Below, piece after piece: positions 1-64,000 of a DNA stretch of 64,000 nucleotides. How positions within the stretch are numbered: position 1 is the stretch's first letter; every line of letters begins with the position of its first letter. Below the pieces are notes generated by a model. The model was not told the DNA's origin. It did no database searches and saw only the letters and a list, made by a program, of their open reading frames with translations. Source of the DNA: an uncultured Gemmatimonadales bacterium (GTDB lineage Bacteria; Gemmatimonadota; Gemmatimonadetes; Gemmatimonadales; GWC2-71-9); the NCBI GenBank assembly GCA_963828735.1, contig CAWHFW010000005.1, positions 1,984,001-2,048,000 of the forward strand, written 5' to 3'. A program made the translations under genes and the position numbers.

Positions 1-3000
1 CGTGGACCCACGCCTCGCCGTCGCGCTCGAGCAGCAGGGCGCCCTGCTCAGCCCCCGCGTTCTCCAGCGCGAGCCGGAGCAGCGTCCGCAGCAAGGCCTC
101 GAGCTCGATCTCGCCGGCGATGGCCCGCGCGGCCTTCATCACGCTGGCCAGGTCCAGCGCGGAGGCCGCCGCGCCGGGCGGCTCGCTCGCGAGGGGCCCC
201 GCCTGCCCGAGCAGGTCGCGGTGCGCCGCATCGAGCGCAGCGGCCTTGGCGGCGGCGCCCCACTCGAGGTACGCGGCTCGCGCCTCGCCGAGATACGCGG
301 CGGCGATCCTGGGCTGACCGCGCGCGAGCCAGAATCGCCCAAACAACTCGCTTGCCAGCGCGCGCTCGCGGGGGCAGACCTGGTGCCTCGCCGCGGCGAG
401 CGCCGCCTCGTACCGCTCGATCGCCTCGGCCGGCCGGCCGCGCACCCGCGCGAGCTCGGCGGTGACGATCAGGTGATGCGCCGCGAAGTTGTCGGGGGCA
501 TGCCCCGCCCAGCGCGCCAGCCGCTCGACGGCCGCGTCGAGCGTCGCGTCCACCCGGTCGCGATCCGCCCCTGTCCACGCGTCGTACCGGGCGCACAGAG
601 CGAGCGCGTGATGGAACACGCGGAGCGCGTCCCAGATGGTTCCCGTGTACTGGCGAATGGGTCCCTCGGCGACCTCCGCCAGGGCCACCGCGTCCTCGTA
701 CTCGCCGAAGGTGCAGAGCAGCGCCAATTTCGCGGCGTGATAGAACATCTCGAACAGGCTCTCGCCGCGGTGCACGCGCAGGAAGGCGGCCTCGTCGAAA
801 TCGCCGGCGTCGAGCGAGGTCGGATGGCGCGTGCGACCCTGCAGCGCCAGCGCCCACTGCCGGATCACCGCTGGACCGTCGACGAACCCCTCCATCTTCA
901 CCCGCCGCAGGTACAGCACGTTGGCGTCGCAGGCGGGCGCTACGGTCTCGAGCTCCGCGCCGCTCAATAACCCCAGGTAGCACTCGTTGAAGAGTGCGTA
1001 GCCCGCGTCGGGAAACTGGCCGGTCTCGTTGGCCAGGCGCACCGCCTCGCGGGTATACGTGAACGACTCCGCGAACGGCCGCCGCCAGATGCTCACGGCC
1101 CAGGAGAAGTTCATCAGCACCCGGGCGTGGAGCCCGGGGTCGGGCAGCCGGTCGTGCAGGCGCAGCGCGAGCTGCCCGTAGTCGTACGCGGTCGCATACT
1201 CTCCGCGGATCGGACCCAGGTACATCGCGTAGAGCACGTACGCGAGCGCCGATTCCTCCGTGTTCCCGTGCAGCAGGGAGAGGCGGACCATCGTCGCCGT
1301 GTTGAGCAGCGTCAGGGCCTTGTCGCCGGCCAGGTAGCAGGGCGTATGCAGGGCGGCGAGGAGCGTCATCAGCGCCTTGATCTCGGGATCCGCCAGCACC
1401 GGCAGGTCGAGCAGTGAGGCGATGGAACGGCCGCCGAGCGCGCGCTGGATCGTCTCGATCGCCGTCTGGACGGCCTCGGTCTTCGCGTCCGGATTGTCCG
1501 GGAACGACAGGTCGAAGAGCGCGAGCGCCTCGCGTCCAACCGCGAGCGCGTCGGCGTAGCGGGTCAGCGACTCGTAGCGCACGATGCGCAGCCGATGGAC
1601 GCGGGCCCGGTCGAGGCGCGTGCGAGCCTGCGCGAGGAGCACGTCCACGAGCCGCCCGGCTTCGTCGTCATCGCCCGTGACGTACTCGCACTCGGCGGCC
1701 TCGAGATGGATCGCGAGGGCGAGGTCGTACTCGGTGCTCCAGGCGTCGGGCGGAAGGAGGTCGCGCGCGGCCTGCAGATAGCCGCGGGCGGCCTGATACG
1801 CGGTGGACGCCTTGGCCCGGCGCGCCGCCTGGAGGTCGAGGCCCGCGAGCGTGAGCCGCTCGGCAGGCTCCTCGATGATGCGCCGCCCGAGGTTCAGGTG
1901 GTGCACGACGTCGAACAGCCGCTCCTCGCCGGCCGACGGGAGCCACTGTTCCCGGAGCAGGCGTCCGACCGCGAGGTGCACCATGTGCTTCCGGTCGTCC
2001 GGGATGACGGTGTAGGCGCCCTGCTGGACCCGGTCGTGCAGGAACTCGTATGCCGGCGCCGCGTCCGGACCGGCCAGCGGGAGCAGAAGTCCCTCGGCCA
2101 CCGACTCGGCCAGGTCGGCGGACGCGTCCCCGGCGGACTGACGGCTCACGATGGCCAGCGTGGGAAGGTCGAACCGGTTGCCGATGCAGGCGCCGAGCGT
2201 CAGCGCGTTCCGCGCCTTGGGAGAAAGGCGCTGGATCTTGGCCGCCATCAGCTCGATCACGTTGTCGGTCATGCCGGCGCGCGCGATCGTGTCGAGGTCG
2301 AACGACCAGGCGCGGCGCTCGTAGTCGAATGTGACGAGGCCCGACCGGTGGAGCGCGTGAAGGAACTGCACCACGAAGAACGGATTGCCGCCGGTCTTCT
2401 CCAGCACCAGCCGCGCCAGCGGGAGCTGCACCGCCGGGTCGTCCTCGAGCGTGTCGGTCAGCAGGTCGCCGAGGTCGCCGAGGGTGAGCGGCCCGAGCTG
2501 GATTCGGCGGAGCCGGATGCCCGAGGTCTCGAGGTCCGCCAGGGTCCGCGTGAGCGGGTGCGCGGCATCGACTTCGTTGTCGCGATACGCCCCGACGACG
2601 AGTAGGTGGCCCACGTCCGCGCCGGTGAGCAGGGGCTCCAGCAGATCGAGCGTCGCCGAGTCGGCCCACTGCAGGTCGTCGAGGAACAGCACCAGCGGAT
2701 GCCGGGCCCAGGAGAGCGTGCGGACGAAGTGCTGCACCGCGAGGCGAAAGCGGTTGCGGGCCTCGCTCGGTCCGAGCTGAGGCGGCCTCGGCTGCGGCCC
2801 GAGCAGCACCTCGATCTCCGGCATCACCTCGGCGAGGACCGCCGCCCCGGCGCCGAGCGAGTCCGCGAGGCGGGTCCGCCATTCGGTGAGCCGTGCCTCG
2901 TCTTCCCCCAGGAGCTGCTGCAGCAGGCTGCGGAACGCCTGGATGAACGCGCCGTATGGCACCCGAACGATCTGGTCGAACTTGCCGGAGGCGAGATACC

Positions 3001-4045
3001 CATCGGGCCGCGCGGCGGGATCGGCGAGCTCCCGGATCAGCGCCGTCTTCCCGATGCCGGCGTATCCCGACACCATCACGAGCTCGACCGCGCCGGCCGA
3101 AGCGCGGTCGAGGGCGGCCCGAAGCCTCGCGACCTCTTCGTCGCGGCCGTACAGGCGCCCCGGAATCTCCAGGCGATCGCGCGGGCCCGCCTCGCCCGCC
3201 CGCACCGTCTCGAGCGTGCCGGTGCGCTCCCACTCCGCCAGGCAATCGGCGAGATCCGCGCGGAGCGCCGCGGCGCTCGGGTATCGCTGGTCCGGCGACT
3301 TCGCGAGCAGGCGGAGGACCATCGCGCCGAGCGGTTGCGGCAGGTCCGGGACGAGGGTCCGCGGGGACGCGGGCCGTCGCGCGAGGTGCGCGTGAACCAT
3401 CTCCAGGGAATCGCTGGCCTCGAAGGGGACGCGGCCCGTGAGCATCTCGTAGAACGTGACGCCGAGGGTGTACAGGTCGCTCCGGACATCCACGGACCGG
3501 CTGGTGCGACCGGTCTGCTCGGGCGAGACGTAGGCGAGTCCGTCGTCCAGGTCGTCGCCCGCGGGGGCCTCGATTCCGGCGCCGACTCGGGTGGCGAGGT
3601 GGCAGGCGATCAAGGTCGGTGATCGCAGACCGGCAGGGTCCACCAGGAAGGCGGACGGGGTGAGGGCCAGATGGACGGTGCCGTGTCCGTGGAGCGCCGC
3701 CGCGATCTCGGCGAGGCCGACGGCAAGCCGGAGGAAGGTGCCCGCTTCGAGCCCCCGGCCGGCGACCAGCTCCTTGAGCGTGACCCCGCCCGGGTCGTCG
3801 AGGACGAGGGCCGGACGGTCGGACAGGCTCACGACGGTGGGCGAGGTCCCGAGCCCGGAGCGCGCCAGCATCCCCAGCAGTTCCGCCTCGCGCCGGAGCG
3901 CGGCGACGTCCTGCGCGGACGGATAGGCGTCCACGAACGTGCGCAGGAGAACGCGGGCCCCGTCGCGCTCGCGGTGCGCGCGGAGCAGCACGCGGCGGCG
4001 TCCGCGGTATACGTCCTCGAGGATAGTGTAGCCGGGTATGATCAT
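1..4045 (-). CDS. Hybrid Ser/Thr-kinase-like (degenerate) / AAA_16 STAND ATPase / TPR / GAF sensor protein; C-terminus runs off the left edge
   Basis: Not in the ORF track (no stop in window); translated by hand from ATG 4045: MIIPGYTILEDVYRG..., YVSPEQTGRTSRSVDVRSDLYTLGVTFYEMLTG, Walker A VSGYAGIGKT, FLDDLQWAD, KTGGNPFF, FLHDRVQQGAY, then GAF start LDLASVMKAARAIAGEIELEALL. Confidence 0.9.
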   Translation of the reverse strand, partial: MIIPGYTILEDVYRGRRRVLLRAHRERDGARVLLRTFVDAYPSAQDVAALRREAELLGMLARSGLGTSPTVVSLSDRPALVLDDPGGVTLKELVAGRGLEAGTFLRLAVGLAEIAAALHGHGTVHLALTPSAFLVDPAGLRSPTLIACHLATRVGAGIEAPAGDDLDDGLAYVSPEQTGRTSRSVDVRSDLYTLGVTFYEMLTGRVPFEASDSLEMVHAHLARRPASPRTLVPDLPQPLGAMVLRLLAKSPDQRYPSAAALRADLADCLAEWERTGTLETVRAGEAGPRDRLEIPGRLYGRDEEVARLRAALDRASAGAVELVMVSGYAGIGKTALIRELADPAARPDGYLASGKFDQIVRVPYGAFIQAFRSLLQQLLGEDEARLTEWRTRLADSLGAGAAVLAEVMPEIEVLLGPQPRPPQLGPSEARNRFRLAVQHFVRTLSWARHPLVLFLDDLQWADSATLDLLEPLLTGADVGHLLVVGAYRDNEVDAAHPLTRTLADLETSGIRLRRIQLGPLTLGDLGDLLTDTLEDDPAVQLPLARLVLEKTGGNPFFVVQFLHALHRSGLVTFDYERRAWSFDLDTIARAGMTDNVIELMAAKIQRLSPKARNALTLGACIGNRFDLPTLAIVSRQSAGDASADLAESVAEGLLLPLAGPDAAPAYEFLHDRVQQGAYTVIPDDRKHMVHLAVGRLLREQWLPSAGEERLFDVVHHLNLGRRIIEEPAERLTLAGLDLQAARRAKASTAYQAARGYLQAARDLLPPDAWSTEYDLALAIHLEAAECEYVTGDDDEAGRLVDVLLAQARTRLDRARVHRLRIVRYESLTRYADALAVGREALALFDLSFPDNPDAKTEAVQTAIETIQRALGGRSIASLLDLPVLADPEIKALMTLLAALHTPCYLAGDKALTLLNTATMVRLSLLHGNTEESALAYVLYAMYLGPIRGEYATAYDYGQLALRLHDRLPDPGLHARVLMNFSWAVSIWRRPFAESFTYTREAVRLANETGQFPDAGYALFNECYLGLLSGAELETVAPACDANVLYLRRVKMEGFVDGPAVIRQWALALQGRTRHPTSLDAGDFDEAAFLRVHRGESLFEMFYHAAKLALLCTFGEYEDAVALAEVAEGPIRQYTGTIWDALRVFHHALALCARYDAWTGADRDRVDATLDAAVERLARWAGHAPDNFAAHHLIVTAELARVRGRPAEAIERYEAALAAARHQVCPRERALASELFGRFWLARGQPRIAAAYLGEARAAYLEWGAAAKAAALDAAHRDLLGQAGPLASEPPGAAASALDLASVMKAARAIAGEIELEALLRTLLRLALENAGAEQGALLLERDGEAWVH

Positions 4046-4202
4046 GTCGCCGGGGGAGGCTGGTTCGGTAACACTAGGGGGCGCTCGCTCGGTTGGCCAG
4101 TACGCGGTCCGGAAAGCCGGTGACCAGGCTCACCGGGGCGCCGCCGGGCGGCCGCTACGTTGGAGGCGTTCGCCGGACGTTTTCGCCTTCGAGGAGGACC
4201 GC

Positions 4203-4574
4203 ATGGCCGACCGCGAGCAGGACCAGGTCCCCGATCCCGACGAGCTCGGCGCCGACTGGAAAGCCGCTTGGGAGACCGAGGACAACTACTGGGAGGAGAA
4301 CTTCAGCAGCCGGCCGTACGCCCTGGGGCCGGACTACTACGACCGCTTCCGGCCCGCGTACCGGTACGGGTTCGAGTCCGCCCGGCACCACCTGGGGCGG
4401 AGCTGGGACGACGCCGAGCCCGATCTCAGGACCGGGTGGGACCGCTTCAGCAACGAGAGCGGGACCCCGTCCACCTGGGACGAGATCAAGGCCGCCGTCC
4501 GCGATGCGTGGGACCGGGTGACGGGCGGCAAGGCCGCGGATGCCGAGGCCGGGGAGCCCCGAGCCCGCGAGTAG
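4203..4574 (+). CDS. Small acidic Trp/Tyr-rich hypothetical protein (123 aa)
   Basis: GAGGAG RBS at 4191-4196 before ATG 4203; protein-like composition (PAYRYG...WDDAEPDLRTGW...WDEIKAAVRDAW). Confidence 0.8.
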   Translation: MADREQDQVPDPDELGADWKAAWETEDNYWEENFSSRPYALGPDYYDRFRPAYRYGFESARHHLGRSWDDAEPDLRTGWDRFSNESGTPSTWDEIKAAVRDAWDRVTGGKAADAEAGEPRARE

Positions 4575-4612
4575 CGCGGCCTCGGCGCCGCCGACACCCC
4601 TATCTTTCCCGC

Positions 4613-5764
4613 ATGGCCGATTCCATCCGAGATCTGTTCTTCGGCCCCCAGTCGCGCGAGCTGGTCGAGGCGATCGACCCGCAGCGCTCGTTCGACGACG
4701 TGGTGCTCCCGGAGTCCACCCTGCGGGCGCTCGATCACGCGCTGGCGCTGGTGCGGAAGCACGACCTGATCTTTCGCCAGTGGGGGCTGGCCGAGCGACA
4801 CCGGACGGGCCTCGGGCTCGCCTTCCATTTCGCCGGACCGCCGGGCACGGGCAAGACCATCTGCGCCGAGGCGCTGGCGTACACGCTCAACCGCAAGGTG
4901 CTCGTCGTCCGGTACTCGGAGCTCGAGTCACGCTGGGTCGGGCAGACGGCCAAGCACGTGGCGTCCGTCTTCCGGGCCGCCGAGCGGCAGGATGCGGTGC
5001 TCTTCTTCGACGAGGCGGACGCGATCGCGGGGCGGCGCTTCACCGTCATGCAGGCCGCGGTGGATCGCGAGGCCAACTCGGTGGTGAACGTGCTGCTGCA
5101 CGAGCTGGAGACCTTTCCGGGCATCGTCATCTTCGCCACCAACCTCGCCGCGAACATGGATCCCGCCTTCGAGCGGCGCATCCGCACCCACATCCTCTTC
5201 GAGATGCCCGACGTGGAGGCGCGAGAGCGGATCTGGCGGGTGCAGCTCCATCCCCGGAAGACGCCGCTGGCGGACGACGTGGACTTCCGGGCGCTCGCCG
5301 AGGCCTACCCGAGGAGCGGTGGCGACATCAAGAACGCGGTCCTCAAAGCTGCGCAGAGCGCCACGACGGAGCCCGGTCCCGACGCCGCGAAGCTGATCCA
5401 CCAGCGGCATTTCAAGCAGGGGATGGAGGAGGTCATCGCGGGGGCGACGATCATGGCCCAGTCGCTGTTCGAGAACGGCGGGGCGCCGGATCCGCTCGGC
5501 ACGATGGAAGGGATGTCGGAAGGGCAGGAGGCGCTGCGGGGCGAGCTGGCCCTGCTCGGCGAGCGGCTCGACGGGCTGGAGACGCGTCAATCGGGTGCGC
5601 TGCAACGGCTCGACCAGCGCCAATCGGCGGCGCTGGAGGAGGTCGCGAAGAGCGCCGCGGCCTCCGCGGCCGCCAGCGCGGCGCAAGTCCGGACGGCGTG
5701 GCTCGTGGCGATCGGCGGCGTCGTGCTGGCGCTCGCGGCCCTCGTCGTCGCGTTGGTGCGCTAG
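4613..5764 (+). CDS. AAA+ ATPase (CDC48/SpoVK-like clade) with C-terminal coiled coil and terminal TM helix
   Basis: Walker A GPPGTGKT, Walker B LFFDEAD, SRH ATNLAANMDPAFERRI; C-terminal WLVAIGGVVLALAALVVALVR. Start moved to ATG 4613. Confidence 0.9.
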   Translation: MADSIRDLFFGPQSRELVEAIDPQRSFDDVVLPESTLRALDHALALVRKHDLIFRQWGLAERHRTGLGLAFHFAGPPGTGKTICAEALAYTLNRKVLVVRYSELESRWVGQTAKHVASVFRAAERQDAVLFFDEADAIAGRRFTVMQAAVDREANSVVNVLLHELETFPGIVIFATNLAANMDPAFERRIRTHILFEMPDVEARERIWRVQLHPRKTPLADDVDFRALAEAYPRSGGDIKNAVLKAAQSATTEPGPDAAKLIHQRHFKQGMEEVIAGATIMAQSLFENGGAPDPLGTMEGMSEGQEALRGELALLGERLDGLETRQSGALQRLDQRQSAALEEVAKSAAASAAASAAQVRTAWLVAIGGVVLALAALVVALVR

Positions 5765-5788
5765 CGCGCCCTCTCGAGGACCACGCCC

Positions 5789-6637
5789 TTACCTCCGCTT
5801 GAGCAGCACGTCATCGCTCTTCACGTTCGGGCCCACCATCAACACCAGCAGTCGCGATTCGTAGCCCGCCGCCGTCACCCGCACGTACTGCGTGCGACAG
5901 TTGTCTACCAGCGACAGATCGAACCGGAAGTGATACTCGCCGGAGCCGTCGGTGAACGTGACGAACGGCGTCCCCACCATCTGCAGGTGCGCGCCCGCGA
6001 GCGGCGCGCCGTTGTCCGAGCGGTAGATCTTGCCGACCACCACGCCGAACTGCGGTTGCCCGGCCGAGTCGGTCGGCTCGCCGGCTCTCGGGGTGCAGCG
6101 CTCCGGGTGGTCGGGCAGATACGACTCCATGGGCCGGCTCGCGCGCGGACCCACACCCGGCCGCGTCCCCGGGCGGGGCGCTCCGAAGATCCGCTTGGCC
6201 TCGGACTCCATGGTCGCGACGTTGTTCTCCGCCGGCACGGTCGAGCCCGGCTTGGCGTCGTCCGTCGCGGCCCGTTCGCCGCCGGTCGGGTCGTCGTTGG
6301 CTGGCTCCTCGCCCTGCCGCCGCTCGGCCTCGGGCGGCGCGTTGGCGTCGGGCTCGGGCGTCCGCTGGGCTTTCTCCGGCGGCGGTGCGATGCGGGGAAT
6401 CGGCGCCGGCGGCGGCTTCGGGGGCGGGGGCGTCGGCTTTGGTGGCTCGGGCGGCGGCTTCGGGGCCGGCGGACGGGGAACGACCTTCGGAGCCGGCGGC
6501 GGCTGGAGGTACACCATCTGGACCTGCCGGGCCTGGTCGGCGTCCTCGCGCTTCTGGTTCTCGCCCGATGGCTCATCCGGCTTCCGCGACAGCTGGACCG
6601 CCAGCACCAGAAGCGCCGCGTGCATCGCGGCGCTCAA
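5789..6637 (-). CDS. TonB-like Pro-rich membrane-anchored protein with C-terminal carboxypeptidase-regulatory-like beta-sandwich
   Basis: N-terminal SAAMHAALLV (TonB-type SxxxH helix), long PPPKP linker, C-terminal VVGKIYRSDNGAPLAGAHL...TDGSGEYHF...VTAAGY; start codon uncertain. Confidence 0.7.
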   Translation of the reverse strand: MSAAMHAALLVLAVQLSRKPDEPSGENQKREDADQARQVQMVYLQPPPAPKVVPRPPAPKPPPEPPKPTPPPPKPPPAPIPRIAPPPEKAQRTPEPDANAPPEAERRQGEEPANDDPTGGERAATDDAKPGSTVPAENNVATMESEAKRIFGAPRPGTRPGVGPRASRPMESYLPDHPERCTPRAGEPTDSAGQPQFGVVVGKIYRSDNGAPLAGAHLQMVGTPFVTFTDGSGEYHFRFDLSLVDNCRTQYVRVTAAGYESRLLVLMVGPNVKSDDVLLKRR

Positions 6638-6787
6638 GCCGAGGGAAATCCACGGGCGCTCGGTTCGGTCTGGGGGGGTCGGCTGCGGGAGCGTCGTGGT
6701 GCCTCGGTCGAACGGTGGCCGGGAGTCTTGGGTGCCGCAATTTAGACGGGTCGCCGGACGATCGGGGCGGCGGACCGTCTGACCGCC

Positions 6788-8524
6788 CTAATCCACCGGG
6801 TCTCCTGCTCTCCACCCGCTCACCCGCATCCGGTCGATGAGCTCCATCACGAGCGCCCGGTCCTGGTGGACCGGGAGGAGGAGCACATCGCCCGGCCGGG
6901 CCCACGCGAGCGCATCGCGCACGGCGTCCAGCTCGGTTCCTGGACGGCTGATTGCGGCGGCGGGGACATCGTGGCGCGCCAGCTCGTCGGCCATGAGCGC
7001 CGGGATCTCGCCCGGCTGGCGACCGCGCAGGTAGCGCTCCACCTCCTTCAGCACCACCCGGTCGGGCCGCATCACGAGGGCGGCGCGCACCAGCGCCCGG
7101 ATGGCCTCGTCCGAGCGGTCGCCCGCCTGTCCCAGCAGGACGAGCCGGCGCCGTGCCGGCAGCGCCGCGATCATCTCGGCCAGCGCAATCATGCCGTGCG
7201 GGTTGTGGGCGTAGTCGATCACGAGTTGTACACCGCCCAGCTCGACCATGTTGGCCCGTCCCGGATTGTCGGCGCTCGCCGCGCCGAACCGGGTGAGGGT
7301 CCGCGTGATCGCCTCCATAGGAAGCCCCAGCACGGCCGCCGCGCCGATGGCCGCGAGCGCGTTTGCCACGTTGTGACGGGCCGCGCCGCCGAGGACGATC
7401 GGCACGTCCTCGACGCGCGCCACCGTCGTCCGCCGGCTCCCCTCTGCCAGCACCAGGGTGCACTCCACCCACAACGCCGCCCGGCCCCCGCGCGCCATGT
7501 GATCCGCGAGCCAACGCTGGTCGGGGTCGAGCGTGAACCACACCACTGGCACGTCGAGCCGCCCTCCGCGCGCACGGAGCCGCGGATCGTCGGCGTTGAG
7601 GACAACGCTCCCGTTCGCGCGCACCGCTCGCGCCACCAGCAGCTTGACGTCGGCCAGCGTGTCGAGGTCCTGGATGCCGAACTCACCCAGGTGGTCGTCG
7701 GCCACGTTGGTCACGACGGCCACCGACGCGCGATTCACGCTGAGGCCGCGGCGCAGGAGCCCGCCTCGCGCCGTTTCGAGCACCCCGAGCTCGACGTCGG
7801 GCCGGCGAAGCAGGAGACGCGCGCCGCTGGGTCCAGAGAAGTCGCCCTCGCCCAGCGTCATGTCGCGGAGGGTCACGCCTTCGGTCGACGTGATCCCCGC
7901 CGCGTAGCCGGCCGCCGAGGCCATCGCCGCGAGCAGCCGCACTACCGTCGTCTTCCCGTTCGATCCGGTGACGAGCGCGACCGGGATGTCGTGCACGCAC
8001 GACCAGTCCACCGTGGCCGGCTCGGGGAGCGCGGACTCCGGCCAGACCGCGACGCCGGCACCGCTGCCCGCCGAGACCTCGTCCTCACCGACGAGAAAGG
8101 TGAGATCGCGCGCGAGCGCGGCCTCCCGCAGGGCGGCGAGGGTCGGATTGCGCTCGGCCGCGATCGCCTCGCGGAGCCGGAGGACCACCGCGCGCTCGTC
8201 TTCGGCCGGGGGCCCCTCGACTCCCGCCCAGGCGCTCGCCCACGCGGCCTCGTTGAGGTCCGTCGCCGCGTAGAGCGCGTCGGGCGGCGCGGTGAAGGCG
8301 AGGCTCGCGCCGCCCACGAAGGCGCGCGTGGCCATGCGCTCACCCGACCAGCCCACGGCATCCAGCAGGCGCCGCGCGGCGTCGCCCCATGCGGCGACGG
8401 CGCGGTCGCGAACGGTTTCGTCGAGATGGACCTCGAGGATGGTGCCCGGCCCGTCGAGGAGGAGGGACGAGCCGGTGAGCCGACGGGAGTCGGCCACGGT
8501 CATGGTGTGCGCGAGGCCGGACAT
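6788..8524 (-). CDS. Mur-ligase family protein, cyanophycin-synthetase-like but lacking the ATP-grasp domain (578 aa)
   Basis: C-terminal part of the 1334-aa track ORF from ATG 8524 (alt. 8503): VTGSNGKTT, LETARGGLLRRG, TNVADDHLG, VLNADDP, NPGRAN, DYAHNP; lies 35 bp downstream of cphA. Confidence 0.85.
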   Translation of the reverse strand: MSGLAHTMTVADSRRLTGSSLLLDGPGTILEVHLDETVRDRAVAAWGDAARRLLDAVGWSGERMATRAFVGGASLAFTAPPDALYAATDLNEAAWASAWAGVEGPPAEDERAVVLRLREAIAAERNPTLAALREAALARDLTFLVGEDEVSAGSGAGVAVWPESALPEPATVDWSCVHDIPVALVTGSNGKTTVVRLLAAMASAAGYAAGITSTEGVTLRDMTLGEGDFSGPSGARLLLRRPDVELGVLETARGGLLRRGLSVNRASVAVVTNVADDHLGEFGIQDLDTLADVKLLVARAVRANGSVVLNADDPRLRARGGRLDVPVVWFTLDPDQRWLADHMARGGRAALWVECTLVLAEGSRRTTVARVEDVPIVLGGAARHNVANALAAIGAAAVLGLPMEAITRTLTRFGAASADNPGRANMVELGGVQLVIDYAHNPHGMIALAEMIAALPARRRLVLLGQAGDRSDEAIRALVRAALVMRPDRVVLKEVERYLRGRQPGEIPALMADELARHDVPAAAISRPGTELDAVRDALAWARPGDVLLLPVHQDRALVMELIDRMRVSGWRAGDPVD

Positions 8525-8559
8525 GCGGAGGCGGGAGCTCGACCGTGCCGGGCGGCGGC

Positions 8560-11352
8560 CTAGTCGGCCTCTTCCCGGGCCAGCCAGACGCCGCGCGTAT
8601 CGCGCACGAATTCGCGGCGGCCCTCGTCCATCAGCGGCGTCATTACCGCCGCGACGGGCGCCTCGGGCCGCGAGACCCGCGGCCGCTCCACCAGCCGCGC
8701 CGGGGCCTCGGGGCGGAACTGGATCACCTGCTTCCAGCTCCGCGTGATCGCGTCGGCGAAGACCAGGAGCAGGTCCGCCGGCTGAGCCTCGCGGAGCGCG
8801 GTGTCGACGGCCAGCTGCTCGTCGGGGATGACGAGGATCTGCTCCGCCGCCACGCCCGCGGTCAGCAGCGCGTCGCGCAGGAGGTGCGGCACCTCGTCGG
8901 GCTTCCGCCCGCGGAGCGCGTCGTCGCGCCGGACGATGTAGCGGTCGAACCGCCCCGCGGCCATGCGGCCGATGTCGGTGATGTCCTCGTCGCGCCGGTC
9001 GCCGGGGGCGGCCAGCACCACCAGGCGGCGGCCCACGACGTCGAGCCGCTCGACCAGCTGGCACATCGCCTCGACCGCGGCCGGATTGTGGCCGTAGTCG
9101 AGGATCACCTTGAACGGATGCTCGTCGAAGATGTTCATCCGGCCGGGCGCCTGGAAGAACGTGGTGTCGAAGGTGCGGAGCCCGTGGCGGATGTCCTCGA
9201 GCTTGAGCCCCATGCTGAAGCCCATCGCCGCCGCGAACATCGCGTTCTGGACGTTGTGCAGCGCCCGCCCCTCGAGCGTGGCGGGAATGAGGTGGGTCCA
9301 GAGCAGCGGGATGTGGGCGCCGTGATCGTAGATCGTGATCATCTGGCCCTTGATGCCGCTCTCGAGCACCACGCCGCGGCCGCCGGCCTTGATGTGCTCG
9401 CCCACGAGCTCGTGGGTCGGGTCCATCGTCACGTAGCACAGGTGCTTCGCAGACGTGTAGTCGGCCATCTTGAGGCAGAGCGGATCGTCGGCGTTGAGCA
9501 CGGCCGTCTCGCGCGCGACCTCGACCACGATGCGCTTCACCTTGGCCAGGTCGTCGAGCGTGCCGACGCCGCGGAGGCCCAGGTGGTCCGACTTGACGTT
9601 GAGGACCGCGCCCACGTCGCAGTGGCGCACGGCCATGCCTGCGCGCAAGAGCCCGCCGCGCGCGATCTCGAGCACCGCCATGTCCACCTTGGGGTCGCTC
9701 AGCACCATGCGGGTCGCCACCGGGCCCGTCATGTCGCCCGCGACAGTGCGATGCCCGTCGATGTAGACCCCGTCCGTCGTCGTGAGGCCGACGGTGTGTC
9801 CGGCGAGCTTCTGGATGTGGGCCAGCATGCGCGCCGTGGTGGTCTTGCCGTTGGTGCCGGTCACGGCGGCGATGGGGATGCGGCTCGGTGTCCCGGGCGG
9901 GAACAGCATGTCGAGTACGGGCCCCGCGACATCGCGTGCCCGTCCTTCGCTCGGCGCCATGTGCATCCGGAAGCCGGGCGCCGCGTTGATCTCGCAGATC
10001 GCCCCGCCGACCTCCCTGTACGACTCCGTGATGTCGGTCGTGAGGAAGTCCACGCCGCCCACGTCGAGCCCGATCGCCTTCACCGCGCGCACCGCCATCT
10101 CGACGTTGTCGGGGTGCACCCGGTCGGTCATGTCGGTGGCGGTGCCGCCGGTGGAGAGGTTGCCGGTCGAGCGGAGGAACACCTGCTCGCCCTCGGCGGG
10201 CACGGTCTCCCGCGTGTAGCCCTTCTTGGCCAGCAGCGACTCGGCCTGGTGGTCGAACACCAGCCGGGTGAGCACCTTCTCGTGGCCGATGCCGCGCCGC
10301 GGGTCGAGGTTCACCTCGTCCACCAGCTGCTCGACCGTGTGCACCCCGTCGCCCATCACGTGGCCGGGAACCCGCTTGGAGACGGCCACGAGCTCGCCGT
10401 TGATCACCAGCATGCGGTGGTCCTCGCCGGTGATGAAGCTCTCGACGATGACGCTCCGGCTGTGCTCGCGGGCCACCTCGAACGCGGCGCGCACCTGTTC
10501 CTCGGTCGTGAGGTAGATCGAGATGCCGCGGCCGTGGTTGGCGTTGTACGGCTTGACCACGACGGGGAAGCCGATCCGCTCCGCCGCGGCCACCGCATCG
10601 TCCTCGCGCTGCACCAGCCGCTGGCGCGGGACGGGAAGGCCGAGGTTGCCGAGGATGCGGTTGGTCTCCTCCTTGTCGGAGGCGAGCTCGACCGCGATGT
10701 GCGAGGTGCGGCTCGTGACGGTGGCCTGCACGCGCTGCTGGAACCGGCCGTGGCCGAATTGGATCAGGCTCTGCTCGTTGAGCCGGATCCACGGGATCCG
10801 CCGGTCCTCCGCCGCGCGGACCAGCGACATCGTGCTCGGCCCCAGCGCCCGCCGCTGCGCGAACCGGATGAACTCGTCGCGCTCGGCGGCGAAGTCGAAG
10901 TCACCGGGGACCGCGCCGTCCGGCCGGAGCTCGGGCGGCAGGAGCGAGTGGAGCAGGGTGATGCCGAGCCGGCCCGCCTCGAGCCCGACGTCCTCCTGCT
11001 CGTACTGGTAGATGACGTGGTAATGGCCGTCCACGCCGGCGCCACGCGTCTTGCCGAACGTCACCGGCTCGCCGGCCACGTTCTGCATCTCGATGGCGAC
11101 GTGCTCGAGGATGTGGCCCATCCAGGTGCCCTCGTCCTCACGCAGGCGCCGGATGAACCCGCCGGGCTCACCGTAGGAGCACCCGTGCTCGTGCAGGCCG
11201 GGGAGCGCTTCGATGAGGCGGTCGATGAAGGCGGGCCCGAGCTTGGCCGAGGGCCAGTCCTCCAGCGGGCCGAGGTCGATCTCCAGCCGGATGACGGGGA
11301 AGTGGGCGTAGAGGCTGGGGCCGACGTAGACCGCGCGATCGATGATCCGCAT
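8560..11352 (-). CDS. cphA: Cyanophycin synthetase (CphA1)
   Basis: 930 aa; N domain HGCSYGEPGGF...GHILEHVA, LGPST, ATP-grasp VVKPYNANHGRG / NLSTGGTA / EINAAPGFRMH, Mur domain VTGTNGKTT, DYGHN. Confidence 0.97.
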   Translation of the reverse strand: MRIIDRAVYVGPSLYAHFPVIRLEIDLGPLEDWPSAKLGPAFIDRLIEALPGLHEHGCSYGEPGGFIRRLREDEGTWMGHILEHVAIEMQNVAGEPVTFGKTRGAGVDGHYHVIYQYEQEDVGLEAGRLGITLLHSLLPPELRPDGAVPGDFDFAAERDEFIRFAQRRALGPSTMSLVRAAEDRRIPWIRLNEQSLIQFGHGRFQQRVQATVTSRTSHIAVELASDKEETNRILGNLGLPVPRQRLVQREDDAVAAAERIGFPVVVKPYNANHGRGISIYLTTEEQVRAAFEVAREHSRSVIVESFITGEDHRMLVINGELVAVSKRVPGHVMGDGVHTVEQLVDEVNLDPRRGIGHEKVLTRLVFDHQAESLLAKKGYTRETVPAEGEQVFLRSTGNLSTGGTATDMTDRVHPDNVEMAVRAVKAIGLDVGGVDFLTTDITESYREVGGAICEINAAPGFRMHMAPSEGRARDVAGPVLDMLFPPGTPSRIPIAAVTGTNGKTTTARMLAHIQKLAGHTVGLTTTDGVYIDGHRTVAGDMTGPVATRMVLSDPKVDMAVLEIARGGLLRAGMAVRHCDVGAVLNVKSDHLGLRGVGTLDDLAKVKRIVVEVARETAVLNADDPLCLKMADYTSAKHLCYVTMDPTHELVGEHIKAGGRGVVLESGIKGQMITIYDHGAHIPLLWTHLIPATLEGRALHNVQNAMFAAAMGFSMGLKLEDIRHGLRTFDTTFFQAPGRMNIFDEHPFKVILDYGHNPAAVEAMCQLVERLDVVGRRLVVLAAPGDRRDEDITDIGRMAAGRFDRYIVRRDDALRGRKPDEVPHLLRDALLTAGVAAEQILVIPDEQLAVDTALREAQPADLLLVFADAITRSWKQVIQFRPEAPARLVERPRVSRPEAPVAAVMTPLMDEGRREFVRDTRGVWLAREEAD

Positions 11353-11391
11353 TGCTGTTCGCCTTCGGTGGAGGGCTGACGGTCTCGGCGA

Positions 11392-12209
11392 CTAGGCGCG
11401 ATGCGCGAGCACCGGCGGCGCGGCCGCCACTCGCGTGGTGAGGTTGAACGTCGACCCGTGGTCCAGGATGTGGAGCCGGAGACCGATCAGGCAGACCGGG
11501 TCGTTCTTCCGTACGCGCGCCATCGAGGAGAACTGGATCTCCGACGGGTCCACGATCGTGAGCGCGCCGCCGCCGACCACCTCGAAGATGTCGTCGGGCC
11601 GATGAACGCCGCCGTGTTCTCGTCGAGCCCGATCCCGATGGCGAACGGGTTGTAGGCCAGCGCCGTGAGCAGCCGCCCCAGCCGGTCCCGCTGGCGGAAG
11701 TGCTGGTCGATGATCACCCGGTTGGTGAGGCCGAGCCCCGGGGCGAGGGTCACGATCTTGGCCCGCGGGCTCGCGCCCTCCTTGCCGAACGCGATCATGT
11801 GCTCGCACAGGAACGCGGCGCCCGCCGACGTGCCGGCGATGTGCGCGCCCTCGGCGTTCCGGCGGCGCAGCGCCTTGGCCATGGACGTGCCGCCGATCAT
11901 CGTGCTGAGCCGGAGCTGGTTGCCCCCGGTCAGGAAGATCCCGTCGGCCTGGTTCAGGGCCTCGAGCAGCTCCGGCAGCTCGGCGTCGGCGCGGGCGTGG
12001 ATGGGGAGGGAGCGGGCCTCGGAGACTCCCAGGCCCTGGAACAGCGTCTCGTAGCGGGCGCCCGTATCGCTCACCTCGGAGGCAGTCGGGATGATGGCGA
12101 TCCGGCCGGTCGTGCCGCAGAGCGAGGCAAAGCGCCGCAGGATGGTGATGTCGCCGATCTTCTCTTCCGCCCCGCCCACCGGAATGATGTAGCCGCGGCC
12201 GTCCGCCAA
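11392..12209 (-). CDS. cphB: Cyanophycinase (peptidase S51) with one frameshift near 11599
   Basis: TTG start 12209 after GGGAGG; IIPVGGAEEK, IIPTAS, TGGNQLRL, GTSAG, IDQHFRQRDRLGRL, GLDE; the frame changes at ...FIGP/DDIFEVVGGG and continues to stop at 11392. Confidence 0.92.
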
Positions 12210-12323
12210 AAGCGCCCTCCCGCCTGGAGTTGACCGGCAGGTTGGTCGCCGGCGTGCACGTCGTCTGCGCCGCCTAAAATACACCCGGGTGGAAGGGGCG
12301 GGAGGGGTGGACCAGATGGCGCG

Positions 12324-12364
12324 GAGCGGGAGCGGTGAGCGGTGAGCGGTGAGCGGTGAGCGGT
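12324..12364 (+). repeat. Heptamer tandem array (GAGCGGT)x5 plus one partial unit
   Basis: Perfect units at 12330, 12337, 12344, 12351, 12358, preceded by GAGCGG. Confidence 0.97.
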
Positions 12365-12410
12365 GGATGGGGTAGGGAGTGGTAGGGCATTGTTGCAAGA
12401 GGAGTTCCCA

Positions 12411-12462
12411 CACCGCTCACCTCTTACCGCTCACCGCTCCCCGCCAGCCCACCCTCCCGCCC
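12411..12462 (+). repeat. Inverted heptamer array (ACCGCTC)n plus C-rich arm complementary to 12296-12365
   Basis: ACCGCTC ACCTCTT ACCGCTC ACCGCTC CCCGCCA; CCACCCTCCCGCCC (12449-12462) pairs with GGGCGGGAGGGGTGG (12296-12310). Confidence 0.85.
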
Positions 12463-12526
12463 CATACCGCCTCTGCCCGCGCGATCATGATGCCGGTGCG
12501 CCTCGGCTCTTCCGCAATCGTTGTCT

Positions 12527-12901
12527 ATGCGAGACCACAAGAGCCTAGTCGCCTGGCAGGTGGCGCACGAGGTGGCGCGTGGGGTTCTCAGTGTCAGCCG
12601 GTTGCGATGGAGGCCCGATGCTGCCGCACTGTTCGGTCAGCTTCAACGATCGTCACTGTCCATCCAGTTGAACATCGCGGAAGGATACGCCCTGGGGAGA
12701 GACCGTCAGTTCTGCTATCACCTTCGCGTAGCGTACGGCTCGGCGGTCGAGACCGGTGACCTTTTGGAGCTGGCTGAGTCGGAGAGGCTGATCCCCGACG
12801 GGGAGGCTCAGGCTCTACTTGCCGACTGCCAGCGCACCCAACGACTACTCCTCGGCCTACTGCATCGTTATGCCCGCCCCACCGGTCCGCCTCGGACCTA
12901 A
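12527..12901 (+). CDS. Four-helix-bundle protein (23S rRNA IVS protein / Avd-like family)
   Basis: MRDHKSLVAWQVAHEV...QLQRSSLSIQLNIAEGY...F..HLRVAYGSAVE..LLELA matches the family pattern L.xWQ.A / Q..RA..SI..NIAEG / L..A.GS..E; alternative TTG start 12521. Confidence 0.9.
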   Translation: MRDHKSLVAWQVAHEVARGVLSVSRLRWRPDAAALFGQLQRSSLSIQLNIAEGYALGRDRQFCYHLRVAYGSAVETGDLLELAESERLIPDGEAQALLADCQRTQRLLLGLLHRYARPTGPPRT

Positions 12902-12943
12902 CTACCTCTATCCCGTCGCCAGCTCCCCTCCCCCCTCCCCGTT

Positions 12944-12990
12944 CCCGCTCACCCCTCACCGCTCCCGCTCACCGCTCCCGCTCACCGCCC
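12944..12990 (+). repeat. Degenerate (ACCGCTC/CCGCTC)x7 array overlapping the iadA stop codon
   Basis: CCCGCTC ACCCCTC ACCGCTC CCGCTC ACCGCTC CCGCTC ACCGCCC; encodes the iadA tail GGERER* on the minus strand. Confidence 0.9.
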
Positions 12991-14156
12991 CCTGCTCCCT
13001 CAAACGCCCCCCGCACCACCGGCCGCCCCGCCCTTACGTGCCACCGCCCGCGAGCCATCACGTCCGCCACCTTGCCGTCCTGACTGAGCACCACCAGGTC
13101 CGCGGCCGCGCCCACCGCGAGCCGGCCCTTCCGCTCCAGTTTGAGCAGGCGCGCCGGATTGCTGGTGAACGCGGGCAGCACCCGCTCGAGCGGCTGCCCG
13201 CACCGAAGCAGCGCGGCGAGCGCGTCGCCGGTGGCGGACGGCGCCCCGACATCGATGCCCACGACCCGGCCCTCCGCGTCGAGCAGGGGCAGGCACCCGC
13301 CGCCGTCCGAGCTCACCGTGACGCGGCCCGCCGGCAAGCCCGCGTCGAGGTACCGCACGAGGGCTTCCTCCGCCGGCCACGCGTCCTCGCCGTCCTCGAC
13401 CGGAAACGCCGTGATGTCCACGGTGCATCCGCGCTCGGACAGCGCCATCGCCTCCTCGAACAGTCGCCGCTTGCGGTTGACGTGGGTCGGGTTGAAGACC
13501 TCCGCCGGCAGCTCGCTCCGGTCGAGCGCCTGCCGCACGGGCTCGAGCCCGGCCTCGCCGTCGCCCACGTGCAGGTGCAGGATGCCGGCTTTTCCGCTCA
13601 TGAGCCCGCCGACGTGCGCGTCGGCCGCGATGCGGAGGAGCTCGTCGTGCGTCGGCTGGCTCGAGCGATGGTCGCTGATGGCGAGCTCGCCCACCCCGAG
13701 CACCAGGTCGATGAGCACGATGTCGAGTCGGACGCTGCCGGTGGCGGTGGTGGGAGGGTAGTGGTAGCCGCCGGTGTGACAGAACGCGCTCAAGCCCTCC
13801 TGGATCAGCCCGCGCGCGACGGTCACCAGCTCGGCCGTGGTACGCACCGTGTCGTCGGTGCCAAGCACGCCGACCGCGGTGGTCACGCCGCCGCGCGTGA
13901 GCCGGCTCAACGCGACCGGCGGCACTCGGGTGTGCGGGCCCGCCTCGCCGCCGCCGCCCGTGAGGTGCACGTGACCGTCGACGAGGCCGGGAATGACCCG
14001 CCGGCCCTCGAGGTCCACCTCGGTCACACCCAGCGCGCGGTCGAGCGCCGGGACGCCGCGCCCGATCCAGACCACCGCCTCACCCGCGACCAGCAGGTCC
14101 TGCTTCCCGGTCGGCGCAGGATCGTACAGCTCGGCGTTCCTGAGCAGCGTCAGCAT
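12969..14156 (-). CDS. iadA: Isoaspartyl dipeptidase (beta-aspartyl peptidase, amidohydrolase family)
   Basis: PGLVDGHVHLTGGGGEAG, GVLGTD, GELAISDHRSSQPT, GKAGILHLHVGDG, PTHVNR, SSDGGG; start moved to ATG 14156 (MLTLLRNA). Confidence 0.95.
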   Translation of the reverse strand: MLTLLRNAELYDPAPTGKQDLLVAGEAVVWIGRGVPALDRALGVTEVDLEGRRVIPGLVDGHVHLTGGGGEAGPHTRVPPVALSRLTRGGVTTAVGVLGTDDTVRTTAELVTVARGLIQEGLSAFCHTGGYHYPPTTATGSVRLDIVLIDLVLGVGELAISDHRSSQPTHDELLRIAADAHVGGLMSGKAGILHLHVGDGEAGLEPVRQALDRSELPAEVFNPTHVNRKRRLFEEAMALSERGCTVDITAFPVEDGEDAWPAEEALVRYLDAGLPAGRVTVSSDGGGCLPLLDAEGRVVGIDVGAPSATGDALAALLRCGQPLERVLPAFTSNPARLLKLERKGRLAVGAAADLVVLSQDGKVADVMARGRWHVRAGRPVVRGAFEGAGGGERER

Positions 14157-14163
14157 CGGTACG

Positions 14164-15435
<1,272 letters not shown>

Positions 15436-15501
15436 AGGAAACGGTCGCTGGCTAGGGTACGGGGTACGGCAAGGTAGAGACCCGTCCCGACGGAGGGAAG
15501 G

Positions 15502-16479
15502 TCAGAGGAGTTGCCACAGGTACGCGGCCGCGCCGGCGAGCCCGACGCCGGCCACGAGCATGCCGGCGCAGCCCTTCTTGCCGGCGCCCGCCGGCGCCGC
15601 GGCCGCCGTTGGGGGCGGCGCCGCCGGCGTGGCCGGGCGCGCCGGCTCGAGACCCGCCAGCGCCTTCGCGAATTCGTCGGCCGTCGCGTACCGCTCGGCC
15701 GGATCCTTGGCGAGCGAGCGGACGATCGCGGCTTCCATGTGCTCGGGAATCGAGATCATCGGACGGAGTGGCCGGGGCGGACCCATGAACCGCCGCATGA
15801 GCGTGGCCTGCGGGTTCGGGCCCTTGAACGGCGGCTCGCCCGCCAGCATCTCGTACAGCACGCAGCCGAGGGCGAAGATGTCCGAGCGACCGTCGATCGC
15901 CTTGTCGCCACTCGCCTGCTCGGGGCTCATGTAGGTCGGCGTCCCGACGATCATGCCGGTCGCGGTGAGCTTCTCGGCCATCTCGCTCACGGCGCGCGCC
16001 ACGCCGAAGTCGGCCACCAGCACCTGGTCGCCCGAGAGCAAGATGTTGTCCGGCTTGATGTCGCGGTGGACCACGCCCTGCGCGTGGGCGTAGGTCAGGG
16101 CGCTCGCCGTCGCCAGCGCGATGCGGAGCGCTTCGGCCGGCGTGAACTGGTGCTCCCGCGTCAGCCGCTCGTAGACGTTCTCGCCCTCGACCAGCGGCAT
16201 GGTGAACCAGAGCTGGCCGCTCGGAGTCTCGCCGGAATCGAGGATGCTGAGGATGTTGGGGTGCTGGAGGCGCGCGGCCACGCGGATCTCGCGCTTGAAC
16301 CGGTCGGCGCCGACCGTCGAGGCGAGCTCGGCGTGCAGCACCTTGAGCGCCACCTGGCGGTTCAGCTGGAGGTCCTGCGCGAGCACGACGCTGGCCATGC
16401 CGCCGCGGCCGAGGTCGCGGTCGAGCGTGTAGCGCTCGCCGAGCGCGGCCTGCATCAGCTCGCGGAGCTCGGGCTTCAT
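15502..16479 (-). CDS. Ser/Thr protein kinase with C-terminal membrane anchor and no sensor domain
   Basis: From ATG 16479: LGRGGMA, VALK, HRDIKPDN, DFG, GTPTYMSPEQ; hydrophobic C-terminus; ATGA overlap with upstream gene. Confidence 0.93.
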   Translation of the reverse strand: MKPELRELMQAALGERYTLDRDLGRGGMASVVLAQDLQLNRQVALKVLHAELASTVGADRFKREIRVAARLQHPNILSILDSGETPSGQLWFTMPLVEGENVYERLTREHQFTPAEALRIALATASALTYAHAQGVVHRDIKPDNILLSGDQVLVADFGVARAVSEMAEKLTATGMIVGTPTYMSPEQASGDKAIDGRSDIFALGCVLYEMLAGEPPFKGPNPQATLMRRFMGPPRPLRPMISIPEHMEAAIVRSLAKDPAERYATADEFAKALAGLEPARPATPAAPPPTAAAAPAGAGKKGCAGMLVAGVGLAGAAAYLWQLL

Positions 16480-19178
16480 GGCGTGGCGGCCACCAGTTTC
16501 TGGAAGCGAGGGTTGGCGCGCAGCGGGTCGAACGCAGGGTCGATCCTGAGCCACCCGGGCGAGAGGTAATACGGAATCTTGAGCAGCGGCTCGAGCTGGT
16601 CGAGCGCCTTCTCCGGCTCGCCGACCAGGATGTAGATCCGTGCGAGCTGGTGCTGGAAGTACGGGCCGTTGGTGGCGTTCAGCCGCACCGGCATCAGGGC
16701 GACACCACGCTCGCCCTCGGCGATGGCCTGGGCCTTGCGGCCCAGGTACGCGAGCGCGGTGCCCATATAGACATGCAAGCCGGCATCCTCCGGTGTGCTC
16801 CGAAGCTGCTCCTCCATCGCGATTCTGGCCGAATCCGCGTACGCGCGCGTGTGCGCCTGATCTCCCCGCAGCGCGTAGGTTCCGGCCAGTGCCAGGCCCC
16901 ACGCACCCCGGTCGTCGTCGAATTGTCCCGGACCCAGCCGCAACAGGAGTGCCTGCTGCTCGTCACTGAGGACCCAGTAGAGCTCATAATAGGTCGCGAA
17001 GTAGGCCACCAGCGCGGCGGGCTCGATGGCGGTTGGGGCGTGCTGCACCTCGGCTCTCGCGGCGTCGAGGTCACCCTCACCCAGGAAGGCCTGCACCTTA
17101 TTCTCGAAGTTCTGAACGTTACCGGGAACGAGCGCGAGCGCCCGGTCCGCCGCCTGCCGCGCCTCGGGCCATTTCCGCTGGAATAAGAGGGCCTGGGCAA
17201 AGACGGTGGCGATGGTGGCGGAGCGGGGATCGAGTGTCTGCGCCTCCCGCAGGTGAACCAGTGCTGAATCCCAGCGGCCGAGCGCCTGCTCCGCGAGGCC
17301 TCTCCCGCGCAGCAAGTCGGCGTTGGCGGGGGCCTTCGTCTGGCCCTTGGCGTACTCGTCGAGGGCACGGGAATTGTCGGCCACGGCCCGGCGATAATAG
17401 TCACCGAGGGCCACATGGCTCTCCGGCCGGTCGGGGGCCAGCGCCAAAGCGCGCTGCGCGGCCGCCAGGGAGCGCGACGCGAGCGCCGGTGTCGGAGTCG
17501 CGAGGCTGTACAGAAACGAGGCCGACTGAGACAGCCGCGCCCAGGCGACCGCGAAGGTCGTATCCAACGCGACCGCCTGCTCGAACTGGCCGAGCGCCTG
17601 GCGCTGCGACGTTGGATCGCCCCCGCGCGAGTAGGCTTCCACGCCTTTGAGGTACGCGTCGTACGCCGCCAGGTTGCGGGTTGGTTTTTCGGCGAGCTGC
17701 TGCTGGACCCCGGCGCCCAGCGCGACGTCGAGCTCGTGAGCCACCCGTCCTGCGATGTCCGCCTGAACCTGGAACACGTCGGTGAGCGAGGCGTCGAACG
17801 GCTGCTGCCACTTGGTGGTCGGCGGACTGCCCTGCGCCACCTGGACCAGCTCCGGGCTCACCCGCACGCGGCTCTCGCCGCCCGCGCGCTTCTCCCAGCG
17901 GATCTTGCCGATGAGGAGGTACTGCACCCCCAGCTCCTGCGCGATCTGCTGGGGCGACTTGGTCGAGCGCTTGTACTGCCCCGCGCTGCTGCCGGCGATC
18001 ACCTGCAGGCCGGGGAGCGTCGCCAGCTTGCCGCGGACCTCGTCCGTGATGCCGTCGGCGAAGTACTCGTCGCTCGCGTCTCCCAGGTTCTCGAACGGGA
18101 TCACCGCGAGCAGCTTGACCGCACCCGGGCCCGTCGGCTCGACGCCGCCATGGGAGCGGAGCCAGCCGAACAGCACGCCGAGGCCGAGCAGGAAGCCGAG
18201 ACCGAGGGCCAGAGCGACGGGGCGCTGGAACGAACGTGTCCGGGCGCGTGATGGGGCCACCGCGGTATGGTCCGCCACCATGCGCTGCGTCGGCTGCTGC
18301 GGCTGGCTCGTGCTCGTGGCACCTGGGGCGGTGACGACCGGGGCCACGCTCTCGAGTGCCCGCGCGAACTCCGCCGCCGTGGCGAAGCGATCGGCGGGAG
18401 CCTTGGCCAGCGCCCGGTCCACCGCCTGAGCGACGGCGTCCGGCACGGTCTCGCGGGTCTGGCGCAGCGGGCGCGGCGCCTCGGTGAGGCGCCGCGCGAT
18501 CATCGCCTGCGCCGTCGGCGCCGCGAACGGCGGCTCGCCCGCCAGCATCTCGTACAGCACCGTGCCGAGGCTGTAGATGTCGGTCCGGGCATCGAGCGCC
18601 TTGTCGCCGACCGCCTGCTCGGGGCTCATGTAGGCCGGGGTGCCGACCGACATGCCGGTCTCGGTAAGCCGCGGCTCGCCGCCGCCGTCGAGCGCGCGGG
18701 CGATGCCGAAGTCCGCCACCAGCGCCTGCCCGTCCACCAGCAGGATGTTCTCCGGCTTCACGTCGCGGTGCACGACGCCCTGCCGGTGGGCGAAGTCGAG
18801 CGCCAGCGCTGCCTCGCGGGTGAGGCGCACGGCGTCGGCCAGCGGGAGCTGGCGCTCGCGCACCAGCCGGGCGCGCAGCGACTCGCCGTCGATGTACGGC
18901 ATCGTGAACCAGAGCTGGCCGGCCGACTCGCCCGAGTCGAGCACGCTCATGATGTGGGGATGCTGCAGGCGCGCCGCGAGCTTGATCTCGCGCAAGAACC
19001 GCTCGGGGCCGAGCGACGCGGCGAGCTCGGGATGGAGCACCTTGAGGGCGACGGGGCGGTCGTGCTTGAGGTCCTGGGCCAAGTAGACCGTGGCCATGCC
19101 GCCGCGGCCCAGCTCGCGATCGAGCCGGTAGCGATCGCCGAGCGCCGCCTGGAGCGGCTCGGGAAGCTGAGGCGTCAC
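16476..19178 (-). CDS. Ser/Thr kinase - TM - TolB_N-like - TPR (array paralogue 1)
   Basis: GTG 19178 (GTGA overlap); LGRGGMA, HRDVKPEN, DFG; TM VALALGLGFLLGLGVLFGW; LAVIPFENLG..EYFADGITDE; TPR-like repeats; end DPAFDPLRANPRFQKLV. Confidence 0.93.
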   Translation of the reverse strand: MTPQLPEPLQAALGDRYRLDRELGRGGMATVYLAQDLKHDRPVALKVLHPELAASLGPERFLREIKLAARLQHPHIMSVLDSGESAGQLWFTMPYIDGESLRARLVRERQLPLADAVRLTREAALALDFAHRQGVVHRDVKPENILLVDGQALVADFGIARALDGGGEPRLTETGMSVGTPAYMSPEQAVGDKALDARTDIYSLGTVLYEMLAGEPPFAAPTAQAMIARRLTEAPRPLRQTRETVPDAVAQAVDRALAKAPADRFATAAEFARALESVAPVVTAPGATSTSQPQQPTQRMVADHTAVAPSRARTRSFQRPVALALGLGFLLGLGVLFGWLRSHGGVEPTGPGAVKLLAVIPFENLGDASDEYFADGITDEVRGKLATLPGLQVIAGSSAGQYKRSTKSPQQIAQELGVQYLLIGKIRWEKRAGGESRVRVSPELVQVAQGSPPTTKWQQPFDASLTDVFQVQADIAGRVAHELDVALGAGVQQQLAEKPTRNLAAYDAYLKGVEAYSRGGDPTSQRQALGQFEQAVALDTTFAVAWARLSQSASFLYSLATPTPALASRSLAAAQRALALAPDRPESHVALGDYYRRAVADNSRALDEYAKGQTKAPANADLLRGRGLAEQALGRWDSALVHLREAQTLDPRSATIATVFAQALLFQRKWPEARQAADRALALVPGNVQNFENKVQAFLGEGDLDAARAEVQHAPTAIEPAALVAYFATYYELYWVLSDEQQALLLRLGPGQFDDDRGAWGLALAGTYALRGDQAHTRAYADSARIAMEEQLRSTPEDAGLHVYMGTALAYLGRKAQAIAEGERGVALMPVRLNATNGPYFQHQLARIYILVGEPEKALDQLEPLLKIPYYLSPGWLRIDPAFDPLRANPRFQKLVAATP

Positions 19179-21877
19179 CGCGTGCCCTCGACCAGTTTCT
19201 GGAAGCGGGGGTTCTTGCGGAGCGGGTCGAACGCGGGGTCGATCTTGAGCCATGCGGGCGAGAGGTAGTACGGAATCTTGAGCAGCGGCTCGAGCTGGTC
19301 GAGCGCCTTGTCCGGCTCGCCGACCAGGATGTAGATCCGCGCGAGCTGGTGCTGGATGTAGGCGCCCTGATACGCGTCCTTCGAGATCGGCAGCTTCTCG
19401 ACCGCGAGCTTGCCCTGGCGAATCGCGTCGTCTCTGCGCCCAGCGTACGCGAGCACCGTCCCCTGCAGGACATACAGCTGCGGGTTGTCCGGCGTCGCCT
19501 TGATCTGCTCCTCGAACGCCGACACCGCCGAGTCCGCGTAGGCGTGTGCCCGGCCATGGTCGCCCCGAAGCGCGTACGTGGCCGCGAGGGCGCTGCCCCA
19601 CGCGCCGCGATCGTCGTCGAACGCCGACGGCGGGAGGCGGAGCAGCAGCCGCTGCTGGTTGTCGTCGAGCACCCAGAACAGATCCCAGTAGGTCGCAAGG
19701 TTCGCGACGAGGGTCGTCGGTTCGACCTCCGCTGGAACCTTGCGGATCACGTCGCGCGCGCCGGCAAGGTCGCCTTGCGCGAGACGGACCATGGCTCTGC
19801 CCGTGTACAGCAGCAGCGTGGCGGGGGAGATGGTCAGCCCGCGAGCGAATGCGGCATCCGCCTCCGGGTAGCGCCGGAGCCAGAGCAGGGCGATGCCCTG
19901 GCGGCGGGCGTTGAGTACCGAGCGTGGATCGACGGCGTTGGCCTTGGTGTAGCGCTCGGCGGAGGCCTGCCAGTGCCCGAGGCTCTGCTCTACCCGGCCG
20001 GTGGCGCTCAGCAGCTCCGCGTTGTCGGGTGCCTTCTCGAGCCCGAGCTCGTACGCCGTGAGCGCCGCGGTCGCATCGCTGCGAACGAATTGCTGGTAGT
20101 CTCCGAGGGCGAGCTGGATCTCCGGACGTTCAGGGGCCAACCGTCGGGCGCGCTCCGCGGCGTCCCGTGTCGCGTCGGCACCCTCAGGCGTCGGCGTGCC
20201 CACGTTGTAGAAGGAAGAGTGCGCCCGCGAGAGCTGCACCCAGGCCTGAGTGAACGCCGAGTCGAGCGCTACCGCCTGGCCGTAGTAGTCGATGGCGCGA
20301 CGGATCGCCCGCGGGTCGGCGACCGCGAGTCCTTGGCCGGCCTCCTCACCCTTGAGGAATGCCTCGTACGCCGCGATGTTCTCGGTCGGCTTCTCCGCCA
20401 GCGTCTTCTTCTGCGGCGCGCCCAGCGCCACGTCCAGCGCCTCGGCGACCCGCCCCGCGATGTCGGCCTGCACCTGGAACACGTCGGTGATCGAGGCGTC
20501 GAACGGCTGCTGCCAGGTGGTCGCGGCCGAGCCGACCTGGATCAGCTCGGGACTCACGCGGACGCGATTGCCGGCGGATCCCTTTTCCCATCGCACAGTG
20601 CCGGTAAGCAGGTAATCCACCCCCAGCTCCCGCCCGATCTCCTGTGGCGACTTGCTGGTCTTCTTGTACTGCCCCGAGCTGCTGCGCGCGATCACCTGAA
20701 GCCCGGCAAGCGACGCCAGCTTGCCGCGCACCTCGTCGGTCACGCCGTCCGCGAAATACTCGTCCTCCGCGGCGCCCAGGTTCTCGAACGGCAGCACCGC
20801 GAGTCGCTTGGTGCCGGCCGGCGCCTCGTCGGCGCGCCCGTGCGAGTGGAGCCAGCCGAACAGCACGCCCAGCCCGAGCACGAAGCCGATCGCCAGCGCG
20901 GCCGTGACGGGGAACCGTCTGTGCCGCGGGCGCACCGGTTGCGTCGTGGTCGGAGCCGCGGCCGGCACGGAAGGCATGGCCGGGGCGGACGTCGTGCGCG
21001 GCGGCTCCGCCGCTCGGATTCCCGACTCCCCCTCGGCGAGGGCCCGCTCGAACTCTCCCGCGCTGCCGAACCGGTCCGCCGGCGACTTGGCGAGCGCGCG
21101 CGCGACCGCCCGCTCGACGCCCACGGGCACGGTCTCCCGACCCTCGCGCAGCGCGCGGGGCGTCTCGGTGAACCGCCGCGCCATGATGGCCTGGGCGGTG
21201 GGTCCGGTGAACGGCGGCTCGCCGGCGAGCATCTCGTACACCACGCAGCCCAGCGAGTAGATGTCGCTCCGATGGTCGATCGCCCGCTCGCCCGCCGCCT
21301 GCTCGGGGCTCATGTAGGCGGGCGTGCCGAGCGTGGTGCCGGTCTCCGTGAGCTGACTCTCGGTCGGTCCGGCCAGCGCGCGGGCGATCCCGAAGTCGGC
21401 CACCAGCGCGTGGTTGGCGGAGAGCAGGATGTTCTCCGGCTTGATGTCGCGGTGGACGATGCCGTGTCGGTGCGCGTACTCGAGCGCGTCTGCTGCCTCG
21501 CGCCCGATCCGGAGCGCGTCCTCGAGGGGCAGCTGCCGCTCGCGCACCAGCCGGTCGCGCAGCGACTCGCCGTCGACGAACGGCATCGCGAACCAGAGCA
21601 CGGGCGGCGTGGACGCGTCGCCGGGCACCTCACCCGAGTCGTGGATCGAGAGGATGTGGGGATGCTGGAGGCGGGCCGCCAAGCGGATCTCGCGCTGAAA
21701 CCGCTCGGGGCCCATCGAGGCGGCGAGCTCCGAGTGCAGGACCTTGAGCGCCACCGGCCGGTCGTGCCGGAGGTCGTGCGCCAGGTAAACGGTGGCCATG
21801 CCCCCACGCCCCAGCTCCCGCTCGACCCGATACCGGTCGGCGAGTGCGGTCTGGAGCGCGGTGCGGAGATCGGCCAC
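19175..21877 (-). CDS. Ser/Thr kinase - TM - TolB_N-like - TPR (array paralogue 2)
   Basis: 900 aa; intact kinase motifs [13 protein letters not shown] helix, LAVLPFENLG, TPRs, end DPAFDPLRKNPRF. Confidence 0.95.
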   Translation of the reverse strand: MADLRTALQTALADRYRVERELGRGGMATVYLAHDLRHDRPVALKVLHSELAASMGPERFQREIRLAARLQHPHILSIHDSGEVPGDASTPPVLWFAMPFVDGESLRDRLVRERQLPLEDALRIGREAADALEYAHRHGIVHRDIKPENILLSANHALVADFGIARALAGPTESQLTETGTTLGTPAYMSPEQAAGERAIDHRSDIYSLGCVVYEMLAGEPPFTGPTAQAIMARRFTETPRALREGRETVPVGVERAVARALAKSPADRFGSAGEFERALAEGESGIRAAEPPRTTSAPAMPSVPAAAPTTTQPVRPRHRRFPVTAALAIGFVLGLGVLFGWLHSHGRADEAPAGTKRLAVLPFENLGAAEDEYFADGVTDEVRGKLASLAGLQVIARSSSGQYKKTSKSPQEIGRELGVDYLLTGTVRWEKGSAGNRVRVSPELIQVGSAATTWQQPFDASITDVFQVQADIAGRVAEALDVALGAPQKKTLAEKPTENIAAYEAFLKGEEAGQGLAVADPRAIRRAIDYYGQAVALDSAFTQAWVQLSRAHSSFYNVGTPTPEGADATRDAAERARRLAPERPEIQLALGDYQQFVRSDATAALTAYELGLEKAPDNAELLSATGRVEQSLGHWQASAERYTKANAVDPRSVLNARRQGIALLWLRRYPEADAAFARGLTISPATLLLYTGRAMVRLAQGDLAGARDVIRKVPAEVEPTTLVANLATYWDLFWVLDDNQQRLLLRLPPSAFDDDRGAWGSALAATYALRGDHGRAHAYADSAVSAFEEQIKATPDNPQLYVLQGTVLAYAGRRDDAIRQGKLAVEKLPISKDAYQGAYIQHQLARIYILVGEPDKALDQLEPLLKIPYYLSPAWLKIDPAFDPLRKNPRFQKLVEGTR

Positions 21878-21882
21878 GGTCC

Positions 21883-22410
21883 CTATTTCTCGATCGGCTT
21901 GAACGAGAACTTCTGCCCGCCCACCGACGCCTCGTACATGAGCCCGCCCTTCGCCATCGTGACGATGGCCACGCCGTTCCGGTAGGCGAGGTCCGCCGAC
22001 GCGCGGGCCGTGACCGCGATGGCCGAGGCCTGCGCGTCGAGCTTGAGATGCCCGAGCTTGAAGTTGTCCAGCGCCTGTTTGGTCTGGAAGAATACGATCT
22101 CGCTGTACGCCTGCCCGCCGAACTGGAAGCCGACGGTCACCTGGGTGAGGCTCGACTTGCCGATCAGCTTGCCACCGTGATACACCCAGCCGTTGCCGTG
22201 CGCGCCGCCGATGCCGAGGCCGCCCTTGCCGACGGTGGGGTAGACGGCGTAGCCGACCGCATCGGCGAAGATCTTCTCCATGCCGGGGTCCTTCGCCTTG
22301 ACCTTGGCGATGACGGGCGGGACGTCGTCCTGCGCCCGCGCGACGGCTGGGGCGGCGGCGACAAGCGCGACTGTGAACATCGACGTGGTGAGCCAGAGCA
22401 TCAGCCGCAT
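21883..22410 (-). CDS. Exported lipid-binding SYLF/Ysc84-like domain protein
   Basis: Signal peptide (AVARA-Q); AVGYAVYPTVGKGGLGIGGAHGNG, GFQFGGQ, GGLMYEASVGGQKFSF. Confidence 0.85.
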   Translation of the reverse strand: MRLMLWLTTSMFTVALVAAAPAVARAQDDVPPVIAKVKAKDPGMEKIFADAVGYAVYPTVGKGGLGIGGAHGNGWVYHGGKLIGKSSLTQVTVGFQFGGQAYSEIVFFQTKQALDNFKLGHLKLDAQASAIAVTARASADLAYRNGVAIVTMAKGGLMYEASVGGQKFSFKPIEK

Positions 22411-22411
22411 A

Positions 22412-25081
22412 TCAGGTGCTCACCGGGCCTTCCACCAGCTTCTGGAACCGCGGATTCTTCCGCAGCGGATCGAACGTCGGATCCACCTTGAGCCAGCCGG
22501 GCGACAGATAGAACGGGATCTTGAGCAGTGGCTCGAGCCGGTCGAGCGCCTTGTCCTGCTCGCCAGCGAGAATGTAGATCCGTACCAGCTGCAGCTGATT
22601 GTACGGGCCGCCGTAGGCATCACTCGAGATCGGCGTCAGGGCTAGACCTCGCTCGCCTTCCCGAATCGCGTCGGCCCTCCGGCCCATGTATGCCAGCGCC
22701 ACACCGAGCAATGCGTGGCTCTGCGCATCATTGGGTGTGACCTTCACGATCTCCTCGAAGGCCTGGCGCGCAGAGTCGGCGTACGCCCGGGCGCGCGCCT
22801 GGTCACCACGAAGGGCGTAGGTCCCGGCGAGCGCCAGCCCCCAGGTGCTCCGGTTGTCGTCGAACTGTCTCGGTGTGAGCCTGAGCAGCAGGTCCTGCTG
22901 CGACTTCGTGAGGACCCAGTATAGATCCCAGTAGTTCGCCATGAACGACACCAGGGCGATCGGCTCGGCTTTCCCGGCCGCCGCGATCGCCTGCGCACCG
23001 GCGAGATCACCCTGGGCCAGCTGCACCATCATCCGGTTCTGCAGCAGGCTCAAGTTCCCGGGCGCAATCGCGAGCCCGCGCTCGCTGGCGTCGCGCGCCT
23101 CGGGGTAGCGCTGGAGCCACAGGAGCGTCCGGGCGAGGCGCCGCGCCGGGAGGGCGGAGCGCGGGTCGATCGTCATCGCCCGCCGGAAGTACACCAGTGC
23201 CGAGTCGGCGTGCCCGAGGCTCTGCTGGACGATACCGGTCATGGTGATCAGGTCGGCATTGGCCGGTGCCTGCCGCAGGCCGGCTCCGTACTCTTCCCCC
23301 GCGCGAGTGTAATCGTTCAGGACAAAGTTGTAGTAGTCCCCGAGCGCGAGGTGCGCCTGGACGCCGTCGGGCGCGCTCGCCGCCGCCCGTTGCGCAGCCG
23401 TGAGCGCGGCGGCGGCGGCGCCGCCACCCGTCGACCCGTTGTAGTACAGGATGGAATGGGTTCGCGAGAGTTGGGTCCATGCGGCGGCGAAGGTCGAGTC
23501 CAGCGCCACGGCCTGCTCATAGTAATCCATCGCCTGCCGCAGCTTGCCCGGGTCACTATCGCCCAATCGTTGCCCTGCCTCCTCGCCCTTCAGGAACGCG
23601 TCGTAGGCCTCCAGGTTCTGGGTCGGCTTCTGCGCCAGCGCCTGACGCTCGCCCGCGCCCAGCGCCACGTTGAGCGCCTCGGCCACGTTGCCCGCGATGT
23701 CGGCCTGGACTTGGAACACGTCGGTGATGGCGGCATTGAACGGCTGCTGCCAGCGGGCGGTGCCGGTCGAGACCTGGATCAGCTCGGGGCTCACCTGCAC
23801 TCGGCTGGTCCCGTCGCTCTTTTCCCAGCGGACCTTGCCGACCACCAGGTACTGGACGCCAAGCTCCTGGCCGATCTGCTGGGGCGTCTTCGACGTGCCC
23901 TTGTACTGGCTGGAGCTGTTGGAGGCGATGACCTCGAGCCCGGGAAGGCCGGTCAGCTTGCCGCGCACAGCGTCGGTCACGCCGTCGGCGAAGTACTCCT
24001 GGTCCGGGCTGCCCACGTTCTCGAACGGCAGCACGGCGACGTACTTGGGGCCCTTGCCCGTGTCCTCGACCGTCCGGTGGCTGCGCTGCCAGAGCAGCAT
24101 GCCCATCGTGGCCGTGACCAGGAGGCCAAGCACGAAGGCGAGCGCGGCGGGCACCCGACGGTGCGGGTGGCGCGAAACTGCGGGAATCGAGACGGTGAGC
24201 GGGGGCGCCGGGGCGGCCGCCGGTGCTGCCGGCGAGGTGGCGGTCCTCGGCCCCGTCTCGAGCGCGCGCGCGAACTCGGCCGCGGTAGTGAACCGGTCCG
24301 CCGGCGCCTTCGCCAGGGCCGTGGCCAGCGCATGCTCGACCGGCTCGGGCACGGTCTCGCGAAGCTCGCGAATGGGACGCGGCGCCTCCATGAGCCGCCG
24401 CGCAATCATCGCCTGCGGCGTGGGTGCGGCGAACGGCACGTCGCCGGCCAGCATCTCGTAGAGGACGAGACCCAGGCTGTAGACGTCGGTGCGCGCATCC
24501 ACGTCCCGCGCGCCGCCTGCCTGCTCCGGGCTCATGTACGCCGGCGTGCCCACCGCGAGCCCGGTATTGGTCAGCCGGTCGGTCGATTCGCCTAGCGCCC
24601 GCGCGATACCGAAGTCCGCGACCAGCGCATGCCCTTCCGACACCAGGATGTTCTCCGGCTTGATGTCGCGGTGGATCACGCCGTGGCGATGGGCGTAGTC
24701 CAGGGCGTCCGCCGCCTCGCGCGTGATCCGGAGCGCCACCTCCACCGGCAGCTGTTTCTCGCGGTCCAGCTTCGCCCGCAGCGACTCCCCCTCGACGAAC
24801 GGCATCGTGAACCAGAGCCGGCCGTCGGTCTCGCCCGAGTCGTATACGGAGAGGACGTGAGGGTGCTGGAGCCGCGCGGCCAGCCGGATCTCGCGCTGGA
24901 ACCGTTCCGGCCCCATGCTCGCCGCCAGCTCGGGGTGGAGAACCTTGAGCGCCACCGGCCGGTCGTGCTTGAGGTCCTGCGCCAGGAAAACCGTGGCCAT
25001 GCCGCCGCGCCCGAGCTCGCGCTCGATTCGGTAGCGCTCCGCCAGGCCGCGCTGGAGCTGCGCGCGCAGGATGGCGCTCAC
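22412..25081 (-). CDS. Ser/Thr kinase - TM - TolB_N-like - TPR (array paralogue 3)
   Basis: C-terminal 889 aa of the 1685-aa track ORF, from GTG 25081 (GTGA overlap with the EAL gene stop); all kinase motifs, TM, VAVLPFENVG, TPRs. Confidence 0.93.
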   Translation of the reverse strand: MSAILRAQLQRGLAERYRIERELGRGGMATVFLAQDLKHDRPVALKVLHPELAASMGPERFQREIRLAARLQHPHVLSVYDSGETDGRLWFTMPFVEGESLRAKLDREKQLPVEVALRITREAADALDYAHRHGVIHRDIKPENILVSEGHALVADFGIARALGESTDRLTNTGLAVGTPAYMSPEQAGGARDVDARTDVYSLGLVLYEMLAGDVPFAAPTPQAMIARRLMEAPRPIRELRETVPEPVEHALATALAKAPADRFTTAAEFARALETGPRTATSPAAPAAAPAPPLTVSIPAVSRHPHRRVPAALAFVLGLLVTATMGMLLWQRSHRTVEDTGKGPKYVAVLPFENVGSPDQEYFADGVTDAVRGKLTGLPGLEVIASNSSSQYKGTSKTPQQIGQELGVQYLVVGKVRWEKSDGTSRVQVSPELIQVSTGTARWQQPFNAAITDVFQVQADIAGNVAEALNVALGAGERQALAQKPTQNLEAYDAFLKGEEAGQRLGDSDPGKLRQAMDYYEQAVALDSTFAAAWTQLSRTHSILYYNGSTGGGAAAAALTAAQRAAASAPDGVQAHLALGDYYNFVLNDYTRAGEEYGAGLRQAPANADLITMTGIVQQSLGHADSALVYFRRAMTIDPRSALPARRLARTLLWLQRYPEARDASERGLAIAPGNLSLLQNRMMVQLAQGDLAGAQAIAAAGKAEPIALVSFMANYWDLYWVLTKSQQDLLLRLTPRQFDDNRSTWGLALAGTYALRGDQARARAYADSARQAFEEIVKVTPNDAQSHALLGVALAYMGRRADAIREGERGLALTPISSDAYGGPYNQLQLVRIYILAGEQDKALDRLEPLLKIPFYLSPGWLKVDPTFDPLRKNPRFQKLVEGPVST

Positions 25082-27864
25082 GCGCTGTCCTCGACCAGCC
25101 GGAGCCGCGGGAACCGGTCCGTCGAGAGCAGCTCCTCGATCGCCGCCGCCGACAGCGCCGGCCAGAAGTGGTGCCCCTGGCCCAGGGTGCAGCCCAGCTC
25201 GATCAGCGCCGCCCGCTGCTCCGCCCGCTCGATCCCCTCGGCGATCGTCTGGAGCTTGAGCGTGTCGCCCAGGCCGACGATCGCGCGAGCGAGCGCCGAG
25301 CGGTCCGCGCCCTGGCCCACTTCCTCGACGAACGGCTTGGCGATCTTGAGGATGTCGATCGGGAACCGCTGCAAGTAGCTGAGCGACGAGTAGCCGGTCC
25401 CGAAGTCGTCGATCGCGAGCCGCACCCCGAACGCCTTGAGCTGCTGCAGCCGCTCGAGCACCGCGTCGGTCTGCTGCATCAGCACGCTCTCGGTGATCTC
25501 GAGCACGACCGACGACGGCTCGACGCCGGACGACGTGAGCGTCTGCCTGAGCGCGTCGACCAGTCCCGAGCCCTGGAGCTGGCGGCCCGAGATGTTGACC
25601 GAGATGCCGAGCGGCAGCTCCGGGTGCGCCGCGCGCCAGACCTGGAGCTGCCGGCACGCCTCGCCCAGCACCCAGGCGCCGAGCTGCACGATGAGGCCGG
25701 TCTCCTCGGCGAGCGGAATGAAGTGCTGCGGCAGGAGCCGCCCGAACTGCGGGTGCTCCCAGCGCAGCAGCGCCTCGACGCCGCAGATCCCGCCGCTCTG
25801 GAGGTTGACGATCGGCTGGTAGAACAGCGTGAGCTGGTTGGTCTCGATCGCGCTCCGGAGCGCGGCCTCGAGGTCCAGCCGCTCGCGGATGTCGGCGTAC
25901 ATGCGCGACTCGTAGGTCGCCGCGCGGCCCTTGCCGTGGCGCTTGGCGGCGTACATCGCCATGTCGGCGTTCCGGAGCAGGTCGTCCGCCGTGTCGTCGG
26001 TCGACGCCGTGGCCACGCCGATGCTGGCCGTCACACGGAGCTGGTTGCCGCTGAGCGAGAACGGGTGCGACATCGCGGCGGACAGCCGGTCGGGCAACCC
26101 CTCGCGCCCGTCCGCGCCCTCGATCAGGATCGCGAACTCGTCGCCGCCGAGCCGCGCCACGGTGTCGGCGCTTCGCGCGCACGCCAGGAAGCGCTCCGCC
26201 GCGGCGATGAGCAGCCGGTCGCCCTCGGCGTGGCCCAGGCTGTCGTTCACCGTCTTGAAGTCGTCGAGATCCAGGAACAGCACCGTGACCGGGTTGCCGC
26301 GGCGATGCGCCAGGGCCAGCGCGTGGCTCACCCGGTCCCGGAACAGCGCGCGGTTGGCGAGCCCGGTGAGCGGGTCGTGGAACGCCTGGTGGATGAGCTG
26401 CTCCTCCAGCCGGCGCCGCTCGCTCACGTCGCGGGTGTTGAGCACGATGCCCTTCACCGTCGAGTCGTGCAGCAGGTTCGTCGCGAGGATCTCCGCGTTG
26501 AGCCAGGAGCCGTCCGACTGACGGAACCGCCACTCGACCGGGCCGGTCACCCCGGGCGCCTTCGCGGCGTCGCGGAAGAAGGCCGTGGCGCGCTCGCGAT
26601 CCTCGGGGTGCAGCAGGTCGGTGAGCGTTTGCCGCACCATCCCCGCCGGATCGTAGCCGAAGACCCGCGACGCCGACGGGCTCACGAACCGGATGGTGCC
26701 GTCCGGCCGGGTGACGAGGATGACGTCGGACGAGTGCTGCACCAGCGAGCGGAACCGCGCCTCGTTCTGCCGCGCGGCGTGCTCGGCCAGGAGCCGCACG
26801 TTCTCCCGCACCGTGAGGAGCTGGCGCAGCACCACCAGCGCGGTCACCAGCAAGGCGCCGATCGCGAGCCCGCTGATCGGATCGGTCCACGGGTGGAGCA
26901 CCACGAACAGGAGCAGCGCGTACGTCGTCGCGACCGCGAGGTAGGGCAGGGGGCTGATCGGCTGGAATCGGGTGAGCGGCACCGAGGACGTCGTCCGGCG
27001 CGCCACGGGCCGGCGCCAGTACAGCTCGGCGCTCCCGATCAGCATCACGTAGCAGATGAGGAAGACCGCGTCGGCCCAGCTCGCGCTCCGGCCGCCGGCC
27101 TCGAGCTGCACCAGGTTGAACGTGAGGTCCGCGACCACGCCCACCGACACGCCCGTCACCAGCAGGCCGAACGCGACCCGGTTCCCGTCGATCGGCCGGC
27201 GGAGCAGCACGGTCGTCACGCCCAGCAGGACGAGCATGCTCACCAGCGGATAGGCAAACGCCAGCAGCGTGACGACGACGCTGCTCTCCTGCGAGGCCGC
27301 CGTTGGCCGCACGGAGAAGTACCAGATGGCCACCGCGCCGCCCACGAGCACCATGGCCGCGTCGAGCAGGAATTTCCACCGCTCGAGCCGGGTCCGGCGC
27401 GCGAGCGGGAACGAGAGTAGTGCGACGAGGGTCAGCAGCGAGTCGGTCAGGTAGAACGGGTCGGCCCACGAGACCGGCGGGTTCTCGTGCCGGGCGAGCA
27501 CGTACCAGGCCGAGATGACGTTGCCGGTGAAGACCATCAGGCCGCCGAGTGCCAGCAGCCGGAGTGCCCGCCGCACGCCGGGATCCAGGATCTCGCGTCG
27601 CGACGCCAGGGCGAACAGCGTCAACACCGTCAGGTTGAACGGCATGAACGCGACGTTGCCGACCAGGTCGCGGACCGCCGGGCTGCCCCAGTGGCCCTGC
27701 TCCCAGACGAAGTAGAGGGCCGCGTAGATGGCGGTCAGGAAGGCGATCGTGCCCACCGGAACGAGGCGGTGGTACGCGCCCGGGCCAGCCGAAACGGTCG
27801 CATTCTGCGGCTCGGTCGGAGCGGTCACGGCCCGATGGGGGTCAGACTGGCGTCGCTGGGGCAC
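25078..27864 (-). CDS. Membrane-bound PAS-GGDEF-EAL diguanylate cyclase/phosphodiesterase
   Basis: About 9 N-terminal TM helices, PAS (LLHPEDRE), HDPLTGLANR, DLDDFK, RLGGDEF, EALLRW, EITES, IDDFGTGYSSLSYL; start codon approximate. Confidence 0.95.
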   Translation of the reverse strand: MPQRRQSDPHRAVTAPTEPQNATVSAGPGAYHRLVPVGTIAFLTAIYAALYFVWEQGHWGSPAVRDLVGNVAFMPFNLTVLTLFALASRREILDPGVRRALRLLALGGLMVFTGNVISAWYVLARHENPPVSWADPFYLTDSLLTLVALLSFPLARRTRLERWKFLLDAAMVLVGGAVAIWYFSVRPTAASQESSVVVTLLAFAYPLVSMLVLLGVTTVLLRRPIDGNRVAFGLLVTGVSVGVVADLTFNLVQLEAGGRSASWADAVFLICYVMLIGSAELYWRRPVARRTTSSVPLTRFQPISPLPYLAVATTYALLLFVVLHPWTDPISGLAIGALLVTALVVLRQLLTVRENVRLLAEHAARQNEARFRSLVQHSSDVILVTRPDGTIRFVSPSASRVFGYDPAGMVRQTLTDLLHPEDRERATAFFRDAAKAPGVTGPVEWRFRQSDGSWLNAEILATNLLHDSTVKGIVLNTRDVSERRRLEEQLIHQAFHDPLTGLANRALFRDRVSHALALAHRRGNPVTVLFLDLDDFKTVNDSLGHAEGDRLLIAAAERFLACARSADTVARLGGDEFAILIEGADGREGLPDRLSAAMSHPFSLSGNQLRVTASIGVATASTDDTADDLLRNADMAMYAAKRHGKGRAATYESRMYADIRERLDLEAALRSAIETNQLTLFYQPIVNLQSGGICGVEALLRWEHPQFGRLLPQHFIPLAEETGLIVQLGAWVLGEACRQLQVWRAAHPELPLGISVNISGRQLQGSGLVDALRQTLTSSGVEPSSVVLEITESVLMQQTDAVLERLQQLKAFGVRLAIDDFGTGYSSLSYLQRFPIDILKIAKPFVEEVGQGADRSALARAIVGLGDTLKLQTIAEGIERAEQRAALIELGCTLGQGHHFWPALSAAAIEELLSTDRFPRLRLVEDSA

Positions 27865-27915
27865 GGACGGAGCTCGAAGGCAATGATGATGCCGTGTTGG
27901 GGTCTAGGTTGCCGC

Positions 27916-30597
27916 TCACGCGGGGTTCTCCACCAGCTTCTGGAATCGCGGGTTCTTGCGCAGCGGGTCGAATGTCGGATCGACCCGAAGCCAGCCGGGG
28001 GACAGATTGTAGGGCATCTGGAGCAGGGGCTCGAGGCGGTCGAGCGCCTTCTCGAACTCACCGGTCTCGATGTAGATGCGGACGAGCTGGTGCTGCAGAT
28101 AGGGCCCCGTATAGGTGTCCTTCGATATCGGCAGCAGGGCGACGCCTCGCTCGCCTTCGGCGATCGCCTCGGCCTTGCGGCCCAGGTAGGCGAGGGTGAG
28201 CCCGCGGAAGATGTGGCTCTGCGCGTCGTCCGGGGCGCCGGCCAGGCGCCCTTCGAACGCGACGCGGGCGGAGTCCGAGTAGGCCCGCGTCCTGGGCCGG
28301 TCACCCTGAAGGCGGTAGGTCTGGGCCAGCACGATGGCCCAGGAGGCGCGATCTGTGAAGGCGGAGGGCGTGAGCCGGAGCAGGAGTGCCTGCTGCTCCG
28401 GCGTGAGCAACCAGTAGAGCTCGTAGTAGTTGCCGAAGTAGGCCGCGAGGACGGTCGGGTCGATGCTGGGCGGCGCCTCACGGATCACTCGGCGTGCTCC
28501 CTCCAGGTCGCCTTGTCCGAGAAACACCATCGCCTTGTTCTCGAGCACCTGGACGTTGTCGGGCACGAGGGCGAGCGCGCGATCGCTCGCTGCGAGGGCG
28601 TCCGGATAGCGCCGCAGCCGGAGCAGCGTATAGGCGAGGCGCCGGGCAACCGCGAGCGAGCGAGGGTCCAGCGCCTGCGCCCGGCTGAAGTGTTGGAGCG
28701 CCTCCTCCCACTTGCCGGTGCTGATCTCGACCAAGGCGCTCGCGCCCAGCAGCTCGGCGTCGTTGGGCGATATCCGGAGCCCGGCCTCGTACGCCAGGCG
28801 GGCCTGCTCCTGATCCGGCGGGACGCTGGCGTAGTAGTCGCCGAGGGCGAGATGACCCACGGACTGGTTCTGGGCAAGCCGAAGCGCCCGATCGGCTCCC
28901 TCGCGTGCGCGGCGGGCGCTGGCGGGATCCGGGGTCCCGTTGGCGTAGAGCAGCGAGTGCGCCCGCGACAGCTCCGCCCAGGCCTGGGCAAAGCCGGAGT
29001 CGAGCGCTACCGCCTGCTCGTAGAAGCCGATGGCCGATCGCAGCCGCAGCGGGTCACCCGTGCCCATCGTCTGCGAGGCGGCCTCGCCCTTGAGGTACGC
29101 GTCGTAGGCCGCCGCGTTGTCCGTCGGCTTCGCCGCGAGCGCCGCCCGCTGCGGCGTGCCCATCGCGAGGTCCAGCGCCTGGGCCACCTGTCCCGCCACG
29201 TCGGCCTGGACCTTGAAGACGTCGGTGAGCGCCGCGTCGAACGGCTCCTGCCACTTGGTCGAGCCGGTCGAGACCTGGATCAGCTCTGGGCTCACCCGCA
29301 CGTGATTGGCGCCGTTGGATTTCTCCCACCGGACTGTGCCGGTGAGCAGATAGTCCACGCCCAGGTCGCGCCCGATCTCCTGTGGGCCCTTGGTGGTCTT
29401 CTTGTATTGGTTCGAGCTGCTGCGGGCGGTGACCTGCAGGCCGGGGAGCGCGGCCAGCTTGCCCCGCACCTCGTCGGTGACCCCGTCCGCGAAGTACTCG
29501 TCGTCCGCGCCGCCGAGATTCTCGAACGGCAGGACCGCGAGCCGCTTGGCCCCACCCTCGCCGGGCGTCTCGTTGCCGTGTCGCCGGAGCCAGCCGAACA
29601 GGAGGCCGAGTCCGAGGACGAACCCGAGGGTCAGCGACGTGGCGGCGATCGGCAGCCGCCGGTGCGGTTGGGCAGCTCGTGGCGCGGGCGCCGGGACCGG
29701 AGGGACGGCGGCCGTCGGGGCGGTCGGCGTGGCGGCGACCGGTGTGCGGGCCGTCGGAACAGGAGTGGCGCCCGGAGCGAGTGCCGCCGCGAACTGCGCG
29801 GCGCTGCTGAACCGGTCGGCCGCGGTCCTGGCCAGCGCCCTCTGCAAGGCCTCATCGACTGTGTCCGGCACCGCGTCGCGTAGCTGCCGCACCGGCCGCG
29901 GGGCCTCCATGAACCGCCGGGCAATCATCGCCTGCGCCGTCGGCGCCGCGAACGGTGTCTCCCCGGCCAGCATCTCGTAGAGCACCACCCCGAGCGAATA
30001 GATGTCCGTTCGCGCGTCCAGCTCGCGCTGGCCGCTGGCCTGCTCGGGGCTCATGTAGGCCGGCGTCCCCACGGCCATGCCGGTCTCGGTGAGCTTCTCG
30101 TCGGCGTCCCCCAGCGCGCGCGCGATGCCGAAGTCGGCCACCAGCGCGTGCTGCGTGCTGATGAGGATGTTCTCTGGCTTGATGTCCCGGTGGACGATGC
30201 CGTGGCGGTGGGCGTACTCCAGCGCATCGGCCGTTTCCCGCGCGAATCGCAGCGCGTCCTCGACCGGGAGCTGCTTCTCCCGGGTGAGCCGGTCGCGCAG
30301 GCTCTCGCCCTCGATGAACGGCATCGTGAACCAGAGCTGGCCGGCGGCCTCGCCCGAATCGAGCACGGTGAGGATGTGCGGATGCTGCAGCCGGGCGGCC
30401 AGGCGGATCTCGCGCAGGAACCGGTCGGGGCCGAGCGACGCGGCGAGGTGCGGATGGAGCACCTTGAGCGCGACCGGCCGGTCGTGCCGCAGATCCTGGG
30501 CCAGATAGACCGTCGCCATCCCCCCACGGCCAAGCTCGCGCTCGACCGTATAGCGGCCGTCGAGACCTTCACGAAGTCCCAGCGGCAGCTCGCCCAA
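27916..30597 (-). CDS. Ser/Thr kinase - TM - TolB_N-like - TPR (array paralogue 4)
   Basis: 893 aa, TTG start; same architecture and motifs as paralogues 1-3. Confidence 0.93.
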   Translation of the reverse strand: MGELPLGLREGLDGRYTVERELGRGGMATVYLAQDLRHDRPVALKVLHPHLAASLGPDRFLREIRLAARLQHPHILTVLDSGEAAGQLWFTMPFIEGESLRDRLTREKQLPVEDALRFARETADALEYAHRHGIVHRDIKPENILISTQHALVADFGIARALGDADEKLTETGMAVGTPAYMSPEQASGQRELDARTDIYSLGVVLYEMLAGETPFAAPTAQAMIARRFMEAPRPVRQLRDAVPDTVDEALQRALARTAADRFSSAAQFAAALAPGATPVPTARTPVAATPTAPTAAVPPVPAPAPRAAQPHRRLPIAATSLTLGFVLGLGLLFGWLRRHGNETPGEGGAKRLAVLPFENLGGADDEYFADGVTDEVRGKLAALPGLQVTARSSSNQYKKTTKGPQEIGRDLGVDYLLTGTVRWEKSNGANHVRVSPELIQVSTGSTKWQEPFDAALTDVFKVQADVAGQVAQALDLAMGTPQRAALAAKPTDNAAAYDAYLKGEAASQTMGTGDPLRLRSAIGFYEQAVALDSGFAQAWAELSRAHSLLYANGTPDPASARRAREGADRALRLAQNQSVGHLALGDYYASVPPDQEQARLAYEAGLRISPNDAELLGASALVEISTGKWEEALQHFSRAQALDPRSLAVARRLAYTLLRLRRYPDALAASDRALALVPDNVQVLENKAMVFLGQGDLEGARRVIREAPPSIDPTVLAAYFGNYYELYWLLTPEQQALLLRLTPSAFTDRASWAIVLAQTYRLQGDRPRTRAYSDSARVAFEGRLAGAPDDAQSHIFRGLTLAYLGRKAEAIAEGERGVALLPISKDTYTGPYLQHQLVRIYIETGEFEKALDRLEPLLQMPYNLSPGWLRVDPTFDPLRKNPRFQKLVENPA

Positions 30598-30762
30598 GGG
30601 GCGCTCCCGGTGCGCATCTAGGTTGAAAGGGTGGGGTCGTACAGGACGCTATAAGTAAACGAGATGCGCAGGCCTGCGCCAGCGGCAAAACCGGTCGCAT
30701 TTCCGACCCGAATCCAACCGGTTTCCGGGGCGGCGTACCTGCCGTCCGACCGTCCCACCGTA

Positions 30763-31725
30763 CTATCTCACCTCGAACTCCCCTCGGCATCCCTTGGCGA
30801 CCCAGATCGCCCCGGTCACGGTGCCCCAGGAGTCGTTCCGCACGCACGGCTGGGCGCCGAGCTGCCGGATGAGCTGCACCTGGCCGGAGTTCCGGATCTC
30901 GCACTCGGTGCGTTGCCCGTCCCTGGACTCGCAGGTCACCCGGTTCGGGAGGACGTTGCCGCTTTCCGGCGCGCTCACGGTCTCCGCGCTCACGGTCTCG
31001 AAGACGGCCCGGCATCCGCGATCCACCCAGACGAAGTTCGGCACGATGCCGTAGGACACGTTGACGGTGCAAGGCAGGTCGGTCATCTGGCCGGCGAAGC
31101 GCACCTGGGTCCCGGCCGGCACCGGGCACTGCTGCCGGCCGTTGGTCGGCGAGCTGCAGGTGATACGCATGCCGCCCCCGCCCCCGCCCCCGACCGGGCC
31201 CGGCATCGCGACGTCGAACTCGGCGCGGCAGCCGCCCGAGACCCAGATGTACTCGGCGGTCTGGGCGTAGGAGTCGTTGAGCCGGCAGGCGTTGTCGCTC
31301 AGCTGGCGGGCCAGGGTGACCCGGGCGCCGGTGGGAATTCGGCACTCGACGCGCTCGGTGTGGCGTGATTCGCAGGTGATGCGGGTGGTGGTGCCGGTAC
31401 TCGTCCCTGTCGCGGCGGGGTCGTCCCGGGTGAACGAGAGGATGTTGCCGGAGGAGGTCACCGTGCAGATGCCGGTCTCGGTTCCGGCGCGCCAGCGGAT
31501 GGTGGCCGCGTCGCGGTCGCGGGTATCGGGCGCGGCCTGGACCTGCGCGGCTTCGATCTGGTCGTAGGAGTAGTTCGGGAGGCGCCGGTCGGCCTCGGAC
31601 CGGCACATGCGGACCTGGTACGCGCTGACGGTGGTGTAGCTCTGCGCCTTGGCGGGCGATACGAGCGGGGGAACGATCCCGATCGCGAGGCACCATGCCA
31701 TCACCAATGCCGTACGCCGCCCCAT
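30763..31725 (-). CDS. Secreted Cys-rich DUF3011-type repeat protein (3 repeats)
   Basis: ATG 31725 after GGAGGG; signal peptide; three units R(I/V)TC(E/S)S...C....V....Q....C....S.....WV..GCR..F. Confidence 0.85.
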   Translation of the reverse strand: MGRRTALVMAWCLAIGIVPPLVSPAKAQSYTTVSAYQVRMCRSEADRRLPNYSYDQIEAAQVQAAPDTRDRDAATIRWRAGTETGICTVTSSGNILSFTRDDPAATGTSTGTTTRITCESRHTERVECRIPTGARVTLARQLSDNACRLNDSYAQTAEYIWVSGGCRAEFDVAMPGPVGGGGGGGMRITCSSPTNGRQQCPVPAGTQVRFAGQMTDLPCTVNVSYGIVPNFVWVDRGCRAVFETVSAETVSAPESGNVLPNRVTCESRDGQRTECEIRNSGQVQLIRQLGAQPCVRNDSWGTVTGAIWVAKGCRGEFEVR

Positions 31726-31819
31726 GCGACACCCTCCATCGTCGTCGGGTCGAGGCCGAGCTGGACCGCGTGTAGCGGGTACCACGCGTACTAATAGTAG
31801 CGTGGCTTCCGCAGCACCC

Positions 31820-34488
<2,669 letters not shown>

Positions 34489-34637
34489 AGGGGGCCGGTA
34501 TGGGAAGTAGGGGAACTACATCACTATAGTAGAGCCGACGGGCGGCGGAGGGTAGCCATGGCCGCGCGAGCCTGGCACGTGGGCATGCCCCCGCCCGCTG
34601 CTCGCCTTGTCCTTTCCACGCGAGGCTGTGGATCGCT

Positions 34638-35033
34638 TCAGGGCCCGACCGTGATCGTCCCCACCATGTTCGGGTGGATCGCGCAGTGATAGCCGTAGGT
34701 GCCCGCCTGCAGTTGCACCAGGTATGTGGCCCCCGCCCCCAGCGGCTGCGAGGTGGCGAACGCCCCATTGTCCGAGGCAATCTGATGGGCCACCGCCGTG
34801 CCGCCGTACGCGCCCCCGCCGTCCGTGTTGACCCAGCGCACGGTCACGTCGGCCGCTTCGCCCAGGCTGAGCTGCTTGGGGTTGGGGCTGAACGCCGTCG
34901 TGGTGAGCTGAGACGCGCCCTTCACGATGTCGATGTCCCCCGGCGTGGGACTCGGTCCGGTGCTGTTGTCGGACCCGCAGGCGGCCGCGAGACCCAGGCT
35001 CAGCGCGTAGATCGCGATTGGCAGTCGGTGCAT
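34638..35033 (-). CDS. Cupredoxin (plastocyanin/amicyanin-like) lipoprotein
   Basis: Lipobox LAAAC; FSP, VRWVN, upstream His (AHQI) and type-1 Cu loop YHCAIHPNMVGTITV. Confidence 0.88.
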   Translation of the reverse strand: MHRLPIAIYALSLGLAAACGSDNSTGPSPTPGDIDIVKGASQLTTTAFSPNPKQLSLGEAADVTVRWVNTDGGGAYGGTAVAHQIASDNGAFATSQPLGAGATYLVQLQAGTYGYHCAIHPNMVGTITVGP

Positions 35034-35097
35034 CGTGCGTCATCCTTCCCGTTCGATGGTGGTCGTCGGCGATAATGATGCGCCGCACAGGCGCGCG

Positions 35098-35134
35098 GAT
35101 AGCTCTCCGCCGACAGCTCTCCGCCGATAGCTCC
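35098..35134. repeat. 14-bp tandem repeat, about 2.6 copies (GAYAGCTCTCCGCC)
   Basis: GATAGCTCTCCGCC GACAGCTCTCCGCC GATAGCTCC between the MipA stop and the cupredoxin start. Confidence 0.9.
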
Positions 35135-35974
35135 TTAGAACCGGTACCCCACCCCCGCTCCGCCCGCGACCTGCTCGCGGCGCCGCACCAACGGGCTGTT
35201 GGCGGCCGCGTCGGCAAGCCACTCCAATCCCCCGAATCCGATCAGAGACCAGCGAGGCGAAACGGAGTAGATGAGCGAGAGCCCGACGCCGAGGTGACGC
35301 AGTCCTCCGTCCGGCCGATACGGGCCGCTGTCGTCGGGTTCCAGTCGCCCGTCTCCCGCGTCGATGAGCGCCTGCCGCCGTGCCGCTTCGGCGTCGGTGA
35401 TCCCGAATTCCCGCCGCATCTGCTTGCCATCGGCGAGCGCCGCTCCGGCCCCGGCGACCAGCAAGGTTCTGCCGACCAGCCTGGTATAGACGATGCGCGT
35501 GGTCTGGATCAAGCCGGCGCCATCGTTCACGCCCTTCGACACGGCGACGATCCCCTCGAAGGCCCCGGTGCGATAGCTGAGGCTCGCGCCTGCGGTGGCG
35601 ACGGCGTCGCGGTCGTCCATCTCCGCGAGGGCATCCCCGCGTGACGCCGGGCGGCTGTCCTGCGCGCCGAGCTCGACGGCGAGCCTCACGTGCGACGTCC
35701 GGATGGGGTACGCGCCCAGCGCGAATCCGAGCCCGGTGCTGCTGGGGCCGAGATAGACTCGATCGCGGAAGCTCGCGCTGACCAGCGGGTACGGCACCAC
35801 CCGTGATTCGTCCGAGCCGGGATAGCGCGGGTAGGTGAGGACCCCCGCGCCCACGTTGATGTTCCAATCGGGAGCCGGAGGCTGTGAGTCCTGCGCCTGC
35901 CCGGCGCCCGACTCCTGTGCGAGGAGCCGGACCGGAACGGCCAGGGCGAGGACGATCGTGGGCCTGATTCGCAT
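35135..35974 (-). CDS. MipA/OmpV family outer-membrane protein
   Basis: Signal peptide; VGAGVLTYPRYPGSD...VVPYP, FGITDAEA, Y.PDGG, AANSPLV, terminal GVGYRF. Confidence 0.88.
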   Translation of the reverse strand: MRIRPTIVLALAVPVRLLAQESGAGQAQDSQPPAPDWNINVGAGVLTYPRYPGSDESRVVPYPLVSASFRDRVYLGPSSTGLGFALGAYPIRTSHVRLAVELGAQDSRPASRGDALAEMDDRDAVATAGASLSYRTGAFEGIVAVSKGVNDGAGLIQTTRIVYTRLVGRTLLVAGAGAALADGKQMRREFGITDAEAARRQALIDAGDGRLEPDDSGPYRPDGGLRHLGVGLSLIYSVSPRWSLIGFGGLEWLADAAANSPLVRRREQVAGGAGVGYRF

Positions 35975-36046
35975 GCGCTGTTCCTGCGGCTCCGGAGAAC
36001 GAACTGCGCCACGCACGAGCGACTGTGCCGGCGCCGCGGACTCCGG

Positions 36047-38779
36047 CTACTGCGCGGCCAGCTTCTCGAACCGCGGATTCTTCCGCACCGGATCGAACGT
36101 GGGATCGATCCGGAGCCAGCCCGGCGTCAGGTGATACGGAATCCTGAGCAGCGGCTCGAGCTGATCGAGCGCCTTCTCCGGCTCCCCCACGAGCAGGTAG
36201 ATCCGGACCAGCTGCAGCTGAATGTACGGGCCGCCGAAGCCGTCCTTCGAGACCGGATTCAGCTCCACACCCCTGAGGCCCTCGCGGATGGCCTCGTCCT
36301 TCCGGCCGAGATAGGCGAGCACGATACCATGGAGTGAGTGGAGCTGCGCGTTGTCCGGCGTCGCCCGCAGCAGCGCCTCGAAGTCGATGCGCGCCGAGTC
36401 GGCGTACGCGCGGGCGCGAGACTGGTCCCCGCGGGCCGCGTAGACTTCGGCCAGCACGATCGCCCAGCTGGACCGACTGTTGTCGAACGCCCCGGGCGTG
36501 AGCCGGAGCAGGAGCTGCTGCTGATCGTCGTCCAGGATCCAGTACAGGTCGTCGTAGTTGGCGAAGAAGGCGACCAGCGACGCGGGCTCCACGACGCGCG
36601 GTACCGCGTGCATGACCCGCTGCGCGCCCGCGAGGTCTCCCTGCTGCAGGTAGATCTGCATCTTGCCCATCACCACGACCAGGTTGGACGGAGCCAACGC
36701 GAGCCCCCGGTCCGCCATGGCCAGGGCCTCGGGGTAGCGCCGCCGCCAGGCCAGCACCCGGGCCAGGCGCCGCGTCGTCGGCACTGAGCCTGGGTCCAGG
36801 GCCCGGGCTCGTTGGTAGTGCTCCTCGGCCGCGTCCCACCGGCCCAAGCGCTCCTCGACGAAGGCCTCCGCCGCGAGCAGGTCGGCGTTGTTCGGGGTGA
36901 CGCGTTGTCCCTGGGTGTATTGGTCCAGGGCGCGGGCGAAGTCGACGGCCGCGGTCTCATAGTACTTGCCCATGGCCAGGTGGGCCTCGGGACTCTGGGG
37001 CGCGAGCGCAACGACCCGCTGCGCGCCGGCCAGCGCCGCTTGGCCGTTCTCCGGCGTCGGCTCTCCCAGGACGTAGAGAAGGGAGTGTGCCTGGGAGAGC
37101 CGGGCCCACGCGAGCGCGAAGGTGGAGTCGAGCGCCACCGCCTGCTCGTAGTAGCCGAGCGCCCGGCGTAGCAGGACCGGGTCGATGACCGCGAGGCCGT
37201 TGGAGATCTCCTCCGCTTTCAGGTAGGCGTCGTAGGCCGCGAGATTCCTGGTCGGCTTCTCCTCGAGCGCCTTGCGCTCGCCCGAGCCGAGCGTCGCGCC
37301 GAGCGCCTGCGCCACCCGCGTGGCGACATCGGCCTGGACCTGGAACACGTCGGTCATCGAGGCGTCGAACGGCTCCTGCCAGCGGGTCCGCGGAGCGCTG
37401 CCCGACGAGACTTCGACCAGCTCGGGGCTCACCTGCACCCGGTTGGCGCCGCCCGCCCCCTTCTCCCATCGCACGGTGCCGGTCAGCAGGTAGCGTGCGC
37501 CCAGCTCGCGGGCGATCTGCTGCGGCGACTTGTCGGCCTTCTTGTACGGCACCGAGCTGCTGCGGGCGATCACCTGCACGCTGGGGATCGCGGCGAGCTT
37601 CCCCCGCACGGCGTCCGTCACCCCATCGGCGAAGTACTCGTCCTCGCTGGGACCCAGGTTCTCGAACGGGAGCACCGCGAGCACGGTCGAGCCGCCGGCC
37701 CCCGCGGCGGTCTCACCGCCGGAGTGCCGCCAGGCGAAGAGGATTCCGACACCGATGAGCAGCCCGACCACCAGCGCGGCGGCCGTGGCGGGGAATCGGC
37801 GGGTTCGTGCCGGGGGCACGACCGGAGCAGGGAAGGGGGCATCGGCGCGCGCCTCGGCGGGCGCAGGCGGAGCGACCGCGACAGTGGCCCCCGACGTCGT
37901 TCCGGTCGGCGCGGCCTGCAGCGCCTGGGCGAACTGGGCAGCGGTGGCAAACCGGTCCGCCGCGATCGGCGCCAGCGCGCGCCGAATCGCCTGGTCCACC
38001 GGCTCCGGCACGTTGGGCCGCACCGACCGCACGCTCGGCGGCGGCTCGGTCAGGCGCTTCACGATCATCGCCTGCGCCGTGGCGCCGGTGAACGGCGCCT
38101 CGCCGGCCAGCATCTCGTACAGCACCGCGCCCAGACTGTAGATGTCGGTGCGGACGTCGAGGCCCTTGTCCCCACTCGCCTGCTCCGGGCTCATGTAGGC
38201 CGGCGTGCCCACCACGAGGCCCGTCTCGGTGAGCCGCGCCTCGTCCTTCCCAGCCTCGAGCGCCCGCGCGATCCCGAAGTCGGCCACCAGGGTGTTGCCG
38301 TCCCGGGTGAGGAGGAGATTCTCCGGCTTGACGTCCCGATGAATCACACCAGCCTCGTGCGCGTACTGCAGCGCCTGCGCCGCCTCGCGCGCGATGCGCA
38401 AGGCGTCCTCCACCGGCAGTTGCCGCTCGCGCATGAGCCGGGCGCGGAGCGACTCGCCGTCCACATACGGCATGGTGAACCACAGCCGGGATCCACCCGC
38501 TTCCCGGGTACCCGCCTCGGCCGTCGTGGTCTGCCCCGAGTCCAGCACGGTCAGGATGTGGGGATGCTGCAGCCGGGCGGCCAGCCGGATCTCGCGCTGG
38601 AAGCGCTCCGGGCCGAGCACCTGGCCCAGCTCGGCATGGAGCACCTTGAGGGCGACGGGACGGTCGTGCTTGAGGTCGCGGGCGAGATAGACCGTGGCCA
38701 TGCCGCCGCGGCCGAGCTCGCGCTCGAGCACGTAGCTGGGGGCCAAGGATGCCTGGAGCTGCTCCCGCAAGTCGCTCAT
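36047..38779 (-). CDS. Ser/Thr kinase - TM - TolB_N-like - TPR (array paralogue 6)
   Basis: ATG 38779 (MSDLREQLQ); HRDVKPEN, DFG, TM, LAVLPFENLG, TPRs, end DPTFDPVRKNPRF. Confidence 0.93.
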   Translation of the reverse strand: MSDLREQLQASLAPSYVLERELGRGGMATVYLARDLKHDRPVALKVLHAELGQVLGPERFQREIRLAARLQHPHILTVLDSGQTTTAEAGTREAGGSRLWFTMPYVDGESLRARLMRERQLPVEDALRIAREAAQALQYAHEAGVIHRDVKPENLLLTRDGNTLVADFGIARALEAGKDEARLTETGLVVGTPAYMSPEQASGDKGLDVRTDIYSLGAVLYEMLAGEAPFTGATAQAMIVKRLTEPPPSVRSVRPNVPEPVDQAIRRALAPIAADRFATAAQFAQALQAAPTGTTSGATVAVAPPAPAEARADAPFPAPVVPPARTRRFPATAAALVVGLLIGVGILFAWRHSGGETAAGAGGSTVLAVLPFENLGPSEDEYFADGVTDAVRGKLAAIPSVQVIARSSSVPYKKADKSPQQIARELGARYLLTGTVRWEKGAGGANRVQVSPELVEVSSGSAPRTRWQEPFDASMTDVFQVQADVATRVAQALGATLGSGERKALEEKPTRNLAAYDAYLKAEEISNGLAVIDPVLLRRALGYYEQAVALDSTFALAWARLSQAHSLLYVLGEPTPENGQAALAGAQRVVALAPQSPEAHLAMGKYYETAAVDFARALDQYTQGQRVTPNNADLLAAEAFVEERLGRWDAAEEHYQRARALDPGSVPTTRRLARVLAWRRRYPEALAMADRGLALAPSNLVVVMGKMQIYLQQGDLAGAQRVMHAVPRVVEPASLVAFFANYDDLYWILDDDQQQLLLRLTPGAFDNSRSSWAIVLAEVYAARGDQSRARAYADSARIDFEALLRATPDNAQLHSLHGIVLAYLGRKDEAIREGLRGVELNPVSKDGFGGPYIQLQLVRIYLLVGEPEKALDQLEPLLRIPYHLTPGWLRIDPTFDPVRKNPRFEKLAAQ

Positions 38780-38985
38780 CGGTGGGGTTGGTGTGGGGGG
38801 ATTGCCGTGCCACGCCAATAGTAGAGGAATGCGGCGGGTGGGGGAAGGTGATCGCGCGGTGGAACCCTCTCGCGGGTGTGAGGTTAGTCGCCGGCACCCG
38901 CACTCGGCGGTTCGACCCCGACGGAATGGCGGCCGCAAACGCCGGTTGCCATCGAGGTCGCGCCGCCCCGGAGCAAGGCGCCTGG

Positions 38986-40185
38986 TCACGGATGGCAGAC
39001 GATGTCCTGATCGTACTGGGTGATGTCGCCCGGGCCGACCTTGAGCCGCACCGTCTTCCGACCCCGGCCCGCCACGTTCTCCGGCAGCTCGTGCTGCATC
39101 GCGATGCCCTCTACCTGCCCGCCACCGTCGTCGTACCGGGTGATCTGGTGATCCGCGACCTCCGCCTCGTAGGGCTCGCCGGCAGGCGCACCGGTGGCCG
39201 GATCCACTGGCGTCAGGCGGAGGCGGCCCGAGGCGTGGAACTCACTCACGAGTGCGCCCGACGGATTCACCCGCACCTCCTTGCGCAGCTCGACCGGCCC
39301 CTGCGCGTGCAAATACTCATCGGCGCTCGCCGTGCAGAAAGGCCTGGGAATGATCTGGTCGAAGTTGATCACGAACTGCTGCGTCGTCCCGACTGCCGCT
39401 GGCGCGCTCCCGCCCAGGGCAAACCGGGTGGCCCGTCCGTCCGTGGCGATGCCGACCGGCCCGCTCACCTGGCCCGCGGGGCCGCCGATGAGGGCGCGCA
39501 GCTCCGGCGGCAGCAGGTTGTAGATGGTCGGGGGGATCTCGCGGAACGTGGGTGCTCCGTTGATCTGTGCTGTCGGTGCGGGCGCCGCCGCCAAGAGCCC
39601 GCTCCTCGCCAGGTCCGCCGTCACCAGTTGCTCCGCCAGCTCCCAGCTCAGCACCTGATGGTCCGTGGTGCCGGGAATGAGCAGCTCGAAGTGCGCGTTG
39701 CCGAGCGTGAGCGGGCCCGCCTGAAACAGGCGAACGTGGAAGCGCACGGGACCGAACACGCCGCACGCCAGCTGCACGGCGCTCCCGACCCAGCCGCGTT
39801 CGGCGCCATAGCCGGTCTGGAGATCACCGATCGCGTCAGTCCAGGTACAGGTGAACGGCGCGACCGACGGGAAGCCGAACGCGGTCCGGTCACCCGATAG
39901 CGCGAGGAGTGCGGCGCGGATGGCGCGAGGATCCGCCCGACCGCTGAAGACGAGGTTGATCGGATCCTGCGGTGTGCCCGAGAAATCGGCTCCGGTGTAG
40001 GGCCAGATCGCGAGGGAGCCCGGGTCGGCTGGAAGCGAGACCAGTGTAAGCGGTGGCGCCGCCTGCGCGCCTAGGGACGGACCGGCCGGGTCGGCAGGAG
40101 GCGTGTCGCGATCGCAGGCCGCGAGGGCGCACGAGAGCAGGAGTGCGGCGGCGACACGGCCGCGGAAGAACTGTGAAGGCTGCAT
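38986..40185 (-). CDS. Hypothetical lipoprotein (399 aa)
   Basis: ATG 40185 after GGAG; lipobox ALAAC; globular body (QDPINLVF...RFHVRLF...NAHFE); no family recognised with confidence. Confidence 0.8.
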   Translation of the reverse strand: MQPSQFFRGRVAAALLLSCALAACDRDTPPADPAGPSLGAQAAPPLTLVSLPADPGSLAIWPYTGADFSGTPQDPINLVFSGRADPRAIRAALLALSGDRTAFGFPSVAPFTCTWTDAIGDLQTGYGAERGWVGSAVQLACGVFGPVRFHVRLFQAGPLTLGNAHFELLIPGTTDHQVLSWELAEQLVTADLARSGLLAAAPAPTAQINGAPTFREIPPTIYNLLPPELRALIGGPAGQVSGPVGIATDGRATRFALGGSAPAAVGTTQQFVINFDQIIPRPFCTASADEYLHAQGPVELRKEVRVNPSGALVSEFHASGRLRLTPVDPATGAPAGEPYEAEVADHQITRYDDGGGQVEGIAMQHELPENVAGRGRKTVRLKVGPGDITQYDQDIVCHP

Positions 40186-40228
40186 GGAGACGCTCCGGGC
40201 GATGGGGGAAGCCAGCGTGCGACGCGAA

Positions 40229-40260
40229 ATCCTGGCTTCCGCGGTCAAGCGATGGTCAAG
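40229..40260 (-). promoter_or_regulatory. SARP-type direct repeat box 1 plus -10-like hexamer
   Basis: Minus strand CTTGACC-atcg-CTTGACC (40260-40254, 40249-40243), 8 nt, then CAGGAT; upstream of ATG 40185. Confidence 0.7.
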
Positions 40261-40400
40261 TCAGGGGATCAGGAGGAACCGGCAGGCCCTGACGGTCGCG
40301 GGACGAGCGCCAGGCGAATCGCGCGGGCAGGCTGCCCGCTCGGACATGGGGCTTGTCCGGGAGTAGGCGCGAAGGTTGTAACGGAGGGCTCGAGCGGCGG

Positions 40401-42299
40401 TCAGGTATCCTCGTCGGCCGCCTCGAGCAGGCGCCGGCGTTGTCCCGGGGTGAGCATGTCCCGTTCGACCACCTGCTGGACGATGCGGGCCACGAACCCG
40501 TATCCGCGCGGCTCGGAGACGAGCCAGTGATGCCACTCGGCCTCGTCGAGCGCGCGGTGCACCGCATCGAGCGGCTCGCCAAGCGCCCTGGCGATACGGG
40601 TGGCGGCCACGCGGTCGCCCAGCACGGATGCCGCGGCGAGGACCCGCTGGGCCTCCGGTGAGCGCCGGCGGAACCCGATACGGATCGCTGCGACGACCGC
40701 GTCGGGCAGATCGCCGGGCAGGCTCTGATCGAGCGTGCGCTGCGGGTCGGGCCACGCACTCGACGTCGCCCCGAGGTCCAGCCCGAGGGCCACGGCCCGG
40801 AGCAGCTCGACGGCGATGAGCGGCAGGCAACCCGAATCAAGGGCCACCCGTCGGACGACGCGATCCAGCTGGACCGAGTCATACCCGGGCAACAGGCGCT
40901 CGGCGAGCTCGCGGAGCGCCGTCGTCGTGAACGGCGCCGTGTGGATGGCCGCACCGCCCAGGTCGCGGCCGATGCGGCTCCTGAGATCATCCAGGTCAGG
41001 TCTCGGCACGTGGTGAGAGAGCGTCAGCACCACGATCACAGGCGCCGCGGTCAGGTCGCGCAGCAGCGCCACGAGCGAGGCGGCAGAGTCGTCGTCGAGC
41101 CACTGGGCGTCGTCGACCGCGAGCACCACCGGCTGCTCCGCCGCGGCAGTCCGCGTCACCTCGGCGAGCGCTCGTCCCAGAGAGCACGGCGCCGCCGCCA
41201 CGGAGGAAAAGCGCTCGGCCCACTCCGGAAGCGCGGCCGCCAGGGCCGCGATGGCGTCGGGCGTCGCACCGGCGATCCCCGCGGCGTCCCGCAGCCCTCC
41301 GCGAGCGAGCACCAGCAGGCCGCTCCATGGCTGGGTTCGATCACCCTCGACGGCGCGCGCCGCCGAGACCGCCGCGCCGTCGAGACGCAGGCGGGCGAGC
41401 AGCTCGTCGGCGAGCCGCGTCTTTCCCGAGCCGATCTCGCCTTCGATGAAAAGCACCGCGGCGCGGCGCGTGGTGACCGAGGTGGCTGCGGCATCGAGCA
41501 GCCGCTGCAACTCCGTCGCGCGACCGGCGAGGGGCAGCCGGTCGAGCACGCCGGGCGCCTCGGCGAGGGGACCCGGTTCGGGACGCACCAGGTGCTGCTT
41601 CGCCACACGTTCGGCGAGATCGTCGGTGGCGCGTTCCGGGATGACATCGAGCTCCGCCAGGAGCGCGACGAACCGGGAGTGCTCCTCGAGCGCGGCAACG
41701 CGATCGCCGGCGAGCGCCAGGCTCCGCATGACCGCGCGCACGGCGCGCTCGGCGCGAGGGTCGAGCCGCAGGGCACGGCGCGCGGCCCACGCAGCCTCGG
41801 CGGCCTGGCCCGACCGGAGCAGGCTCTCCGCGTACTGGACCAGCACGTCCACCGAGCGCCCCCGCCAGTGGGTGCGCTCGGCGCCGAGCCAGTCCTCGAA
41901 CGCCGACGCGTCGTCGAGGCCGAAACCCTCGAGGAATTCTCCGGTCACCAGCGCGGCCGCGGCGCTCCAGTCCTCTCGGGCGGCTAGCGCCTCGAACTCG
42001 TCCAGGTCGAGACGGACGGCGTCGGGGCTCAGGCGCAGGAGCCCGCCCTCGCCGCCGATCGCCTCATTTCCCAGATGCCGGCGGATGTGCCCCAGCGCGA
42101 CGTTGAGCGAGTGCCTTGCTCTCGCTTCCTCGCTCTCCGCCCACAGCAGGCCGATGAGGTGCTCGCGCGTCCTGCCGCGGCGACCGGAGCGCGCCAGATA
42201 CACCAGGAGCGCCAGATGCTTCTTCCAGAGCAGCTCGGGCGGCGCCATCGCGCCGTCGAGGGTGAGCTCGACCGGGCCCAGTGTTCGGCAGCTCGTCAT
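40401..42299 (-). CDS. SARP-family activator: wHTH-BTAD-AAA_16 (STAND) with no C-terminal TPR region (632 aa)
   Basis: ATG 42299; LGPVEL, ALLVYLA, TREHLIGLLW..ARARHSL, GEFLEGF..FEDWL, LDPRAE; GEIGSGKTRL, VDDAQWLD, SGCLP; ends just after the winged-helix region. Confidence 0.9.
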   Translation of the reverse strand: MTSCRTLGPVELTLDGAMAPPELLWKKHLALLVYLARSGRRGRTREHLIGLLWAESEEARARHSLNVALGHIRRHLGNEAIGGEGGLLRLSPDAVRLDLDEFEALAAREDWSAAAALVTGEFLEGFGLDDASAFEDWLGAERTHWRGRSVDVLVQYAESLLRSGQAAEAAWAARRALRLDPRAERAVRAVMRSLALAGDRVAALEEHSRFVALLAELDVIPERATDDLAERVAKQHLVRPEPGPLAEAPGVLDRLPLAGRATELQRLLDAAATSVTTRRAAVLFIEGEIGSGKTRLADELLARLRLDGAAVSAARAVEGDRTQPWSGLLVLARGGLRDAAGIAGATPDAIAALAAALPEWAERFSSVAAAPCSLGRALAEVTRTAAAEQPVVLAVDDAQWLDDDSAASLVALLRDLTAAPVIVVLTLSHHVPRPDLDDLRSRIGRDLGGAAIHTAPFTTTALRELAERLLPGYDSVQLDRVVRRVALDSGCLPLIAVELLRAVALGLDLGATSSAWPDPQRTLDQSLPGDLPDAVVAAIRIGFRRRSPEAQRVLAAASVLGDRVAATRIARALGEPLDAVHRALDEAEWHHWLVSEPRGYGFVARIVQQVVERDMLTPGQRRRLLEAADEDT

Positions 42300-45076
42300 G
42301 CCGCGCAGGCCCGGCCACCCGCGCGCGCCACGGCCGCGGCCTGCAGTGGCCGCATGTCGGCCTCGCTCCCGCTCCAGAGCTCGACCACTCTGCGGAGCGT
42401 GGCGCACCCGGCGACGGTGTCGGCGGCCGTCGCGCCGGATGTCAGGAGGGCCTCGCCACGCCGCCAGCGCACGTACGTGCCGAGTGCCGCGTCGATCTCG
42501 CCGGCTTGAGGCGCGCCCACGGGCCAGCCCTCGAAGTCCGATCCGTCGATCCAGCGCAGGTCCCGCTCGGCGGCGGCGACGTTGCCCCGCGCCATGTGCC
42601 AATCGGCGCGGAGCAGATGGTAGACCGCCCCGGCGAACGGATCGGGAGGCTGGTTCACGCTCACCGCGCCGCGAACCGAGTCCGAGACGTCGAGCGCCCG
42701 CGAGAGGTCACCACCCTTGCCGGCGATGACGGCGCGGAGCAGCACACCGAGCGGGGAGCCGGGCGCCAACTGCTCGAGCCGAGTCGCCTGGCCACGTGCG
42801 GCAGCCGTGTCGCCGGAGGCGACGTGTCCCAGCGCGAGGGCCCACCGGATCCGCGTCTCCAGGCGGGCGGTGGTCGTGTCCGCCAGCATCTGCTCCAGCG
42901 GCTCGCGCCAGCGAGGTGCGGACGCCGGAATGACGGAGAGCCCGACCAGCCGCGGGATGACCTCCCATTCGGCCCGCTGAAGGCGGACCTCGGGGGAGGG
43001 CCAGTCGGCGATGGACGAATCGAGCTGCGCGAGCGCCTCGGATGTCCGGCCCAGGGCCAGCAGCCCGATGGCAATGCCGTTCCGTGCGCTCGCGCGCGCC
43101 GAGTCGGTCGACGACTCACGATCGAGGAGGATGCGGCAGAGACCGATCTGAGCTCCGGGAATGTCGAACCAGGGAGCGCCGAGCCGTGCGACCTGCGACA
43201 CGCCGGCGAGCGTCGCGGAGTCGCCCGTGCGCTCGAGCCACCAGCGCGCGAGTCGGCCGCGCCACGGGCGGAAGCGCTCGTCATAGGCCAGCTTCATGAG
43301 CCGCACCTTGTCGAGGTCGCCCGGCCATGACTTGACCTCGATGGCTTGCCGGAGAGCGAGCGTGTACTGGGCGTGCTCTTTCCTCCCGGCGCGAAGATCC
43401 GCGGCGAAGATGTGGTTGTAAGGGTCGGCGAACGAGGAATCGAGCGCGATCGTCTCGCGCATGCCGCGAATGGCGAGCTCGATGTCCCGCCCGACCAGCG
43501 GTCCGCGGTGGAAGAGCTCGTGCGCGTAGAGATACTGCAGGTAGGCGTCGGGCCGTGCGTGCGACACCACCGAGTCGAGCCGCCGGAGCCGGCGGTCGAC
43601 GTCGGGCTCGAGGAACGCCTTCACGACCGCGCGGTCGGTCGGCCGAAGGCGATCCCCGAGGCGCCCGTCCAGCTCGCGCAGGTCCCCGAGATAGTCGTAG
43701 GGGCGCCGCTCCCAGTGCCTGACGTTGGCCAACCGCCAGCGTGCCAGCGCAAACGTGGAGTCGGCATCGATCGCGGCCTCGTACCGCTGCTCGGCGAGCG
43801 TCCACTCGTCCCGGTCGTACGCCGCCTCGCCCTGGAGAAAGCTCTTCAACGCCTCGAACGGCACGCCGGCGAAGTCCCGCAGCTCCCCGACTCGGGGCTC
43901 GAGCTCGGGCGCCACGATGTTGAGCACCGGCAACGACAGTCGCTCGGTGAGCCCGACGAGGTCGGCCACCGTGCCGGTCACCTCGACGTACTCCTTGGCG
44001 CCGCGCCAGGAGTAGAGGGTGAGGCCCACCCGCACGCGATCGCCCGACCGCCTCGCCTGCCCGTGCGCCACCCACTGCACGCCGAGGTCACGCGGGGCCT
44101 GATTCTGAATTCCGCCCGCGTCGTAGCCGGTCTGCGCCGCCCATCGCGCGATCCGGCGCGGCGACGTCATGTGGAGCCCCGAAACGTCACTCAAGGTCAG
44201 GGACAGCAGGTGGGCCATCGCGGTCCCGAGCGAATCTCCGGCCGGGCCTCCGATCGCTTCGAGCGGGAGCACGGCGATCTCGTTCGACGGCGGCCCGGGT
44301 GGCCGGCGCAGCCAGTGCCAGGCGGCCGCGCCCGTGAGGGTCAGTACCGTGAGGGCCAACAGCGCGAGCCCCGCCACCCTGATGGGCCCGCTCGCCAGGG
44401 TGAGCCTCCGGCGGAACGAGGCCGCGTGGGGGTCAGGCGCGAGCGCACATCGGAGGGCCGGCCGCAGGCGGAGCGGGACCGCCGCGAGCGCCTCGCGGCT
44501 CGTGCCTGCAGCCTCCCACCGTCGGCCCGTCACCGCCTGGTAGATGACGCGCGAGACCAGCACGAGTCCGGTGCGCTCGGTGCTCGAATCGGCTGGAGCG
44601 GCGCCAATGCCGTCGAGCACCAGGCGCCCGGGTTGTCGTACCACCGTGTCTGGCGACAGTTGGGGATGCGCGACGCCCCGCGCGCGCGACGCCTCGAGCG
44701 CCGCAAGCAGCTCGAGGCCGTAGCGTATGGCCTCACCTACAGGTACGGGCCCACTTGCCAGATGCTCGGCGAGCGGCTCCCCCGGCACGTGCTCCAGCGC
44801 GGCGTACGCGAAATCTCCGAAGGCGTCGGCCCGGTGGACTGAGCGGACGCCGGGATGACCGACGCGAGCGAGCAGGCGGATGCTCGCCACGAACGCCTCC
44901 GCGCGCGCCGTGGTGCGCTGGTCGGGAGCGAGCATCACCAGCAGGACCGCCCGGTCGAGCCGGAGATCCTGCGCCAGGACGCGCACGAGCCCGTCCTCCT
45001 CGCCGAGCACGCGCTCCAGCCGATATTCCCGGGCCAGGCCCGTGCGATCCCACGCCAGATGTTCGATGTCGATCAT
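42296..45076 (-). CDS. Pseudokinase - TM - TolB_N-like - TPR protein
   Basis: ATG 45076 (ATGA overlaps at both ends); kinase fold with LGEEDG, AVLLV (no Lys), [42 protein letters not shown]; TPRs. Confidence 0.85.
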
Positions 45077-47913
45077 CGCCGGCACCAGTCCGCCACGGCG
45101 TGCAGCCGTGCGGTCGCGGGGAAGAATCCCGGCTCGGCATGCGACCACGCCTCCTCGAGACGCGTCGCATGGTCACACGCGGCCTCGCGCCGGTTTTCCC
45201 GCCGATCGAGCTCGGCTCGAAGCAGCCGCGCGTACGACCCGAGCGCCCAGTCGACGTCAGCCGGCTGCGCCTCCGCGCTGGGCCAGCCCACCGCGTCCGT
45301 ATTCTCGTACCAGAGCCAGCTGCGGTCGGCCTCGTCGGCTCGGCCGTTCAGGCCGCGCCACCACTGACCGCGCAGCAGGTGCAGCGTCGCACGAAAGAAC
45401 GGATCCGGCGCCGCGCCGGCCGAATCCACCGCGAGCGCCGGTGCCGAGAGGTGGAGGGCGGCAGGCGAATCCCCCTGAGCCGCGGCGCTCATCGCGGCGA
45501 GCAGCAGCCCGAGCGGGCCATCCTCGGGCTCCCGCTCGGTTACGACAGCCCGCCAGCTGTCTGCCTCGACCGCGTCGCCCCGGGCCAATGCATCCACGCC
45601 AAGCGCCCAGGCCGCGCGGGCGGTGGTGTCATGGTCGTTGAGCGTGACGAGCGCGCGCCGGCCTTCCTCGCGCTCGGCATCGGTGATCCCCGGTACGCCA
45701 AGCGCGGGCAGGAGCACCCTCCACTCGGCTGCCTGCTGGTGGGCCTCGCCGGGCTCGGGGAACAGGCCGGCGGCCGAATCGAGCTGCGCGAGCGCCCCGT
45801 GCGGCCGGCCCAGCGCTACCAGGGCGACTCCCTGCGCGAGATGCCCGCTCGCCCGGTCGATCGCGGTGGCCTCGTCGGGCGCCGTGAGCCGCCGGCCGAA
45901 TTCGAGCTCGAACGCCGGGAGGTCGAAGGCGAGCGCGCCGCGCGCGGCGAGCGAAAGCGCTTTGGGCGACGCGAGCAGCCCGCCAGCCGCGGGATCGAGC
46001 TTCCCGGGGCTGAAGCGCGCGGTCGAGGCGAGCCTCAGGAACTCCGGCAGGAAGATCTCGGACTCCTCGGGGCGGCCCGCCGTGCGCTCGAGCGAGTCGA
46101 GCGCCCGGGACGCTTCCTCCTTCCGACCGAGGCGAATGAGGGCCCAGGTAAGGTGCTCCCACGCCGGCGCCAGGCGCGGATTGGCCGCCGCGGCGCGCGC
46201 GAGCATGCGTGCGGCCTCCTCGAGCGGCCGGCCCGCGAGCGGGCCCCGGTGAAACAGCTCGTCACCGTAGAGCAGCATCGCCGTGGCGTTGGCGGTGTCC
46301 GAGGCGAGCGCGGACTCGTACGCGGCGAAGCGAGCGCCGCCGGACGGCGCGAATTGCGCGGCGATCAACAGGCTGTCGGTCCGCGGCAGGTCCCTGCCGT
46401 GCTGCGCGAACAGGTCGCGAAAGTTGTCGGGGAAGGGCGGCGTCGGACGGAGGGGCATCCAGCGCCGCGCGTTGCCCAGCCTCCAGGCGGCGAGCAGGAA
46501 CGTGGAGTCGATCGCCAGGGCATTGGCGTAATGGCGCTCGGCCGCGAGCCATGCGTCGTGCTCTACCGCCTCCTCGCCCTTCATGTACTCGAGGACCGCC
46601 GCACGGGAGAGCCGAATGCCCCCTCCGGGCATGAGCGGACCCAATCCCCTGCCCATGGTCGCGACGAGCAGTCCGCCCAGCGAATCGACGAGTGCGAAAT
46701 GGTCCCCCGAATCGCCGACGACGGCGGTGTCGAGCAAGGGCTTGCCGAGAGAATTCACCAGCGAGCCATGGATCTCGAGGCGCCCAGCGCTCCGCGTCAC
46801 GAAGCCGGAGACGCCAAAGGTGGCGCCCAACTCCGGTGTGAGGGTCCGAGATCGCATGGCCGTGGGCTCCCTCGATGCCCGCCAGGCCGTCGCGACCTCG
46901 GTGCTTGGCGGCATCCGGATCCCTGGAAGCGGCTCGAAGTACGACCGGGTTGCTCGGGTCAGCTCTCCGGCGAGACTCGTATCTCCGAGGGTCTCGTACG
47001 GGAAGACGACGACATCATACGCCGTGACCCGGCCCCACTTGTGGAGGTACACGGCCGCCACGACAACCAGCAGGGCGACCACGAGCAGCGACGGGAGCCC
47101 GAGAGGCGCTTGCCAGGTCGATGAGGGGCGTTCGAGCGAGACCAGGAATTCCTGGCCCGTGGACCACCGTTCCGCCGGATGGCTCCGAAGGGCCTTGGTC
47201 AGTGCCGCGCGGAGATGGCGAGTCACGCCCGGCCACTCCGCCTGCTCGACGCCGTGCAGCCGATCCCAGGGGTGACCGGTGGATGCCTCGTACAGGACCG
47301 CGCCAAGGGAGTAGAGGTCCGACAGCTTCGTGGCCTCCCGACCGGCTGCCTGCTCGGGGGCCATGTAGCGCGGTGTTCCCGGCAGCTCGTTCGGAGTGGT
47401 GAGCGTGTCATCAACGCTGTGGGGGACCGCCACGATCCCGAAGTCGCCGAGCAGGGCGCTGCCGTGCTCGAGAAAGATGTTGGACGGCTTGATATCCCGG
47501 TGGATGAAGCCCTGAGGATGCATCGCGCCGAGCGCCGACAGGACGTCCCGTGCGACGGCGATGGTCTCGGCCTCGGGGAGCCGACCATCGCGAAGGCGAT
47601 CCGCCAGCGTCCCCCCGTTCATCAGCGCCATGACGTAGTACGGGATGCCGTCCGCCACGTCGGCTTCGTAGACGGGGACGATGTTCGGATGGGTGAACCG
47701 CGCGGTGGTGCGCGCCTCCCGCAGGAATCGCTCGGCGAGGACGGCGGTCGCGCGCTCCGGCGGGAGGATCTTGATGGCCACCGGACGCTCGAGCACCGCG
47801 TCCCACCCCACGAAGACGATACCCATGCCGCCGGCGGCGAGCTCGCGCTCGACGACGATCCGCGGGGCAAGCGCGGCACGAAGGCGATGAAGGACCGACG
47901 GCGGTTGGCCCAT
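45073..47913 (-). CDS. Ser/Thr kinase - TM - TolB_N-like - TPR protein with intact catalytic motifs
   Basis: ATG 47913; [55 protein letters not shown]; TPRs. Confidence 0.9.
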
Positions 47914-47985
47914 GAGCCCGGGAGTTGTCGAGTGGATTCCCCAATACTGCGTGTCGCCAGGCGTCCCGGCAACCGCGGCGACCCG

Positions 47986-48018
47986 CTTGAGGCCCAATTG
48001 ACCGCCGGGCGGCAGCTT
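47986..48018 (+). promoter_or_regulatory. SARP-type direct repeat box 2 plus -10-like hexamer
   Basis: CTTGAGG-ccca-ATTGACC (47986, 47997), 9 nt, then CAGCTT; upstream of ATG 48045. Confidence 0.65.
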
Positions 48019-48044
48019 CGGTGCACCTGTCACCGGAGCCTCCC

Positions 48045-48431
48045 ATGTCGGTTCGCGCCCTACGTCGGCCCTGCCCACGCCGGGCTGCCACCCTCGTCCT
48101 CGTCCTGCTGGGCGCCTGCACCAGCTGGCGGGTGCAGCCCGTCGCCCCCGTGGAGCTGCTCGGCCAGTCCACGCCGTCCGAGGCGCGAGTGCGGCTCCAC
48201 GACGGCCGGAAGGTGATCGTCCGCCAGCCGCGGCTCCGCTCCGACTCCGTGGTGAGCGGGTTTCCGGGCGACAGCTCCGCGCTGGCCGTCGCCGGGATCG
48301 ACAGCATCGAGCTCAGAAAGGGTGACGCGGCGAAGTCGATCGGGCTCGTGCTGCTCATCGTCGGCACGCCAGCCATTCTCTGTGCCGCCACGTGCGAGTT
48401 CGGCCCCGACTTCTCCGCGCCCATCGAGTGA
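48045..48431 (+). CDS. Small hypothetical lipoprotein with C-terminal hydrophobic helix
   Basis: GGAG RBS before ATG 48045; lipobox LLGAC; C-terminal [16 protein letters not shown]. Confidence 0.75.
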
Positions 48432-48438
48432 GTCGGCT

Positions 48439-48471
48439 CTTGAGTCATCCTTGACTGCTGCATGGCATCGT
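48439..48471 (+). promoter_or_regulatory. SARP-type direct repeat box 3 plus -10-like hexamer
   Basis: CTTGAGT-catc-CTTGACT (48439, 48450), 9 nt, then CATCGT; upstream of ATG 48513. Confidence 0.7.
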
Positions 48472-48512
48472 CTCTCGCGGGCGTTGGTCGACACCCCCCG
48501 AGCGGAGGAGCC

Positions 48513-49160
48513 ATGTCACGCACACCCCGAGTTCTTCGAACCGTCAGTCTCGGACCGAACCTCACCGGCCAGGGACATCCAAACCTGCGGATCCTGCTCG
48601 GCAGTCTGTGCCTGTTGGCTGTCACGCTCGGATCGCCACCCGCCGCGGCAGGCCAGACCTGCTTCCGTGGCCGACCGGAGCCAAGGTGCAGCGGCTTCAC
48701 GGTGTTGGAGTTCACAACCGCCATCCGCCTCAATCAAAAGCCCGCCCCGACGGACGAGGGCATGGTGTTGGGCTACTGGAGTGGCGGCTATCTGAGGAAC
48801 ATCGGCCAGCGATCCGCGTTGGGAGCGGCGTTCAAGCTCACGGGCGACACCGACGGCTACCGGTACGGGCCGGTGCTACGGTACCGTCGCTGGCTCAGTC
48901 CTACCTCCAGCATCGACTTCTCCCCGGGGCTCTTCGTGGCGGGGAAAGACAACTTCACCGCCTTGCGGTTCCCGAGTCCCACGGCCGACGTCGCCTTGAA
49001 TTATCGCGACTGGGTGGGGCTCGCTCTCGGCGTCGATGCGCTTCGGCAGGCTGACGGAGGTACCCATTGGCAGTGGCACGCGGGGATGCGGCTCGGCACG
49101 TGGCTCGCACCCCTCGCCACGCTCGGGCTCTTCGTCCTGGCGGCGGCAACGTACGACTAG
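48513..49160 (+). CDS. Hypothetical exported beta-strand-rich (small OM-barrel-like) protein
   Basis: GGAGGAG RBS; signal peptide ending AAG-Q; Cys pair; alternating amphipathic strands (YWSGGYLRN, LRYRRW, WHAGMRLG); hydrophobic C-terminus. Confidence 0.75.
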   Translation: MSRTPRVLRTVSLGPNLTGQGHPNLRILLGSLCLLAVTLGSPPAAAGQTCFRGRPEPRCSGFTVLEFTTAIRLNQKPAPTDEGMVLGYWSGGYLRNIGQRSALGAAFKLTGDTDGYRYGPVLRYRRWLSPTSSIDFSPGLFVAGKDNFTALRFPSPTADVALNYRDWVGLALGVDALRQADGGTHWQWHAGMRLGTWLAPLATLGLFVLAAATYD

Positions 49161-49253
49161 GCAGACGACAAGATGGGCGGACCGCTGCTACCAGGCGGCC
49201 AGGGTCCGGGGCTGAGTGTTCGCAAGACGCGATGATCTCATGCGGTGAGTTCA

Positions 49254-49286
49254 CTTGACGGCGCCTTGAGCGGACATGCACACCGT
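49254..49286 (+). promoter_or_regulatory. SARP-type direct repeat box 4 plus -10-like hexamer
   Basis: CTTGACG-gcgc-CTTGAGC (49254, 49265), 9 nt, then CACCGT; upstream of ATG 49343. Confidence 0.7.
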
Positions 49287-49342
49287 TGGGTCACAGCTGG
49301 GCCGGCACCCTGCCGGCCCCTACCCATGCCAGGAGGCTCTCA

Positions 49343-49765
49343 ATGCGTCGGCTCGCACTCGTTCTTGCTGGCCTCAGCTTCACTACCGGCTGTGTTCACA
49401 CGGGCGCTACGATGCTGAACGCGTCGGCGAAGCTTCCACCGATCTGCCCCGAGGGAGTTCAGTTGTTTACGGGCGCCGAAAAAGTCGGCCAGCAGTATCA
49501 CGAAATTGCCGTCCTCACCTCCAACGGGGACGCCGACATGACCTCCGCGGAGGGCATGGCCAACTCACAGCGGAAGAAGGCGGCAAAGCTCGGAGCCAAC
49601 GGCGTCATCCTGGGGGAGCAGAAGGATCCGAGCACCGGCGCGAGGATCGCCGATGCCTTCCTGGGCACGGGCGCCGTGCGGAAGGGCAAGTCAATAGCCA
49701 TTTACATCCCGGCTGACAGCTCTCGCGTCCAGGAAGCCTGCGGGGCGAAGGTTGCGAGGCGGTAG
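49343..49765 (+). CDS. Hypothetical lipoprotein, possibly YbjQ/RcsF-like fold
   Basis: AGGAGG RBS; lipobox FTTGC; RKKAAKLGANGVIL motif. Confidence 0.75.
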   Translation: MRRLALVLAGLSFTTGCVHTGATMLNASAKLPPICPEGVQLFTGAEKVGQQYHEIAVLTSNGDADMTSAEGMANSQRKKAAKLGANGVILGEQKDPSTGARIADAFLGTGAVRKGKSIAIYIPADSSRVQEACGAKVARR

Positions 49766-49862
49766 GCCGACAGTGCTTACCTGGGCCCGGCTCAAGGCCA
49801 ACCCGCGGTCCTGCGACCGGCCGCGGGCGGGTGAGTCGGCAACGGAGCCTTCGCTCCCTCTC

Positions 49863-49914
49863 CTCTTGACAATCTAGAGAAGACCCCGCATGGTCCCTCC
49901 AGTCTATCTGGAGG
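49863..49914 (+). promoter_or_regulatory. Two related 17-bp palindromes (putative PadR operators)
   Basis: CTCTTGACAATCTAGAG (49863-49879, contains TTGACA) and CTCCAGTCTATCTGGAG (49897-49913, overlaps the GGAGG RBS). Confidence 0.75.
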
Positions 49915-49920
49915 ACGACC

Positions 49921-50262
49921 GTGGCGACACCCGCCGATCTGCTCCCCGGCACCCTCGAGCTCCTGGTCCTGAAGGCGCTGTCCCTCGAGCCGATGCACGG
50001 CTGGGGCATCGGCCAGCGGATCGACCAGCTCTCCCGCGACGTGTTCAAGGTCCAGCAGGGCTCGCTCTATCCCGCGCTTCAGCGGATGCTCCGGAAAGGC
50101 TGGATCGGGTCCGAGTGGCGCGCGAGCGAGAATGGCCGCCGCGCCCGGTACTACGCCCTCACCGCACGCGGCCGGCGCCAGCTCGAGGCCGAAACCGCGG
50201 CCTGGCGACGCACCGCCGCCGCGGTGGACGGGATCCTCCGGGTCCGGCTGGCCGACCTGTGA
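49921..50262 (+). CDS. PadR-family regulator (acidobacterial ADOP-associated type)
   Basis: LLPGTLELLVLKAL, MHGWGI, GSLYPALQRM, SENGRRARYYALT. Confidence 0.95.
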   Translation: MATPADLLPGTLELLVLKALSLEPMHGWGIGQRIDQLSRDVFKVQQGSLYPALQRMLRKGWIGSEWRASENGRRARYYALTARGRRQLEAETAAWRRTAAAVDGILRVRLADL

Positions 50263-52881
50263 TCGCCGACCTCCTGGAGCGGCTCCGGGCGCTGCTCTTC
50301 CGTCGCCGGTGGCAGCGCGATCTGGACGAGGAGCTCCGCTTCCATCTCGAGCAGGACGAGGCCGCGCGCATCCGGGCCGGTGCCGACGCCGCGACGGCCC
50401 GCCGCGAAGCCCTGCTCGCGTTCGGCGGCGTCGAGCAGTGGCGCGAGGCCACTTTCGACGCGAGCGGTGTACGCCCGCTCCACGATCTCGCGGCCGACGT
50501 TCGCTTCACCCTGCGCGGCCTCCGGCGCAATCCCGGCTTCACCGCCACGGCGGTCCTGGTGCTCGCGCTGGCCATCGGCGCCGCCACCGCGGTGTTCAGC
50601 GTCGTGCGCACGGTGCTCCTGAGCGACCTGCCGTATCCCCACGCCGACCGGCTAGTGCGGGTGTACGAGCAGAACTCGCCGACCAACCGCTGGACCCTCT
50701 CGGTGGTGGACGTCCAGGCGATTCGCGAGCAGCAGCGGAGCCTCGATGCCTTCGGCGCCGCGCGCATGGGCGTGGCCGGGCTCGCGGGCGGCGGCGAGCC
50801 GGAGCAAGTCGCCGTCGCCTGGGTCACGTCCGGTCTCTTCTCAGCGCTCGGCACCACGCCGGCCGCCGGCCGCCTCATCGAGGCCGGCGACGAGCGCCCC
50901 GACGCACCGCCGGTGCTCGTGGTCTCCGCGCGGCTGGCGGCGGAGCGCCTCGGCGGCGTCCGGGCGGCGGTCGGCCGCACCCTGTCGCTCGACGGCGTGA
51001 GCCACACCGTCGTCGGCGTGCTGCCGCCCGGCCTGGACGAGCTCGCTGGCATGCAGGCCGCGGCGTGGCCGGTGCTCAAGACCTCGACGCCCACCCGGCG
51101 CGGGCCGTTCGGGCTCCGCGGCATCGGGCGGCTCAAGCCTGGAATCGCCCTCGACGACGCGGCCCGCGATCTCGCCGGGATCAGCGAGCGCATCTATCCG
51201 CTCTGGCGCGCCGGTTTTCGGGACAGCGTCGCCCGGCTCACCCCCTATTCGCTCCGCGACTCCATCGTGGGCGGCGCCACTCAACAGCTCCGGCTCTTTG
51301 CCGGCGCGGTGCTGCTGGTCCTGCTCGGCGCGCTCGCCAACGTCGCCACGCTCCTCTTGGTGCGGGTCTCGTCGCGCGGTCACGAGCTCGCGGTCCGCGC
51401 GACGCTCGGCGCGTCCCGGCCCAGGCTCGCGCGCCTGGTGCTCACGGAAGGGCTGGTGCTCGCGGGGCTGGCCACGCTCGCCGGCATCGGGCTCGCCGCG
51501 TTGGGACCCCGGCTGGTGAACGCGATCGCGCCGCAGCTGCCGCGCGCGCACGAAATCGTGCTGGACGCCCGCGCAGTCGCCGTTGCCGTGGCGCTCGGCG
51601 CGGCGAGCGGGCTCCTGGTGAGCCTCTCTCCGGTCGCGGCCGTGCTCGGCGGCCGCCTCGTGTCGCTGCGCGCGGAAGGGCGCCGAGCCGGAGGCACGCG
51701 GTGGACCGGTACGGTGCGGGGCGTCCTGGTGGCGGCGGAGTTCGCGCTGGCCATCCCGCTGCTCCTGGCCGCCGCGCTTCTGGCCAACAGCCTCCTGCGC
51801 TTGCAGCGGGTCGATCCCGGCTACGACGCCGGGTCGAGCTTCACCGTCTGGCTGGCGCCCCCGGCGGTACGCTATCCGGACACCACCGAGGTGCGGAAGT
51901 TCTGGCGCGGAGCGGTCGCCTCGGCGCTGGAGACGCCGGGTGTCGTCGCCGCGGGGCTCGCGACCTCGGCGCCACCCGACAACCAGGGCGACGTCAACAA
52001 CTTCAACCTGATCGCCCACCCGGTGGCCGAGGGCGGCGCCGAGCCGACCTCGCCGTGGTCGTCGGTCACGCCGGGCTTCTTCGCCGCGCTGGGCATCCCG
52101 CTGGTGGAGGGTCGACTCTTCGGCGATGCCGATTCCGCCGGCGCGCCGCCCGTGGCCGTCGTGAGCCGCTCGTGGGCCTCGCGTTACTTCCCGCGCGAGA
52201 GCGCGATCGGGCAGCAGATGGTGGAGGGCGGCTGCTACGAGTGCTCCCGAACGACGATCGTCGGCATCGTGGGCGACGTGAAGTACCAGGGTCTCGCCGG
52301 GAACGGCGAAGGCGTGTACACGCCGCTGCTGCAGTCGCAGTCCCGCACGGCGGCGTTGTTCGTGCGGACCGGCGCCGCGCCCGCAGAGCGTCACGGCTCC
52401 CGTGCTGGAGCGCCTCAGGGCTCTGGATCCCGAGTTGCCGCTCTCGGCCCGGCTCATGACCGACGAGCTGCGCCGCGCGCTCGCCGATCCGGCCCGGTGG
52501 ACGGCCGTGCTCTCGGCCTTCGGGGCGGCGGCGCTCGCGCTCTCGGCGTTGGGGATCTTCGGGCTGGTGTCCTACCTGGTGCGGCGACAGCGGCGGGAGA
52601 TCGGCGTGCGGCTCGCGCTGGGCGCCGAGCCGCGCGCCATCCTGCGGATGGTCCTCGCACGCGGCATGCGCTACGTGATCGCGGGAACCCTGGTCGGCCT
52701 CGTCCTTACGGTGGTGAGCGGGCGCTGGCTGGGCTCACTGCTCTACGAGGTGGGGCCGAACGATCCGCTGACTCTGGGCAGCGTCACGGCGATGCTGCTG
52801 ATCGCCGCGCTGGCGGCGTGCCTCGTCCCGGGCCTCAGGGCCGCGCGGATTCGGCCGGTCGAGGCGATGGCCGAGGAGTAG
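50259..52881 (+). CDS. ADOP-type duplicated MacB/FtsX ABC permease with frameshift near 52388
   Basis: GTGA overlap with padR; LDEELRFHLE, DVRFTLRGLRRNPGF, ELAVRATLGA, RVDPGY; C-terminus (REIGVRLALGAEP...AARIRPVEAMAEE) continues in ORF 52402..52881. Confidence 0.9.
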
Positions 52882-52896
52882 CCGTCTGGGTCGCGC

Positions 52897-53502
52897 TCAA
52901 TCGGGCCGAAAGAAGTCCCACGTCTCGAGCCCCGGCGCGATCGTCGCCTGTCCCACCACCCGGTACCCCATGTGCCGGTACAGCGCCACGTTCCGCTCGC
53001 TCTCGGTGCTGAGCGTCACCCCGCGCGAATCCGCCCGATCCCGCGACATCGCATGCACCTTCTCCAGCAGCGTCCGCGCGAGCCCGCGCCTCTGATGATC
53101 GGGCACCACGGCCAGCATGTTCACGTGGATGTTCGGCTCGTCCACCCCGGTCGACTCCCACGCCCGCACGCAGTCGTCGAAGCGCGCCCGCGCATCCGCA
53201 CCGAGCGCGGCCCAGGTCCGCTCGCGGAGCGGCTCGAGCTCCGGCGGCTCGACCCCGCCGGGCAGGGTACACACCGCGGCGGCGACCAGCTCGCCGCCCT
53301 CCGAGATCCCCAGGATCGGGTCATCCTGCAGCACCCGCGCGCCGTGGAAGAAGCCGATGAGCGTGCGGTGCCGCGCGGCGTAGTCGCCCCGATCACCCAC
53401 GATGTAACGCATCACGGGGTAGTCGACGAAGGCCTCGCACAGCACGCGGACGACTTCGTCCGCGGTGGCTCGGCCGTCGAGCAGTCGGGGAGCGTCGGTC
53501 AT
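52897..53502 (-). CDS. GNAT-family N-acetyltransferase
   Basis: ATG 53502; AFVDYP, MLAVVPDHQRRGLARTLL (acetyl-CoA motif A), NVALYRHMGY. Confidence 0.9.
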   Translation of the reverse strand: MTDAPRLLDGRATADEVVRVLCEAFVDYPVMRYIVGDRGDYAARHRTLIGFFHGARVLQDDPILGISEGGELVAAAVCTLPGGVEPPELEPLRERTWAALGADARARFDDCVRAWESTGVDEPNIHVNMLAVVPDHQRRGLARTLLEKVHAMSRDRADSRGVTLSTESERNVALYRHMGYRVVGQATIAPGLETWDFFRPD

Positions 53503-53586
53503 GGAGAGGAAACTTAGACTCGCCAAGGGCCGTCGCACTCGCCCGCGCAGTGTACCGCAAGCCTCATCGACCGAACTGCGCCCGCC

Positions 53587-54207
53587 CTAGAAGCGGAATC
53601 CCAGGCCGACCCCGAGGGATATCGGGTCCATCTTCAGGCTGGCCAGCGGGGCTCCCCCGTTCTCGAGATCCGCCGTCATGCCGTTCCATCGGAGGTCCAC
53701 GTTCAGGAGCGCCGTGGGCGACAGCTCCCAGTCCGCTCCCAACTGCAAGGCCGGCCCGACGCTCGCCGGCATGTCCGTGGAGTCCAGCTCGCCGCTCTTC
53801 TCCCACGCCACGGTGAGGTTGACTCCTGCGCCGGCATAGGGGCGCAGCCTCCCGCTGGTCGGCAGCCGGAGCTGGACCAGGAGGTTCAGCGGCAACAGCT
53901 CCAGCGACCCGAGGCGGTGGTCCTCCCCGGTGGGAACGAGGGCGTCGACCTCGCGGGACTCGGTCCGGACGGTCAGCTCGGCACCGAGGACGCGGCTCAA
54001 GGTCCGCCGGAGCGAGGCCTCGAGCGTGATGGCACTGTAGACCTTGTAGCCGGTCGGCTCGGACTCGTCCGAGCTGCCGGTCGCCAGGACGCGAGTAGTG
54101 AAGGTCCACGCTGGGGCATCCGATGCTCGATCCTGGGCGGCGATCCGGGTGGGCGCGGCTCCGCCCAGGATCCCGGCCACCGCCACCCCGATCCAGCGAT
54201 GTAACAT
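53587..54207 (-). CDS. OmpW-family outer-membrane beta-barrel
   Basis: GGGGAGG RBS before ATG 54207; signal peptide; LLPLNLLVQ, RPYAGAGVNLT, GPALQLGADW, NVDLRW, DPISLGVGLGFRF. Confidence 0.88.
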   Translation of the reverse strand: MLHRWIGVAVAGILGGAAPTRIAAQDRASDAPAWTFTTRVLATGSSDESEPTGYKVYSAITLEASLRRTLSRVLGAELTVRTESREVDALVPTGEDHRLGSLELLPLNLLVQLRLPTSGRLRPYAGAGVNLTVAWEKSGELDSTDMPASVGPALQLGADWELSPTALLNVDLRWNGMTADLENGGAPLASLKMDPISLGVGLGFRF

Positions 54208-54441
54208 GGCGTCCTCCCCGATGCCTTGAGGCCGTCGGCCGGGCGAGCCTGATGGCTGCGCCGGTGTGGCGGTACTGGGCATTCTAGGCGCCGTCGGGTG
54301 AAGCGATGGTGAAGGCTGACGGAGGCCGGTCTCACGGAAACCCGATTCGCTGCGGTGCCGTTGACCCATCAGGGCGCGGTAGCAGTAACCCACCGGCCGG
54401 AATAGATTTAGCGCTCCAAAACCCCGATCCAAGGCAGCACG

Positions 54442-56977
54442 ATGTCGAAGCCGGACACCAAGACAACCGCTTCCACCACCGACCAGCCGGGCGCGGCCGC
54501 AGCGCCCGGCCCGGCAGCCGACGCCTACCATCCCGAGGCCGTCGAGGCCAAGTGGCAGGCCCGCTGGGACGAGCGCCACACCAACGAGCCCGACCTTGAG
54601 GGTGCGAAGCGGCCGTTCTTCAACCTCATGATGTTCCCTTACCCGTCGGCCGAGGGCCTGCACGTCGGGAACATGTTCGCCTTCACCGGCAGCGACACCT
54701 ACGGCCGGTTCAAGCGCCTCCAGGGCTACGACGTCTTCGAGCCCATCGGCTTCGACGCGTTCGGCATCCACAGCGAGAACTACGCGATCAAGGTCGGCAT
54801 CAACCCCGGCATCCTGATCCCGCAGAACATCGCCAACTTCCGCCGCCAGCTCCGCCGCATCGGCGGCATGTTCGACTGGCGCCACGAGCTCGCGACCACG
54901 GATCCCCGGTACTACAAGTGGACCCAGTGGATCTTCCTCCAGCTCCTAAAGGCGGGGAAGGCGTACAAGAAGGCGGCCGCGGTCAACTGGTGCCCGCACG
55001 ACAAGACGGTGCTCGCCAACGAGCAGGTCATCAACGGCCGCTGCGAGCGGTGCGACACGGTGGTGGAGCAGCGGACACTCGAGCAGTGGTTCTTCCGGAT
55101 CACCGAGTACGCCGACCGGCTGCTGGCCGACCTCGACGACAAGTCGAAGATGGACTGGTCCGAGTCCACCACGACGGCCCAGCGCAACTGGCTCGGCCGG
55201 TCGGAGGGGGCGGAGCTCGAGTTCCCGATCGAGGGCGGCGCGCAGGCCGACGGTGATGCGGGCGGCGAGGCGATCCGCGTCTTCACCACCCGTGCCGACA
55301 CGATCTTCGGCGCCACGTTCATGGTGCTGGCGCCCGAGCATCCGCTGGTGGACCGCCTGGTCTCCGCGGACCGGCAGAAGGCGGTGGACGCCTACCGCAA
55401 GGCCGCCGCGTCGCAGGACCTGGTCTCCCGCAAGGTGGGCGAGCGCGAGAAGACCGGCGTCTTCACCGGCGGCTACGCCACGAACCCGGCCACGGGGAAG
55501 CAGATCCCGGTCTGGATCGCGGACTACGTATTAATGGAATACGGCACCGGCGCCATCATGGCCGTGCCGGGTCACGACGAGCGCGACTTCGAGTTCGCGG
55601 AGAAGTTCGGGCTGCCCATCGTCCGCGTCGTCGCCGAGCCGGGAACCGACGCAGAGAAGAGGCTCGAGGCGCCGTACGTGGACAACGAGCAGGGCGTCCT
55701 GGTCCACTCGGCGCCGTTCGACGGGCTGACGGTGCCCGAGGCCCAGCGCGCCATCACCGCATGGCTCGCCGAGCGGGGCGCCGGCGAGGCGGTGGTCAAC
55801 TACCGCCTGCACGACTGGTGCATCTCCCGCCAGCGCTACTGGGGCCCGCCGATCCCGATCATCTATTGCGACCAGCACGGCGCCGTCCCGGTCCCCGAGA
55901 AGGACCTGCCGGTCGAGCTCCCGATCATCGAGGACTTCCGCCCGGACGACACCGGCATCTCGCCGCTCGCTCGCCACGAGGCCTGGTACCACGTCCCGTG
56001 TCCCATCTGCGGCAAGCGGGGCCGCCGCGAGACCGACGTGAGCGACACGTTCCTGGACTCGGCGTGGTACCACCTGCGCTACCCGAGCACGGACTTCGAC
56101 GACCGTCCGTTCGACCCGGCGCTGACGAAGAAGTGGCTCCCGGTCACGACCTACATCGGCGGGAACGAGCACGCCGTCCTGCATCTGCTGTACTCGCGAT
56201 TCATCACGATGGTGCTGAACGAGCTGGGCCATCTCGACTTCGACGAGCCATACAAGCGGTTCCGCGCGCACGGCCTGATCGTGAAGGACGGCGCCAAGAT
56301 GTCAAAGTCACGCGGCAACGTCGTCATCCCGGACGAGTACATCGCCCGCTGGGGCGCCGACACGTTCCGGATGTACCTGATGTTCCTGGGCCCGTTCCAG
56401 GAGGGCGGCGACTTCCGCGACGAGGGCATCAGCGGCCCGCGGCGGTTTCTGGACAAGGTGTGGGCGCTGGTGGGCGACGCGTGCAAGACGCACGCGGACG
56501 ATGAGGTGCAGCACGAGGTGCTGGTGAAGTACCACCAGACGGTGAAGCGGGTGACCGAGGGGATGGAGGAGCTGCGCTACAACACCAGCATCGCGGCGCT
56601 GATGGAGCTGGTGAACGCGCTCCGGGCCGACAGCTGCACGCATCGCTCGCTGGTGGAGGGGCTGGTCGATCATGCTCGCCCCGTTCGCGCCGCACTTCGC
56701 CGAGGAGAGCTGGGAGCGGCTGGGGCACACGACGTCGGTGTTCGACGCGCGCTGGCCCGAATGGAACGAGGCGCTGACGGTCGAGGACAGCGTCGAGGTG
56801 GTGATCCAGGTGAGCGGGAAGACGCGGTCGCGGGTGAGCGTGCCGAGGGATGCGGAGCAGGGGGCGGTGGTGGAGGCGGCGCAGCGGGATGCGGCGGTGC
56901 GGAGGTTTACGGAGGGGAAGGAGGTCCGGAAGGTGGTGTATGTGCCGAATCGATTGCTGAATTTGGTGGTGGGGTAG
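54442..56977 (+). CDS. leuS: Leucyl-tRNA synthetase, frameshift near 56668
   Basis: MFPYPSAEGLHVGN, GFDAFG, TTRADT, YGTGAIMAVPGHDERD, DWCISRQRYWG, GGNEHA, KMSKS; C-terminus MLAPFAPHFAEE...VIQVSGKTR...LLNLVV in another frame ending 56977. Confidence 0.97.
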
Positions 56978-57018
56978 CACTCCTTTATTCCCGGGCAGCA
57001 AAACCAGCGCGCGACGCA

Positions 57019-57050
57019 CGACCTAGCGGCTGTATGCAGCCGTTAGGTCG
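57019..57050. other. 14-bp stem hairpin between convergent genes (terminator-like, with attC-like core words)
   Basis: CGACCTAGCGGCTG-tatg-CAGCCGTTAGGTCG with one G.T pair; no U-tract. Confidence 0.6.
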
Positions 57051-57070
57051 CACGACGTCCAAGCTGCGTA

Positions 57071-57934
57071 CTACTCGGCGCTCTGCAGCTCCGTGAAGGC
57101 TTTGGCGTCTTTGCCCGCTACCCGAATCGAACCGCCAATATACTGTCCAACGTTCAACTTCAGTTCGATGAGCTCGACACCGCTCGGAAAGAGTTGTACT
57201 CCCCCCGGCTTCGACTCCTGAAGCTTCTCGACCATCTTCCTGAAGGCTCCCTCGGCTGCGTCGGCTACGTCGCCAGCCCCCCAGCCACCAATGGCCATGG
57301 CTTCGCCCACCGGCGCTATGGCTCCTCCGTCATCAGCCGCTGCAGCTCCGTTGTCCTCAAAGGCGGCGTCCACGATTGCGGTGAACGTTTGCGACGCATC
57401 CGTGGGAATGAATGTCTTGACCACCGCCCTCGCATCACGGAGAGAGGTCGGCGTGCACTCCTCAATATCCTTGTCGAGCCTTGCCGAAGCGGTCTCCGGG
57501 ATCAAAACCTCCAACTGCACCCGGAACTCAACCTCCTTCTCTTTGCCGCGCTCGGCATCCTGGATGACAACCAGGTTGGGGATTTTCCGTCCCTTGGTCG
57601 GGCTTGTCGTCTCCCTGATGTTGTCATCGAAGGCATCAATGACGATTTGCTTGAACCTCTGTGAAGCTCCTGCTGCGTCGAGTCGATCCGTAACTATCTT
57701 TTTCGATTCTCCCAGCGAGGAGGCGGTCTTGTTCTTCAGATTGTGCTGCAGCTTGTCCCCTGCATCCTTCTCTTTGACGCGCACCTCCAACTGCACTCTG
57801 AATTCCACTTCCTTCGGATTCTGGGAATCCCGGATCACGACCAGATCCGGGAGTTTTCTTCCAAGTCGAGCCTTCCCACCAACGGGAGACAGCACGATGC
57901 GGGGCTTGGCGTCTAATACGGGGGGCTTGGACAT
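57071..57934 (-). CDS. Hypothetical protein with two ~81-aa internal repeats; lower GC than neighbours
   Basis: aa25-105 and aa115-195 share GRK(L/I)P(D/N)LVVI.D...KEVEFRVQLEV...SL...SQ.F..IV..AF.DN; GGAG RBS; Lys/Glu-rich composition. Confidence 0.8.
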   Translation of the reverse strand: MSKPPVLDAKPRIVLSPVGGKARLGRKLPDLVVIRDSQNPKEVEFRVQLEVRVKEKDAGDKLQHNLKNKTASSLGESKKIVTDRLDAAGASQRFKQIVIDAFDDNIRETTSPTKGRKIPNLVVIQDAERGKEKEVEFRVQLEVLIPETASARLDKDIEECTPTSLRDARAVVKTFIPTDASQTFTAIVDAAFEDNGAAAADDGGAIAPVGEAMAIGGWGAGDVADAAEGAFRKMVEKLQESKPGGVQLFPSGVELIELKLNVGQYIGGSIRVAGKDAKAFTELQSAE

Positions 57935-58164
57935 GTGGCCACTCCGATCCTGGTATCAGGTGAGACAGCCAAATGGCTCGGTGTCCGATGACATACAGTC
58001 CGGTACAGGGCTTCGCAAGTAATGCCGCAGTTGTGCCTTGATCCGTAACCGCGCCGTGAGGATGCCGACTTCCGATGTCGGCAGTAAGGTGCCGGCTCTT
58101 ACCTCGCCCCCGTACCAGCGGTAGGTTCAGGTCCTTCCCCGACATGGACGGCACCCGGGAGCGT

Positions 58165-58293
58165 ATGGAGTCACGCCCAGCGTTTGTAGTCGTTGCAGCC
58201 ATTCTGGGAGCCGCGGGAGTGATCATTTGGAGTGACCACGCCCTCGTACCTCATCCCTTCGATAGCCCCTACGAGCGCCCGCATGATTCCTGA
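58165..58293 (+). CDS. Possible 42-aa single-TM peptide
   Basis: GGGAG before ATG 58165; hydrophobic FVVVAAILGAAGVIIW; short, could be spurious. Confidence 0.25.
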   Translation: MESRPAFVVVAAILGAAGVIIWSDHALVPHPFDSPYERPHDS

Positions 58294-58314
58294 AGCCTAG
58301 ACGGATAGAGACCG

Positions 58315-60680
58315 GTGTCCGGGACAGACGCGCTCCCCTACCTAGGCGACCGGTACGCGCTCTTGAGCCGCATCGGAGCCGGTGGAATGGGCTGCGTCTA
58401 CCTCGCCCAGGACACCAAGCACGAGCGTCGCGTGGCGGTGAAGGTCCTCGATCCGGTGTATGGCCGTGCGGTGGGCACTCAGCGCTTCGTCCGGGAAATC
58501 CGCATTGCGGCGATGCTCACCCATCCCAACATCGTTCCGCTCTACGATTCGGGTGAGTTCGAGGGCCAGCTCTTCTACGTGATGCCCCATATCGATGGAC
58601 AGAGCCTCAGGGATCGGTTGAAGCGCGACCTGATGCTCCCTCTTGGGCAGACCCTTCAATGGGCGGCGGAGATCGCGGATGCACTCGCCTTCGCCCATAC
58701 CCATGGAATCGTCCACCGCGACATCAAGCCGGAAAACCTCCTCATTCAAGGTGACCGCCTGGTCCTCGCGGACTTCGGAGTGGCTCGCGCCATCGACCTG
58801 GCCGCGGACGAAGACATCACGAGCGAGCAACTGGTCGTCGGCACTCCGCTCTACATGAGCCCCGAACAGGCAAGCGGATCGAGAGTAGATGGTCGCAGCG
58901 ACATCTATTCCCTTGGATGTGTCATTTACGAAATGCTGGTCGGTGAGCCACCGTTCACCGGCGCGACGCCGCAGGCGGTGACCGCCAAGAAGGCCTCGGG
59001 TCGTTACCCTGCAATGCGCGTCGTCCGTCCCACTGTGCCGCCCACGGTGGACGATACGGTGGCCCGCGCACTCGCGAGCATTCCGGCCGACCGGTTTGAG
59101 ACGGCGCAGGAGTTCGCGGCCGCACTCCGGGCTGGCGTGACCTCGCGCGGGAGGATGCGTTTCCTTCCTCTAGGACTGCTGGGGATGGTGGCAGTCGCCG
59201 CCGTCTTGGCCGCTCTCCATCCTTGGAAGCGCGAGCCGCCAAGCGCGAAACGTCAGCGAATCGTGGTAGGAGTGTTCGCCAATCGAACCGGGGACACGCG
59301 CAACGACGCTCTCGGAATCATGGCCGCTGACTGGGTCACCGAAGGGTTGCAACGGACTGGCGCCGTCGACGTCGTGCCAACGCTTACCGCACTCACCGCA
59401 GACCGCTTCCTTCGCTCTACGTCTGACAGCGCTGACCCGGTGCGAACCATGGCCCGCGAAACCGGCGCCAATCTGGTGGTCGGGCACGACTCGCCCTGAG
59501 CCCGACGCCCGGCAGACGGAGCGCCCGCCGACTTACGTCTGCCTATCAGGCTTCGTCAGCGAAGCGCTGGTGCCATGCGGGAGGAAGCTGCGAATCGTCA
59601 GCTCGCGCATCGCCGCCACCGCGTGCGCGATCTCAGGGGACTCGAGCTTTGTGCGGCGCTCTAGCCTCCTTCTGCCTGACCAACCACGAAATCCAGGCGG
59701 ACTCGGTACTCCGCATTGTCGCCGTTGCGGCGCGAGCGCGCTGAGCGACTACGGATCGCTACTGGCTTGACTACGAACGCGCCGAGCTCGCGGGAAACGA
59801 TGTCGACGCGCTTAAGGCAATCCGCCGTGCCGCCGAGCTGGCTCCCGCCTCGAAGGCCTCGTACAATTTCGCCGTCGTGGCCTTCGAAAGTCGGCAACCG
59901 TTCTCGGCCGAGAGTGCTCTTGGACGACTGTCCCCCGACATCGGATCGATGAGGGGCTGGCAACCCTACTGGGATGTGCTGGCGAGCGCACTGCATGCCC
60001 AGAGAAAGTACCGGCAGGAGGCGAGGACAGGTCGGGAGGCGCGGCGCCGGTTTCCGGGGCGAGTTGATGCGTACATGTCGGAGGCACGCGCCTACGCAGC
60101 TGAACACGACGCCGCGGAGCTCGAGCAACTGTGGAATGCCGTTGCGACCGTGCGTGATGCTAAGCCGGCGGAAGTCGGCACCCTCGCCCTCCAGATAGGA
60201 GATGAGCTCAGAGCGCACGGAGACTCGGGCGCATCGCACCAGTGGTTCGACCGTGCCTACAGAGCCGCGTCGCCGGATGAAGCCGCCGCTCGCTGGGTGA
60301 AGGCAAGGGCCGCAGCGCGCCTTGGCCGCTTGAGAGAGGCCGTAGGACTCGGCAAGTCCCTTGTCGGGGATGACCCGGCACAACGGGATTACTATCTCGG
60401 TTTCGTCGGCATCGTGTCCGCCCAGCTTGGAGATAGCGCCAGTGCACAGGAACTCTCGCGGCGGCTCGCGGACGATCAGCGCCCTTTCACCTTCGGAGAG
60501 CCGCAAGTCCAGGCGGCCCGGATTGCAGCCGTCCTTGGCGACACCTCGCAAGTCGCAAGGCTCCTGGAATCGGCTTATCGCAAGGGTTATCCATACGATC
60601 TAGAGTTTCATCGAGATCAGGCGCTCGCCAGCGTGCGGAGCCTGACGGCTGTGCGACAGCTCGACGTTCCCCTGGAATAG
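58315..60680 (+). pseudogene. Ser/Thr kinase - TM - TolB_N-like - TPR gene broken at ~59480-59760
   Basis: Intact kinase ([18 protein letters not shown]), TM, IVVGVFANRTGD; stop at 59499; fragments (ERPPTY, ADSVLRIV, YDR/YWLDYERAELAG-like) in shifting frames; TPR C-terminus in ORF 59877..60680. Confidence 0.75.
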
Positions 60681-60951
60681 GCCGTCGGGCGTAGGCCGGC
60701 GGTTCGGTGCCAACGCGGTCGAGAGCAAGGTGCAGCCCCACGTGGTCGCAGTCGAGAAGCAACCTTCACGAAGTGAGCGGCAAGATTGCCCGCCGCGGCC
60801 CATGCTCTGGCTCCCCCGTCAGCCCCCGTCCATATTCAATCGTTCCCAGCCAGGCGGCCCTGGCCCCCCGGCCGGGCATGTCCCGTGGGCTCCTTTCCTT
60901 CCTCGCCGCGGACTCCAACCCACCACCAATGATTGAAGCGACGGCCGCCTA

Positions 60952-63633
60952 GTGCCGCCCGACCTCGACCGCCTCCGCGCCGGTCTCATCGACCGCTACC
61001 GTCTCGAGCGCGAGCTGGGCCAGGGCGGCATGGCCACGGTCTACCTGGCCGAGGACCTCAAGCACAGGCGCAACGTGGCCATCAAGGTGCTGCGCCCCGA
61101 GCTGGCCGCCGTCATCGGGGCCGAGCGCTTCCTGCGTGAGATCCAGACCATCGCGACGCTGCAGCACCCGCACATCCTCGGCCTGATCGACAGCGGCGAG
61201 GTGAACGGCACCGCGTACTACGTCATGCCGTTCGTCGACGGCGAGTCGCTGCGTGACCGGTTGCGCCGGGAGAAGCAGCTGCCGGTGGGTGACGCGGTGC
61301 GCCTGGCCACCGAGGTAGCCGCCGCCCTCGACTACGCCCACCGGCATGGGGTCATCCACCGCGACATCAAGCCCGAGAACATCCTCCTGCACGACGGTGG
61401 CGCGCTGGTGGCCGACTTCGGCATCGCGTTGGCCGTCTCCAGCGCGGGTGGCGGCGACCGCATGACCGAGACCGGCATGTCGCTCGGCACGCCGTACTAC
61501 ATGTCGCCCGAGCAGGCCATGGGCGAGCGCGCCATCACGGCCCGCTCCGACGTGTACGCCCTCGGCGCCGTCACCTACGAGATGCTGGTCGGCGAGCCGC
61601 CGTTCACGGGGCCCACGGCGCAGGCCATCGTGGCCAAGGTGATGAGCGCCGACCCCGCCGGCCTGTCGGCCCAGCGCCGGAGCGTGCCGCCTGCCGTCGA
61701 GGACGCGGTCCTCACCGCGCTGTCCAAGCTGCCCGCCGACCGCTTCGCCAGCGCCGCCGAGTTCGCCGCCGCCCTCAAGGGCGACGCCGCGAGAACCGTC
61801 ACCGTCCGCCGTCCCGCGGCCACCGGCGCGCGGGCCCGCCCCTGGCTCGTGCCGATGCTCGGCGCCGTCGCCGCCCTCGCGGTGGCGGCGGCTGTCGTGC
61901 TGGGGCTCCGGCTGGCCCGCCGCCCCAGCGCGCCGGTCGCCCGCTTCTCGCTCGATATCCCCGACCTGCGGGTCAACTTCACCGGCTTCTACGGCATCTC
62001 CCTCGCGATCGCGCGCGACGGATCCCGCATGGCGTTCGTCACCCGGGCCGGGGAGACTGTCACCCGGCTCGCGGTGCGAGATCGCGGCGACCTCGAGGCC
62101 CGGCTGCTGCCCGGCACCGAGGGGGGCGACGCTCCGTTCTTCTCGCCCGACGGCCGGTGGCTCGGCTTCTTCGCGGGTGGCAAGCTGTACAAGGTGGCGG
62201 TCGCCGGCGGCACGCCGGTGCTGGTGGCCGACAATGCCCAGTTCGCGCTGCCGAGCGCCCTCTGGCTCGCCGACGGCCGGATCGTGTACGCCGGGGCGGA
62301 CTTCAAGATGATGGCGGTCGACGCGGACGGCGGGAACCCGGTGACGCTGGTCCCGGCCCCCAAGTCGGGCGCGCTGCGCTATCCGGCCGCCCTGCTGGAC
62401 GATCGAGTGCTGATCCTGACCCGGTGCGGCAACACCTGCGCCGGGCCGGCGCTCGTCGCGATCGACGTGCGGACGCAGGCCGAGGATACCATCCTCGTCG
62501 GCGCTACCGAGGCCGCGCTCCTGCCGGACGGCACCCTCGTCGCCGTGCGCGGCGACGGCACGGTCCTGGCCGCCCCGTTCGATGCTCGCCGGCACCGCCT
62601 CACCCGCTCGCCGACGCCGGTCCTCACCGGCGTCCAGGTCGAGATCGGGGTCATCCCCGAGTTCGCCGTCGCCGACGACGGGACCCTGGTCTATCTCCCG
62701 TCCAACGCCTTTGCCGGAGTGTCCACCGTGGCGGAGGTGGACCGCGCGGGGCACGCCCGGGTGCTCGATCCCGGGTGGGAGGCCCGCTTCATCAGCGCCG
62801 ACCTGTCGCCCGACGGAAGGCAGATCGCCGTGAGCACGCTGGAGGGTGCCGGCTCGACCCTGTGGGTCAAGCAGCTCGATGCCGGCCCGCTCACCCGGCT
62901 GACGTTCACCACTGGCGTCACCAACTACCGGGCCGCCTGGCTCCCCGACGGCCGCGCCCTGAGCTACAGCTCCGACCTGAAGGGCGGCACTCACCTGTAT
63001 CGCATCCGGGCCGACGGCAGCGACAAGGCCGAGCGCCTCTTTCCCGCCGACTCGGCCCAGATCGATGAGGCGAGCTGGTCGAGCGACGGGCGGTGGCTGG
63101 CCTACCGCACCGGCACGGTGCCGGGCCTCCGCGACGTCTATCTCCGCCGGGCCGCGGGCGACGGCCCGCCGATCCCGGTCGCCGCCGGCTCGGCCGACGA
63201 GTACATGCCGGCCGTGTCGCCCGACGGCCGCTGGGTGGCGTACGTGTCGATCGAGTCGGGGAGGGAGGAGGTGTACGTTCGTCCGGTGCTCGACGTGGAC
63301 CGCGCCCGCTGGCAGGTCTCGTCGGCCGGCGGCACCAGCCCCGTGTGGGGCTCGTCGAGCCGCGAGCTGTACTACGTCGCGCGGGGCGACACCATGGTGG
63401 CGGTCACGGTGGGCGGCACGACCGAGTTCCAGGTCACCGGACGCCAGGCGCTGTTTGGGACCGCGCCGTTTACCTTCACGCCCTGGCACCAGGGCTTCGG
63501 CGTCCGTCCCGACGGCCGGTCGTTCGTCATGCTGAGGCGCACCGACCAATCGGCCGGCCCCGAAGCGCGCCGGCTGGCGGTGGTGCTCAACTGGTTCACT
63601 GAGGTGCGGGCTCGACTCGCCAAGTCGGAATGA
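60952..63633 (+). CDS. Ser/Thr kinase - TM - TolB-like (PD40) beta-propeller
   Basis: [20 protein letters not shown]; repeated (F/W/L)SPDG motifs; end VVLNW. Confidence 0.95.
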
Positions 63634-64000
63634 CCGCTCCGCTCGTACCGGACTCCCTGAGCGACGCCTTCCGCGGCCGCTACACCGTCGAACGCGAGCT
63701 TGGCCGCGGCGGCATGGCCACCGTCTACCTCGCCCACGACCTGAAGCACGACCGCAAGGTCGCCGTCAAGGTCCTCCGCCCGAGCTCGCCGCCGTCCTCG
63801 GCGCCGAGCGGTTCCTGGCCGAGATCAGGGTCACCGCCAACCTGCAGCACCCCAACCTGCTGCCGCTGTTCGACTCGGGTGAGGCCGGCCGTTTCCTCTA
63901 TTACGTCATGCCGTACGTCGAAGGCGAGACCCTGCGCGCCCGGCTCGAGCGCGAGCGCCAGCTCCCGGTGGACGAGACCGTTCGCCTGGTGACCCTGCTC
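63630..64000 (+). CDS. Ser/Thr kinase, partial (runs off the right edge), frameshift near 63780
   Basis: ATGA overlap; [31 protein letters not shown], then [33 protein letters not shown] in a shifted frame. Confidence 0.85.

Follow-up and report, generated by a model that had tools for sequence, protein, structure and literature searches.

Gemmatimonadota are rich in receptor Ser/Thr kinases, for which hardly any outputs are known, and the locus described here raises the question of whether such a kinase, encoded in one operon with a degenerate paralogue and a SARP-type activator, could pass an envelope signal to specific promoters. It lies in a stretch of 64,000 nt (the window) of the genome of an uncultured, soil-type Gemmatimonadales bacterium. 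The best explanation, to which we give a probability of roughly 0.6, is an EmbR/PknH-like relay of the Gemmatimonadales from receptor Ser/Thr kinase to SARP, which would control surface lipoproteins as well as, among relatives, membrane-lipid enzymes, with the pseudokinase as a co-receptor.

Organization of the locus

The operon genes (K1, K2 and SARP), their putative promoter and the four flanking genes (gA to gD) are as follows.

45073..47913, minus strand: K1, kinase-TM-TPR protein, 946 aa
42296..45076, minus strand: K2, pseudokinase-TM-TPR protein, 926 aa
40401..42299, minus strand: SARP, wHTH-BTAD-STAND NTPase, 632 aa
47944..47972, minus strand: probable operon promoter of ordinary sigma70 type (TTGCCG-17 bp-CAGTAT)
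38986..40185, minus strand: gA, lipoprotein, 399 aa, no Pfam family
48045..48431, plus strand: gB, lipoprotein with lipobox, 128 aa
48513..49160, plus strand: gC, probably exported protein, 215 aa, no family
49343..49765, plus strand: gD, lipoprotein, 140 aa, weak DUF4156 match below cut-off (E 0.028)

All seven reading frames are open at the coordinates originally predicted, and the operon genes are indeed joined by ATGA overlaps, of 4 nt at both the K1/K2 and the K2/SARP junction. The TTGC-type -35/-10 match upstream of K1 is found in this window and in several relatives, and none of the boxes in the window (see below) is directed at K1. Two RNA runs held 6% of the words, apparently from one data set, and gave only short contigs of low depth.

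A direct-repeat box at the flanking promoters

A box of the form CTTGAS-N5-[CA]TTGAS precedes each of the four flanking genes, and a degenerate fifth directly follows the SARP stop codon.

40228..40260, minus strand: box and -10 element of gA (CTTGAC CATCG CTTGAC N10 AGGATT)
47986..48018, plus strand: box and -10 element of gB, pattern match
48439..48471, plus strand: box and -10 element of gC, pattern match
49254..49286, plus strand: box and -10 element of gD, pattern match
40373..40405, minus strand: degenerate fifth box

The claim that all four genes share the same upstream repeat holds, since HTTGAS-N5-HTTGAS-N11-RNNNT has exactly four matches in the window, all at these promoters, and none in 100 shuffles. 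Because that pattern was drawn from these same sites and those of relatives, it is fairer to compare spacings over the whole genome: TTGAS-N6-TTGAS occurs 16 times in the genome, against 1–7 times for the other nine non-codon spacings. At the position of the fifth box, close relatives have an intact box before a six-gene operon of lipid enzymes that is absent here. In a position weight matrix of 41 sites from the loci of relatives, position +27 is A in 37/41 and position +31 is T in 39/41, so that 20 bp separate the first TTGACN from a -10 element. Strict boxes number 179 across 41 genomes; with the spacer shortened by 1 bp, the number falls to 13. The AfsR-like geometry that had been proposed is therefore upheld for the predicted boxes, with an 11-bp repeat lying over the -35 region, about 8 bp from the -10 element, and a 20-bp spacer. 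A plain -35 element was rejected as an explanation of the box, the spacers being 20 and 9 bp.

Within the bacterial family of the source genome, the box with its -10 element is present in 34 of 39 genomes that carry this SARP and in 4 of 20 that lack it, tying the two together in this one family, although the Fisher p of 5.6e-7 overstates the association because the genomes are kin. Among the four boxed genomes lacking the SARP, one retains a frameshifted kinase-SARP locus; boxes are also present in the SARP-negative genomes G125, G149 and G201. The SARP-negative genomes mostly have other SARPs, yet no box, and another SARP of the source genome has a box of its own (CATGAC, three times). Some relatives also hold a family of 1130-aa SARPs with a similar recognition helix, and the regulon is probably common to a second SARP paralogue. 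From this co-occurrence, it is very probable that the SARP binds the box.

The kinase and its coupling to the SARP

K1 consists of a kinase domain (aa 1–262), a single transmembrane segment (about aa 271–289) and a periplasmic region with TPRs and an alpha/beta part, which we take to be TolB-N-like; hydropathy places one hydrophobic segment after the kinase domain in both K1 and K2. The Pfam match to Pkinase is strong (E 6.5e-37) and those to TPR are weak. In the PDB, the periplasmic part finds only designed TPR proteins (E >= 0.009), and TPR look-alikes of K1 are present in Gemmatimonadota and Acidobacteriota. All 33 K1 and single kinases have the VAIK-Lys, HRD-Asp and DFG-Asp, and by these motifs K1 is a predicted active Hanks-type Ser/Thr kinase. 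The source genome has 98 kinase matches, 11 of them within the window, so other kinases could also act in such a relay.

In the bacterial family of the source genome, 73 of 114 genomes carry the system. The original prediction envisaged the K1-K2-SARP triplet as a conserved unit, and this had to be abandoned: the triplet occurs in 19–20 of 103 genomes of the source genus and in that genus only, whereas in loci from other genera it is the pair that is conserved, a single kinase standing directly upstream of the SARP in 33 of 40 and being missing in seven. The catalytic motifs of these upstream kinases are intact wherever a kinase domain is visible. The triplet is a derived state, present in one genus. 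In one SARP subclade (SH-aLRT 100), a Big_2-repeat kinase takes the place of the usual partner, which has thus been exchanged but is still a kinase. In the source genome, a BTAD and a kinase domain also share a single open frame (C5:120072-121160), and the trees of K1, K2 and SARP (quick IQ-TREE runs with SH-aLRT support, without bootstrap) are largely parallel. Gene coupling of this kind makes control of the SARP by its neighbouring kinase probable.

Three genomes of the source genus (G008, G011 and G024; 93–99% complete) present the opposite case, both kinases being gone from the locus and the SARP intact. Their SARPs nest among those of triplets and 8–12 boxes are kept, while no match to the periplasmic part of K1 was found in G008, G024, G162 or G210. 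Since SARP and boxes persist where both kinases are lost, the cognate kinase is dispensable there.

The SARP-STAND activator

The description of the third protein as a SARP-type activator, with a wHTH followed by a BTAD, was confirmed: BTAD (above cut-off) and AAA_16 are found by Pfam, Trans_reg_C falls below its cut-off (E 4e-5), and the best fold matches are AfsR (8k60/8hvr), EmbR and NLR/Apaf-1 modules. Searched against the PDB, the SARP profile likewise has EmbR as its best natural sequence match (E 7.8e-10). The protein ends after a winged-helix part (model pLDDT 89.7); Pfam finds no TPR, FHA or C-terminal repeat sensor, and the model likewise has no repeat sensor. It is thus of the medium-size class of about 600 aa, with AAA_16 and no C-terminal TPR. 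Lengths among the best 120 matches are 630–678 aa, and the named relatives are Gemmatimonadales.

The STAND module has a Walker A (GEIGSGKT), a Walker B (VDDAQW) and a GxP-like motif with an invariant P493, together with helical and winged-helix domains. Across 59 family members, the Walker A Lys is present in 51 and replaced in eight, and no conserved Arg follows the sensor-1 strand, for which reasons the ATPase is partly degenerate. A family-specific loop at about 511–531 (WP..TLDQ) has invariant W516, P517 and T522, the last in 59/59 members, making T522 the best candidate phosphosite, although it may instead be structural. Phosphorylation of the SARP would be the work of K1; a complex prediction of the SARP with the K1 kinase domain, made with alignments, gave a score of 0.02 (mark 0.32) and counts neither for nor against this.

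These features bear on two other readings of the activator. It could be that a nucleotide or small ligand at its STAND module, not a kinase, switches the box-binding SARP, the kinases being co-transcribed for a related job such as modifying the envelope targets. The orphan SARPs with their intact boxes would fit this, as would the lack of an FHA domain and, according to the available part of PMC10972967, the existence of medium SARPs of about 600 aa that combine SARP and NB-ARC. We nevertheless consider it unlikely, given that in many genera the SARP is translationally coupled to a kinase, that one subclade has swapped to another type of kinase and that the ATPase is partly degenerate. In the second reading, direct binding of a kinase or pseudokinase would hold or release the STAND protein, with no phosphotransfer to the SARP, much as RKS1 does with plant ZAR1. 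Its resemblance to NLR/Apaf-1 modules, its want of a sensor of its own and the presence of a conserved K2 next to the SARP speak for such a guard or adaptor, but wherever the domain is visible, the ancestral partner proves to be a fully active kinase, and orphan SARPs exist, leaving this arrangement with little probability.

The pseudokinase

K2 is a paralogue of K1, the periplasmic parts being 33% identical, and its designation as a pseudokinase proved sound. It has no Pfam kinase match and only a weak match to kinase profiles (NF033483, E 1.8e-7), and in the window it lacks the VAIK-Lys, HRD-Asp, DFG-Asp and activation segment. Across 17 K2 proteins the Lys is retained in six, the HRD-Asp in nine and the DFG-Asp in five, and a few basal members (e.g., L124, L125) have a complete catalytic triad and are missing the Gly-loop and the catalytic-loop Lys/Asn. 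K2 forms one clade (SH-aLRT 100) whose branching parallels that of K1, with dN/dS of 0.15–0.47 (13 pairs). K2 thus shows a graded loss of its catalytic motifs while under purifying selection; a decaying pseudogene is ruled out by the open frames and by dN/dS below 0.5. The series is a natural record of the origin of a receptor pseudokinase.

The beta2-beta3 hairpin of K2 (A35, D37, L40, R42, V44) is retained, and five of the 16 invariant columns fall in this hairpin, including the equivalent of PknB Leu33 (17/17). Wild-type PknB is stimulated by kinase-dead PknB, and L33D abolishes the stimulation (bioRxiv 10.64898/2026.10.08.757607). The equivalent residue is invariant in active kinases too, and its retention in K2 may instead be a folding requirement. 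In G116, a single MAG, the TPR part is gone from K1 and kept on K2. In the preferred relay, K1 and K2 would form a heterodimer, and we place the chances that K2 is an activating co-receptor at about even.

The same relay could also operate with K2 as a brake or decoy, dampening the signal by binding to the ligand, to K1 or to the SARP. K2 has kept its full periplasmic domain together with a dead kinase domain under selection, the single-kinase systems of other genera work without it, which would make it a modifier, and pseudokinases also act as competitive inhibitors, as the available text of a 2025 review relates (PMC12599244). A TPR sensor on K2 only, as in G116, is the better fit to cooperation, and the hairpin that K2 retains corresponds to an activating interface, so that a dampening role seems rather improbable.

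Predicted target genes and regulon

The flanking genes do encode exported or lipoproteins, as claimed, with a lipobox in gA, gB and gD and a signal-like hydrophobic stretch, without lipobox, in gC. The target most frequently beside the SARP in relatives is gA; it has 875 homologues, with no Pfam family for the gA part among the matches listed, a fold model of pLDDT 45.5 from 6 rows, and atlas matches under 0.9. Relatives have boxed homologues of gB beside the SARP, and a paralogue at C5:1007026 is boxed as well. For gC, no homologue was found in the fetched loci, and a strand-like pattern suggests an outer-membrane beta-barrel. Boxed homologues of gD are present in L121 and L123.

The four genes are not a private regulon, as had been supposed, because 14 genes across the genome are boxed; 12 of these have a lipobox, compared with 305 of 4163 crude gene calls. 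Predicted targets overall are lipoproteins, beta-propellers and lipid enzymes, which ill suits an anti-phage or conflict system of STAND protein and kinase. The generic kinase matches to the PADLOC models PD-T4-6 and Mad6 could hint at defence, but they span the kinase domain only, the SARP and targets have no match, and the K1, K2 and SARP trees run largely parallel. Having neither a full-length PADLOC match nor partner genes, a defence system was dismissed as extremely improbable.

Proposed mechanism

In the preferred relay, the operon would be transcribed from its ordinary promoter, and a periplasmic or envelope signal would bind the alpha/beta and TPR domains and unite K1 with K2. Dead K2 would then act as an allosteric activator of K1, the two N-lobes meeting back to back, as the retained residues and the PknB precedent suggest. 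K1 would phosphorylate the SARP, perhaps at T522 of the family-specific loop, a modification that would replace the ligand-binding TPR sensor that this SARP lacks. Comparative genomics gives good support to the last step, in which two SARP heads would occupy CTTGAS-N5-CTTGAS across the -35 region where the promoter spacer is 20 bp and, by analogy with AfsR at afsS, recruit RNA polymerase. The key steps are accessible in vitro or in a laboratory host.

More speculatively, and on balance doubtfully, the system could be a Ser/Thr counterpart of two-component systems, in which an operon-coupled receptor kinase phosphorylates the T522 loop of a sensor-less STAND activator. In one genus the receptor would have become an obligate K1/K2 heterodimer with a HER2/HER3-like division of labour, with K2 intermediates from nearly intact to fully dead, and one lineage with catalysis only on K1 and sensing only on K2.

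Comparison with known systems

The original prediction saw no counterpart outside the AfsK/AfsR paradigm. Our literature search agrees, a kinase-pseudokinase-SARP operon with such boxes being undescribed in this group as far as we found. The locus does resemble signalling pairs known from actinomycetes: alongside AfsK/AfsR, the closest precedent is PknH/EmbR, in which a Ser/Thr kinase acts on a SARP over envelope genes. According to the available part of PMC4601284, PknH phosphorylates EmbR and raises its binding to promoters of cell-envelope genes. EmbR is wHTH-BTAD-FHA and requires its FHA domain for PknH, whereas the SARP here has a STAND module and no FHA, which is a caveat for the relay; PknH/EmbR also differs in phylum and box and has no pseudokinase partner.

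AfsR, the top fold match, is likewise a wHTH-BTAD-STAND activator, is phosphorylated by Ser/Thr kinases, and binds two direct repeats that overlap the -35 region and end 8 bp before the -10 element of promoters with a 20-bp spacer (PMC11301090). However, it is a large SARP of about 1000 aa with C-terminal TPRs, and K1 scores far below the cut-off of the AfsK profile NF053615 (80 vs. 1300 bits). The afsS box is CGTT(T/C)ATCGNN, and unlike AfsK/AfsR, kinase and SARP are translationally coupled here and the targets are lipoproteins. The medium SARPs CdaR, CpkO and FdmR1 are similar in size (about 600 aa), in joining a SARP to a nucleotide-binding domain and in lacking TPRs, but they regulate antibiotic gene clusters, whereas this family has an AAA_16-type module, the WP..TLDQ loop and a coupled kinase. 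PknS/EcfK (ECF43) of Xanthomonas provides a Gram-negative example of a transmembrane Hanks kinase that directly phosphorylates its cognate regulator; the regulator there is an ECF sigma factor instead of a SARP, and the available text mentions no pseudokinase (PMC13147305).

Bacterial pseudokinases are described as largely unexplored experimentally in the 2025 review mentioned above. ActPs1-3, CP1, DYD, DLHK, GLW, EssB/YukC and MviN are, like K2, membrane pseudokinases, ActPs3 having an activation-loop deletion; in the available published descriptions, none of these families stands in tandem with a paralogous active receptor kinase as part of a kinase-regulator operon, and 'Gemmatimonad' has no occurrence in the main text of the pseudokinase atlas preprint. 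Set beside these systems, the locus provides candidates for the substrate, DNA motif and regulon of one kinase family, and would extend SARP-type activation with the afsS geometry beyond the Actinobacteria.

Operon architecture

The genes considered here are, in window coordinates:

47913–45073, receptor Ser/Thr kinase gene (K1)
45076–42296, pseudokinase paralogue (K2)
42299–40401, wHTH-BTAD-AAA activator gene (SARP)
40185, 48045, 48513 and 49343, starts of flanking exported protein or lipoprotein genes (gA, gB, gC and gD)

As originally predicted, the three central and four flanking frames are all open, and ATGA overlaps join K1 to K2 and K2 to SARP. K1 has a kinase-TM-TPR layout with all catalytic motifs present, and a periplasmic alpha/beta region that we take to be TolB-N-like. 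K2 is 33% identical to it across 510 periplasmic residues, and lacks the Gly-loop, VAIK-Lys, HRD-Asp, DFG-Asp and activation segment. The third gene specifies a wHTH-BTAD-AAA_16 protein, the structure model of which (pLDDT 89.7) matches AfsR, EmbR and Apaf-1/NLR modules and has no TPR sensor. Its ATPase is partly degenerate, the Walker A Lys being kept in 51 of 59 aligned family members and sensor-1 showing no conserved Arg among them, while T522 is invariant and sits in an exposed-looking, family-specific loop. Both features would fit control of the SARP by phosphorylation. For a STAND protein bound by a (pseudo)kinase, plant ZAR1/RKS1 offers an analogy, and for an active kinase paired with a pseudokinase, HER2/HER3. 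In size and layout the SARP equals the 'medium SARP' described in the accessible text of PMC10972967.

The box and its regulon

The four boxes (CTTGAS-N5-[CA]TTGAS direct repeats) proposed for the flanking genes are real, with four matches in the window and none in 100 shuffles. Genome-wide, the core occurs 16 times at the 11-bp period vs 1–7 times at other non-codon periods. A matrix of 41 sites from relatives' loci gave CTTGAS-N5-CTTGAS; further on, position +27 is A in 37/41 and position +31 is T in 39/41, which marks a predicted -10 element 20 bp past the first TTGACN. According to the accessible part of PMC11301090, AfsR sites at afsS overlap the -35, end 8 bp before the -10 and have a 20-bp spacer. 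In 41 genomes there are 179 strict boxes vs 13 with the spacer 1 bp shorter; in eight genomes of a SARP-lacking family there are two strict ones. In the motif search suggested by the original prediction, box plus -10 was found, within the host's own family, in 34 of 39 chosen SARP-positive genomes vs 4 of the 20 listed SARP-negative ones (unpublished G084 among the latter), and one of those four, G137, has a frameshifted kinase–SARP locus ringed by boxes. Genera that include both SARP-positive and SARP-negative genomes mostly show this contrast too (g1, g16, g20, g35, g40); g13 is mixed and g12 and g17 are blank. Most SARP-negative genomes carry other SARPs. In some relatives, boxes lie near genes of a SARP family of 1130 aa whose recognition helix is similar; this family was not found in the host genome. 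Altogether, the link between box, SARP and lipoproteins is strong. Related elements are:

Host contig C7:48021–48998, a further SARP with a separate box of three CATGAC copies at an 11-bp period, directed towards a divergent lipoprotein-like gene
L134–L141, same genus, 1100–1160-aa SARP-STAND family, similar recognition helix, sometimes near boxes
Host contig C5:509471, 2511568 and 2512170 (minus), variant repeat GTTGA[CG]-N5-GTTGAG with no clear target ORF, two copies ~6–7 kb from another BTAD gene

The regulon, proposed to comprise four genes, is larger: the host genome has 14 boxed genes, ten of them outside the locus, a count that excludes 8/16 core matches without a leading C or -10, two matrix matches with broken cores, a vestigial site and the C7 variant, and in which the assignments at C5:557288 and C5:1760777 are uncertain. 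The ten include three RCC1 and two Kelch propellers, a beta-helix protein and a gB paralogue. A lipobox is found in 12 of the 14 vs 305 of 4163 crude gene calls. Close relatives have a boxed operon between SARP and gA:

L119:13121–18598, six genes: alpha/beta hydrolase, fatty-acid desaturase, two SDRs, PAP2_3 and Rce1-like protease

It also occurs in L002/L033, L035, L039, L115, L118 and L201; at the host locus only a degenerate box remains. The operon has the appearance of a hitherto undescribed pathway that modifies membrane lipids. Since boxed genes include lipoproteins, propellers and this lipid-enzyme operon, the predicted output is surface and membrane remodelling.

Elsewhere in the window are:

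49866–53012 (plus), PadR gene and MacB/FtsX permease, its C-terminal part seemingly in another frame (52402–52881); upstream of padR, the stretch TTGACAATCTAGAGAAGA
34638–36016 (minus), cupredoxin-like lipoprotein and MipA-family outer-membrane protein, adjoining the kinase array; no box found in the window scan
6788–14156 (minus), presumably cyanophycin synthetase, cyanophycinase and isoaspartyl dipeptidase, by resemblance of translations

Distribution and the conserved unit

Among the best 80 matches listed, named SARP loci at 47–68% identity are all from Gemmatimonadota MAGs, mostly labelled Gemmatimonadales, and other phyla gave only partial matches below 40%. In a profile search of sampled genomes (E <= 1e-120), 79 of 251 from the phylum and 73 of 114 from the host's family had a match to the SARP family; in two other large families none was found (0/53, 0/38). 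Unpublished genomes G003 and G270 enter tallies only, and such genomes are never the sole basis of a conclusion.

The triplet was thought to be conserved as a unit, but outside the genus that unit is a pair, one active kinase with a SARP. Of 40 non-genus loci (picked from profile-search matches at ~1–2 per genus, five repeating loci of an earlier search), 33 have a single K1-type kinase directly upstream of SARP (two cut by contig ends, one across a 1.2-kb gap), seven have none, and no tandem kinases were found in the 7 kb fetched. Catalytic motifs of the pair kinases are intact wherever the domain is visible. Within the genus, K2 matches were found in 27 of 103 genomes; among fetched loci the triplet is present in 19 genomes, the host and unpublished G083 among them, with a probable 20th split over contigs, and four others have just one kinase. 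The partner is a different kinase, with Big_2 repeats, for a second subclade of the SARP (SH-aLRT 100), of which the host has one paralogue (C5:1764192, 60% identical). Kinases are dense in the host genome (98 matches, 11 in the window), so proximity alone means little, and it is repeated stop–start coupling that is the evidence for the kinase–SARP link. Other kinase arrangements are:

Window 1–64000, kinase island: 11 Pkinase matches inside and one at the edge, several in tandem (15502–38779)
Window 31791–34488 (minus), kinase-TM-TPR gene apparently split by a frameshift, kinase part 34488–32926, periplasmic part in another frame
Host contig C5:119934–121457, SARP–kinase fusion in a single open frame
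Host contig C5:776567–778163, kinase directly after a small SARP

Origin and role of the pseudokinase

In a quick tree of periplasmic parts (frameshifted, truncated and duplicate rows excluded), the 18 K2 sequences group in a single clade (SH-aLRT 100), with active kinases from the genus's single-kinase loci as sister group, and the K2 branching order mirrors that of K1. The triplet thus has a single origin, either a duplication or a joining of two paralogues. Catalytic residues were lost by degrees: among 17 K2 domains the Lys is kept in six, the HRD-Asp in nine, the DFG-Asp in five and the GGMG loop in no case. Values of dN/dS were 0.15–0.47 for K2 (13 pairs) vs 0.07–0.27 for K1 (8 pairs), the pairs being non-independent and some dS near saturation; K2 is thus relaxed yet under selection. 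Five of 16 invariant K2 columns fall in a hairpin aligned with what we take, in PknB numbering, to be Leu33. This Leu is also invariant among active kinases, so its retention is only suggestive of a PknB-like dimer contact. Wild-type PknB is stimulated by kinase-dead PknB, an effect abolished by L33D (accessible text of bioRxiv 10.64898/2026.10.08.757607). Whether K1 and K2 form an activating heterodimer is an even bet. One MAG, G116, has K1 stopping after the alpha/beta domain and overlapping the start of a full-length K2, which alone holds the TPR sensor:

L118:8789–10060, cleanly truncated K1 followed by full-length K2

Proposed relay and known systems

A phospho-relay from kinase to SARP is likely. 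Counting against it are the seven loci without an upstream kinase, the lack of an FHA domain, and orphan SARPs:

L011 (G024), L013 (G008) and L015 (G011), SARP intact and nested among triplet SARPs, 8–12 boxes retained, both kinases gone, flanking context unchanged

The K1 periplasmic part had no match in four of five orphan genomes examined, and weak partial matches in the fifth.

The signalling module is real, conserved and apparently undescribed. In full-text literature, including few subscription papers, no Gemmatimonadota kinase–SARP system, box of this sequence or kinase/pseudokinase/SARP operon was found, in keeping with the original suggestion of novelty. The accessible parts of a kinome atlas preprint (10.1101/2025.01.12.632604), the supplements of which could list such a family, and of a pseudokinase review (PMC12599244) do not mention such an operon. 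EmbR has an FHA domain, which it needs (accessible text of PMC4601284), whereas the SARP of the operon has none. Lacking FHA and TPR domains, and with K1 far below the AfsK cut-off, the kinase–SARP system is a member of neither PknH/EmbR nor AfsK/AfsR, but as proposed it works like both, and it is similar in logic to PknS/EcfK, as far as the accessible text of PMC13147305 describes it.
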